The position numbers were made by a program, and so were the translations under genes. Under the pieces are notes generated by a model. That model saw only the letters and a list, made by a program, of their open reading frames with translations, did not search any database and was not told the DNA's origin. A stretch of DNA of 64,000 bases from Squalus acanthias (taxonomy: Eukaryota): NCBI GenBank assembly GCA_030390025.1, contig CM059446.1, positions 55,986,001-56,050,000 on the forward strand. The letters are read 5' to 3'. Of the stretch, positions 1 to 64,000 are shown piece after piece (within the stretch, counting starts at the first letter, position 1; every line of letters begins with the position of its first letter).

Positions 1-82
1 CAGCCATGATCATATTGAATGGCGGAGCAGGCTCGAAGGGCCGAATGGCCGACTCCTGCTCCTATTTTTCTAAGTTTCTATG
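1..82 (+). mobile_element. 3' tail of an HE1 SINE / CR1-type LINE
   Basis: cagccatgatcatattgaatggcggagcaggctcgaagggccgaatggcc...tttctatg, the same tail as 21160-21243, 26690-26780 and 51630-51709. Confidence 0.8.
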
Positions 83-317
83 TTTCCCTTTCCTGTAATG
101 GTGAAGAGAAGAAGAAAGTTCAAGCTCTGATCCCTGGTCCGTGCCGAGACAGCTTATCCCAGCTACAATGGGCTTTAGCGTCTCTAGGTTAGGCTGCAGG
201 GCTGCGCACACAACACAATTTGCAAAATTAAGAATTATTAAACATGAGAACACAGAAAGCTTGAAGAAAGCAGGTTCCTGGGAGGTGTAGTTCATGAATC
301 TCACCACTGGGTGGCAG

Positions 318-640
318 CATAGAATCATAGAATGGTTACAGCATGGAAGGAGGCCATTCGGCCCCTCGATCCCGTGCCGGCTCTCAGCCAGTCCCACGCC
401 CCCGCCCTTTCCCTGTAGCCCTGCAAAATTTTTTCTTTCAGATACTTATCCAACTCCCTTTTATAAAGATAAGATTGAGTCTGCCTCCACCACCCTTTCA
501 GGCAGTGTATTCCAGATCTTAACCACTCGCTGCGTGAAAAAAAGTTTTTTTTTTACGTCGTCTTTGGTTCTTTTTCCAAACACTTTGAATCTGTGTCCTC
601 TGGTTCTCGACCCTTCTGCCAATCGCAACAGTTTCTCTCT
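318..640 (-). mobile_element. CR1-like LINE 3' fragment
   Basis: Minus-strand peptide AEGSRTRGHRFKVFGKRTK...FFTQRVVKIWNTLPERVVEADS is a typical CR1 ORF2 C-terminus; same family as 19135-20349. Confidence 0.85.
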
Positions 641-1090
641 GTGGAAAAGATGAAGCACAACTTGTGAGAATGAGAGATTGAAACCATCTGTGAGCTGTCA
701 GTGTTTCTCCCTCCTTCCATCATTCCCCTGCATCATGGCTTTTGTTTTGATTCTCCATAAAAGGAGAAAAGCTGTTGTAAAAATCTGAGATGCAAGTAAG
801 GCACCAGCTTTAGTGGAATTCCTGGGGAAACTGGACTCAGTGATGTTTCGGGGCAGTTTCGATAGACAGGAGGCAAATCCTGACTGAGGAAATTAATGGT
901 GGCTCCCCAGATGGCTCAGTTGGTAAATTCAGCAGCCAGTGTGGTGCAGAGCCACACAGAGCCCAGGCTTGATCCCCCAGCATGTGTTAGATTAGCTTCT
1001 CTTAGCTAGGGCGACAGCTGTGATGCAAATGGCCTCAGTGTTCCTGGGTGAGAGAGGGGAAAAGTCAACCAGGGTCCTTGTCACTATCCA

Positions 1091-1258
1091 GTGTGTGTCT
1101 GTGAGTGTGTCTGAGTGTGAACGTGTGAGTTTCTGTGTAAGTGTGTCTGTGCACTTGTGCAAGCGAGTGTGTGCCTGTGTGAGTCTATGCGTGTGTGAGT
1201 GTGCTTGCGTTTGTGTGTGTGCGTTACAGTGTGTGTGTGTGTGAGTGTGAGTATGCGT
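1091..1258. repeat. Degenerate (TG)n microsatellite
   Basis: gtgtgtgtctgtgagtgtgt... running into the N gap. Confidence 0.9.
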
Positions 1259-1408
1259 NNNNNNNNNNNNNNNNNNNNNNNNNNNNNNNNNNNNNNNNNN
1301 NNNNNNNNNNNNNNNNNNNNNNNNNNNNNNNNNNNNNNNNNNNNNNNNNNNNNNNNNNNNNNNNNNNNNNNNNNNNNNNNNNNNNNNNNNNNNNNNNNNN
1401 NNNNNNNN
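1259..1408. other. Assembly gap (150 N)
   Basis: Run of n characters. Confidence 0.99.
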
Positions 1409-1857
1409 GGACATCAGGTGAGAACAGGCTCAGTAGGATTCTCCAAGGTTGAATGAACCGCTGCCATTCACTGGTTAGACTCAGAGGTGAAGGATGGAAC
1501 CATACCCTGCCCTGAGAGGAAGGCAGGAAACTGGAGGAAGGCAGGAAACTGGAGGGGTAAGCAAGAGATATTTCCAACATATCTGAAACATTTCTTGCTT
1601 ACTTCAGTTTTGATTTAACATATTCCCCCACCCCGCCAATAAAATGATTGTGTTGAAATCACTCCTGAGTATCCACTACTCTTTATAATATACTGGTGGA
1701 GTCAGCACAGATTGAATTCCCTCCAGTGCATTCGAGATGCTGCAGGTTTCGGTATGGGGAGCTGCAGCTTCGGCTTATTTAGTGGTAGAAGTGTGCGGCT
1801 GAAGTGTGACTCTGTGTTGACGCCCAAATAAGGAGTGTGCGACCTACATAGTAACTT

Positions 1858-2990
1858 TAACAGCAACTTGCATTTATATAGCATCTATAATATAGAATAA
1901 TGTCCCAAAGCGCTTCATAGAAAGGTAAGGAAAAGAGATGCTCAGCCAAAGAAGGAGAGATTAGGAGGGGTCACCACAAGTTCGGTCAAGGGTTTAAGGA
2001 GGGTCTTAAAGGGAGAGAAGGAGGTGGAGAGGTGCAGGGTAGGGGGTCGGAGCCAGTGTAGATGCAGGGTAGGGGGTCAGAGCCAGTGTAGATGCAGGGT
2101 AGGGGGTCGGAGCCAGTGTTGATGCAGGGAAGGGGGTCGGAGCCAGTGTAGATGCAGGGTAGGGGGTCGGAGCCAGTGTTGATGCAGGGAAGGGGGTCGG
2201 AGCCAGTGTAGATGCAGGGTAGGGGGTCGGAGCCAGTGTAGATGCAGGGTAGGGGGTCGGAGCCAGTGTAGATGCAGGGTAGGGGGTCGGAGCCAGTGTT
2301 GATGCAGGGTAGGGGGTCGGAGCCAGTGCAGATGCAGGGTAGGGGGACCGGGAGCCAGTGTTGATGCAGGGTAGGGGGTCGGAGCCAGTGTAGATGCAGG
2401 GTAGGGGGACCGGGAGCCAGTGTTGATGCAGGGAAGGGGGTCGGAGCCAGTGTAGATGCAGGGTAGGGGGTCGGAGCCAGCGTTGATGCAGGGTAGGGGG
2501 TCGGAGCCAGTGCAGATGCAGGGTAGGGGGACCGGGAGCCAGTGTAGATGCAGGGTAGGGGGTCGGAGCCAGTGTAGATGCAGGGTAGGGGGTCGGAGCC
2601 AGTGTAGATGCAGGGTAGGGGGTCGGAGCCAGTGTAGATGCGGGGTAGGGGGTCGGAGCCAGTGCAGATGCAGGGTAGGGGGACCGGGAGCCAGTGTAGA
2701 TGCAGGGTAGGGGGTCGGAGCCAGTGTAGATGCAGGGTAGGGGGTCGGAGCCAGTGTAGATGCAGGGTAGGGGGTCGGAGCCAGTGTAGATGCAGGGTAG
2801 GGGGTCGGAGCCAGTGTAGATGCAGGGTAGGGGGTCGGAGCCAGTGTAGATGCGGGGTAGGGGGTCGGAGCCAGTGTAGATGCAGGGTAGGGGACGAGCT
2901 GCAGAGTTTTGAATGAGCTGCAGTTTTCAGAGGGTGGAGTCCAGCCAAGAGAGCATTGGAAGAGGCCAGGAAGAGAGTCTGGAATTTGTC
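1858..2990 (-). mobile_element. L2-like LINE 3' fragment hosting the minisatellite
   Basis: aacttgcatttatatagc...gtcccaaagcgcttca...aaggagggtcttaaagggagag matches other L2-type tails here (4775-5960, 21430-21640). L2-like sequence appears to resume after the array (gcagagttttgaatgagctgcag...). Confidence 0.6.
2032..2893. repeat. G-rich minisatellite, about 28 units of 30 bp
   Basis: Unit AGGGGGTCGGAGCCAGTGTAGATGCAGGGT; four 32-bp variants (AGGGGGACCGGGAGCC...) shift the register by 2 nt each. Confidence 0.97.
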
Positions 2991-3099
2991 AGTAAGCCCA
3001 TCCCTTCCTGTCACATGATGTTACAACAAAAGCCTTTTTTTTCTTCTTGATTGGAAACCTGGGTGAGGGGCAAGGCCCACAGAGCAGGACATCATCAAA

Positions 3100-3410
3100 G
3101 TTAAAAAGAATAAAAGAAATGAGACAGAGGAAGAGTGAGAGGGAGAGAGAGGAAGAAGGTGAGGAAGAATGAGAGTGGAGAGAGAAAAAAGGTGAGGAAG
3201 AATGAGAGGGAGAGGGAGAGGAGAGAGGGAGAGAGACGAATGAAAGAGGAGAGTGAGAGGAGAGAGAGAGGGAGACGGTGAGGGAGAGTGAGTAAGAGAA
3301 GGAGAGTGAGAGAGGAGAGACAGACTGAGACGGAGAGTGAGAGTGAGAATGAGAGGGGGAGAGGGAGAGGGAGCGAGAGAGATGGAGAGCAAGAGGAAGA
3401 CGTGGAGGGT
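3100..3410. repeat. Purine-rich (GA) low-complexity tract
   Basis: About 300 nt almost entirely G/A on the plus strand. Confidence 0.9.
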
Positions 3411-4795
3411 ACAGTATAACATACCTGGCAATTACTGCAAACCCCGCAACATTCTTGTAGGATTGCAATCATATAAAACCTTTTCCTGTTGCACATTGTT
3501 TAAATCACACAGGTCCCTGTCACATGATGTTACTGTAACTCTTACTGATCCCTAAGGACTCCCTAAGCTAGGAGTTTGATTTCAATTTCAATTTTTAAAT
3601 ACTAAACACACCGTGTGCATCACGGACAATGAGGGCAGCCTGTGGCCAAAGCTCAGGGTAAAAGTGCTCGAGCTGAAACCCTGACCCTTGACTGAGGTGC
3701 AACAGGGTCAGGTTCAGAGGTTGCTGCGCCACACAGGATAAAAAAAAACCATTCATGAGACTCGATGTAAATGAATCAGTAATGTAAGTAAATGAATCAG
3801 GATTCGGAGGTACGGTGAAAAGTCTGGAACTTGAGGGGTGCCGAGGACATTCCGAGAGGGAATTATAGTGAGGTCATCTGCCAACTGGAAGCCTCATTAC
3901 TCTCTCACAGAAACATCTGCGTCAGGCTTCCCTCATTGTTTACACACTGGCTCGCACCACCCATGCATTCAAAATCAGTTCTGTTCCGAGTGTTCATAAA
4001 CTAAATTTGAAAAAAAAATTAGAAGAGATAAAAAGGTTGGGGTTTTTTTTTTGGGGGGGGGGGGTCTGCGAGGCAGCACAGCTTTAACAGAGCGGAGCAG
4101 ATGTAATATAAATATCTGCTGGCACAACCAGCAGAATGTGGGCACTGAGAGTTGCCATTAATAGAGCCTGAACTTGCATCGAGCAGGCACAAGAGGACAG
4201 TCCTCACGGCTTGTTGCTTTACCCTGTGCACAGCCTTCCATTTCACTTTTCTCTGCAAGAACATTATTTTCTAAAATTGCATCCTTGCGCGAATTTGTTG
4301 GAGGGGGTTGTTGAAAAAAGTTGATTCTGCCGCGGGTAAAGATTAAAAAAGAAGAATTCCCCTCCTTGCCACTCACAGCCAGACCCGCCCCCAATTAGTA
4401 GGCGAGGGAGGGAGGCTGCTGGAGTGTTTGGTTCAGCTCCAGACTCCGGCACAGATTGCTGCTTTGAGCTTTGATCTTTGAAGGCATCCTGATTCAATTT
4501 TACTCCCAGCGGATTCTGAGTGACTGCTAACCTGTCACTTCTTATTTATTATTTAAAGCAAGGAAATCACAGGGCAGAGATTACACCCCATATAAAGAGC
4601 TGGGGCTGGGGAAACAAGGGGCAAGGGCAGGATTGGGAGCAATGGGCAGAAGGGGACATATGCCCACGCCAGAGCTGTTTGAGGAGATATTATCCCCCCT
4701 GCTCCCAGAGGTGGCACCCATGGAATAAGGTAAAGGGCGGACAGTACTGGGTGGGTGTCAATACATCTTAGCCAACAACAACTTGCCTTTATATT

Positions 4796-5256
4796 CGGGT
4801 TGCCAACCCTCCAGTATTGCCCTGGAGTCTCCAGGAATTGAAGATTAATCTCCTGGACACGGCTGCGATCAACCCGGAGAGAAAATCATAGGGGCATTAA
4901 AAAAATCGAACACTTCTGTTTATTCATTATAAAAATATTGGAAATGGCAAAACAAAAAAAGGCTGCTCGACAGTCAAGCATCATCCGGTTGGGTAACGAA
5001 GAGTCTTTTCGCTTTCCAATTGGCCACGGGGGTGGCGGGGCTCCGTGAGGATGGACGTGCCGGACGACCAATGGTGGGAGTGTGGGGGCGGGGCAGTTGG
5101 AGGTCATGTGATGAAACCTCCAGGAAGACAGCCAACCAGAGTTGGCGAAGGGTCATCGACCTGAACCGTTAACTCTGTTTCTCTCTCCACAGATGCTGCC
5201 CGACCTGCTGAGGATTTCCAGCATTTTCTGGTTTTATTTCAGATTTGGCAACCCTA
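4796..5256. mobile_element. hAT-like (Blackjack-type TIR) non-autonomous DNA element
   Basis: Termini TCGGGTTGCCAA ... TTGGCAACCCTA; imperfect 8-bp flanks ctttatat / gtttatgt. The superfamily call rests on the recalled TAGGGTTGCCA TIR type. Confidence 0.65.
5146..5245 (+). mobile_element. Penelope-like 3' end fragment inserted in the MITE terminal repeat
   Basis: cgaagggtcatcgacctgaaccgttaactctgtttctctctccacagatgctg... flanked by duplicated ttggc. Confidence 0.7.
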
Positions 5257-5356
5257 GTTTATGTCGCACCTTTTAAGGTAGTAAAACGTTCCAAGGCATT
5301 TCACAGGAGCGTAATCAGGCAAAAATTGACACAGAGCCAAAGGAGATACAAGGACA

Positions 5357-5825
5357 AAAGCAAGATGCTGCGGATGCTGGAAATCTGAAATAACAACAGA
5401 AAGTGCTGGAAACACTCAGCAGGTCAGGCAGCATCGAGGAGAGAGAGAAACAGAGTCAACGTTTCAGGTCGAGGACCCTTCGTCAGAACTGGAAAAGGTT
5501 AGAGAAGAGAGGTTTTTAAGCAGGGGCAGGGAGGAGGGGAGGAAAGAACAAAGGGAAGGTCTGTGATAGGATGGAAGGCAGGAGAGATTGACTGACAAAG
5601 GGGATGATGGTGCAGGGCAAAAGGAGATGGTAATGGGACAAGTTAAGAAACAAAAGATGACTCTAGATGAGGTGTGAATGGCAATGGCAGAATCATCAAC
5701 AGCTACCATGCGAGAAGACAAGGTGTGGGGGGGGAAATTAAAAATTATAGGGGCCGAGTTTATAGTCTGAAATTGTTGAACTCGATGTTAAGTCTAGAAG
5801 GTTGTAAAGTGCCTAATCGAAAGAT
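5357..5825 (-). mobile_element. Penelope-like element 3' end (end of GIY-YIG ORF plus UTR)
   Basis: 5825-5760 translates IFRLGTLQPSRLNIEFNNFRL*, resembling the C-terminus of Penelope-like ORFs. Flanks agatacaaggaca (5344-5356) and agatatagggaca (5822-5834) look like a decayed TSD. Confidence 0.75.
5454..5490 (-). ncRNA. Minimal type I hammerhead ribozyme motif
   Basis: Minus strand AGUU-CUGACGA-AGGGUC-CUC-GACCU-GAAA-C-GUU-GACU: catalytic core CUGANGA/GAAA, stem II, palindromic AACGUU helix III region, stem I AGUU/GACU. Activity untested. Confidence 0.65.
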
Positions 5826-6649
5826 ATAGGGACAGGCAATCAAAAGCTTGGTCAAAGATAGGTTTTAAGGAGGGTTGTAAAGGAGAGAGAGGTGGAGCTG
5901 TCTGGGGAGCGAATTCCAGAGCTTAGGGCCTAAGCAGCTGAAGACACTGTCGATGGTGGCAATATCACCCATGAGAGCGAAGTCCAATCAGGTTATTTGT
6001 CCAATCTGAATGTTTTTTTTGCTGGAAGTAGTGACTGGGGTACGAATCCATAGGTTTCAGCTGCCCTCAGTGCCTCTCCCAAGTGACCACTCTCCACTTG
6101 TGAGCCCAGATGGCGAGTGTCGGCAAGTTACTGGGCCGTGGAAGGGGTGTGGGTGCAGTGGGCATCGCGCTCGAGCCTAATCCCATCCTCACTCGACAGC
6201 CAACAGCAGTCGCTGGAGAACCAGCAGGAGCAGGAACCCTCCCCTGCCCCGACTGAGGATCAGCAGGAACTTTTATTGCACAAAATAATCAATTTACAAA
6301 ATCCTGATCCATTCTCGTGGCAGAACCAAGGCAAAAAATCAACAAGGTCAGCCATAGAGTTGTGGCTCTCTCACTCTCGAAGAAAATCCTTTGATCTATC
6401 CCACTGTCTGGGAACACATCCTGAAGAAGCAGTCAGTCTGCCCGTGTGTCGAGGCCCCCAGCCCGTTACGAGTGCTAACACAGCAATTCTACACATTCTC
6501 CCACCCAAGGCAAACAATGTCTGGGGTCCCAATAGACAGCTTCCTGAACCTGGATCTCCTCCATCCACAGACGGTGACTATTGCCAGAGCGGTGTGGTTC
6601 GACTGGATCCAGCTTCCTGATGGAAATGGAAGCAGCAAGTTCCAGGAAG

Positions 6650-7105
6650 CTGATGTTGGCTCAGTTGGTAGCACTCTCGCCTCCGGAGTCAAGAAGGTCG
6701 AGGGATTCAGGCCCCACTCCAGAAACTTGAGCACAAAAATCTAGGCTGACAACCTCCTGGTGTTGTACTGAGGGAGCGCTGCACTGTCGGAGGTGCCGTC
6801 TTTTGGATAAGACGTTAAACTGAGGCCCCGTCTTCTCTCTCAGGTGGATGGAGAAGATCCACCGGCACTATTTCGAAGAAGAGCAGGGGGGAGTTCTCCC
6901 CGGTGTCCTGGTCAATATTTATCCCTCAACCAACATCACTAAAAGCAGATTATCTGGTCATTATCACATTGCTGTTTGTGGGAGCTTGCTGTGCACAAAT
7001 GGCTGCGGCGTTTCCTACATTACGACCATGACAACAAGAACTTCAATGGCTGTGAAGCGCTTTGGGGCATCCTCAGGGAATGAAAGGCGTAACAGAAATA
7101 CAAGT
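6650..7105 (+). mobile_element. Deu-domain SINE (SacSINE1/AmnSINE-like), near full length
   Basis: tRNA-like head (TTGGCTCAGTTGG), central ctgagggagcgctgcactgtcggaggtgccgtcttt...gggagcttgctgtgc domain, L2-like tail. Confidence 0.75.
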
Positions 7106-7565
7106 CGGTCCTTTTTTCCCTTTCGGTCTCTGAGCTCTCTGCTTGGGACAGACAGCCTGATGTGCTTGGCGTTCGAGAGCTGCTCCTTAGCGCTGGAGAC
7201 TGACATTTACAGAACTGCTGGTGAATTCGCAGCTTCGCTTTAGGGCTTGCTTGTGTGCAAGGAAGCTGCCTGGAATTAAAAAAAATATATATATATATAT
7301 AAACTAGGCACTAAAAGTAGAAATCATTCCGCCTGCAACATGCAAGGTGCAAGCGTGAATCATCACTGAAATCGCAGCAGCAGCAGATGATTAGAAGAGA
7401 AACCCTGACAACCCCCCCCCAACCCACCGCCCCCGCCCCCCCTCCGCACCTTGTCCTGCTGTTCGGTTCTTTGAATTGGCATAAGGTGGCAGTCCGACAT
7501 CCTGCACAAGAAACAGACCCTTGGTGTGGAGCGAGGGATGAGACGCTCTCTCTCTCTCCGTCTCT

Positions 7566-7684
7566 CTAAAAATAGCTGAGGGACAAGAAGCCAAACGGCA
7601 GCTATTTTAGGCACTGAATTTGCGTGTACACACACAGAGCTTTCTGGCCTCTGGAAGAGAAACTGCTGTGAGATGCACCAGCTG
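7566..7684. promoter_or_regulatory. Candidate MEF2/E-box enhancer core
   Basis: CTAAAAATAG (7566-7575) is a perfect YTAWWWWTAR. An inverted near-site GCTATTTTAG lies at 7601-7610 and CAGCTG at 7679-7684, all in repeat-free sequence. Confidence 0.35.
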
Positions 7685-7854
7685 TGTTATTATACCGATC
7701 TGTCTGGGGCCCTGCCTCCCTTACCGTCTAATCTTATGCCAGTGGTTCCTGTGGCCCGGGGGAATTATTACAAGCAGACAGTTAGCAAACCTATCCGATC
7801 ACTCTAACCCTTCGTCCTAATCATTAATATGAAGGCTTGTGCTGGAAGGGTGAC

Positions 7855-8180
7855 ACTCCCGTGCTGCACCGTCGGAGGTGCCGTCTTTCGGGTGAGCTGT
7901 TAAACCGATGCCACGTCTGCCCTCGCAGCTGGACGTAAAGAACCCATGGAAGAGCAGAGATGTTCAGGCCAATATTTATCCCTGAACTAACATCACCAAA
8001 GCAGATTATCTGGTCATTATCTCATTGCTGTTTGTGGGAGCTTGCTGTGCGCATATTTGGCTGCCATGTATCTTACATTACAACAGTGACTACACTTCAG
8101 AAGTACAGTACTTGATTGGTTGTAAAGCACTTTGGGATGTCCTGAGGTTGTGAAAGGCGCGATATAAATGCAAGTCTTTC
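7855..8180 (+). mobile_element. Deu-domain SINE, 5'-truncated
   Basis: Colinear with 6770-7105. Confidence 0.75.
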
Positions 8181-8394
8181 TTTAACACTAATCCCCCTGG
8201 GTTAGAGACAAGAAAATCCACCAGGATTCCCATTCCTGGTTGCTATCCAGTGGCTCCCTGTTGGAAAGTGTACACATGTGGACATGGGGTGAGGAACAAG
8301 GTCTGACTCGGCTGTGGCGACCCTGCAGTCAAATAGCCTGCTGCCATTCAACATTAAGGCTCACGTGTAAATAAAGGGCACTTGAGCAAGTAGT

Positions 8395-8642
8395 GCATCA
8401 CCTCCAAGTTCCCCTGCAAGTCACACACCATGCGAACTTGGAAATATATCATCGCTCCTTCATTGTGGTTGGGTCAAAATCCTGGAACTCCCTCCCTAAC
8501 AGCACTGTAGGAGCACCTTCACCACACAGACTGCAGCGGTTCAAGGTGGCGGCTCACCACCACCTTCTCAAGGGCAACTAGGGCTGGGCAATAAATGCTG
8601 GCCTTGCCAGCGACCTCCACATCCCAGGAACGAATTTTAAAA
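8395..8642 (+). mobile_element. LINE 3' end (CR1/L2 clade, separate family)
   Basis: Peptide SFIVVGSKSWNSLPNSTVG...LQRFKVAAHHHLLKGN*, then tail gggcaataaatgctggccttgccagcgac. Confidence 0.7.
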
Positions 8643-10242
8643 AGGCCCCCACTGCCTGTGGAACTGTGCAGCAGCATTTGTAGAAGAGAAGTTGAAGGGG
8701 AAAGAAGAGGCATTTAATATTTAAATTAAATAAGGGTGGAATTTCTTTGTGGGAGTTAAAATTAAAATTACAGAAGGACGAGGTGGGAGTGAGAATGATA
8801 ATGAGGCTTTAAAACAAACCTTTGCAGGTCATCATCTGTTGCCATTGGTTTCTGTTCCTATGGTGCTGTTATGGTAGTCCTGGGATTTACGCAGATCAGC
8901 AAGGCTGGATAATTACTGCAATAAAATGGGTGTGTTTAAGGAAACCCAACATTGTACTCAAGCTGATGACTGAAGCAATAATGTTTATCAGCTTGTAAAG
9001 CTTTAATCCAATTTTTTCAAGTCGTGAAAGAGCCAGGAATATGTGGAATTGTGGGCAACAGCAACTATTTACAAGGTTGTAATCCAAGTTAAAGGGGTCC
9101 ACAGTTGACAAACCATAAGCATCAAGTTGAATTTCTTTATTGTCTTTATCTGAAGCCCAATATCAGATTACACTGGGCAACATTTCCTCCCTCAGCAAAC
9201 TACGACCCAAAACACATGAACTGCTCGCTGATCTCACTGCTATTTGTAGAATCTTGCTGTGTGAGAATCGGTTGCCACATTTACCAACATAACAACAAAG
9301 ACTGCACTTCAAATGCTTCATTCATTGTCAATCAATTTGGGATGTTCTGAGGATGTGACAAGATGTAAATTGTCCCTCTCTATTGCACTCTGCAATCACA
9401 CCTTTCTGTTCACGTCCAGTTTTCAACCTTCCTCTTCAGAAGGATTGCTGATGAGTCCTAGACTTTGTCCCCATGGTTCCCAGGCATCGTTTCATTGCTG
9501 TTTGTGGGATCTTGCTGTGTGCAAATTTCCCTACATACCAACAGTGACTGAAATACCACCAGAGGGAACAACAAAGCCCATCTACTAAGGTAGATAAAGT
9601 GTCTCCCCGCACACCAGCACACAGCGCTCACACCTCCAGGTAAGTGGCTGGATAGCCATCAGGAGCGCAAAATCCGGCCAATTTCCCATCCCTAACTTGG
9701 GCACTAAGATCAATCGGAGCAGCCTCCCGTTACTCAGCAGAGTTCAGCTAACTCAAGTGACTAGAGCTTTGGCCTGGGACCTTCTTGGTCTGAATGGTTT
9801 GGTTACTTACTGGGCGAACTTGCCATTAGGGGGACCTCGATATATTTAATTTTTTTTTTAAAAAAGGACATGAAATGTTACGACAAATAACCTTACAACA
9901 GGCAATTCTTATAAAAAAAAACCGGGCATCTTAAAACAATGGCCACCCCGAAACTAACCCCAAGAGTAATAAATCCACCAACGCGAAGTTATTCTAAAAG
10001 AAATACTACCAGAGGAAACAACAAAAGCCCATCTACTGAGGCAGGGAAAGTGTCTACATGCACATTAGCACACAGCGCTCATGCCTCCAGGCAGGTCTAG
10101 CGTTTGAATTAACAATGCACATAGCGGACCACATCACATTCTCCACAGGCAGCTCCAGAGTCCAGTCTTCAATTGGAATCGCCATGGACTTAACCCTTGC
10201 AGTACCTTTGCTGGCTGATACATAAAGAATATAGGTTAGAAA

Positions 10243-10560
10243 TGGGTGCAGTAGTTTAGTGATTATGGTACTGGACTAATAATTCAGAGGTTGTGAATTC
10301 AAATCCCACCATGGCAGATTGTAAAACGGAATTCAATACATCTGATAAATTGTGGGGAAAGAACCAGAAAAATAACCCTGCTGGTTCACTAACGTCATTC
10401 AGGAAAGGGAACCTGCCAGTCTGGGTTACATGTGACACCAGTCCCATATATTGAGTTGACTCAATGCCCTTAGGGCAACCAGTGATGGGCAATAATTACT
10501 GCTTTGACAGTGTGTCCCCCACCCCCCCCACCCCCCGCCAACCCAAGAACAAATTTAAAA
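10243..10560 (+). mobile_element. tRNA-derived SINE sharing its 3' tail with the LINE at 8395-8642
   Basis: tRNA-like head (tagtttagtgattatggtactggac...ttcaaatccc) and tail agggcaaccagtgatgggcaataa. Confidence 0.55.
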
Positions 10561-11126
10561 AAGGTTGGAAATCCCCTGATCCCTCAGCCGGTAAAATGAA
10601 TGCGTAACTAAGTCATACAAAGCAGGAAGGACACAGGTTCAATCCTCAACCTGTTCTGAGTTAGCTGACCTGCGCTCAAGTTAGGAAGGAAAAATAAAAA
10701 ATCAGCAGCCAGGTTTCCTGCTCACGCTTTACAATCCAATGATTCCTCGCTGGAAAGGGCGTCTGGAGAGGTTTGCACTCAGTTGTAATGCCCTATGCAG
10801 TTGAATAGCCTGCCAATGTGCGCTGTTCAGTCTCACACATGAACATCTGGGCACCCGTGAAATGGTTCCGACCTCTTCAGCTGAGGGAGGGAGGCAAATC
10901 TGGAGATTTAAAACAAATCTGTTAGTTAGAAGGCATATATTGAGGCAAGCAAACAAGTCCTCCCACCCCCACCTCCTAAACAATGCTGCTCACAATTTAG
11001 GCTACGGCAGCTCTTCGTTGCCCAGCCACCCAGAGCAAACCTTCAGTCCCCATCACAGCAGCCAGCTTTGTGAAGGAATTCTAGGCTTTTTGCTTCCACT
11101 ACTGCATTCAGGAGTCCTTTACGCAT

Positions 11127-11234
11127 ACGCCAGTTCTGACGAAGGGTCATCAACCTGAAACGTTAACTCTGTTTCTCTCGCCACAGATGCTGCCTGGTCT
11201 GCTGAGGATTTCCAGCATTTTCTGTTTTTAGTTC
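11127..11234 (+). mobile_element. Short Penelope-like insertion with hammerhead motif (11132-11168)
   Basis: AGTT-CTGACGA-AGGGTCATCAACCT-GAAA-CGTT-AACT, then the PLE tail; TSD agtcctttacgcat (11113-11126) / agtcctttccgcat (11235-11248). Confidence 0.75.
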
Positions 11235-11289
11235 AGTCCTTTCCGCATGTTGACCGTACAGTGTGAAGGACTACTGTACTTCCTAAAAA

Positions 11290-11535
11290 GAACAAACTTG
11301 CATTTATAAAGCACCTTCTATGTGCTTATGCTAATGAAGTACTCTGGAAGTGTAGTCGCTGTTGTTATGCAGGGAAAGGCAGCAGCTAATTCGCGCCAAG
11401 TCTCACAAACAGTGAGAAATAATTGACCAGATAATCTATTCTAATAATGTTGGTTACGGGATAATTGTTGGCCAGAACACTGAAAGAACTGCCCTGCTCC
11501 TCTTCAAATAGTGGTTAGGGATCTCTAACATCTGG
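11290..11535 (-). mobile_element. Deu-domain SINE fragment
   Basis: Diverged reverse complement of the 6860-7105 segment. Confidence 0.65.
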
Positions 11536-12839
11536 AGAGGACAGGATAGTCAGTCCCAAATGTTGCCATTCACCAGTTAGAACTTGTGCCCCCTTGTTTG
11601 ACTCAGTTTAATGTGAAGTAAGGCTCCAAATTCACCATTCCAATATTCTTTCGCTTATATACCAAGGCAGATGCCACATTTCAATTTTCTCCATTCTTTC
11701 TTCAAGTACGTTGATACTGGAGAAGTCTTGTGGCTCTTTGCACCGACTCCAATACCCTCTGTGCACCATGGGAATTAAAACTGGACACGTCGCTCAAGGT
11801 GTAGTCTTACTGGGCAGTTCAAGGATGACTTCCTCTAACGTACTCTACTGGTCGAAGACAGGAGGCACGGTAAAACTCCTGCAACGCACAACTCACCAAC
11901 TCAAGCTCATCTAACTCGGTACAGACTGGAGATGGAACTTTGGACTCTGTGCTGGTGTGGGTTAGATCCACATTAGGCAGTGGCTTTGGGTGTACAAGGT
12001 ACATGCTGTGGGGGTGGAAGCTGTTTGGGCTAAATGCTGTAGTATTGGGCAAGATACAAACCCTTGAATTCACTTGCACTAAAAGTGGTTGCATCTGTCG
12101 CCTGTGCATCAGATTAGTGAGCTGTACAAGAACCCATGAGTAGACATACCACTTCACTGCCTTCATCAAAAATGCCCATCCCTCTGATGAACCAAGCAAC
12201 CAGGCTGTGGCTTTACCAAGTGAGTCATCAGGGCGCTTAGTGCGACTTAACAGGAAACACAACAGTAGCCAAGTAAAATATGCACTATTGGGGCGGGAAA
12301 GACAGTCCATTATCTGTGTTACAGGCTAGGATTTGGCACAGATAGAGAAACAGAAGTGTCAAGATATCTCGGTTTGGTGCAGATGTAGAATAATAATTTC
12401 CCCAGTCAGTTACTAAGCCGCACAGATGCATGCAAGACCATACCTTGAGCGTTGGTGCCATACAGCCTGAACCAACCCCAAACCACCAACTAAAAATGTC
12501 TCATTTGTTAGCTTACTTCAGACATCAAACCATATGCAAACAAACCTCACTGATGTCAATCCAAGATGACTCAACTTCCTTTCCAGATTCTGTACTGCCT
12601 CAACTAGCCTTCCCTCAATCTTGTGGCCTATTGACATCACGAATGTGGCCAGTGATGTTACTGTGTTGGTTCTTCAATACCTGAAGCACAAATGACAAAG
12701 CACATCTACCCACTTGATGAGATGACCTTAAATCAAAAGGCTTTTTCTACTGGCGCTCTTTACCCAAGGGAGGGTGATTTCTCAATTGTTCTATATTTGT
12801 TTCGTTAATAGAAACATTTCACGCGTTTCAAAAAGCTTA

Positions 12840-12925
12840 AAAAAGGAAACAACACAAGTGGGGAAGTTGGAAAGGAAAAGACCCAACTCTACTGCTGGGA
12901 ACTTTTTGCTGTTTTATTACATCTA
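12840..12925 (-). terminator. Candidate distal polyadenylation site of PIAS1
   Basis: Minus strand reads TGTAATAAAAC (UGUA overlapping AAUAAA, 12913-12918), followed about 30-75 nt later by a U/GU-rich element (TTGGGTCTTTTCCTTT...CTTGTGTTGTTTCCTTTT). Confidence 0.5.
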
Positions 12926-15772
12926 AAAGATCTCTACATTAACAGGTAACATTCATTAGGTAAACAATTTCTTTCAATGCATGAAATAAATATATTCACG
13001 TGGTACTTTATACAGACTGACACTGCTCTAACTATACTCAATTATAAAAAAAAAGCCATTTCTCTGGTTTGGCATGCGATCACGGAAACCAGCACTGTGA
13101 AAGATTTAAGGCAGTAAAATTATCAGAGTTGTCTTTGACACCCTCGGAGAGAAGTGATCACAGAATTTACAAATTCGCAGAAGAGGTGGAGTTTCCATGC
13201 TTGGGAGAATCTGGTTTACAGTGACACTGTCGGTGTAAATAAAATTGACTCTCAACACAGCACACTCCTAGATCACCCCACAATACATACCCGGGTAGGT
13301 AAATCACGCTGTGCACAAGCTGGCTTATTCCTTTAAAAAAATGTTTTCTCTTCACTTTTCAAAATGCGGCACATTACCTGAAAGATCCAGCCGTGCAAGA
13401 CACAGTTTACTCCAGACAGGCCCATAATCAGATTAAAGCACAGCTTGGATCCAAGTATCGCCTTCCAATGAACCAAACCCACTTTTCATTCAGTCCTATT
13501 AAAAATGGAGTTCATGAAACAAGCAGAACACTGGAAACAAAATCCTGATTAAAGCATAAAACATCTCCTCACTGGCTGAACATTCAGTCAGTCCATTGCC
13601 AGACTAGACCTGATACATACAGTCGCGCATTTTACAAACCAGACGCAACTCAACCTTGAGTATTTCCCGCTGCATCATTTTCACGGAGCTGCTAAACAAA
13701 TGACTCTTTGGACAGTGGTACAGATACTAATAAACGACTGATTTAATCTGAAGTTTACAAAAATCCCAGCTCAGATGGAACACTCTTCCCTCCCCCACAG
13801 TAATTGAGTTTATTAGAACTCACTCAAATTGTATTTTTATTATCCAACAAATTTCATTCATTTGCACCCTTTGGTTATAACTTGCTATTTGCCCATGTGT
13901 CAATTTTCTCCCCATCTCTCAAAGGTGTTGTCTCCTTGCTGGGATATGGTTCCACAGGGGCTGATCACCTTCTAGTATCTTAGCCAAGTGGCCATGGTTA
14001 GTCTCCACAGTGAGTGTCAGCAGGCTACTTTCACTGTGTGTGGGGGGGTTAAGAGGACAGGAACCATAGATGAATCTAATCCTGGCCTGATCCCATATCC
14101 ACATATCTACTTCAAGTAGGGGTCACTGGACAGTCATCAGGAGCAGGAACCCCACTCCTTAACTCCAAGAGGTGCTGAGGCCAATTACAGTACCCTACCA
14201 TGCCAGGTTGAGATCAGTTTACAACGCAGGTGGAAAATTCAACTAAATTGGGACTTTTTTGATCTGTATGGCTTACTGCTACACTGGGTGGTCCTTTACT
14301 CAGATGGCATCTCTCTAACATACTATTCTAAACAGAACACTGCATAAAAAAAACAAAGTCTCTCTAGTGCACTTGCATATGAACTGATTGGACCAATACA
14401 CAACAGTAAGAGAGGTGTAGGATAGAAAGAGCTAGATTTTTAAAACGTGGATGTTTCTTTAGTACACTTAATAGTCTGTGTACATTCCAACTACTTGTTT
14501 GCAAATCCTGCTCTACTACATTCAAGGGTTTGAGATACAAAGTTACCATCTCAATACATCTCGAGGAGAGAATTTGGAACATTCACCTGGAAAACAATCA
14601 TTTTAGTTGGTTTATACCCACACTTGGCAAGGATCCCAATGCACTGAACGAGCAACATCGAATTATCGGACCATGAATTAAAACAAAATCAAAGGTCATG
14701 GAAGAGGCAGCGTGGTTAATTGGTGTGTCGATACACCCATGAATCCCCAGATTCGAGCAGTCCAGTTTCAGCTGGGGAGAGCATGCAGTGGAAGCTGGTG
14801 GTTTGCCACAGGGGCCGTCTGAAATACAGAGTGTTTCCGCACCCAATCTGGCGGTCTTCCTGGGAAGCTGGTTATAAAATGACAATGGCTGCTCAGGGAA
14901 CAGTGCATGTGTACAAGGGAAAAATACATTTCTATTTTTTTTTTTAAAAAAGGGTACACAAACTGTGGAGGCATTCTGCAGTTAGAGCTTTTCAGGGAAC
15001 AGTGAAAATTAAATGACTGATTTTTCTAAAGTGTAAATCACAATGAAAGGTGCAACAGAAGAAATGACTCCTCTCCATTATTAACTTAAAGTTCCTTAAT
15101 GTTTGAAAAATGCTACTTTGTAAAATGGAGCGCGAGTGGAAGTTGTGAAAGGATAGTCCACACCCCCCCACCCCCAAAAGATTTACCAGAAATGGCCTTT
15201 TTTTTGTGAAAAATTGTACGATACTGTGCATTCCCCAAAGCTACTTCCTGCAAACGCAGAGGGAATGATATGGGAAACAGTCAAGATACTTTACATAACT
15301 TAAAAAGTATAATAAAATTATTTTGCACAAAAAAAGGAAAATACTATTGTTGTCAACCATTGACATCTCGGTTCTTTCTGAAAGAAAGAATATTCTACAG
15401 TGAAGTACAAGAATGGAAAATTCCTAATTCAAATAATGTCAATTGTGAAGGAAATAATGCCATCAAACAACAAATACAAAAAGTAATATCACGGAACAGA
15501 CAAATACATCGTAAAAACTCTGCTTTCACAAAGTGAACTGAAATAACCTTAAAAGACAGACAGTCTCGAATTTATATACAAAAGTTAACTGAAAATATAG
15601 TATTTTGTTCTCTGTACATGGTGTCTTTTTTTAATTTTTTTTTGTTTATTTAAAAAAAGGGTCTCTACACTTCTAAATTTTTTTTAAAAGATGAAACAAA
15701 CCAGATTTTTTTCTTCTCTTTCTCTCTCCCCCTCCCCTCGAAAAAACCCCACATTATCCATTATTTCAAATC
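12890..15772 (-). other. Probable PIAS1 3' UTR
   Basis: Follows the stop codon; AU-rich and mostly repeat-poor. Minus-strand AATAAA at 15645-15650, 13836-13841, 13809-13814 and 12913-12918. The distal end is inferred. Confidence 0.55.
13930..14310 (-). mobile_element. Family X SINE inside the putative PIAS1 3' UTR
   Basis: Contains ggggtcactggacagtcatcaggagcaggaacc and gccaagtggcca, reverse complements of family X motifs. Confidence 0.6.
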
Positions 15773-16078
15773 TTAGTCCAACGAAATAACATCTGGCATG
15801 GTGCCAAAGATGGTGCCACTTTCCACACTGCTCCGGTTAGCCCCAGGATGCCCGAGGTTCTCCCGCAAGCTGCTGGAGGAGACAAGGCTGCTGTTGCTCC
15901 CGCTGCTGCTGCCGTTGGTCACCGCCAGCGTGTTGGCAGGCGCAGAGTTTGGTTGCTCCAGGAACATTTGCGAAGAGCCGTAGGGGAAGAATCGGTTGAG
16001 CGAGGAGTGAATGAGGTCCTGATCCTCTGAAGCACTGGCCGCAGCAGCTGCAGCAGCAAGGAGGGAGGTGTTGTAATG
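15773..16078 (-). CDS. PIAS1: PIAS1 terminal coding exon 14 (poly-Ala, S/T-rich region, C-terminal SIM-like DVISLD)
   Basis: HYNTSLLAAAAAAASASEDQDLIHSSLNRFFPYGSSQMFLEQ...IFGTMPDVISLD*; tag acceptor at 16080-16079; TAA stop at 15775-15773. Confidence 0.96.
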   Translation of the reverse strand, partial: HYNTSLLAAAAAAASASEDQDLIHSSLNRFFPYGSSQMFLEQPNSAPANTLAVTNGSSSGSNSSLVSSSSLRENLGHPGANRSSVESGTIFGTMPDVISLD

Positions 16079-16615
16079 CTACAGCAGGAGCAAGAACATA
16101 AGAGTACTGAGCGTTAATATCAGAATATTAATACTGCTCTTTGAGAGGCTCTGCAAGCTTATTAATTCTCCCACTGTCATCTTGGTGTCGCCTGGCTAAT
16201 TATAATGTGCAAGTATTCAAATATTGACATTTATTATCTGCATAAAAAAGCAGCTTCCTTTAATGAAACTTAAATCAAATACACTTAACCTTTAATGCAC
16301 CTGAAACATTTAACAAACCAGCTATTTGATACAGCTTGCAATGGAATTTGCATCCATCACAAGACAGGCTCAGTTTCAAATATTTTGTTGAAGTTAACCA
16401 CTTTATATGTTCAGACTTACTCTATCCTGGATATACAATTGTCCCTCACACCACGTTGTCTCTTCCCCATGTGCTATCCTCCGCTCACACTTTCTCCTTA
16501 TTTAAGACACAGTGAACAAATGGCCTCTATCATATTTCTCCTCCTGACAGAATCTCTGCAGATGAAGTATTTTGTTGACTATGTAGCTTGAACCCGAAAC
16601 TCAATGTTTGCAGCC

Positions 16616-16638
16616 GGGGGGGGGGGGGGGGGGGGGGG
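16616..16638 (+). repeat. Poly-G tract (G23)
   Basis: Direct. Confidence 0.9.
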
Positions 16639-17066
16639 CCGGAAATCATGAATGGGAATCCATGCTGCAGTGCACTAGGTTAGTGCACGGTCACTGCACC
16701 ACCAGGCCTCCCTGTACTGGTTAGGAATCCAGTAACTATAGTTTCCTCGATGGCCCAGTTGGTAAATACACAATGCAATTCCCCACTGAGGCCCGAGTTT
16801 CAATGGTAACATCTGTGCCCATCTCAGCCAAACTGGGGACCAATGGGCACTGCAAATCACCTCGGTGTCCCTGAGCTATATTTTGGAGGGAGGATGAAAA
16901 GGGTGAAAGAAATTTTAAAAATAGGGCTCCTGATCACTAGCCAGCAATTACACATGCAGATGTCCGATCAGTTTTTATTTAAATGTAATTAAAGTTTTAA
17001 AATTTTGCATTGGACTTGGAAGTGAACGGTTTTCCGCTGAGACATCACAATGCTTATGCAAATAAA

Positions 17067-17181
17067 TGTGAGAAGTCGCACAACACCAGATTATAGTCCA
17101 ACAGTTTTATTTGAAATCACAAGCTGGTGTTGTGCGACTTCTCACATTTGTCCACCCCAGTCCAACACTGGCATCTCCACA
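17067..17181. mobile_element. Collapsed Penelope-like insertion forming a perfect 26-bp hairpin
   Basis: Arms 17064-17089 / 17124-17149; 13-bp TSD ttatgcaaataaa at 17054-17066 and 17182-17194. The PLE assignment is from recall of shark PLE termini. Confidence 0.7.
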
Positions 17182-17269
17182 TTATGCAAATAAAAGTCAT
17201 GGATACATTCATGATATAAAAAGCAAGATTTCAATGACAAAAGTGCTCACTGACCGACATGTTACATAC

Positions 17270-17307
17270 CTGATTGTCCCCTTGTAAGAAGGGAAATAGG
17301 TCTAAAC
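17270..17307 (-). CDS. PIAS1: PIAS1 coding exon 13 (38-nt small exon)
   Basis: LDLFPFLQGDNQ; cag/gtatgt; 38 nt, restores phase 0. Confidence 0.92.
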
Positions 17308-17834
17308 CTGTTCAAACAAGAGAAGAGGCAAATATTAGAACAAAATAGAAGTGCCAAATACCTCAAAACTTTTATCAGCACAGACCCTACTGCAATCAGA
17401 CTTTGGATATCAGGCTTCATCTGTACCCAAGTCCCATCGCTACAGATCAGAGAGCAAGGTCGAGTAACGACAGGCTTTTACATCTGTTTGTTTAAGCTTG
17501 GATCGCAAAACAGCGATGCCCGTGAGTCAGCCTCTCCACGTTTACACTGTTAAAAGCACCTTACCCTGACAGAATTTTTTGTGGGTCTACAACTGTGCTA
17601 TTGGGACAAAAGTGGTGGTCTTGGCAATGTAAACGTGTGGAGCTGGCTCATAAATTCAGTCTTTCACAATTTGGAAAATAGAAAAAGCCGGTTAAAAAGC
17701 AGATTGAAAAATACTACACCTCTGACACAATTAGCATTTGTGTGCTTTCAAAGTTACCAATACTGTACACAGAAGGGTTTATACTTTGTGTCTGCTGGCT
17801 AACTTGAAATAGAATGTGAGATGGAGATATCACA

Positions 17835-18230
17835 TCACATTGAGCCCATACACACCACAAAGGTCCCAGGTTTGAACTTACCTTTCGGCTGGAGGTGGCA
17901 TTTAAGGTACGACATGGCTGATCTCAGTACCGCCAGGCCTGAGAGGGGGTAAAGATAGATCACCCAAGATTCCCACTCCACATAGCTATCCAGCAGCCCC
18001 TTCTGGAAAGCGGTCTGGGACAAATGAGTATCAATTGAGGGCAGAACAGGAATCGGGCGAGAACAGAAACAGGATCCTGCTGCGACGATCCCCACAGTCA
18101 AATAGCCCGCTGATACCCAGTATCTAGACTCACATAAAGTGTAGCCACTTGCGTGAGGCAAGACAACTGATGGGAACTATTGAACTGAACCCCAGCAAGT
18201 GTCAGTGCCTTCAGAAGAGGGGGGAGAGAA
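17835..18230 (+). mobile_element. Family X SINE
   Basis: aaggtcccaggtttgaac head...gctatccagcagccccttctggaaag...gtcaaatagcc...agactcacata...ggaactat. Confidence 0.6.
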
Positions 18231-18574
18231 ATGAGGATAAAACACATCTGATGCCTGCGTAATAGAACGCCAAACACACGCATTTCAAAGAATCTCACCA
18301 GCTTTTAATAATCAAATCACAAACTCAATCATCTTTTACATGCTTTTTTTTGTTGATTTCAATGTTTTTTTATTTACTCCATGAGTTTGAGGGGATTCAG
18401 AGTATGACAGAGGCAAGTTAACACAGCTGAGGCACTTTCTGAACCTGGATTCATGATTGTATCGCTTCTGATTTTTGGTTAAATGGTATTATTCTGTTCT
18501 TAGCATACAATGCCTCCAATGAGTCATTTTTCAGCACCAAAGCCACAGTTGAAGACACACTGCAAGTAGCTTAC

Positions 18575-18714
18575 CTTGCAGTTCATATGGCAGAGTTGGT
18601 AAGTGGTATGAATGACGGTAGTCTTGAAAAGGAGCAGAGATAAAGTTTGTATCCAGAGTCGGTATGCTTGGAGTTCTTGTTACTGGCGATGTCTGATGGT
18701 GCAGGTTTAAAACC
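18575..18714 (-). CDS. PIAS1: PIAS1 coding exon 12
   Basis: VLNLHHQTSPVTRTPSIPTLDTNFISAPFQDYRHSYHLPTLPYELQ(G); cag/gtaagc; 140 nt. Confidence 0.92.
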
Positions 18715-18837
18715 CTGTATGAAAGAAAGACATTAGATGTTAAAGGCAATTCATTTGTAACTTAGCCATATAACAGACCAGAAAGAAGCAAGTTTGATTT
18801 CTGGTCTCTGATGAATTGGCCAATGTCAGCAAAGGTT

Positions 18838-18960
18838 AAGAACATAAGAATTAGGAGCAGGAGTAGGCCATACAGCCCCTCGAGCCTACTCCGCCATTCA
18901 ATATCATGGCTGATCTTCGACCTTAACTTCACTTTTCCGCCCGATCCCCATATCCCTTGG
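18838..18960 (-). mobile_element. CR1/HE1-type 3' tail
   Basis: aagaacataagaattaggagcaggagtaggccat... is the reverse complement of the shared tail. Confidence 0.75.
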
Positions 18961-19134
18961 GTTGTGCTCCTGATCACCATTAAGTGACCTCTGCTCAAAA
19001 GTGTATGCGTGGATGTTGGATTGGGACAAGATTAGGCTTGGCCCTGTTTAATATAGCCTGCTAATGCTCAACTGCCCAAAGAATGGTCACCTGGACAAGG
19101 TAGCAGAGGGTGTCTGGTGCTCGTGGAAGTTCAC

Positions 19135-20349
19135 CAGCATGAGTTCTTTGATTGAGTTCTTTGATGAGGTAACAGAGAGGGTTGCTGAGGGTAATGCAGT
19201 TGACGCAATGGACATGGATTTCCAAAAGTCTTTGATAAAGTGCCACATAATAGGCTTGCCAGCAAAGTTGAAGCCCATGGAATAAAAGGGACAGTGGCAG
19301 CATGGATATGGAATTGGCTAAGTGATAGGAAACAGAGAGTAGTGGTGAACGGTTGTTTTTTGGACTGGAGGAAGGTATACAGTGGTGTTCCCCGGGGTCG
19401 GTTCTAGGACCACTATTTTTCTTGATATATATTAATGACTGGGATGTGGGTGTACAGGGCACAATTTCAAAATCTGCAGGTGACACAAAACTTGAAAGTA
19501 GTGAACATTGAGGAGGAGAGTGATAGACTTCAGGAAGACAGACAAGCTGGTGAAATGGGTGGACACATGGCAGATGAAATTTAACGCAGAAAGTGTGAAG
19601 TGAAAGAATGAGGAGAGGACATATAAACTAAATGGTACAATCTTGAAGGGGATGCACGAACAGAGAGACCTGGGGGTACGTGTGCACAAATTGTTGAAGG
19701 TGGCAGGGCAGGTTGAGAAAACAGTTAAAAAAGCTTATGGGATCCTGGGCTTCATAAATAGAGGTATAGAGTACAAAAGTGTGGAAATTATGATGAACCT
19801 GTATAAAACACTGGTGCAGCCCCAGCTGGAGTACTGTGTTTAATTCTGGGCACCGCACTTTAGGAAGGATGTGAAGGCCTTAGAGAAGGTGCAGAAAAGA
19901 TTTACGAGAATGATTCTAGGGACGAGGGACTTCAGTTACGTTGATAGACTGGAGAAGCTGGGGATGTTCTCCTTGGAGCAGAGAAGATTTGATAGAGGTG
20001 TTCAAAATCATGAGGGGTCTGGACAGAGTAGAGAGAGGGAAACTGTTCCCATTGGCAGAAGGGTCGAGAACCAGAGGACACAGATTCAAGGTGATTGGCA
20101 AAAGAACCAAAGGTGACGTAAGAAAAAACTTTTTACGCAGCGCGTGGTTAAGACCCGAAAGGGTGGTGGAGGCAGATTCAATCACAGCTTTCAAAAGGGA
20201 GTTGGATAAGTACCTGAAGGAAAAAAAATTGCAGGGCTACAGGGAAAGGGCAGGGGAGTGGGACTAGCTGAAGTGCTCTTGCAGAGAGCCGGCACGGGCT
20301 CGACGGACCGAATTTCCTTCTTCCGTGCTGTAACCATTCTATGATTCTA
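19135..20349 (+). mobile_element. CR1-like LINE, 5'-truncated, RT region with frameshifts
   Basis: Peptides LIEFFDEVTERVAEGNAVD, EQRDLGVRVHK, LYKTLVQPQLEYCV, SRTRGHRFKV; ends (attct)atgattcta. Confidence 0.9.
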
Positions 20350-20380
20350 CGTCAGTACCTCCAGGAGAACAGAAAAAGGT

Positions 20381-20405
20381 GGGGGGGGGGGGGGGGGGGG
20401 GGGGG
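20381..20405 (+). repeat. Poly-G tract (G25)
   Basis: Direct. Confidence 0.9.
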
Positions 20406-20817
20406 AAGAGGAATGATAGAAAAACAAACAGAAACAATATCTGGAACTCATGAGCAAAAATGCAACTGATTTATTGTTAGCGTGTGCGCTCCTGCCTTTG
20501 CTGTGAAAATGTAAGTACAGCTCCAGTAGTCCCACTGATTCATGGCCCAAGTGCAGCTTTGTGGCCAATGGAACTGATTAGAATCATCCTGTGGGAACCA
20601 ACATTGATCTTTTTCAAGCCCATACGGCAAAGGTTAAACTAGATAACTAAAAATCCAGCTGGGTATTTGGGTAATTTAAATGTTTTGATTTTAATTTGCA
20701 GGAGCAACATGCACAGATCTATAAAGATTCACATTGCAGCTGGATGAAAATTTCCAGAGATTTGAGTCATGCAATCGCTGCCAAGATTTACACATGAAGA
20801 ACGGCCATTTGGGCAGG

Positions 20818-21243
20818 TAACACGGTGGCATAGTGGTTAGCACTGGTGCCTCACAGCGCCAGGGACCCGGGTTCGAATCTGACCTCGGGTGACTGTCTGT
20901 GTGGAGTTTGCACATTCTCCCCGTGTCTGCGTGGGTTTCCTCCGGGTGCTCCGGTTTCCTCCCACAGTCCAAAAATGTGCGGGTTAGGTTGATTTGGCTA
21001 TGATAAATTGACCCTTAGTGTTGGGGGGGATTAAATATGTGGGGTTATGGAGATAGGATGGGATATGTTAGGGGGAATTAAATACGTGGGGTTACGGGGG
21101 TAGGGTGGGATGTGTGTACTGTGGGGATTAAAGCAGGGACAGGGTACTGGATTTGGATGATCAGCCATGATCGTATTGAATGGTGGAGCAGGCTCGATGG
21201 GCCGAATGGCCTACTCCTGCTCCTAGATTCTATGTTTCTATGT
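20818..21243 (+). mobile_element. HE1-like V-SINE, full length
   Basis: A box TGGCATAGTGG, B box GGTTCGAATC, V-domain tgtggagtttgcacattctccccgtgtctgcgtgggtttcctccgggtgctccggtttcctccca, CR1-type tail. Confidence 0.85.
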
Positions 21244-21807
21244 TAACATGGAGCTATGCCTTAACGTGAGTAAGCACCCTCGCAAGAGACCAGAGAAAAT
21301 TAAGGGGAGATTCTAAGAAAATCGATGTAGGAGTGGTTTACAGCATGTAACACAGTCTTGGAGTTTGAATGGTTAACAATTAAGATCAGCACCCTGACAA
21401 CTATGTTGCAATCCTGCTCTTTAAGTGCTGAAGTAACACACTGCATCTGACATTTCTATACTGCCTTTCACACAATGAAATGTCTCAAGGTGCTCTACAA
21501 ATAGGAACTAGGCAAATTAAAGAAAGAGCACAGAGTTTAAGCTTTGGGAAAACTTTTGAAAGTAGAAAGAAAGGCAAATCCCAGAGTGTAGGGGCATAGC
21601 GAATACTGGATGTACCAACAATCATGGTTTGGGAGTGAAGAGCACACTCATTTATCTTTTGTTCTACATGTATTACCAGCTTTCAGATGACCATGGATAG
21701 GGGATTGCTGAAAGTCCATCAAATCGTGGATTTTTTTTGTTGTACCCAAGCTCGCTGCAAACAAAAAACAGCCTCACACAAGACTGTGATTTCAACCCGA
21801 AGCTTAC

Positions 21808-21970
21808 CCCTTGTTGATGGGCGGCGACGGAGAAGACATCGAAGGGTACCTCTTCGCAGGTGGTTCCTCTTCCTCCTCTTCCGATGAACTATCGAGCGTC
21901 AGATCAATCACTTCAACTGTTCTATTATCTTGAGATGAATGTCTGTGCTCGGACAAGCTTTTACACGCAC
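21808..21970 (-). CDS. PIAS1: PIAS1 coding exon 11 (SUMO-interacting motif VEVIDLT plus acidic/serine tract)
   Basis: ACKSLSEHRHSSQDNRTVEVIDLTLDSSSEEEEEEPPAKRYPSMSSPSPPINK(G); tag/gtaagc; 163 nt, keeps phase 1/2. Confidence 0.92.
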
Positions 21971-22557
21971 CTAGTGAACAAATTAAAATAGTCGGCATTT
22001 TTGTACAAAAACAAAGGCACATTTGAAACAGGCTGTCAGCGCAATTGGGGCACTTGTGGCAACGATGAAAGTTCTCTGTTGCTGGGGCAAGTTCTATCTT
22101 CATCTCTGGGCAGTTTCTTTCTTTTTTCAGTCTCCCTTCAGCAAAGGTTGATCTGCCCCCAGATAAAGTTAAATGCACTTGCAAAACATACTATGGATTA
22201 TTATTTAACCTTCACCTGACACAAGACAGGCAAACCTGTTCTAAAGTTTCACTACCATGCTGGGATTTGAAGAAACAATGCAATCTTGTCTGACATCAGG
22301 GAACATGAGTTTTAAATGGGCTTAGAAGGTCTTTCTGCAGTATTATTTAGCACCATTTCTGGGCCAGAGTTCTACATGGTTCCCAGCTGAAGGCCACATT
22401 GTCAAGAAGTTCATCTGTGCACTGAATACCAGACAAGTACTGAGCAAAAAGAGACAGTCAAGGTTGTCTTCTGTATAGTTTGGCTGTACCTTTTGTAGTA
22501 TAATATTGCTTGTGTTTTGTCTCATTTAATTGTAAACCTGACTGGATATTTAGCCTG

Positions 22558-22692
22558 ACTCCATTTCCACTTCATGATTCTGTACATTTTAGTTCTGACG
22601 AAGGGTCATAGAGCTGAAACGTTAACTCGGTTTCTCTCTCCACAGATGCTGTCTGACCTGATGAGTATTTCCAGCATTTTCTGTTTTTATTT
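22558..22692 (+). mobile_element. Short Penelope-like insertion with hammerhead motif (22591-22627) and 33-bp 5' filler
   Basis: TSD tggatatttagcctg (22543-22557) / tggatatctagcctg (22693-22707); core CTGACGA...GAAACGTT. Confidence 0.75.
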
Positions 22693-24145
22693 TGGATATC
22701 TAGCCTGTTTAGAAGCTGGTTTGCTTGTAGTATTTTTTGTCTACTAGAAGTGTAAGGTATATTTGATTCAGTGCACCTGCAAAGGTTAAATAAGACTACG
22801 CCAACCTATAACGCGTCTTTCCAATCTTGGCGAGTGCATTTCGCTTGAGGCACCATCCCTTAAGATTCAGATAATAGACCCTACCCTATAGTGAGAGAAA
22901 CTCAATGTCACAGTCCTACCATAATTCTTCCTTTCCCAGAACTATGCAACTCCTCACCTCCCTCAATCTTTGGTACCTCCAGCAATCTACAGGCTTTTAA
23001 ATCCCAAACATGGCATCACCTATTAACTATTTTCAATAACCTTGTCTTTTCTTTTTTCAACGTTGATGGCGTCCTACATTATGTTCCCTGGCCCTTTACC
23101 TAGTACTCTCAATTTTTAAAAAATCCTGTGGTCTGATACTTCACTCCATTTCCACTTCATGATTCTATACATTTTGGAATAGTGTATTGATTTTGCAAAT
23201 GTTACACCACAGAAAGCAGCTAGCATTCAGACAGCTGCAAAAGCAAATAAGACACTTGAGTTTTAATAACCATTACAAGATGCTTCCAGAAAGGTTTACA
23301 TTTGAGATTTAAGCTGTGTTGTTTTACTATTCAGTTTTAGCAGAAGGTAACAATTTGTGGTCAAGAAACTATTTTTCTTAGCATAATGCTTCTGCACCTC
23401 TCAAACTGGATTGCAGAAGGCATTTAGAATCAAAAAATTCTGAGCTGCAAAACCAACACTACAGCCTGTTAAAACACAGACATAGAAATAAAGGGTTTTA
23501 ACTGATTCTAGTGTTTCTCCCCAAGAGATTTTAGACCGTCTTACTGGAGGACGACGACTGCTCCTCTGTCAATACTGCTCAATTTTTGTTCACGAGTACA
23601 ATCCCAGTGTGTCTATCTTGTGGGTCAGCGTCAAGAATACTGCAACACACAATGATGGAATGCAGGTCGAGGCCATAGTAAGCTCTTGGCCCCAATCATT
23701 GTGGGGCTAGGTACTTGCTCAAGGAGAGTGAGAAACTATAGGACCAACTGTTCCATTTAGTTTAGACCAACATTTTTACTGGTACTCTTTCACTTGCTGG
23801 TTAGAAATGAGGGCAAGCCTGGTTTGTAATAGCATTCCCTTTTTTTCCTATTTCCCACAACACCCATTTTTATGCTATAAGACCCACGTCCACTTGGAAA
23901 TGGATTGAGACAGCTCGACCATATTTCACATGCCAGGCTTATATATCCCATCAGTGTGATATGGATTTGAACCAAGAGGTGAAAGGAGTCTCCTTGACCA
24001 CGCCACTATCCAGATTCTGCTAAAACAAAGCTTTCTTGGATCACAGATAGTTTGGTACAAGAGGCCATTTGGCCCATTGTGCCATGTTGGAGCTATTCCT
24101 CTAATCCCTGCTCGTTCCCCATACCCTCGTAACAAAATTGCGTAC

Positions 24146-24276
24146 CATCTACACCATTAAAAGAGGAATTCACTTCCTGAACCTCCTTCTTCATTCTCAT
24201 CGGTGACCATGCTCCATCTTCCTTAAACTGAATTTCGTCACAGTCCGTGCAACAATTGAGGATTTCCATAAATAAT
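24146..24276 (-). CDS. PIAS1: PIAS1 coding exon 10
   Basis: LFMEILNCCTDCDEIQFKEDGAWSPMRMKKEVQEVNSSFNGVD(G); cag/gtacgc; 131 nt. Confidence 0.95.
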
Positions 24277-24414
24277 CTGTGTTTTTTTAAAAAAAAGCAA
24301 GAAATTACAGATTCATTAAAAAAAAGTCTACAAAACCATTCCTTGCAACTACTGTTAGTAAACATTTTAGAACGAAATAACTGTATAAAAGCCATTTGAG
24401 TGTTAACATTGCTT

Positions 24415-27125
24415 GGATGAGAAATGGCAGAGATATTAAATAATTACTTTGCTTCAGTATTTACCAGGGAGATAGAACAGGTGGAGATGACATCAGATGA
24501 TGAGATTAGTAATGAGCTAACTGCATTTAAAATAAAACGAGGCGATATACTAAATAAACTAATGAAACTCAGGATAAAACCCCTGGTCCGGACGGATTAC
24601 ATCCTGAGATTCTTTAAAAGAATCTCAGGAAGAAATAGCAGAGGCATTACTACACATATTTAGTAATTCGTTAGAAAAAGGTGTAGTGCCAGAGGACTGG
24701 CGGATAGCTAACGTAATACCTATATTTAAGAAGGGAGGTAGAACATGTCCAGGGAATTATAGACCAGTCAGCTTAACATCGGTGGTAGGAAAAATAATGG
24801 AAACCCTACTAAAAGGAGAAAATAGAACATCTAGAAACAAAAAATAATAAATAGTCAGCATGGATTTCAAAAGGGAAAGTCTTGCTTGACCAACCTAATT
24901 GAATTTTTTGAAGAGGTAACAGAGAATAGACAAGGGTAATGCAGTAGATGCAATTTATCTAGATTTTCAAAAGGCCTTCGATAAGATACCACATAATAGA
25001 CTAATGAATGTCAGGGAATGTGGAGTCAGGGGACAAGTAGCAGAATGGATAGCTAGCTGGCTTCAAGACAGAAAGCAGAGAGTAGGGGTAAAGGTTAACT
25101 ATTCAGAGTGGCAGAAGGTGGGAAGTGGTGTTCCACAAGGATCAGTGCTGGGACCACTGTTGTTCACAATTTAGACTTTGGAATCAAAACACAATTGCTG
25201 AATTTGCAGACGACACCAAATTGAGGGGTATAGCCAATACGGAGGAGGACTGCAACAAATTACAAGACATTAATAAACTTGCAGAATGGGCATGTAATTG
25301 GCAAATGAAATTCAACACAGATAAATGTGAGGTATAATATTTTGGTAAGAAAAATAGGGAGGTCACATATTACTTGGAAAATAAGAATCTAAATGGGGCA
25401 GAGGAGCAAAGGGATCTAGGAGTACAAATACACAAATCATAAAGTATTGACACAGGTTAACAAGGCCATAAAAAAGCAAACCAAGCATTAGGGTTTATTT
25501 CTAGAGGGATAGAATTTAAAAGTAGTGAAGTTATGTTAAACTTGTATCGAACCTTAGTTAGACCACACTTGGAGTACTGTGTGCAATTCTGGTCGCCATA
25601 TTATAAAAAGGATATAGAGGCACTGGAGAGGGTGCAGAGAAGATTTACAAGGATGATACCAAAAATGTGAGGGTACACCTATCAGGAAAGGATGATCAGG
25701 CTGGGTCTCTTTTCTCTTGAAAAGAGAAGGCTGAGGGGTGACCTAATAGAGGTCTTTAAAATCATGAAAGGGGTGCCACAGGGATCAGTGCTGGGGCCTC
25801 AACTATTTTCAATCTATATTAATGACTTGAACGAAGGGACCAAGTGTACTGTTGCCAAATTTGCTGATGATACAAAGATAGGTGGGAATGCAAGTTGTGA
25901 GGAGGACAGAGTCTGCAAAGGGATATCGATAGGTTAAGTAAGTGGGCAAGAATTTGGCAGATGGAGTATAATATAGGAAAATGTGAAGTTATCCACTTTG
26001 GTAGGAAGAATAGAAAAGAAAAATATTATTTAAATGGAGAAAGACTACAGAATGCGGCGGTACAGAGGGATTTGGGTGTCCTCGTACATGAAACACAAAA
26101 AGTTAACATGCAGGTGCAGCACGTAATTAGGAAGGCAAATGGAATGTTGGCCTTTATTTCAAGGGGGATAGAGTATCATAGTAGGGAAGTCTTGCTACAA
26201 CTGTACAGGGCGCTGGTGAGACTACACCTAAAGCACTGCGTACAGTTTTGGTCCCCTTACTTAAGGAGGGATATACTTGCATTGGAGGCAGTTCAGAGAA
26301 GGTTCACTAGGTTGATTCCTGGGATGGAAGGCTTGTCTTATGAGGAAAGGTTGAGCCGATACTCATTGGAGTTTAGAAGAATGAGAGGTGATCTTATTGA
26401 AACATAAGATTTTGAGGGGGTTGGACAGGGTAGATGCTGAGAGGATGTTTCCCCTCGTGGGGGAATCTAGAACGAGGGGGCACAGTCTCAGAATAAGGGG
26501 TCGCCCATTTAAGACGGAGATGAGGAGGAATTTCTTCTCTGAGGGTCGTGAATCTTTGGAATTCTTTACCCCAGAGAGCTGTGGAAGCTGAGTCATTGAA
26601 TATATTCAAGGCTGAGATAGACAGATTTTTGAGCAACAGGGGAGTCAAGGGTTATGGGGAACAGGCAGGAAAGTGGAGTTGAGGCCAAAATCGGATCAGC
26701 CATGATCTCATTAAATGGCGGAGCAGGCTTGAGGGGCCGAATGGCCTGCTCCTGCTCCTATTTCTTATGTTCTTATGTTTTGATAGAGTAGATACAGAGA
26801 GTGTTTCCACTTGTGGGGAAGTGCAAAACTAGAGGCCATCAATATAAGATAGTCACCAAGAAATCAAATAGGGAATTCAGGACAAACTTCTTTACCCAGA
26901 GAGTGGCGAGAATATGGAACTCACTACCACAGAGAGTGGGTGAAGCAAATAGTATAGATGCATTTAAGGGGAGGCTAGACAAGCATATGAGGGAGAAGGG
27001 AATAGAGGGTTATGCTGATAGGGTTAGATGAGGAAAAACAGGAGGAGGCTCGAGTGGAGCATAAACACCGGCACAGACTGGTTGGGCCGAATGGCCTGTT
27101 TCTGTGCCGTATATCCTATGTATTC
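24415..27125 (+). mobile_element. CR1-like LINE (family A), split by a second CR1
   Basis: Peptides [37 protein letters not shown]|FDRVD, KTRGHQYKIV...FFTQRVARIWNSLP. Confidence 0.9.
25771..26779 (+). mobile_element. CR1-like LINE (family B) nested in family A
   Basis: Starts at [20 protein letters not shown]...FADDTKIGG; ends with the HE1-shared tail and ttcttatgttcttatg. Confidence 0.9.
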
Positions 27126-28044
27126 CTAGGTAAGTTCTAAGAATTCACCAACGTGCAAAAATGCAAATACCCTAAACAAGGTCTCCAAGCTGGAAGAGAG
27201 AATATTTCTGAGGACCATTTGATGCCAGTTGGGCTTTTTTGCTCCTTGCATCTCTAATCTCCGTGCATTCAGATGGTGTAGTCAGGCTTTGATTATTAAA
27301 TCTTCAAAGGATTTGTATGAACAGAAAACTATACAATACAGCATTTCAGTCATAAACAGTCAGCATCTACAAGATGTACAACTGATAGAACATTGACTTG
27401 GACACAGTAATATTACCAAAATACCTCAGTTACTTAAACATGTTTTATTACATCAGGCATACATATGCCCATCTATAAACCATACTGCAGCCAACTGCAA
27501 TCTAGAAAGTTCTTTCTGTACTTGAACTCTTAGAGCTCCTTAAATTTTAAATATACAGAATCCCCAATGGCCTAGAAGTAGGCAAATGTCTCATATGGCA
27601 TAGCAATAAGCCATACAGACTAGAAAGATCTCTAGTTAAATTCCCAATTTGCAACAAGTTAGTTTGTGTCAGCCAGGCCACCATGCACAAGGGAGGGGAG
27701 ACAATAATGCCCTCTTCTGACTGATATCCTGTGATGTATGCTGAAAATGCATGATTCCAGACAAGGAAAGGATCAGGCCCCGTCGTAATGCCCTTCATCG
27801 TTGAACATCCCATTGACACTCATCACCTTGGATCATACGGAACGGGCTACTGTCACTTCAGGAATCAAATCCCAAGATGAATTGGCAAATAACACCGAGC
27901 TAGCCTCTACATTAAAGGTGCGATGGGCGAGAAGAAAATAGTGATGCCATTTCAAATGTGAACACAACTGTTTTAACTGTAATGCAGCAGAAACCAGAGG
28001 TTAAAAACGACCCCATGCTCATAACACAACTCAGTACAGACAGG

Positions 28045-28225
28045 CAATAGAAACAGAAAATGCTGTAAACACACAGCAGGTCAGTGTTCAAAGGCATTGA
28101 ATTCAGATTCTTTAAATCAAAATATTAGCCCATCTTCTGCCAAATGCTGACTCTGCTACATCTGTAGCATTGTCTGGTTTTATTTCAGAATTTTCAGCAT
28201 TCTAACTTTTCTTATCTGTTTCAGC
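28045..28225. mobile_element. Degraded Penelope-like inverted end pair
   Basis: aaacagaaaatgctgtaaacacacagcaggtcag ... tagcattgtctggttttatttcag. Confidence 0.5.
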
Positions 28226-30844
28226 AGTCGTGACTAATTTTGTCTCCTGCTCCTCCACCCCAAGGGCCAAGTTCTAAAATTTAAGCGCCAACGGTGTTGA
28301 TCCAAGCTGCCAACAAAAGATACTCTTCCAAGTAGGATAATGCAAAACACAACAAAGCAGATGAGCAGTATAGCAGGTGTTAAAGTAAGAGGGCATCAGT
28401 GCATCGTACCCAATTAATTTCATCGCATTTTGATATTAGCACTAACTTGCTGTAAAATACCTTCCACTGTCACAAGCAGTTAAGCAGGTTTTAAAACTAT
28501 TACAAAAGCAATGCTGCTGTTATTTGGCGATTTATCTTTCCTGCATATTGCCAATGCACAACTGAATCGATCTTTGAAATTAATACAGATGTTCTTTATT
28601 TGGGGGAGAGGGTAACGTGGAGGGGGGGGAGGAAAGGAAGAAGAAATATCTTTTACTTCTGCAACGTAAGTGGTTTAAGTGCACTGATTTATATCTCCCA
28701 CTGGAATAGCCAGTCCCTCCAATTAAAATTTTATTTTATTAATGTAATCCACCTCTGCCTATTTTCTTTATAGCTGGCTCCATATAGATTGCATAATTTT
28801 GTGACACTATTTTATAAATCTCGAGGTCACAATGCAAATCACTCCACAGGGTCCTTTGCCTTGTGGCTCAGGCAATAGCATAAACAAATGAGGCGAGAGG
28901 CCACCTTTGGGAAGGGGTATTCCCTGGTGCCTCCAGCAAATAAATACCTGCCAGGATACCCAAAGTGCCACCACTTTTGGATTGAGCTGTAGGAAAGCAG
29001 AGTTCTCCTCATCACTGGCCTGTACTGATATCCCCCAACATTGGGGAAGGTCTTGGGTGAACAGGAACATTAAGGATGCATTTTTGCACATAATAGGTTT
29101 AAAATCACACTTGCGCAACCTGTGCACATGTGAATCTTGCATATGCATAGCTATGAAATGCTCCTGAATTTGCCACATAGTACAAGTGGCCAGGAATGTG
29201 AACAGATGTTCATGTCAGGATTTCATGCCAACCTTGGGTGGTTGCAGAGAAGCAAGCAGTTATGCAGCAACAGTTCAAAATGGTGTGTGTTCTTGCTATA
29301 GTTAGGAGGATGGTGGCAATGCAATCACACATTTTGCATCGAGTTGTGTTGCTTTTCATGCCACTTGGGAAAAGGTCTTGGTACCCATCTACCTACTTCT
29401 CCCAATGCTCTGGCCAACATTCACCCCTCGACCAACATCAGCAAAAACAGACTAACTGGCCATTCATCTCATTGCTGGATGCGGGTTCTTGCCGTGCACA
29501 AATTGGCCACCATATTTGCCTACATAACAGTGACTTCACTTCAAAAGTAATTAATTAGCTGTGATGCACTTTGGGATGTCACGAAACACGCTATATAAAT
29601 GCAAGTCAATTTTTCTTCAAAATAGAGGCTGAGGGAAGGTAATCAGGTTCTTTCTGGGATCAAAATGACAGGACTGTGATGAGAGATTGGAACCAAGTCG
29701 ATCCCTCAGTGGCAGCCTTGGTAATCCGACAGAGATCGGGCAAGTCCGTAGTGCCCCAGGGTGCTTGTTGATGCTCGAACAGCCTGCCTTATTCATTGCC
29801 CTAGAGGGGCAGACCGGTCACCGGTGGCTGGGATTCTTCCCCACTCAGCTCCAAATAACTCAGCAAGACAATGCCATACAGGTCAGGCAATGAGCTGGAT
29901 CGCGGCACAAAGCTTACCAGTGCCCTATGCTGGTAGAATGCAGTTTTAGCTGGTTGAACTCCAGCAATATCCTTGGGAGCAAGTTGGTAAAAGCTGAGTT
30001 CTTGATGTATGGGGAAGTGGGGTGTGTCCTTTCAGGAAGAGAGTGCGCTCCCAGTCCCTCCATACTCTGGAAATGGAAACTCCATTTATGTGGATTGCTC
30101 AGTAATTTGGTTTGAAGTCTCAAACTTGGTAATGGGTTTCCATGCATCTCTGACTTGACTGACCAAGAAAAATAAAACGAGTTATGGAACCAGTGCCACT
30201 TACTGTATCTTTTATTAACCATCAGGCACTGATGCATACCTAACACTCCCACCCCCTTGAATTTTCTCCCCATTTCTTTAAGATTGATGGTCCTCAGAAG
30301 ATCACAAGGTGTTCCATGGACACTCACACCCCTCTGGTATCTATCGTTAACATTCCATTTACATCTAATGGAAGTCATTACGACCATCCCTAGTGCCAGA
30401 AAAGTCACTGTGCTCGGCTGAAGGCTTGGTCCACCTGTCAGAACGAAATGGCAGCATGTGGCTTCCAATGTATCTGTCAAAGAAGGCATTTTACCCCCAA
30501 CAGTGCGAGGAAATCACCTCGATGTGACATTCCGTGCTGCCACAAAGAGGAACGCAATGCAAATATAGCATAAAAGCTGCTATTCATTGGTGCTGGAGCT
30601 GGGGGCAAATGTTGCTCAAGTGGAGATCTCTAACCTTCATGTGCTTTTTTCATCAACAGGAAGAGGCCCAGATTTTCCAGGCCTCAGGATCTATGAAAAG
30701 TCTCATCCCAGAAATCAACAGAAGCAAAGGGTTTGCTCCTTCGTAGTGTCAGCGGTGGGAGTATCGTGCACTTGCACCCTATAATCTGAAGAGCACTGTG
30801 ACCACTCAATATATAGTTATATGATAGCATGAACTGGGTGCTGT

Positions 30845-31325
30845 AAGAATATTGGCCTTGGAAGGGATACAGTTCAGATTCACCAGAATGCAGGGCTTAA
30901 AAGGTTAAATTGCAATGACTGGCTTCTTAAACTTGGCTTATATTCCCTCGAGTTTAGAAAGTTGAGGACCAATTTAAAATCGAGGTATTTAAAATGATTA
31001 AGGTATTCGTTAGGGTAGATACAGAGAAACTATTTCCTCTGGCGGGGGAATCCAGAACAAGACTAGGTCATTTAGGAATGAAATCCGGAAGCATTTTTTT
31101 CCCCACACAAAGGGCAGTGAGAATATGGAACTCTCTCCCCCAAAAGGCTGTGGATGCTGGGTCAATTGAAATTTTCAATACTGAGATCAATAGATTTTTG
31201 TTAGGTAAGGGTATCAAGGGATATGGAACAAAGACAAGTAAATGGAGTTGAGGGCAGATCAGCCACGATCTAACTGAGTGTCAGAACAGGGCCGAGGGGC
31301 AGAATTACCTACTCTTATTCCAATG
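30845..31325 (+). mobile_element. Degraded CR1 3' fragment
   Basis: Peptide RVDTEKLFPLAGESRTR...TQRAVRIWNSLPQKAVDA. Confidence 0.8.
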
Positions 31326-31477
31326 TTTCAAAGACCTCTTGTGGTTTGCACTGGATTACGTGCTCCATGTATGCTTCTCCTGTCTTCCGGAAGGTGGACC
31401 AAAAAGCACTCTAGTGAGACAAGTCCCGTTGCAAAGCAAGAAACTGGTTCACTTCACACAAAATATATGAAGACGAC

Positions 31478-31950
31478 AACTTGCATTTCGAAAGCGCCTT
31501 TCATGACCTCCAAGACGTCCCAAAGCGCTTTACAGCCAATGAAGTACTTTTTTTTTTTTTTGCAGTGTAGACACTGTTGTAATGTAGGAAATGCGGCAGC
31601 CAACTTGCACACAGCAAGCGCCCACAAATAGCAATGTGATAATGACCAGATAATCTGTTTTATTAATGATGTTGATTGAGGGATAAATATTGGCCAGGGC
31701 ACCGGGGATAACTCCCCTGCTCTTCTTCAAAATAGTGCCATGGGATCTTTTACGTCCACCTGAGAGAGCAGACGGGGCCTCGGTTTAACATCGCATCCAA
31801 AAGACGGCACCTCCGACAGTGCAGCGCTCCCTCAGTAATGCACTGAAGTGTCAGCCTAGATTTTTGTACTCAAGTCTCTGGAGTGGGACTTGAGCCCACA
31901 ACCTTCTGACTCAGAGGCGAGAGTACCAACTGAGCCACAGCTGACACACA
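31478..31950 (-). mobile_element. Deu-domain SINE, full length and well preserved
   Basis: Minus strand: TGGCTCAGTTGG A box, GGCTCAAGTCCC B-box-like, Deu domain, L2-type tail. Confidence 0.8.
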
Positions 31951-34900
31951 CATGGTTGAACAGAATCCAGTTTTCAGTGAAATTTAATCTACTGCCAATT
32001 ATGTCAAAAATATTAAAAATTGTAAATTTAACGAATGTTCTACGAACGATACGGTCCTAGCTTTACTTTACAAGTCAACATTCGCTGAACTGCCAGGCTC
32101 TAATTTTAGAAAAAAAGTTTTTTTTATTTCTGAGTGTTTCAAATTCAAAGCTAAATAGACTGTCTTATTCAGAGACATGGACAGACACAGCTCACCTCTG
32201 ACCCTGCTCCTGCTCTGTGCTGAGGATTGGCTCATCAAGCTGACAATCAAAACTACCATCTTAGTAATGGCAACACATTTTCTGGCCACCTAGGATTCCT
32301 GCTGTGTTCAATAGATGGAGGCCATTATAACATTACATCAAATTACTCTCTGGAATATGCCAACAAACACTGATGCCTCTAACTGATATAGTATACAAAA
32401 AAAAACACTTGTGTTAGCTATTTTGTCCACTCACAGCTAATGGATCCAATTCATACCCCAGATAGGAATTACGCACTTGTGGACTGAATTTAACTTAAAA
32501 GCATCATAATATAAAATTAAACCAAAATCCCTCCTAGGCCTAATAGACAAAAATCTCAGAATGTGACAATAAGCCAAGATGGGAATGACCTTCCTCATCC
32601 ATATCCACCTTGTGAAGAAGAAAAAAAATAATAACCTTAAGGCAATCCCCAACAGGCAATGCTTAGAAAACGAACTTGAGAAAATGACAAAATGTAGAGC
32701 TGAATGGAATCAGAGCTGTATACTAACCACCAAATTATGGATACAAGTTTAATCATTCTCATTTGCTTTTGTTGCATTAAATTACATTCACACTGTGCAA
32801 ACACAATTATGACAGTTTGGAAGCAGACAGCGGTCATCCAAAATATACACAAATCAGAAAAACAATGCACTAAGATTCTACTGATCTCTCAGAATCTAAA
32901 AGTACTTTCTGCTGCAGGCAGTTAATTTGGATAATGCAGACCACATGAGCAGACTGGAAACCCAATGTTTGAGTTATATATTTGCAACAATTACCACTAA
33001 GATTTTATTTTGCAAAAAGCTGGTTTTCACCAGGGCGTACCAAGTTCCCAGTCTGACATTCCCTCTCTTCCACTCCCTTTTGATTCATTTTTTAAAAAAA
33101 AGTACCCTTCACCACACATCTGGTCCTGGTACTATCAAAACTCACTACAAAACTGGGAAGACATGTGGGAGAGGAATGTCTGGGACTTACTGAGAGTCTG
33201 TACCCGTGACCTTTAGACTTTTCGTATCAACACCCCGCCTGGGATCAGTAAACTATGCGCATGCTTCACTACATCGTAACCTCACTACAGTGGAACATAA
33301 GAAACCATCTTTACAAATCCCCATTTCTGTGCTGTCCTCCAACTATAAGAGGTCAGGGGCTATGTCACTCTGTACTGACTAGTCAGTAACAGCACTTTTC
33401 TCAACTGGATGGCGCTGCAGACTTTTTATTCCCCTCTGCTAGAGATTTGGGGGGACGTGGGCAACCAATGGCTTGGTTTAAACAAGCGAGTTTCTCATCC
33501 ACTAATCTGGCACATCACCGATTTTTATTTTTAATGTGAACTGTTGACTCTCGGTTTTATAGCCTGCATACCCCACAGCTATTTAGTCTTAAAAATAGTC
33601 TCGTCTTCCCCCTCCCACCCCCTTGACATATTTTCTTCTCTCCTGAAGGAGCTGACTCATGTTGAGGCACAGTTCCCACCTGGGGCACCAAATCTCTGGA
33701 ACCTCAGCCAAGTGGCCATTTTTATGTAACTAAAGGACAAATTTAAATGAGTGAAAATTGTTTTAAAAAAGCTATCAGATAATCTTACAGTCTCGATGCC
33801 AGTTGTAACTTTCCCCAAAGCCAGGCAACTGGATAAAGCAAAGCAGTGACACTTCAAACACACCGCTGATTAAAATAAAATCCACTAGCGAGCTTGAGAG
33901 AAACTGTTCCTAAATAAAAGGCCGCATAAAAACGCAATTATTTTCTCATTCCACCCCCCTTCCAACCCCAGGAGTGTGATGGGTAAATTTTTTGCAAAAT
34001 AATTCCTCATTTGACAAACCAACTTGTTACTTAGACTTTAAAACTAGAGGATATTGTTCCTGAAGCAGTGTAACAGCAGTGTAACAATAGATCTTTGGAT
34101 ATAGATGAGGAGTTAGTTAGAGGGGGAGGGGAAAAAGAGAGGGCGTAGGTGCAAGAGGCCACAAATAGAAACCATGAGAAAGCAGGGGGAGGATTAAAAA
34201 TGCAAACTGGAGTGGGACGGATAAACACACAAACATCACTCACGCTGATAAGCTGCTTAAGTTTTCAGCTCAAAGCTGAAAAAGAAATGTTCCCTTTTTC
34301 CCCCCCACCCCTCTCCCCCAGTGCAATTTTCACCCTGTTTCTTTATGTTAATTTGCTCCCCATCTCTCCTGGAGACACCAACTCTTGCGCAGTTGCCGGC
34401 AGCCCACCCGTATCTGGCCATTATTCGTGCGAGATTGCACGCAGCAAAGACTCACAGGAACCGTGGGTAGTATCACAGCCAAGCCTGACTGTTTTCAACC
34501 AATGTCAACAGACTTACTTTCCAGTAGGTCACTATTTAACAGTTTGGAGTGGGAGTTCTGGTTGATTTTTCCCCCTCCCTGACCCAGGAGCGGAGGGCAT
34601 TTGCAGCAGCGCAACCACTACCATCAGCTAACAGCACAGCAGAATAGGATCTGGGAGCTTCTGGTCTCTGTCTCAGTGTTATGCGTGCAGTGCATTTACT
34701 AGCTAGGCTAGCAGGCAGCACTTCATCCTCACTGTTAACCACATCATGTGAAATACCGCATTTTTATATAGTCACTCAAATCTTGTTTGTAAAGGCAAGT
34801 AGTTTCTTCTCAACAAAAAAAGGCAACAATTTTCATTTTAAGGCCATAGAGAAAATATGCACAGACTCCGTTTAATCCAAGTACAGTACCTACCAGCACA

Positions 34901-35399
34901 GGTAACACAATGGGTAGAAAATTAGGAAAAACGAAAGTTACAAACTGTACTATACAAAACATCACCAATTTTGACTTCTGGCATTATATACAAGATAAAC
35001 TCTGCTGCCAGAGAAATTATCTAAAATATAGAAATATGTTCAAACTTACCATATAATTGATGGGGGCACCTGAACAAATCACTTCTATTTTAATGATGTG
35101 TTAATAATACAAATATTTATAAGATTTCTCAGAATAAATTTAACACAATTTTATTTTAAAATGCAAGTAAAAGGATTACCTCATCTTCCATGTAGACCTA
35201 CATCCCCACCCCCCACGGTATTCAATTTAGCTGTTCAACACAGACATGAAACAGTTTTTCACTTGAGGGTGCATGCAGAACAGAAATAGCTCAAAAATCA
35301 CATCTTACAATCAAAAACACCATTCAAACCAAGGTGACAAGCAGAGAGAGCAAAAGCATAATATTTCCTTTGATTGAAGTTCCAACATCATTTGCTTAC

Positions 35400-35560
35400 C
35401 CATCAATAATTAGATGTTCATAAGGACCCTTCTTATCACACACAGGACAAACCCACGTAGGCTTTTTCTCATTCATCTGAATGTAAAGCGTTGCATCAAA
35501 GCACTGGAGATGCGAGCAGGTTATTGCACGACATGGGATCGTCAACCGCATTTTGCCCAG
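35400..35560 (-). CDS. PIAS1: PIAS1 coding exon 9 (SP-RING / zf-MIZ core)
   Basis: [53 protein letters not shown](G); cag/gtaagc; 161 nt. Confidence 0.97.
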
Positions 35561-36229
35561 CTGGCAACAAAAACACACGGGATCTTGGTCAAATTATCTG
35601 GATTACAAATACAATCACTCATCACCTTTCTTTTAAACAAACACTGAACTGCAGCTTCACTGATGTGAGGCGCCGTGAAATGGACACATTTACTATTTTA
35701 CTCGTGCTTTGACAATGAGCGAGCAAGAAACAGCTCGTCTGAAGATTGAGAAGCCTTTTAAGTTATTAGCAAAAAAACCACAAGAGAAGGCTTCTATTTC
35801 TAAAGGTAACAGAAGGCTGTCATTTATAAATCCCCAATGCTGATGCATGATAATCTTAAGGCCCCACCCAAAATTGCCAGCCGATTTTTCAGGCGCTGAC
35901 TCATCATCCGTGTATTCACATTTCCCTTTGCATATGAAAGATAATTATTTCGTAAACTCAAAGCTAGCCATCTATGGTTTCCATGATGTATATTAGCCAA
36001 ATGCAGACACATTGGGGGCATCTCCACATTCCTTCAAGCGAAAGTTAATCCATCAGCAGTAGGTGGATAAATCTGAGATGTCGATGTAGATGGTCAGAAC
36101 ATGTCGTGAGTGGGCCCCACATTACATATTTATATTGACATACTTACTTGAACTCAAATTCTAGTTGCAGAATTCAGTCTTCAATTTCTCCAAGGAAATT
36201 TCCTGCTAGTCATGTTTAGCCATATTTTT

Positions 36230-36395
36230 ACATAGAATTTACAGCACAGAAACAGGCCATTTGGCCCAACTGGTCTGTGCTGGGGTTTATGCTCCACACG
36301 AGCATCCTCCCACCCTACTTTATCTAACTCTAATCAGCATAACAGTTTATTCCTTTCTTCCTCATGTACTTGTCTAGCCTCCCCTTAAATGCATT
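36230..36395 (-). mobile_element. CR1 family A 3' tail
   Basis: Reverse complement of about 26960-27120 (gcacagaaacaggccatt(t/c)ggcccaac...ttatgctccac). Confidence 0.75.
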
Positions 36396-36609
36396 TTTCC
36401 ATTTTATTTTAAACTGTCCCAAGAATGGATGTAATATTTATTTGAAGTAAACCCATTAGGGACCTGTCGTTTCCAACAAAGCAAAATCAGGAATCACCAA
36501 CTGTAGATGGCACACAAATGGGGTCAATGACTGCCACTGTTTGGGTACTTCATTTTCTCCAAAAACTTCTAATGTCTCTTGTGCAAACTCTTGAATTCTA
36601 TTTATTTTG

Positions 36610-37003
36610 AGCTCTCTGATGGGTAAAGGCACCACCCAATGTAACACAGGTGCTCTGCTATACAGACCAGAAGGTCCCATGGTCTGTGCAGCGTTAGTAA
36701 ATCTCAGACAGGACGCAACAATTAGCCTCACTGCGCCTGGGCCAAGGAAATGAAAACTAAGCGGTGGGTTCCTGCTTCCAACCGCCAACCAGCTGCGCCT
36801 GCTGGAAAGTGTGCGTGAGCGGATGTCAAGGGCGAGGACAGAGTCAGCTGTGATGCCTCCTACAATCAATTAAGCCTGCTGGCACTCACCACCTAGGCTC
36901 ACACACATGAAGAACGGCCACTTGGGCTACCGGCACTCGTGGAACTGTACCGCAGCGTAAGCCAGCCCCTTCAGAGAGGAGGGGAGAAAATTGGGGGGAA
37001 AAA
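36610..37003 (+). mobile_element. Family X SINE, near full length
   Basis: tacagaccagaaggtccc...gggttcctgct...cctgctggaaagtgtgcgtg...ctaggctcacac...atgaagaacggccacttggg...gtggaactgtacc...aggaggggagaaaattggggg. Confidence 0.65.
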
Positions 37004-37425
37004 GTAACTTTTATTTTGAACAATTAAAAAAAAAAATGTTTTATTTCTGGGAAGACCTGAAGCAGAATTGCTGATGCAGGTGTAGTGAAAAGCTATAGAA
37101 TGCAATGTCTGGTGGGGTCATGTAAAGAGGGGCCAAAATCGTTGGGGGGGCAGAGGAAGCAGGAAGAGGAGAAACTAGAAAATGAATTAAATTACATCAA
37201 AGTGTTAGAAATGGATGGTTTACCAAAAATTTTAACCATTTTCATAACTAATCATTTGGAAAAATGTTTGCATGATGGGCACTTGAAGATTTACTGTTTC
37301 AATTAACACATCATTAGTAGAACAAGAGTAACACCATCACCAAACTGGCACCTGAAATTTCTGTATTTCACATTTTGCATACATTAGGGTACAATAATTC
37401 AAAGTCTAGACCAGTACATCAGTAC

Positions 37426-37524
37426 AAAAGCAAAATACTGCGGATACTGGAAATCAAATAAAAACAGAAAATGCTGGAAGTACTGCCTGACCTGCTGAGC
37501 ATTTCCAGCATTTTCTGTTTTTAT
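37426..37524. mobile_element. Collapsed Penelope-like insertion with 22-bp perfect hairpin
   Basis: Arms ataaaaacagaaaatgctggaa (37458-37479) / ttccagcattttctgtttttat (37503-37524); TSD atcagtac at 37418-37425 and 37525-37532. Confidence 0.75.
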
Positions 37525-37780
37525 ATCAGTACCTCGGCATCAGTGAACCGATCAACTGCAACAGCTTTTCAGAACACCAAGCACAAAATCAGAATTCATG
37601 CTGTACTATAAACAGTAACGAGTTATTAAATCTATAATTCACATTTTTTCAGAGCCAGCTATCAATAAACTGCATTGAAAAAAAACTTCAGCCCCCAAAC
37701 AGTTAATGAGCACTGTGATTCTGTGCAAGAGGAAGACAAGACAATTTAACCATCAATAATTCAGATATAGCTGTACTCAC

Positions 37781-37854
37781 AGGGCACAACAGAGACACCC
37801 GCAAACTGGTTGTGGCGATTTCACTATCAGGATCCGCTGTTAATTTCTCTTTGA
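37781..37854 (-). CDS. PIAS1: PIAS1 coding exon 8
   Basis: KEKLTADPDSEIATTSLRVSLLCP; cag/gtgagt; 74 nt. Confidence 0.96.
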
Positions 37855-37959
37855 CTGTGTGTGGAAGAGAAGAAACAAATGTTTTTTTTTAATGAATTAC
37901 TTCAGACAGCTGGTTGGGTTTTTATCTTAATACAAAACAGCCATTGTACACGCTAGAGC

Positions 37960-38330
37960 ATCCCCTCTCCCCAGAAACATCAATTCTTGCTGGGGTAGAG
38001 TTCCACAGGTACTGACAACCCTCCGTACCTCCCTCAAATTCTTCATGTGCAAGTTGAGATAGTGAATGGCTTTGCAACTCTAGGGTAATCACAGCCGAAC
38101 CCCATTCTGTCCTCATCCGACATCCACACACATGCATTTTCTAGCAGGAGCTATTGCACAGTAATTAGAAGCAGGAATGCTAGTTTATTTTCCCTTCCTC
38201 AGCACGCAGGCCAATTGTAGCACCTCCACTGCCATCCTGGCTGCGACCACTTAACAACAGAGATCAGGAGTCAAACCTGGAACCTTCGGATCTGGCATGG
38301 TTTAGTACTCCATTGCACAGTGCCCACTAG
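37960..38330 (-). mobile_element. Family X SINE
   Basis: Reverse-complement match to 36610-37003 motifs. Confidence 0.6.
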
Positions 38331-39869
38331 TTTAGAGGAACCAGGCTTTATCTTAATACAATCAGAAACACCCATTGTACAGCTGCAAATGGGTGACAGG
38401 AACAGCAGTGACTTTGCCGTTTTGTTTCGCTACAGTCTGAAAGTGTGAACATAAATATTTACTTAATGTCTGAATCTAGCCTACATTTCCTCTGTTGTCC
38501 CTTCCTGTTAAAATCAAGGCACCAGAAAACCACCGCACATGATCTGCCTACACAGGATAAACCCTGTGGGGCTGGGAGGAAATGGGAAGCTTCTGGCTAC
38601 GAGTGACCTAAGTGACAGGCAATTCTCCTGCTAACAGAACATTTCAGTTTACCTCTACATATTACTTTACTACAACAAACAGCTCTTGGATCAAGAGTCG
38701 CCCTCCGCCCACCCCCCTTTCCTCTAGATTTCTAATCAGTAAATACAGAGCTTACCCTGTACAAAGTCAACTACACTTTAAAGAAAAAACACAGGATTGG
38801 AAATAAAAACACACTAAATAAAAAGGACAGCTAATGAGGAACAGTCGAGTGTGCGCTAGAAAGCCATTGTCTCATTTCTTTCACACCCAGCAGTGCCCAG
38901 CATTCCAGACCTAGCTGCCAAGAACATGATGAATTTTTGTCAAACATATCGCAGTTGTACATCATTCCTATCCTCCCCTCTGAAGGGAGACGGAAGGGCT
39001 GGAGGGCAGAGGCAGGGAAGGGGAGAGGAGAGATCAGCTAGTTCACCCTTTATCCGAATCCGCCCAAGGGCAGAAACACATTTCATTAGCTGGACTTGAT
39101 CTTCAGTGACTAGCTGCGGCAGCACCAATACCCACTACCCTCCCCCGCTCACGTTTTATTGTGCAGAGCCACTTTTGGCAGTGGCCCTCCAGCTAAGCAA
39201 AGGCAGCAGCACAGCATCTCCCACTTCTGGAATCAACCCAAAAGTGCAGGTCTTCCGAAAAGATGGATCAAACAAAAATCACCATTTATAGCAACAAACG
39301 GGAGACAAATTATGGGTTAACTCAGCTTTCATTTACTATAATAACTGGGAGGATTAGAAATTACAGCCAGAGACAGAGACTTCTCGACTACTTTCAATGA
39401 GCAGGTTTCATGCGATGTTGGGAAGAGTGCTTTAAGCTGCCTTTTTACTGCACTAAGAGTCCTGCTAGTGGCACCGACACCTAGAACCCTAAAGCAAGCT
39501 TACTGGCATTTGCTAAAGCCGGTAAGTTAACTCTCAGGTTTCTGCTGGCCACGTATCAGCAACGGCCAGCTGGCACCAACAGCCTAGGTCTTAACACAAT
39601 ATACAAACAGTAGAGCACTCGAGAGGGGGAAAAAAAGGGAGGGGAGAGCTCAAATAGAGAAAGTGAACACGAGAAAAACAGCAGCAATACACAGTGGTCA
39701 GAAATTTGTTGAAAGGGACTTAATTGCACGATAGAAGCTAAATGTTATACTTCTGATTAACTCTTAAATATACCATTGCTCCCCAATAACCAAACGGGTA
39801 AAAGCATTGCCTAGTATCAATGATCCATGCATAAGATGCCCGAGATTTGATGATCTGTCTCTACTGAGC

Positions 39870-40185
39870 TTTCTGATTCAGCTGGGGCAGCAGTTGGGTG
39901 AACTACAATTAGCTTCGGATCCTGTACTAAAGAGGATGCAGGAGAAGAAAAGAGAGTCAGGGTTCTCATTCCTAATCGCCATTCACTAACCCCTGCTGGA
40001 AACTGCATGTATGGACACTGCAGGAGAACAGGGTCAAGCTCAGCTGTGATGCAGCTGACAGACCAATAGCCTGTGCACACTCGCTGTCGAGGCTCAGGTG
40101 TCAAGATTGGCCCCCTAGGGCGAGGTACCAGACGCTCCAGGCATTTGTGGAACTGTGAACCAGCACCTTCAGGAGCAAAAATTGA
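39870..40185 (+). mobile_element. Family X SINE
   Basis: cagggttctcattcctaatcgcc...cccctgctggaaa...ctcagctgtgatgc...aatagcctg...gtggaactgt. Confidence 0.6.
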
Positions 40186-41594
40186 AAACTGCAACTTCTC
40201 TGACAGGCCTACCACACAGGAGAAGCAGAGCAACGGTGGCATCCGGCTTTCTATCACTTCTTGTATCCAGAATTGCCAAGATTACATTTTGATAGATGGT
40301 GGTTTCATAACAATTAAGTGTGTGGAAAGGGGTGGAGGAAAGGCTTTGTCCTTTTAGATTGCATCAAGTCAAGTTGAGCAGCCCTGGGGAGTTTGTTGTG
40401 AGCACCAACTACTGAAATGTTCGTAATCAAATTAGTGAATCCACTCATGCATAAAAACAAAAAGGGGTAAAATAGGAAACAAAGGTTAAGTTTACTTAAA
40501 ACTATGATGCTGGCAACTCAACATAACTTGTTTTACCTTGTATCTAGTTCAAAATAAAAATACTAAGAATACGGTGGAATCTACTTTGTGATCATGAGGA
40601 AGAAGCCCTCAAATCAAACTTGCCAAACCCCAGTTATATTAATTGTAGATTTTTCATTGTTTGTGCTGGAACCTTCATTGTTGTCAAGCAGCAGTGATTT
40701 CTAATTTAAAGAGCTGAACAGTAATTAGATGCTCAGTTTCACCAATGCACTACTCAGAATGGTGGTGCTCTTAAGGTTAGTCCTACTTTTAGTTGCTCAT
40801 TTTCAACACCAAACCAGCAGTGCTCTGAGCTCTTCAAATAGCTGAGCTGTATTGTAAACAGAAATCACTTAGCCTGATCAGTCAATTAGTGACTGCTTGG
40901 GCTACTGGCCAAAATAGCTACAGCCAGATTCTAATGCGACATCAACTGTCAGGGCAGCAGAGCAGTTAAACGCGGAAGAGCAAATACAATTCTGGCATAT
41001 CCCAACAGAGATACACTTCAAAAAAGCAGATTGTGAATTTGGTTAATGTTTTAACAAAAGTGACTTTTTAAAATTGGTATGCTTCTGGAAACAATTTCCA
41101 GCTTTAACTCCTGGAGGATCTCAATGAATGGGAGATCAAAAAAAACACTCAGGGAATTCCCCCAGTGGGTCAGCTAGTTAGAGCTGAATACAGACCAAAA
41201 CGGTCTGCACCAAGTTAATCAATCTCAGCTATAACACTACATTCGCCCTTTGGCTTAGGGGGGAGAAAAATCAGTCAGTTTCTGAACATTATCCATCAGT
41301 TCCATCTGTAAATGCATTTCTGAACATTGGGTGAGGGCAGGATTGGGCTCAGCTGTGATGATTACCACGAGTGAATAGCTTGGCAATACTCGCACATAAA
41401 TAATGGCCACTTGGACAGGATACTTTACAAAACCTGGCACCCGTAGAATCATAAAACCCGGAGCAAAAACGCTCAGAAAAGGAAGGGAGGGGGGAAAAAA
41501 CTGGAGAAAATTAACTAAAAGTTGAAAACAAAGAAAGTGTTCCCTGGGTCCCTATCTCTCATGGTTCAACATTCGACATTTAAGAGAGAGAGAA

Positions 41595-41735
41595 AAAATT
41601 GCATTTATGTAGCGCCTTTCACGACTACCAGACATCCCAATGCGCTTTACAGCCAATGAAGTACTTCTTGAAGTGTAGTCACTGTTGTAATGTAGGAAAT
41701 GCAGCAGCCATTTTGCGCACAGCAAATCCCATAAA
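41595..41735 (-). mobile_element. Deu-SINE / L2-type 3' tail
   Basis: ttgcatttatgtagcgcctttcacgac...gctttacagccaatgaagtact. Confidence 0.75.
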
Positions 41736-42514
41736 GAGTGCTAGAGAATTGTGCCAGTTGAAATAACTTGGCTAAATGGCACACTATACAAGTTCTTTCT
41801 ATTGGGATGCTCTCCAGAAATCTTCCTCAGTGATATATTGTAGAAAGTTTCAAATGGTGTGGTGGAGCGCCACATGGCCCATGAAGGCCTGGGTTTGGAT
41901 CACTGGCCAGTGCTAAATCAGCAGCCAAACTCAGCTGCAGTGGTTGTAGAAGTTTTATCGCCAGTCTCCGTGGCTTGGTCTAGGGAGAAGGAAAAATCCA
42001 ACGAGGGTTCTCACAACGGTCACTGGCCAGTGAGCCGTCCTGGAAATTGTGCATGGGGGACAAGGGATGCCAATAGAATCAGACTCAGCTGTGACATCCA
42101 TCCCTTACGGTCAAATGGCCTGCTGGTACTCACTGTCTAACCACACAGAGGAAAAACAAGGACACTTGGGGGAGGTACTGGAAGGCTGCGGTCACCCACA
42201 GAGCTATCTCCCATCATACTTTCAGAACTGGAATGGAATGGAAAGAAGATATACCCAGTAGGGGAGGCGAGGGTAAATATAATTAGACCTACAGGCCCAA
42301 GTTACATGGGAGCAACAAACATATACTTTCAACACATGATTAACCAATTGAGCATTTTTAACTAGATTCAGGCTAAATTCGGCGATGAAATGATTAACAC
42401 CAATACTGAACAGAAAGGAGAGAAAGTTTTGAACTGTGTCAGAGGCTTTTATCACACAAAAGAACTGCCAAATGTACCTATGCAAACATCTACCTGCCCA
42501 CAATTTGTACATAC

Positions 42515-42620
42515 TTAATGCTCTGGAATGGTCCGGGTTCCTTATTCCTTTTGCCCGTAGTCTTTGAAGCAACACTGCAGAAGACAGCTGTTTTACAAGG
42601 TAAACTGCCATGGAGTAGTT
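42515..42620 (-). CDS. PIAS1: PIAS1 coding exon 7
   Basis: NYSMAVYLVKQLSSAVLLQRLRAKGIRNPDHSRAL(I); cag/gtatgt; 106 nt. Confidence 0.96.
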
Positions 42621-45600
42621 CTGGAAAAAAAAAACCATGTGCATGCTCGTCAACCATGATAAGTTAACTGCATCAATGTTCAAACACGTCATCTCCAAGC
42701 ATTGCAGTTAAACCATATACTCTTATCAAATCTAAATAACCATATTTTCCTATAAATTTAAATTTGGAGTTTGCATTTGTTTTTCTGGATTATGTGTACA
42801 TTAACATTTTATAACCGTCTTGGAAGACAAGGCTTTATAGAGTAAATATATCTATATCCAATGATGGAAATGGCATTGTCCCATGTAGTACCACAGCATA
42901 CAGAGAAGAATGTTCCAGTTTTGATTCCTAGTCTGAGTTACTTCATCTCAGCTGGCAATTGGGACACTACAACTGCCCTTGGTGTTGCTGATTTGGTGGG
43001 GAGAAACCAATCAACCATGATTTCCACTCCGAGCTGTTACCCAGCGACTCCTTATAGACAGCAGGTGAGAACAGGATTGGGCTTGGCTATGGTGACCTCT
43101 GTGCTCAAATCGTTCACTAGTATTCACAGTCTAGGCTCACACCCGAAGAATGGTCAACTGGGTGAGGCACAGCTGAGCTGGGCTCACCCTTACCCATGGC
43201 ATCATACTCCAGAGTCAGTGTCTTTACTTCAGATGGGGGGAAGCTGGTAATGACATTTTTAGTACATTGTGAAGAAATTTTCTGTATTGAGTACAAAACA
43301 GGGGTCCAAAAATAACTAATCGTTCAAACTTCTATAGCTAATGTAGTCAGTAAATAGAAAACCCAAGCCCATTTTAAACTAATATCCAATGTGGTTCAAA
43401 TTTATTTATTATGTTTGGTTAAGACCACTTTCCTGTGCGGGGAACCCCTGGCAAATAGTGACATACTCCTGGGGCCCATTACCCCAACTTCCAAAAGACT
43501 TAACGGCCCAAAGAAAAATACTGTCGTTGTGGAAAATGTTCATCATTTACAACAACGCAAATAATGCTAGTAAGTCTACAAATATAAAATACGGAATTCT
43601 GGAGACACTGTGCTCATGGACACACTGCATGCCTAGCTTCAAATCAACAGAAAATGATGTGACTCCCTACCCCCAAGGTCTCATAGCGTGCGTGGACTGC
43701 TGTTTGCAAATCCAGGATTTACAAACTGTACAGCTTCCTAAACAAATTACATTTAAAATACATAAAGGCATTTGCATGCAGATTCAAAGAATTCTGCATG
43801 GTTAACTTGTTTCAATGGCAAAAGATATGGGTTGAACTGTACAGTTAGATGCAGGAACAGTAGTTTTGTCCAAGGAGGATATACATATCTAGGCCCAGGT
43901 AATAATTATATTCTAGGCAGAAAAATTAAACCGGTATGGTACCTCAAGTATTTACATCAAAATTATATGAACTTATTCTAACAGAAATCTAACACTTTGT
44001 TGAATGCACATCTCACTATGTCATATCCAAAACTGGTTCATGCAGTCAACAAAATAAATGTATCAATCACATTTAATGGAGGGGAGGAGATATTGGCTGT
44101 CGAAAGATCCTGAATACACAGCAGTGTGATATCAAGCTATTGATGTAAGAGAAAATGGAAACACTTGCACTATACTGTACTTTTCCAGGCATTGATTTGC
44201 TTTTTGGAAGTGTATTTCTGTTACAAAGCAAAAGGAAATAAACAGGCCTGGAAAGCAAAGTGTTTCTTGAAATATCATTTTTTTTTTTTAAAGTGAGGGC
44301 TGTTTGTTGATCCATTACTTAAACCGATCAAGCCTCTGAACTATTTTGTCTCACTCCCAAGCCCAGAACCACTGCAGCCAAATTTTAGAATAATCTCAGA
44401 TTACATCAGCTCTTTCTAAGAACACTGCTTAAATGGCAACCAGCAAAACATTGTACTCTAACCCATCAGCACTAATACCCACAGTAAAAGCTCAAGTCAA
44501 GACCATAGTAGGGATGATCAAAGACAACTTTTGATCTTGACTGAAATTTGCCGCCCTTAAGATATGATAAAAATTACAATTAACAACCAAAAGTTCCACT
44601 CTGTCATGAATTCGAACAGTTAGAGCTTGCCAAAAACTGCTACAACCACATCTGTCAACAATGTTATGATCTGAGAATCATAACAGCTGGTGCTGAGTTG
44701 CAAAGTGAGCTATCCCAGATCAGACTTGCATTCTTACACCAACCATGAACCAAAAGATTAAGACAAAGCAATCCACTCATGGTTTTCACTGCCCAGTAAC
44801 TAGCCTGCCTACATTATCACTGAAGTTCTCCCCAACCAAGTCGCTCCTGTTTGAAACTGAAATGCCACAAAACAACTTATTTTTAGTGGATTTAGGGCAT
44901 TTAGTAAATTGGACAAATCTCAGGCAGAGGCCTCACATAATAAGCACATAATTTCAAGAAGCATGTCAACCCAGGAGTGAGTGAATACAAAGCACAGAAT
45001 TGCATTTATCACAGGACTTTCCCTAGAGAATCCAGTTAAGTATTTTGTACCAACTCTGTGTAACAAGAAAATGCATCTTTAAAAACCCCAAATGCTAAGA
45101 GAGAAATTTGGAGTACAAAAATTAGTACGGTAATTGTGTCGTAAGAGTCAGAGTGGATAAGAAAATCAGCTTGCAGGCTGCCCTTATGAAAAAAGCTTTG
45201 CTTGCATTTTAAAATATTTATTCCCACCCACTTCACCCCACCTGTACTCTTTATTCTACGCACCTTTCTCAGTTAAGACAAAAAGCAGAACACCAGCTCC
45301 TGTGGCTGCAGCCATCTGGCACATGGCTGTGAGGAGATGCACAAGAGAAGCTAAACCTGTCTGGTCCTTACTCCAGGAATATGCCCGGCCTCCACTTAGC
45401 ATTTTCCTTAGTCAAGAGTTAATATTGGGTTGAACTGACTATATTAGGAAAATTACAAACAAGTTCAAGTTCCACCCTTTGGGCTACCATGCTGCTGTCA
45501 CTTTACTTGCATTTCTGCAGCTGTACCATCAGGCAATAATTATCCCTTTACTTAAAAGGTACCTTCCTCTCCTACCTACTCCATATGTCCTGACTTATTC

Positions 45601-45931
45601 TTTTTAGCAAGGTTCCACTGGCATCAACTGTTCCCTGGCGCCTCAATTAAGTTCCCTCCATGTGTGAGGAGTGTTGAAGGGCAGTCCTGATCCTCTTGTT
45701 GTCCCCACACCTGTATGGAGTCACTGGATAGCAATTAGGAATGATAACCAAGGCAGTTTCTTTCCATCCCTAGCCCAAGACTAACCTTACTGCCCAACTG
45801 CTACTCTGGCTGAAATCAACTAACTCAGCATAGACTGGTAATTGAAGCTGGAACCCTATCTATGGTTTTCATGATGCAATTCCATACTGGACAGTGTAAT
45901 TACAAAATGACCTATTGGGGAGCTCACTCAC

Positions 45932-46255
45932 AAGAACATAAGAAATAGGAGCAGGAGTGGGCCATTCAGCCCCTCAAGCCTGCTCCACCATTTAATAAGA
46001 TCATGGCTGATCTTTTACCTCAACTCCACCTTCTCGCACTAGCCCCATATCCCTTGATTCCTTTAGTATCTAAAAATTTATCGATCTGTTTTGAATATAC
46101 TCAACGACTGAGCATCCACAGCTCTCTTGGTAGAGAATTACAAAGATTCACAACCCTTTGAGTGAAGAAATTTCTCATCTCAGTCCTAAATGGCCAACCC
46201 CTTATTCTGAGACTGTGACCCCTAGTTCTAGACTCCCCAGCCAGGGGAAACATTC
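45932..46255 (-). mobile_element. CR1 family B 3' fragment
   Basis: Peptide MFPLAGESRTRGHSLRIRGWPFRTEMRNFFTQRVVNL; inverse of 26440-26780. Confidence 0.85.
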
Positions 46256-46895
46256 TCCAACAACTGAATGTTTTTACACGCTGCTTCCCCTTGTACAAAC
46301 CAGTAACGTTATAAAATAACACCCTTGTTTTTATTGCTGGCATTAGGTCATAAGCTTTTCCTGCATTTTGGGTTACATCATCCCAGTTTCCTGTTCCTCA
46401 GGGAGGATACTTGGTTCCCTGAAACTTAGACAAAACTTTCACACAGTATTGGTCATTGTTGGTAGAATTAAGGAAAAAAGTCATACTTAAGCCAATAGCA
46501 CTTCAATAACCTCTCAAATTGCTCCTACAACTAGTGACAAACAAGCCATTAGCTAGTTATATAGATCAAAATGTTCTCCCAGGCACAACCCAAGCTCAGA
46601 AAGTCAAACCATGTAAATTGTATTACTAGATGCTTCTAGTACTACTGTGGACATAGTATGGAAATTTCACATTCATTAAACTTCGCTGAAATCCTAGGAC
46701 AACAATGATGAGTGTTTTATTAGGATTAGGATTGAATACAAAATGAGCATGCTGGAAAAAGCACAAGGACCAGCTTCATTTTAGTTAAACAGAACATCTG
46801 AAACCTGCTCCTGACTGATACAAAACCCAGCATCTGGGCCATAAAGTGTTGCGCTGCTTTCATTAATTGCTTTGAGAAAATGCAGAAAAGCTTAC

Positions 46896-47030
46896 TCTTC
46901 CAATTTCTGCCGACCATGAAACCACAATAGTGTTCGGCACCGTCGTGGACAATCTGACTAGTGAGGTAATATTGATTGGCCGGCTAGGTCGCTTTGGTTC
47001 AACACCATTTTTGGTTGGTGGTAGATAGCC
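46896..47030 (-). CDS. PIAS1: PIAS1 coding exon 6 (PINIT motif)
   Basis: GYLPPTKNGVEPKRPSRPINITSLVRLSTTVPNTIVVSWSAEIGR; tag/gtaagc; 135 nt; preceded by an 85-nt intron (47031-47115). Confidence 0.97.
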
Positions 47031-47115
47031 CTAGGATGAAATCAAAAAGTTACTTAATTCTCCTAAAAGAATGAATCAAAAAAAAATCTATTAGACCAAT
47101 TACTTGAATACTTAC

Positions 47116-47206
47116 TGGAAGGTTACAAGTCTTTCCATTTACTTTCACACAGAGATTCGGGGGAAAATGATCTTCCTGTGGACAACTGGTTTCTGATAAA
47201 CAAAAC
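47116..47206 (-). CDS. PIAS1: PIAS1 coding exon 5
   Basis: [30 protein letters not shown]; aag/gtaagt boundaries; 91 nt. Confidence 0.96.
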
Positions 47207-48832
47207 CTTGAAAATGAAAAAATAATCAGTTACAAACTTCAAATAATCTCCAGTAATTCTGATCTGCAATTGTTAACCAATAATGGATATACTTGTCTAG
47301 CTATACTGGGGACTGAATGCTTACTTGACTAGGAAGTTGAGTCTTGACCTTCAGCATCTCAATATACACAACATCCATTACTGAGCAAATTCTAATACAG
47401 CTTCTTAGACTGATCATCTCCCTGAATCCATTAAGGTTACTAAAACATGTCAACCATTCTATACCAAACAATGATAAACTTTACAAATACTGTACCATAT
47501 TGTAAGTGAATTGTTATTACCAAACATTTTTGAAAATAATACAAGCCACATGCTACAATTCATATTCTAGGACTAAGCTAATGTAATAAGGATTATTGAT
47601 GAAATGGTCCTGCTCCTCACTTATTTTCTTTGCATTTCCTCTCCATCTCTCCTGAAGGCTGGGGCATGGTTCCCTGGGTGTCATCAGCACTCTAGTACCT
47701 CATCTAAGAGTGCATTCTTGATGTGTAAACCATGTGCAGCAGATTATTCACACCAAGATCACAGCCAAACACAATGCTATCCTAACCTGATAAGCACACA
47801 TGTAAACTTTCTAGCAAGGATCACTGGATAGCAATCAGGTGTGTTGTTTTCCTTCCGAGCCCAGAAACAGATAGGAAGTTAGAGTTGACCTAAATGCTGC
47901 CCAGCTGAGAATCAGTATGAGGAACTCAGCAGAGACTGGAAATTGGACCTGGGACCACACAGTTTGCATGGCTTAATATGACATCAGGCAGTGTCTTTAA
48001 TTACTAGGCCACCAGGGAGCCAAAGCTCTCACCACATTTATAACAGAAGTTAGGTAAAGTTACTTGAAAATATTTCAAATAGAAACTTATACACTGTAGA
48101 CCAATTCCAGCGATGACTGAATTTTTTCCAGAGTGACATTTGTTTTCAAATGTTATCTTCATGAAACAGAGTTTCAAAGAGATCTGATTTAGAGGAGGAT
48201 ATGTTTTATACCATGTATTATACTGTATTGTGAGCCTGTGAATGTCAACATGACCATCATTAAATCTCCTCACAGCACTGTCTTGGCAAAGCAACTGTTA
48301 GTGCATGGGCTGCCCATTGATGGAGATTCCAGTGTGCATTATGCGTTTTTAAAAAACCAAGCAGAGCATTTCTGCATTGTTGATTTAACTATATCACAAG
48401 TACAAGCCATATACTCAAAGGATTGAGCCCCGTACTGTCTCAGTCTGCTAGGTTATGGATTATGTTGTGAATGGCATCTTTGCATACTGCTAACATTATC
48501 AGAGCTGATCACTGGGTGTTGACTTTTTAAGTAATCCAATCTTTTTGAATACCAATTTTTATTTATTTATTATTTTTTTTTTTTTTTAAACAGCAAAAAC
48601 TATAAAAACCAGTATCAAAAAAGTTTTTTCCAAACATGGCTATTTTACACTTCTCCCAAAATTTTAAGTTACTGCAAGATGATTACCACACCAGCTTCAT
48701 TTAATGAAATCATATTCCTGCAAACTGTGGATACTGTGTACTGCCTCACAAATGAAAAATACCCGAGAGAGAGAAAGAAAAGGTAAACAGAACAGCGAGT
48801 GAAGATAAGCTAAATACATAATATGCATTTAC

Positions 48833-48880
48833 CTTAACTGAACCTGAACTGTAAAGTCACACTTGGTCCCCGATATGTCC
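48833..48880 (-). CDS. PIAS1: PIAS1 coding exon 4
   Basis: DISGTKCDFTVQVQL(R); tag/gtaaat boundaries; 48 nt. Confidence 0.95.
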
Positions 48881-49479
48881 CTAAATAAAATTGAAAGATA
48901 TATTTTTCACACATTTCAAATTTATATTAAAGGAAATCGTACAGGACAGTTCAAAATATCATTCATGAGTACTGAATCGAATGATTTATACAATTTGCTT
49001 CTTGATATCCCATTAGAAACTTTGTAAACCAAACAATTTTTTTTTACAGAACTATTAAAAAGATAGTAATAGTACCAGAAATAGTTCCTGTTTCTTTCAT
49101 TAAAATTATGCTTTAAAGCAAGGTTGGGATCGAAACAAGTAGTAACCTACAATCGAACAGCATTCATCTTTAATTCTGTATCAGAAAACTTCACACAGCT
49201 CTCCTTAGATCCCAGAAACTATTATAATCAGCAGAGGAGGTGGAAGATTGATGCTATGAATACCTAATAATTATTTTGTTGATGCTCAAAATTTTGTAAT
49301 ATAGGAGAGCTGCCTGGGAGTGTTACGTGGGGAACCGTGAACACCTGGGAGTGATAATGCAGGTAACTGAATCCAGGGCAATGCTTGAGCAGTTTAGAAC
49401 AGTTGTGTGAACCCCAAGATGAGATCACATCCTTGAAATCACTCTCAACTAACCAGTAGTTTTACAATATAATGAGACT

Positions 49480-49960
49480 GTTTTGCCCTTTACCTAGAAT
49501 ATAAAAGCAAGGAAGTACTACTGCTGTGATATAGCGATGGTCAAGCCTCATTTGCTATATTGTGCTCAGTACTCCACCGTAGAAGTATATACAGGCCTTG
49601 GAGAAAGTCCAGTGATGATTCCCCAGGATAATACCTGGATGAAGGGGCTGATTTAAGAGTGGGTAAACTGTGGTTAAATTGCCTGGAAATTAAGAGGTTG
49701 AGAGACTGGAGTGTATAAAATAACAAGGCAGATAGTGAATCACACTTTCCAGAACAAGGAGGCAAAAAATTAAAATTCAAACTAAGCTGGTTCAAAGCAA
49801 ATCCAGAAACGATGTCTTCACACAAAAGGTTGAGAGAACGTGGATTGCAATGTCCCAGAGGTTTATGGATGCAAAAATCACCACAGGCATTTAAAAGGGA
49901 GATAGGTATTGGTATTAAGGGACACAGATAAGGGGCAGGGAATTGGGATTAAGAGCTGCC
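49480..49960 (+). mobile_element. Old degraded CR1 fragment
   Basis: tagaatataaaagcaaggaagtacta...gccttggagaaagtccag...ttcacacaaaaggttg. Confidence 0.6.
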
Positions 49961-50437
49961 ACGGTTAACAAAATAGCTGAGCTGTTCTTAGCGGATGTGT
50001 GTTTGTGCGGGCGGCGTGTGCATGTGGTCTTTATGAGCAGGTTGTGCTATGGCATAAAATTTCATAAACTGGCAATTTTAATTCACAAATAGGTTTATTT
50101 ATGCAAATACATTAGAACAGTTTAAATTAAAATACTAAGTATTTTACTTTAGTCTTACTGTCAAAAACTATTTTAAATTGCATAATGATTTCTCTCCTCC
50201 CTTTCCTAGGGCACTGAGGCCAAATGTAGTCCCAGACCAAGAGATGAGAAGTAGTCAGCATCTTAACTACTTTATTGGAGAAATTAAAACAGACCAGATG
50301 TTTAAGATTTGAACTGCATACACAAAACTACAACACCTTTACCGGAGCCACTCAACTTTCCCACTGTTTTAGTTTAGCATGCAATTGTAGTCAGTTAAGA
50401 CCAAGCTATGCAAAATCGAAGACGGTTAACTACTTAC

Positions 50438-50522
50438 ATGGAGTTGCTAATCTGTTGAACTTGTTGTGGTGTCAGTGCGAATGCGAAGCAAGTCTCCTGA
50501 AACCGCTGACCATTATCTGAAG
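50438..50522 (-). CDS. PIAS1: PIAS1 coding exon 3
   Basis: (A)SDNGQRFQETCFAFALTPQQVQQISNS(M); ag/gtaagt boundaries; 85 nt. Confidence 0.96.
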
Positions 50523-51224
50523 CTTAAGAAGAAAGAAATCTTGAGTTTACAGTCAATACACTTTAAAACCTGGATATAGTTTGTGGTTTTGAATGAGACA
50601 AATGCAACATATGGCGATCCTAGTTTGTTCAGTCAGCTGCTGCAATCTCAATGGAATAATCTCTGGCCCATAGAATAGTCTGAGTAATAACAATTGGCAC
50701 ACCGTAAATTTATTGTCAAAGCAGATTTATTGGCTACAGGCTCACCATTATTCGCATATCCAGAACCTTTTCTCTTGGATGAGACAGCTGTATTTGTATA
50801 TTTGTAATATTCATCCTCCTCTGCACCCCCCAATGTGGTCAATGGGTTTATTTAGAACATTGGTACCAAAATACAATAGCAGAAATGCAATTCTGTACAA
50901 GACACTTCTTTTGGAATTCTCTTCAATGATCTCAACTTGCTTCCAAACCCATATCCGTGGCAGAACCTGTGCTTTACCTTAGTATTACACAACTCAAAAG
51001 TCTCCCCAGATAATAATCCAAGTTTAGAAAGACAACATTTGCAAGCAAATTGCCGGGCGTTCCACAGTTCTAATGAAAAGTAGGAACATTTTGTACACAT
51101 TTCTTGTTATTAAGATTCTAGTGGCAAACAGTAATCAATGTCAGATAATTTTCCATTAATTTGTAGGATGGCAGTTCCCATTATAGGAACAGTTATTGCA
51201 GCATCACACATTAATGAGCAGTGG

Positions 51225-53186
51225 ACTTTGCCAAGGAATAAGATGCTGCCAAAGTCAGTGAAAAAGTAGGTAGTTGAGATATTGGATGGGATAAAAATTG
51301 ATGAGGAGGAGGAACTAGAAAGGCCGGCTGTACTTAAAGTTGATAAGTCACTAGGACCGGATGGGATGCCTCCTAGGATGCTGAGGGAAGTAAAGGTGGA
51401 AATTGCGGAGGTACTGGCCATAAATGTGCGGGTTAGGTTGATTTGGCTATGATAAATTGACCCTTACTGTTAGGGGGGGATTAAATATGTGGGGTTACAG
51501 GGATAGGATGGGATATGTAAGGGGGAATTAAATACGTGGGGTTACGGGGATAGGGTGGGATATGTGTCGGTGCAGGCTCGATGGGGATTCTGTGTGAGAA
51601 AGCAGGGACAGGGTACGGGATTTGGATGATCAGCCATGATCGTATTGAATGGTGGAGCAGGCTCGACGGGCCGAATGGCCTACTCCTGCTCCTAGTTTCT
51701 ATGTTTCTATAATCTTCCAATCCTCCTTGGATAGGGGGCTGGTGTCAGAGGACTGGAGAATTGCAAATGTTCTACCCTTGTTCAAAAAAGGGTGTAAGGA
51801 TAAATCCAGCAACTACAGGCCAGTCAGTTTAACCTCAGTCGTGGGGAAGCTTTTAGAAACAATAATCAGGGACAAAATTAACAGTAACTTGGACAAGTAT
51901 GGATTAATTAAGGAAAGCCAGCACGGATTTGTTAAAGGCAAATAGTGTTCAACGAACTTGATTGAGTTTTTTGATGAGGTAACAGAGAGGGTTGATGAAG
52001 GCAATGCAGTTGATGTGGTGTACATGGACTTCCAAAAGGCGTTTGATAAGTGCCACATAATAGGCTTGTCAGCAAAGTTGAAGCCCATGGAATAAAAGGG
52101 ACAGTAGCAGCATAGATACGAAATTGGCTAAGTGACAGGAAACAGAGGGTAGTGGTAAACGGTTATTTTTCGGACTGGAGGAAGGTGTACAGTGGTGCTC
52201 CCCAGGGGTCAGTACTAGGACCAATGCTTTTCTTGATATATAATTAATGACTTAGACTTGGGTGTACAGGGCACAATTTCAAAATTTACAGATGACACAA
52301 AAACTGGAAGTATAGTGAACAGTGAGGAGGATAGTGATAGACTTCAAGACAGACAGACAGGTTGGTGGAATGGGTGGACACGTGGCAGATGAAATTTAAC
52401 GCAGAAAAGTGTGAAGTGATACATTCTGGTAGGAAGAACGAGGAGAGGCAATATAAACTAAAGGGTACAATTCTAAAGGGGGTGCACGAACAGAGAGACC
52501 TGGGGGTATATGTGCACAAATCGCTGAAGGTGGCAGGGCAGGTTGAGAAAGCAGTTAAAAAAGCATAAGGGATCCTGAGCTTCATAAATAGAGGCATAGA
52601 GTACAAAAGCAAGTAAGTTATGATGAACCTTTATAAAACACTGGTTTGGCCTCAACTGGAGTATTGTGTCCAATTCTGGGCACCACACTTTAGGAAGGAT
52701 GTGAAGGCCTTAGAGAGGGTGCAGAAAAGATTTACAAGAATAGTTCCAGGGATGAGGGACTTCAGTTAAGTGGATAGACTAGAGAAGCTGGGGTTGTTCT
52801 CCTTAGAGCAGAGAAGGTTGAGAAGAGATTTGATATAGGTGTTCAAAATCATGAGGAGTCTAGACAGTAGATAGACAGAAACTGTTCCCATTGACAGAAG
52901 GGTCGAGAACCAGAGGACACAGATTTAAGGTGACTGGCAGAAGAACCAAAGGCAACATGAGGAAAAACATTTTTACGCAGCGAGTGATTAGGATTTGGAA
53001 TGCACTGCCTGAAAGGGTGGTGGAGGCAGATTCAATTGTGGCTTTCAAAAGGGAATTGGATAAGTACCTGAAGGAAAAAAAAATTGCAGGGCTACGGGGA
53101 AAGGGCGGGGGAGTGGGACTAGCTGAGAGCCAGCACGGGCTCGACGGGGAGAATGGCCTCCTTCTGTGCTGTAACCATTCTATGAC
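51225..53186 (+). mobile_element. CR1-like LINE fragment (same family as 19135-20349), interrupted by a SINE
   Basis: Peptides VEIAEVLAI|IFQSSLDRGLVSEDWRIANVLPLFKKG...NYRPVSLTSVVGKLLE...SRTRGHRFKV; multiple stops. Confidence 0.9.
51422..51709 (+). mobile_element. 5'-truncated HE1-like SINE nested in CR1
   Basis: Closely similar to 20973-21241. Confidence 0.85.
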
Positions 53187-53751
53187 TTGGCAGCTGTCTA
53201 CATAGATGGTCACAAGTAGCACAAGAGGGACAAAAACTGAATAATCCCTACACAAAATTAAAGCATATGGATTGTATTAAATATCATAGCACGATAATTT
53301 CAATGCTGAAATATAGCATTACCCAGAGGTCATTTATAAACAGTCCAAGGTTAATTATTACAGTTGATATCACACTTTTCTGCGTTAAATTGAGATATAG
53401 TCAGGCCAGACTACTTCAGGTGAGGGACAAAAAAGAACCACTATCTAAAAATACATTATAATTTAGCGCCGTAGTTACAACTATTTGTTATCGTCTAGTC
53501 CCTCAAGTAAACAGCTAAGCTTATTCTTTCACTGCTCAATAAGTGTGTTTGGCAGGTTAAAGGCTAGGTCACAGTCTAGCACAGTATTATTCAAGTCAAG
53601 AAAGATCATGAGGGCACTAGGTATAACTAGCCAGTGGGAAACACTCTCAATCCTGAAATGCCCAATAATTCATTAAAATACACAACAAAGAAGTGATTCC
53701 CAATGAATTGCCTTGGCAGAAGCATATGTAAAGTCTCCTTTGTAATCACTA

Positions 53752-54385
53752 TGGGCCCGAATTTGCGGTCGGAGGCTTTCCGCGGGCGGACGCCATCAAA
53801 CGGCAATAAATCTACGCACCTACTGATGGTCCTGGATCCACGGAGACTCACACTCCTGGGCCTCTACGCGTAGGCATGCGTAGAGGCCCACGTACCACAG
53901 GGGCGCAGGTGGTTCGCAAGCACCCCTGGGATCACGTGGGCCGGCCCAACCAATGAAAGGGGGATCCCCATAAGCATGAATGGGGATCGCATAAAAAAAT
54001 ACATTTACATACCAAAGAAATAAAAAAATTACAATTAATGTAAATACAATTTAATTAAACATTTAAAACAAAAATTATAATTTTTTGAAAAATAAATTTT
54101 AATCTTTTAAAGGGGCTAAAAATAACTAACTTATTCTACAGGTGTTTTAATGTTTAAATAATTGGAAAACATTTTTTATATTTTTATCAGGCATAAGAAT
54201 TTCCACAGGCATTCGCTGGGCAGTAGTGGGGCAAATAGCCCGGGGATGCAGATCATCTGTCAAAAGATTCTTGACAGATCGCAAGTTCCTGGTTTTCACG
54301 CATGCGCTTCATACGCAAAAACCTGGAACTTGCGGGGCCCTTACGGGCGCCTATGCACCCGTAGGCACTGGAAAATACGGGCCCA
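53752..54385. mobile_element. TA-flanked MITE-like DNA element with multiple internal hairpins
   Basis: TIR TGGGCCCGAATTT / AAATACGGGCCCA, TA on both sides, CpG-rich arms and AT-rich centre. Confidence 0.75.
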
Positions 54386-55199
54386 TAAGTCAGCGTGGCA
54401 ACCACAATTTTGATCAGCTAAAGGATCGTTCCACTAGGGCTTCTCAAATATTAGTGGGAAAATGCACAGTTCGATGCGGCACTGAGCCACACAAACCAAA
54501 AATATCACAGCTTCTAGCCCTGATATATTGAGTTAGTCCCACATGAATGCCACTCACTGAAGCCTGTTGAAAAGTACTGATGTGGGGAAAGGACGTGATT
54601 GGGTTTAGTTGAGGTCCCCTTTCCCTCAAATGGTTAAACAGCCCCAAGACGTGCAGTATCCAGGTTCATTCACGAAGAGTTGCCACTTCAAAAGGTAAGG
54701 GAGGGTTTACAGCTTCTGGCATTGTTCCCAAACAAGAATGACTCCCTCAGGAGAAGGGGAGAAAAGTACAGAATATCCCTCCAACTTTTTTTTATTGTAA
54801 AGTACACGTTTAAAAAAAGTCTATAATGCAGAACTTAATTATGACTACCGAATTTCAATCCCAATGATTGTCGTCTTCCACCATCCTGATTTTTGTTTGC
54901 TATCTTGCGTTTGGAATAGTGGAGAGAGAATTAAGCGTAATGCTGATGTAACCCCCTTCCCCCTGTTAAAGTTGCCAATCTGAGCATTGTCCTGTAGGAA
55001 AGTACTGAACAGCAGTCAAGCACTTCCTCCCAGGGGAAAGAAACAAGAGGACAGTTCCTCCCAGTGACTCTTGCACAACCAATGGATTGCCAGGAGCACC
55101 CCGACAGACACCTGAAAACAGAACACCCATTTCCTCAGCTAAAGAGACCTGCATTTATAAAAAATATAATGTGCCCATCACGTCTCACTGTTTCACACG

Positions 55200-55545
55200 A
55201 TTAATTTATTTGGAGTGTAGTTACATGGGAAAATATAGAAGTAATTTTGCAAATAAGAGAAATAACCAGTTAATCTGCTTTTGACAGTCTTGGCTGTTGG
55301 CCAGGACATCAGTACAATTGCCTGCTCCTCTTCGTAGCATCATGGAACCTGTAACATCTACCTACATCATGGGCACATGGCCTTGATTTAGTGTCTCATC
55401 TGAAGGACAGAACCTCAGATGATGCAGCACTCCTTCAGTACTGCATGGAGTGCCAGCCTCGTTTATACCTTCAAGTGCTAAAATGGGATTTGAACCCACA
55501 ATCTTCTATCTCCGAGACAAAAGTGCTGCTAACTATAGCAAGCTC
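55200..55545 (-). mobile_element. Degraded Deu-domain SINE
   Basis: gtctcatctgaaggacagaacctcagatgatgcagcactccttcagtactgc...gggatttgaacccac. Confidence 0.6.
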
Positions 55546-55899
55546 ATTGCTACAAAAAGTTTTTGATGGTGGGAAAAGAATAGAAACGTGAAGGGAATTT
55601 ACAGCAAGTATTATTACAATCACACCAAGCAGAAATCACTCTTAGACAGTCTAAGATTTCTATACAGATTCCTGAAGCTAATGTTTGACCCTGCTTGAAA
55701 TTTTAGGCATAATTTGTGAAGTTGCAAGAGAATGGCAGGCACCAGTCATACCAGTTAAATAGAAAAGGCCTTCTCGCAACTAAAGCAAATACTAAAGGCA
55801 GGACTCAACATCTATTCAAACACTTACACTGTAACTAGAACACATACCAGAAGCTGAACACAGGTGCAGTAACACAGGCAACCTCTCACTCACAGGAGC

Positions 55900-56480
55900 A
55901 AGAATATCATTAATGTTTGAGCGATGGCATGTACTAGGGCATCAGAAGGTCACCAATGGACTTTGATGGCTTTGGATTATTACCCATCACTCAGTAAGCC
56001 ACAGTGTGTTGAGTTCTGGGCACCCAATTATAGGAAGGATGTTAGAGCCACGGAAAGATTCACTACAATAATGCCAAGAATTAAAGTTTATAGTTATGAA
56101 GACTTGAAAAACTGATGCTTTTGTTTCCACTAGAACAGAGGTGGTTAGAAAGGGCTCCAAGAAAGGTTGTCAAAATTATGAAAGGTTTTGAGAGGATAAA
56201 TAGTGAGAGGTTGTTCCACTGAGTGGCAAATCTGCAAACCCAGGATGACTACTGGAAGAATGAAGTGGTAACTTAGAAGTTTATCCACACAGAACATTAT
56301 TAGGACATGGAACGCTTTACCACAAATGGCTATTGTGGCAGAAACAATATCATTTAAATTGGATAAGTATTTGGAAAGGAAGAACACAGGGAAAGAGCAG
56401 AGAAATGGAATTAGTGTAGACATCTCCAGTTGAACTAGCAGCTGTACAGGCACAATGAGCTGAATTGTGCGCTGTAATTC
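55900..56480 (+). mobile_element. Old degraded CR1 fragment
   Basis: Peptide QCVEFWAPNYRKDVRATERFT; ttaggacatggaacgctttaccacaa. Confidence 0.6.
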
Positions 56481-57803
56481 CAAAAGTATGCTGGTGAGAA
56501 TAATCATCAAAATCTCAAACCTTGGCATATTATAGAATTTTAAAACTATTAGGATTTTCATATGGATTCTTAAAACTGTGATAAAGTCTGATTTTACCAT
56601 TTATAAAAATTACTGGCATTCCTAATCAAATTGTAAATTGAGTTTGTGTTTAAGACTTAAATAGTAACCAGTGTACTTGAACAAATATACAATACAATGA
56701 ATATATAGCCTTGCATTACAGTTTTCTCCTTAGTTATACTGTTGTATCCAACAGGTAATAAAAACAATACGAGTTTCTAGTAATTCTGTTGAAGGGTCCG
56801 AAAAATTAATCAATTTTATCTTTTCAGATGCCAACAGTCTGGCTGCATATTTCCAGCATTTTCTGGGTTTCTGTGTTTAGTACATCCTTCAACCTGTGAA
56901 TTATTGAAATTTGCTGTAAAAAAGAAACAAATTCAAGTAAACTCAACTAGCATTTTAATTTGTAAGCTTGTTAACATTTTTACTGCATAACCCGTACTTC
57001 TAGTCCCTTGCCAAAGAAAATAAGCAACCTGTGAAGCAATTTATTGTTTCAAATATATGGCATAACACAAAGAACACGGCAGCTTCGGATTCCCAGAGGG
57101 ATACGGACTCCACAACTCATTAGGAAAAGTCCTAGATGGAACCAAGATGGATATTAAATTCAGTACAAAACAATATACTATTACATATTTTGGGAGGGGA
57201 TGGCAGTGTATAACACACTGTCCCCATCATGTCTGAGACCTTTCCCTGCTTCTGTAAGGCTCCTACAAGAAATTATTTTGGACAGCTCAACCACAGTTCC
57301 AAGTAGCCAAAGGTCCATAGCACAAAACAATCGCACTTCACCACTAACTTGATTTCAGAGAAGCCGCTGGATGGCTAGTATAGGAAATGGAAAAATGCAC
57401 ACTGGTGGAGCAGTGGGTTATTAGGGAGGAGAAGATGCTTTGCTCTACACATAGCCATTCTAAAACTAACTTGATACTGGCTCATAGTGTCAACAATGGG
57501 AAAGCATTCCATTCCCCAGCACAGACATCCATCCCTCAGCTCAATAAGCACAATTCAAACTGGTGCTACATTTTTAGATACCCACATGCACCTCTAGATT
57601 TTTCTGACCAATCTAAAATTCTTAATCTAGCACATCATATTCTTGTAACAAGAGCCTACTGAAAATTAGGCTAAAGTTAATTCCCCTCCCATATCGTTTC
57701 ATTTAAATTTTCTGCTAAATTAGAAACATAACAAAAATAATTGCATTCTCAGTGTTCTGGGATAATGCAATTACTGTAAACATGACAACAAAAATAGATA
57801 TAT

Positions 57804-58564
57804 TGGGCCGGATTCTGCAGTAGAAATAATGTGCTCACCGTTATTTATGTGGAATTTGGACAGCAACTTCCAGCAACCGCACATGCGCAGTTAAACACAA
57901 AATTCCGTAATTTGCTGTCCAAGATGCCCTGCTCCTCCAAAAGATCTGCTATAAATGGTATCTCGCCGACTGACTCACTGTTCAAATACATTGAATGGCG
58001 TGAAGCTGCTGTACTTAACTGAGAGATAGGAATTAAACTCATCAGAAAAAGTTAGGGCTTGCCCATTCCAGTGTAAGTACCCTTTTAACGGCGTGGTAAG
58101 TCTTAATTACTGCCAAACAACCTCTCTGGTACTGAAAGTTAACATTTACAAGTGTGGAGTCTCATTCCTTCAGATTTTAATTATTGTTGGAGATTTTAAA
58201 AACTAAAAACATTGAAATAAAAAATATACTTTTTCCTTCTGTCTCTTTTGTCGCTCTCTCTGATATCTTTGTATCTTTCTTTCCCTCTCTTTATTTTGCT
58301 TTCTGAACCGGATAGGCTAACTGCCACTTCCTGGTTCAGTCTCTGTGTTGCTCATTAACGATTCTTCAGTCTGGTGTGTTAAGGAGATACATAGTTGCTT
58401 GCCCTGTTCACACAGGTCCTAGATGCTCTGTGGAGGGCACTGCACTTGTTGTCTCTAATTTACAGTAAGTTCCAGTACAAAATCCTATAGAAAGTCTATT
58501 GGCAAGTGTATAGTAATGAAGGGTTGGTGATGTTCGTTCGCCATTGAGAGCAAAATCCAGCCCA
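57804..58564. mobile_element. MITE-like DNA element with TGGGC(C/T)GGATT termini
   Basis: Left TGGGCCGGATTCTGC, right GCAAAATCCAGCCCA; AT-rich centre; termini related to 53752-54385. Confidence 0.6.
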
Positions 58565-58661
58565 TGGACTCGATTTGCCACTATAGCCCAGAAACTGGAG
58601 TCTATGTTGTCAGAAGTAACTACTGCATACTCAAGGTTCTGTTATATCTTCCACTGTTTAA

Positions 58662-58913
58662 AAAGACAGAATGACTGCTGCCAACGAACCGGAAGCTGCG
58701 CAGAAGCGTACTGCGCACTCCAACAACCGGGAGCATGAAGTTTCTGCTTTTAAAAAACGATGACACTAACGAGCCCATTTCTTTCCTGGCTTTTTCTCAC
58801 CAGCCTGCTCTCTTCCCAGCTTTTAAAAAAAAAATTTAACAGACCCGCTCCAGTGACGAACCGGCAGTGCACATGCGCAGAACGCTTCCAGTTCGTTGGC
58901 AGCAGTCACGTCC
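58662..58913. mobile_element. TTAA-flanked palindromic MITE (Kolobok- or piggyBac-like)
   Basis: TGACTGCTGCCAACGAACCGGAAGC (58672-58696) vs GCTTCCAGTTCGTTGGCAGCAGTCA (58884-58908), 24/25 inverted match; TTAA at 58658-58661 and 58914-58917. Confidence 0.7.
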
Positions 58914-61900
58914 TTAAAAAAAATTAACTGGAAACAGTTTTATCACTTTACTCTGCTTTGACACACCCACAGGCAGTTTGTTCCAAACCACTTCCTCCCA
59001 ATTGTTCCACTCCTCTTTCAAAGGCACCAATACTTGCTGGGATGGAATTCCATCAGCAGCTCTCCAGTACCTTGGACAAACTGCCATTCATGTCTGATGT
59101 TCATTGTCTTGAACCCCACTATTTGACCGAGGAAGCATCACAGTTAGGTGTGATCCTGCCCTCACCCAACATCCATACGTGCATTTTCCTTTAGCTGTTG
59201 CTATATAATGACCAGAAATGTGAACCTTGACTCATATTCCCAACCTATCAGAGGCACCAATGGCAAATGTGGAAAATTGTGCCACGGTGCTTCATAGAGT
59301 CACACGGAAAACCATAACTGGGAGATGCATTTTTCCACAAAACCATTAGAGGAGCTATATGCTCTGTATTCTATTGGCCATTGATATTATTCAGTAAAGA
59401 TTTATTGCCCAAGTAAGCATGCAACAAATAAAGCGAATGCCCCTCACATTTGGCGCTTCAATCCAAGGATATAAAATAACACATGTAAAAAAAAAAGCAG
59501 GTAGAGTCAATCAAAGCTCATTTCTATACTGCCCTTTAGGCTCACTTACAGAGAACAATCATAACTTTACAGCATTCTCCATGCAAGGTGTACCCTATTT
59601 TGTTAGTTCACATTGATGCACAGGAAGAGATCAAGCCCAAACAAGCTGTACCTTTTCATAGACCACTACCACCACCTACCCATCCTATCCTTCATTCCTA
59701 GCTCTCTCCAGAAATAGATCCAATTATCTCAAACTTTTAAAAAATCTGTTTCAAAATCTTTCCTGGTAACATTCTACAATTTTGCTTATCTTGTGTAAAA
59801 ATTATTCCATCTGACTACTTAATTTCTTACTTTTTAAACTTATGTAACCTCAACTTATGCCACACAACAGCCGGAGGAGAATCAGACCCTTGGCCCCCAC
59901 GATCCTCAAGAAATCAATATGGCAACAGTGCCAACCAACATGAACACGAGTATGCAGGATTTCCTCTGTCCCCTCTCCTCATTCCCAGAAACCAAGACCA
60001 AACCAGCTATCTCAACCCCCTGATCCACAATGCTCCCAAGTCGAATAGCAATGCTAAGAACCCTGGATGCATCAATGCAAGCATCGAACAATCGCTTCAT
60101 AAAATATGTATGTCAGCCCTTTTGAGAATTCAAATAAAAAATATCTGCACTCTCCATAAGCATGAACGGGTCGTTACCAAGAGGGCCATTTCTTCAAACA
60201 AACCAACACAACGTCAGCATTGTATCTTTCTTACACAATAAAAAAAAGCAAAGAGCACCTATATAAAGATTTTGTGGTCTGTTTCAAAAGAAAATTAGGG
60301 CAAAGTGCTAAGCGTTTCCTTTACAGGGTGGAGTACACTGTAACCAAACCTTGTTTCCAAGACACCAGAAAGTCTTTAAGCTACAGTGGAGGCCAACTTA
60401 TTACTGCCCATCCTGGACAAGTTACACATATCAAAATACATTTCTGTGGGAAACCATCTGCAGCCCATAAGTGAGGAGGATTAAATAACAGAGTTTGTGT
60501 GAACGGATTTAGCTTCAGTTTAAAAATCACCAAAATATGAATTAAAAAATCCTATTTTCTCCCTTTTTAAATCGCTTCACCCCACCACTCCTCCCATAGG
60601 AACAGACACAGGCGTAGGCTATTCAGCCATAGTCAAACAGCCTGCTGACATTCACTGCATGGAACTTCACATGGAGAATAGCCATTGAGGTACCGAAGGA
60701 CAACCAGTGTCCATTTACCTTTACCCCCGTATGTCAGCACCTTTGGAGGAATATATTGGTCGGGGGTGGGGTGGGTGGACAAAGGAAACCCTACCTTTGG
60801 AATCCAAAATAGGCATATCTAACTTGAAAGCTATAATACACCTTTATTAAAAAACTTTTTGTTATGCTTTCACACGAACAAAAACCTTTGATATGAAGAT
60901 GGCCTGCAAGAACTCAAAATCCTATTTCGATAGGTAGCTGTTGTAAATATCGAAGTGGTTTCTTCAAGTGCTGTATGTTTCCAGTGAACAAGCTGGCAGG
61001 ATTCCATGCAGAAACATGGAGACAGAGTTTCAAGTTACTGCTGATAGCAACATACTTCGCAATCTACCCGTCCGCTATAAATAACTCGGGCGTTTACTAC
61101 CTTAACTCTTAAGACTCATCGTAATCAGCAGTGCCATGTTCCCAGAGAACAAAGTCCTTGAAGTGCATTTGTGACTTCTGTTCTATCTCAAAATCTGACT
61201 GCAAATGAATAAAATGCAGCAAGGAGGCACTTGGCTACACTCAAAAACTGAGGCAAGTGCCTCTATACATTATAAAACTGCAAATATCAAAAACGGTAGT
61301 GGAAAATACTCATTTTTAATTCACAAAAATCAAAAAATGCCCTCTCCCCAAAGAAAACACAGTACACAATTGGTATAGCCTAGATTACAAGCACTGCACT
61401 ACAGGACCAATAATTTCATACAAGACTCCAACTGCAGTCAGTACATTCCAATTGGTTTGGACTGATGCAAAGGTTTATGTAGTTCAAAAAAATGTAAACA
61501 CATCTACTAAAGCGCCCGTTTCTAGTAAACTTTGAAGTACCATCGACATTGCAGTTAAACATAGATAGCACTCTCAAGGCACGGGAGCTGCATTCCTAAA
61601 CTGCAGTGGAAAGTAACAAGTGACTAAATATAGCAATGGTTAATTTACATTACTCGATAGCTAAAGATACCAATGTTAAAAAAAAAACTACTGATCAAGA
61701 CTCAATTGTTGTGAAAAGTGGGAAGGGGGGGGGGTGGTGGAGAAGGAGGATAGATGAAGTGTAAAAACCAGGAACTTCAACTCTTAGCAAACTAGTTTTG
61801 GAAGAGGGTTTGTGGCTGGGGGCAGGAAACAGAAGAGAGAAGTATAGAAGTAGGAAAAGTGCCCCCAAGAAAACGGTCAACATTTGGTTCCATATTTTCT

Positions 61901-63225
61901 AATTTTATAATAAACACTAGCGATGGTCATGACTACAAAAAAAAGTACATTAGTTTTCACATACCAGTATGCACAAGAGGCCCGTGTCCAGTCAACCCTA
62001 ATAAAGGCACAGGAGGAGACTGGATAATTTTACAATGTGGGGTTGTTGGGCATCAATTAGGAAGACAGAATAAACAACATTGAAACAATGACTAAAATTA
62101 GGCAAGTGGAAACTAGACATGGAAATCTTCCAATATTCTGGTACAACAAAGGAGTTAGAATGGCTACTAAATGTTAGATAGCCATTGAGGCCAATGAATT
62201 ATTCAATTTTTATTTGATCATACCTTTATAAAGAACACAACTGCACACTTAACCCAAAAGCAAGTTTGTGTAAACATTTCTAATTGCTCAAGTATTACAA
62301 AATATTGCGTGGGCAAGTTACAAAATTGTGAAAGGCAAACATTGCCCAACTACATGGGACTGAAAAGTCATCTCGCCAACTGAAGATCAAACGAGACCTG
62401 GGAATAAATGACAAGCTAACATATTAGTTCCTAAAACTTTAGTTGCTTGCAACCGTTGAATCCAAGCCATCTCCCTTTGAGCTGAAGGATAAAAATTGAT
62501 GAGTTTTGTTTGGGAGTGGCTACAGATAGGAGGGTCTATCGTGGTCATGGTAAGCTTACTGAGTCAGATTGACTGATGCATTGAAAATCCTCCTCCTTTA
62601 ACCACCGCCCACCTACCCCCCCAAAAACATCTGAACAAAAACCATGGCTTCCGATATTGTTCCGCATAACACTGTTCCATTCTTTCTACAAGAGTCAGAG
62701 CACTCTTCAAAGCACAATGTGAAGAGTCCAAAGAAAATGGAAGTTGCAGACCCAGCTCCTAGGTTGCAAAAGCATCATGTCACACTTCTTCCCCAAACAG
62801 CCAAATGAATTCTGTTCAATGTATAATTAGCATGATAAAAGAAAAATTAGCATTAGAATAGGTCTCAAAATTGGTAATTGTTCTTGGTGTGAACATGAAA
62901 GTGTAGATGTAAAATTAAATTCATCACTTCCTTCAACATGCAGTTGATGTTGGAGAAACTATTGTGGTGAGTAAAAGGCAGAAAGATGATGCTGAACACT
63001 CACTCGTATCTTAAAATAGAGATTCAAAAGAAATCTGACATTTACGAGGAATTTCATTTCAGCCATTCATAAAGCAAGTCATGATAGATATAACCTAAAT
63101 TTAGGTAAACCTGAAGTATTCCCAAATAAAATAAAATTTGTTTATTAAATTGTGTTTTTTATTTTCACCACAAACGCTACAGCAATGCCAACAGAACAAG
63201 CCTATTTTGGGTATTTTTTTCTTAC

Positions 63226-63676
63226 CTAGACTAGTTGGTTTGATCAGCTCATCAAGAATGTCATAAAAAGGCAGTTTCTGCAGTTTTACATCCGGGTGGA
63301 CAGGATGGAGCGATGATGTCAGGTGTGGCAGGTCTAGTTCGTGTTTAGGTCCCAACAGAGAAACAGCAAGCAGCGGAGATGTTGTTGCGTGCCCATCATA
63401 GGAGAGCTGTGGGATAGCAGATGGCGACAGTGGCGTAGTCATGGAAGCTGATGTTGTATGGACAGAAGAAAGGGTCAGGTCGGTGGGGGTCACAATCTTC
63501 TGTGGGAATCTCCGCCTATATAGTTCCTTAATTTTCATCTGAACAGCTGGGCTGCAGCCAGCTTTCAACAAATGCAGTGCCTTTGTCAGGAGTTCGTGTT
63601 TACGACCGTGTTTGTTCCGTCCAGCATAGCCCAATAACACTTGGAGCTCCGACACTCTAAGGCTCATAACCATTTG
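63226..63676 (-). CDS. PIAS1: PIAS1 coding exon 2 (SAP domain with LxxLL motif; start of PINIT domain)
   Basis: Translates QMVMSLRVSELQVLLGYAGRNKHGRKHELLTKALHLLKAGCSPAVQMKIKELYRRRFPQK...KLQKLPFYDILDELIKPTSL, matching vertebrate PIAS1. AG acceptor at 63678-63677, GTAAG donor at 63225; 451 nt, phase 0/1. Confidence 0.97.
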
Positions 63677-64000
63677 CTTTAAAGATGGGAGGGGAAAAAA
63701 AGGAAAAAGAGAAAATCATTAATAGGAAAATGCTGTCTCGTGATGGATTAATGCAATGTTCTTACATCCACGGGGGTCTGTACTACAAAAACAAATTACA
63801 CCTCATGCATCCCATCACAAATCAATTCAAGATTTCAAATTAGTACCCAGTCCAAGCAAGGGTTGATGCATTAACTAGCATCCAATACCCTAAACAAGTC
63901 TAATCTGCAGCAGCAAGTGACCTCGTTTAAGTAAAGATTTTTCAAAATTGAATTCAAAGTTTACAGTCTTTCTTGGGGTTTACAGTTACAGTACATTACA

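Follow-up and report, generated by a model that had tools for sequence, protein, structure and literature searches.

Minimal hammerhead motifs in a 64-kb stretch of the Squalus acanthias genome are the ends of a Penelope-like element

Four hammerhead-like motifs lie in a 64-kb stretch of Squalus acanthias DNA (64,000 nt of contig CM059446.1, called the window here) that also holds a PIAS-family gene. What are these motifs, might they still cut RNA, and why do the copies that carry them begin and end where they do? An earlier note, made from the letters of the window, had read them as minimal ribozymes carried by the ends of Penelope-like elements (PLEs). The features concerned are as follows.

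5454..5490, minus strand: minimal type I hammerhead, core intact, CTC-loop subfamily; predicted cut 5458/5457, GUU triplet
5354..5825, minus strand: 5'-truncated Penelope-like (Neptune-type) copy with the last ORF codons, 3' UTR, hammerhead, and tail
5760..5825, minus strand: C-terminal end of the RT/GIY-YIG ORF, stop codon 5762-5760; C terminus as in intact 971-aa ORFs
5147..5244, plus strand: short copy beginning inside the core (G8), with TTGGC repeats on its flanks
11130..11236, plus strand: short copy with hammerhead 11132-11168 and ORF start/tail, antisense to the PIAS gene
22591..22700, plus strand: short copy with hammerhead 22591-22627 and tail, antisense in a PIAS intron
28046..28200, no single strand: two degraded tail-only fragments in opposite orientations, no hammerhead
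37421..37529, no single strand: two tail fragments of the family in fold-back arrangement, no hammerhead
15773..63715, minus strand: PIAS-family gene, stop at 15775; exons near 63700-63200, 47000, 37830, 35500, 24230, 21900, 18620, and 16000

All four motif sites of the earlier note were found again, and the truncated copy begins at 5147 (G8). The four copies are 84 to 91% identical across about 100 nt (E of about 1e-30), and their common sequence extends 70 to 105 nt beyond the motif. The CUGAnGA ... GAAA core, U16.1, and H17 are intact in three of them; the 5147..5244(+) copy is without CUGA and has A15.1>C. It is arranged tail-to-tail with the 5354..5825(-) copy. The 5454-5490(-) hammerhead consists of stem I (AGUU/GACU), the core CUGACGA, one extra A, and then stem II, GAAA, CG, and UU. 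As had been noted, it has the best stem II (GGGUC/GACCU), with 5/5 pairs against 4/5 at both 11132-11168(+) and 22591-22627(+), the latter with a G.G mismatch. The helix III palindrome, given earlier as AACGUU, is ACGU (15.1-16.1) under hammerhead numbering. Rfam covariance models gave no hammerhead match at an E of ≤5, which is expected because the motif is without helix III. The bare core pattern had 10 matches in the window against a shuffle mean of 6.2, and 11/100 shuffles had at least 10, so it was not above chance.

The 5354..5825(-) copy is 90 to 93% identical to 39 other best genomic hits over about 430 to 470 nt. The translation of its ORF end in the earlier note and the distance of about 270 nt from there to 5454-5490 were both correct. 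The same ends were found on intact RT plus GIY-YIG ORFs with pLTR tandems, which bears out the proposed Penelope link. All four window motifs are ends of a Neptune-type PLE. Intact units have the order pLTR-ORF-pLTR and measure about 3.2 kb; their first hammerhead overlaps the ORF start, and their second lies 270 nt past the stop. Among 15 fetched long-ORF loci, 9 had a 1004-codon open frame and 8 had the ORF flanked by two hammerheads (in the pLTRs), at a spacing of 3189 to 3202 nt. Full-length copies are 98 to 99% identical to each other. The intact ORF, the single one of the element, encodes 971 aa with RT and GIY-YIG domains and two cysteines between GIY and YIG. Pfam matches were RVT_1 (E of 2.5e-5) and GIY-YIG (E of 4e-4), both under the curated cut-offs, and 621 homologues had an E of ≤1e-30 out of 7992 scored. 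Partial-tandem pLTRs, inverted 5' copies, and a 30- to 40-bp tail, which PMC8557442 lists as PLE features, are all present, as in EN+ PLEs. Also, a CX4CxxC linker precedes the endonuclease; it fits the Neptune pattern CX2-5CxxC, which is shared with Nematis. Assigned by this motif rather than by a tree, the element likely belongs to the Neptune clade.

Two disjoint exact 33-nt patterns had 14,858 and 27,446 matches in the genome, and reversed controls had 0. This kind of ribozyme is already known. It matches the minimal hammerheads that Cervera and De la Pena (2014, PMC4209133) describe in the pLTRs of metazoan PLEs, including Xena, Poseidon, and Neptune of fish. Both have the type I topology, the conserved core, a 4-bp helix I (4/4 pairs in 7/7 sequences evaluated here), an extra nucleotide between 9 and 10.1 (an unpaired A in 39/39 of our copies), and a palindromic 15.2-16.2 with no loop III (ACGU in 7/7 evaluated; deviations in copies were mostly of the CpG type). 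Both also lie in the two pLTRs and occur mostly as dispersed single truncated copies. The triplet is generally GUU, as had been proposed, and it is GUC in part of the youngest subfamily. H17 was U or C in 98/100 rows, and position 1.1 was A or G in 100/100. A search for hammerhead families that differ in stem I showed none in 100 of 1,169 rows, and the count equaled the control. Cartilaginous fish are unnamed in the searched parts of the text and one supplement of PMC4209133, whereas the copies here are from a shark, and there are at least 42,304 exact cores genome-wide here versus approximately 4,000 in coelacanth and 9,000 in Xenopus.

Helix II also differs. It has 5 bp, and its closing pair 10.1-11.1 is mostly A-U or G.U, and the position is still paired; PMC4209133 has G-C and calls G10.1-C11.1 highly conserved, a tendency that is not part of the descriptor and is not followed here. 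Subfamily changes sit at tolerated sites, namely N7, loop II, and pair 10.1-11.1 (A-U, G.U, or G-C). Of the covariation that the earlier note proposed as a check, some was seen in stem II. In the CTC-loop lineage with C11.1, G10.1 was present in 34/36 rows (a hand count), but this is a single lineage-level event, and C11.1, rare here with 533 matches in all, formed G-C in 70/100 rows and an unpaired A-C in 30/100.

The hammerhead might be a vestige that has lost its cutting activity and is kept by its overlap with the ORF start, the promoter region, and the protein-binding site, which we consider unlikely. In 39 long tail-selected copies, a second allele was seen in at least 4 copies at 0/11 core sites and 24/61 upstream sites (Fisher p 0.012), a contrast that noisy alignment of a poly-C tract exaggerates. 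The nonmajor fraction was 0.047 in the 17 nt following stem I versus 0.037 in the core. CUGANGA/GAAA is more constant than its 5' flank (3' UTR) but no more so than its 3' flank (coding, ORF start), and the idea that it stands out from its flanks holds on one side. A coding flank as constant as the core is what a vestigial motif would allow, and copy starts without an excess at the cut site, a predicted monomer fold that is an inactive rod, and anole ribozyme mutants without effect on in vitro insertion (PMC11167929) all point the same way. However, the first AUG spans A6-U7-G8 of the core and occurs in U7 subfamilies only, yet the core is unchanged in the C7 subfamilies, where it is noncoding. 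H17 varies between U and C only, which would be Leu/Ser if translated. Finally, identity between subfamilies falls to about 67% in the 3' UTR, yet it is 86 to 87% in the hammerhead plus tail. Overlap with the ORF start does mean that a protein or RNA-binding constraint could preserve part of the hammerhead.

The monomer fold of intact copies had z scores of -0.09 to -2.1, and the predicted fold was not a hammerhead. Fold stability was therefore rejected as support for a ribozyme. By energy evaluation, a double-hammerhead fold was less stable than two monomer rods in 7/7 sequences. This agrees with the low or protein-assisted activity reported in PMC11167929 and PMC4209133. Cleavage would be weak because the monomer prefers the inactive rod, and the literature on minimal Penelope hammerheads suggests that it would occur in dimers.

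We also examined where genomic copies begin, in samples that were all fetched from one contig (C1). There was no excess of 5' ends at the predicted cut site (2/89 at +27..+30). Recurrent GUU|GGG junctions at this site were considered as ligation products and rejected, being the left ends of 650- to 860-bp TIR elements. These have a 3-bp GTT duplication, belong to a family with approximately 60,000 termini, and mark a DNA-level hot spot. Among the copies without GAAA (1,816), 19/30 fetched loci were MITE ends (17 by the terminus pattern and 2 by the upstream half). Non-MITE starts made up about 21 of 100 rows and were flat over +25..+33, with 3 at +29 (a hand count of small numbers). Apparent cut-site starts are mostly Harbinger-like MITE insertions that duplicate the GTT triplet, and a cleavage footprint in the 5' ends of copies is unsupported. 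As a caution, starts of this kind can be produced by a DNA transposon whose target duplication is the cleavage triplet.

The 5' ends do cluster at stem I. Among 94 tail-selected copies, 45 began at -14 or later, that is, within or just before the hammerhead; 29 of the 45 mark inversion junctions, some of which pair up as arms of a single insertion and are hence not independent. In core-selected copies (n = 60), 13 5' ends fell at -15..-2 and 0/47 at -30..-16 (rate ratio of 8.8, p 2e-6). Non-inverted copies starting at -7..0 (n = 64) did so at -3..-5 in 40 cases. A G, such as a cap might leave, precedes AGTT in 9/16 non-inverted copies, but several of these lie within the target duplication and only 2 are clearly untemplated. 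In the window, copy 22591..22700 begins on the first base of stem I, and copy 11130..11236 begins 6 nt ahead of C3, with a 14-nt target duplication (1 mismatch). The 3' ends of the 94 copies fall at two sites about 35 nt apart (44 at +90 to +104 and 42 at +125 to +139). Upstream of stem I are a TATA-like box at -29 to -32 and an initiator-like CCAGTTC. Because 5' ends cluster at stem I and there is no excess at the cut site, the pile-up suggests that uncut RNA was copied as far as its transcription start, where the reverse transcriptase ran off. The element is present in assembled contigs of 8 runs (7 presumed RNA and 1 of unknown kind). Such contigs cannot show starts, ends, or level, and their steep depth drop upstream of the hammerhead carries no weight here.

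A competing reading, which we put at somewhat under an even chance, is that the cluster marks a splice acceptor (pyrimidine tract, CAG|UU), cDNA hairpin release, or microhomology and not a transcription start. The upstream sequence does resemble a branch point, pyrimidine tract, and CAG, and the spread of starts from -3 to -5 also resembles an exon-end consensus. In Drosophila virilis Penelope, which has an internal TATA-less promoter, helix I marks the end of a 75-bp intron that lies 46 bp past the start (Schostak et al. 2008, PMC2377424), and PMC4209133 maps the intron end to the helix I 5' end. Also, the hammerhead is rich in short palindromes, and 35/99 copies starting near stem I are inverted. 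However, among non-inverted copies whose target duplication has at least 8 nt (n = 32), element and duplication mostly touch or overlap, and no common exon separates them. None of the best-supported joints listed from presumed-RNA contigs landed on the candidate acceptor, and a template hairpin would halt RT at +33, not -4. The shark element differs from that of D. virilis in having its putative RNA 5' end right at helix I and in showing no sign of an intron.

Many copies are just 100 to 135 bp long with their own target duplications, and Li et al. (2026, bioRxiv 10.64898/2026.07.22.740005) reported one chondrichthyan genome with retrozymes. The short copies might thus be an independent SINE-like or retrozyme family, but this is quite improbable. 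Their loop II and 10.1 variants match long copies of several subfamilies, and they form a continuum with longer truncations. Like non-LTR retrozymes, they are hammerhead-bearing pLTR derivatives; those, however, are tandem arrays of at least two consecutive units, whereas the window copies are single and dispersed.

We hold with good confidence that the motifs are pLTR minimal type I hammerheads of a young high-copy PLE and that the window has four truncated, likely inert retrocopies, together with the following scheme of run-off on uncut templates and weak cleavage. Reverse transcription by the element protein would start at two internal sites in the tail, a behavior demonstrated for the anole element. 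Priming at the 3' pLTR tail would give long, randomly truncated copies like 5354-5825. Priming at the 5' pLTR tail would run off the RNA at its 5' end, close to the first stem I base, and give copies of 100 to 135 bp, single or fold-back, like those at 5147, 11130, and 22591. The template would be mostly uncut RNA. Cutting after GUU or GUC is predicted to be weak, by a double hammerhead through the shared ACGU helix, and probably protein-helped. The anole element PAc (Poseidon) of Anolis carolinensis (Frangieh et al. 2024, PMC11167929) is similar in that its ORF start overlaps the hammerhead, its cut site is 26 nt past the first AUG (here in the youngest subfamily), it has two 3' ends 30 to 40 nt apart (tail), and its template is apparently uncut RNA. 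Unlike PAc, the shark ORF carries the Neptune/Nematis linker, and its AUG is part of the core and is missing in C7 subfamilies. The main text of PMC11167929 describes no 5'-end cluster at stem I for PAc.

The window copies are truncated retrocopies that are likely inert, and a role in the host is not likely. The PIAS exons were located with short peptide motifs, and the gene is presumably PIAS1. The copy at 22591 is, as stated earlier, antisense to the pre-mRNA and is the only intronic one; the 11132 copy lies 4.6 kb beyond the stop codon, also antisense. The 5454-5490 copy had been said to lie in the PIAS1 read-through orientation. It is indeed the only copy in the PIAS sense, and its core is intact, but the implied relevance to the gene did not hold up. 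Co-option of a window copy by the host, such as for cutting PIAS read-through RNA, is extremely improbable. The 5454-5490 copy is 10.3 kb beyond the stop behind six AATAAA signals, is without a same-strand partner hammerhead in the window, and is about 8% diverged from its nearest relatives, like any old copy. It is also predicted to pair with the 5147 copy over about 100 bp (-190 kcal/mol, z of -16.7), and this duplex would bury it. The remaining window copies are antisense.

The role of PLE hammerheads has been called unclear (PMC8557442). What is new is a hint from the genomic copies: many begin at the first letter of the motif, not at the predicted cut, and this letter is likely the start of the element RNA. 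The copy ends indicate insertion from mostly uncut RNA, with the first base of the ribozyme as the 5' boundary. We propose tentatively, at less than even confidence, that transcription begins on the first hammerhead base, that stubs arise by run-off, and that the cut removes the cap and about 33 nt, which would make it an mRNA switch and not an insertion step. If so, the TATA-like box and initiator-like sequence would drive this start, and the cap fragment would include the first AUG in the youngest subfamily. Roughly one-fifth to one-half of insertions would be 100- to 135-bp hammerhead stubs, so that the genome would map the start site. This shark family may be a test bed for these ideas, being young, with intact 971-aa copies that have both hammerheads and with tens of thousands of datable ends.

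All four hammerhead motifs that the earlier note had placed in the window, at 5454-5490 (-), 11132-11168 (+), 22591-22627 (+) and, truncated, at 5146-5174 (+), proved real on sequence inspection and comparison of the copies within the window. Three of them combine a complete core and one extra A with a stem II of 4-5 bp, the palindrome ACGU, the triplet GUU, and a stem I of 4 bp; the 5454-5490 copy does have the best stem II of the set. The truncated copy begins only at G8 (position 5147) and carries A15.1>C, and therefore it cannot be active. About 100 nt are common to the window copies (84-91% identity). Matches to the bare core pattern in the window were not above chance in number, and an Rfam search of the window gave no hammerhead match. 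The following features accompany the motifs.

Other features of the window
2030-2893, tandem repeats 93-96% identical, unit length ~60-62 bp (alternatively, a 30-bp subunit), three frames open
4797-5256, small TIR element of ~460 bp, the right repeat of which holds the inserted 5147 copy
10251-10310, weak tRNA-like match (E 0.32) that is probably a SINE head
15775, - strand, stop of a PIAS-family gene
19148-20344, 24686-25767, and 51742-53185, LINE-family fragments with 65-85% mutual identity, which we take to be CR1-like

The 22591 copy lies antisense in an intron of the PIAS-family gene, the 11132 copy is antisense 4.6 kb past its stop, and the 5454 copy is sense 10.3 kb past it, with six AATAAA motifs between. 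The 5454 and 22591 copies are oriented as the note had stated. A host role for the window copies is unlikely. In read-through RNA, the 5454 copy is predicted to pair with antisense sequence from the 5147 copy in a duplex of ~100 bp (-190 kcal/mol, z -16.7). These two independent copies stand tail to tail at 5147-5490, ~110 bp apart, and any transcript that included both would fold into a long double-stranded hairpin. The 22591 copy is separated from its left target duplication by a 33-nt filler (22558-22590) that matches 23143-23175, ~550 nt downstream, with 1 mismatch. This filler probably represents templated insertion at the 5' junction.

The proposed Penelope-like origin of the motifs was borne out in the 3.7-Gb genome. 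Relatives of the 5354-5825 (-) copy extend upstream into RT and GIY-YIG sequence, and hammerheads flank intact ORFs. An RT query returned 21,809 candidates, 150 of which were scored. Among 15 fetched long-ORF loci, nine were open over 1004 codons (971 aa when counted from the first ATG), and eight had a hammerhead on both sides of the ORF, spaced 3189-3202 nt. Full-length copies are 98-99% identical, and therefore the family is young. Exact core patterns, in two disjoint forms, occur 14,858 times with G10.1 and 27,446 times with A10.1 genome-wide (controls, 0). Pfam matched RVT_1 and GIY-YIG in the ORF, each below the curated cut-off, and the nearest named homologue is from Chiloscyllium (71%). 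The ORF has a CX4CxxC linker and two cysteines within GIY-YIG. Such a linker and cysteines are Neptune and Nematis traits in PMC8557442, and by these sequence motifs the element would fit either group.

Conservation was assessed in the 39 of 94 tail-selected copies (sampled by 3' tail) long enough to span the hammerhead. A second allele in at least 4 copies was found at 0 of 11 core sites and at 24 of the 61 sites upstream (p 0.012), the latter figure being inflated by a poly-C tract. However, the 17 nt past stem I match the core in constancy (0.047 versus 0.037); they encode the ORF's N-terminus and so are no neutral control. The core is more constant than its upstream flank but not than this coding stretch. 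The window's subfamily and the young one share ~67% identity over the whole pLTR and 86-87% over the hammerhead plus tail. Differences among subfamilies lie at N7, loop II, H17, and 1.1. Among 100 copies listed, H17 is U in 82, C in 16, and G in 2 (hand count), and position 1.1 is A or G in all 100. Pair 10.1-11.1 is A-U, G.U, or G-C. C11.1 occurs in 533 copies; its partner is G10.1 in 70 of the 100 listed (hand count), with A10.1 the majority overall, and the other 30 have unpaired A-C. In the CTC-loop lineage (loop II CTC) with C11.1, G10.1 is present in 34 of 36 (hand count). This stem II covariation amounts to one lineage-level event and so is weak support for selection.

Positions below are numbered from C3 of the core (0), with stem I beginning at -4 and the predicted cut between +28 and +29. 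The predicted monomer fold is a rod, in which the core pairs with 15.2-1.1. A double hammerhead evaluates to -0.3 to -13.7 kcal/mol, above two monomer rods in 7 of 7 sequences. These modelled energies fit the low dimer activity of minimal hammerheads from Penelope-like elements and protein-assisted hammerhead cleavage, as described in PMC4209133 and PMC11167929, respectively. The first in-frame AUG of the youngest subfamily (L130:3387-3415) is formed by A6-U7-G8 within the catalytic core and precedes the predicted cut by 26 nt; a second, at +51, is common to the subfamilies seen.

The exact tail is joined to GAAA in 47,583 copies and lacks it in 1,816. The latter do not support a cleavage footprint. 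Of 30 of their loci, 19 proved to be the right-hand termini of TIR elements that had inserted into the triplet. These elements are 650-860 bp long, begin GGG, make a 3-bp duplication (GTT), and have GGGCTGGATTTT-type termini (loci L229-L257 and L291-L315 on contig G000:C1). They split roughly 2-3% of hammerhead copies. The family, presumably Harbinger-like, has ~60,000 termini genome-wide and other preferred sites too. Remaining starts are flat over +25..+33, with 3 at +29 among 100 copies listed (hand count). There may be a small true peak at the predicted cut site; fold-back arms ending at +29 could also originate from the GTTAAC palindrome or stem I microhomology.

The 3' ends of tail-selected copies form two groups, +90..+104 (44/94) and +125..+139 (42/94), resembling the two RT start sites of the anole element in PMC11167929. 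The 5' ends, sampled on contig C1 throughout, are uneven. Nearly half of the tail-selected copies (45/94) start at -14 or later, and the end rate per nt is 0.032 over -5..0 and 0.006 at the predicted cut site, against 0.001-0.004 farther upstream than -16. The core-selected set of 60 has 13 copies ending within -15..-2 but 0 of 47 within -30..-16; the rate ratio is 8.8 (p 2e-6, with approximate exposure). When bases foreign to the element were required at -11..-8, there were 1,298 matches, the first 100 of which gave 99 distinct copies, 35 inverted and 64 not. Of those 64, 40 start at -3..-5, and 32 have a target duplication of at least 8 nt, which mostly abuts or overlaps the element by 1-3 nt, without a shared exon. 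The short window copies start at -6 (11130), -4 (22591), and +5 (5147). Several short copies (L380-L382 and L321) have a common target sequence (TCTTAAAGGG), which suggests either that one other repeat was hit several times or that the copies were duplicated afterwards. Two head-to-head hammerhead pairs (G000:C1:10883503-10883570 and 12650732-12650799) have exactly 2 nt between C3 positions, at a short palindrome.

In 86 of 92 distinct long sequences from upstream, the A at -4 is preceded by a TTAAA-type box at a distance of 29-32 nt, and in 80 of the 92 the same A sits within CCAGTTC; we take these motifs to be TATA-like and initiator-like. The 92 are homologous copies, and therefore they show the layout and are not independent support. 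Our reading, from sequence, is that the 5'-end cluster would reflect run-off at a transcription start. A rival is a splice acceptor at stem I, for which helix I of D. virilis Penelope is a precedent (PMC4209133), and the TTAAA-type box could then be a branch point. Another is release at hairpins or microhomologies; inversion junctions make up 29 of 45 short copies, and some of these represent both arms of a single insertion.

Among the open-access papers listed, we found no statement linking hammerhead and transcription start, and no report of a hammerhead ribozyme in sharks, although one supplement of PMC4209133 may list them. The hammerhead-bearing element is real and belongs to an already known kind. 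Following the run-off reading, we tentatively suggest, with somewhat less than even confidence, that the hammerhead's first base is where transcription begins and that cleavage would decap the mRNA.
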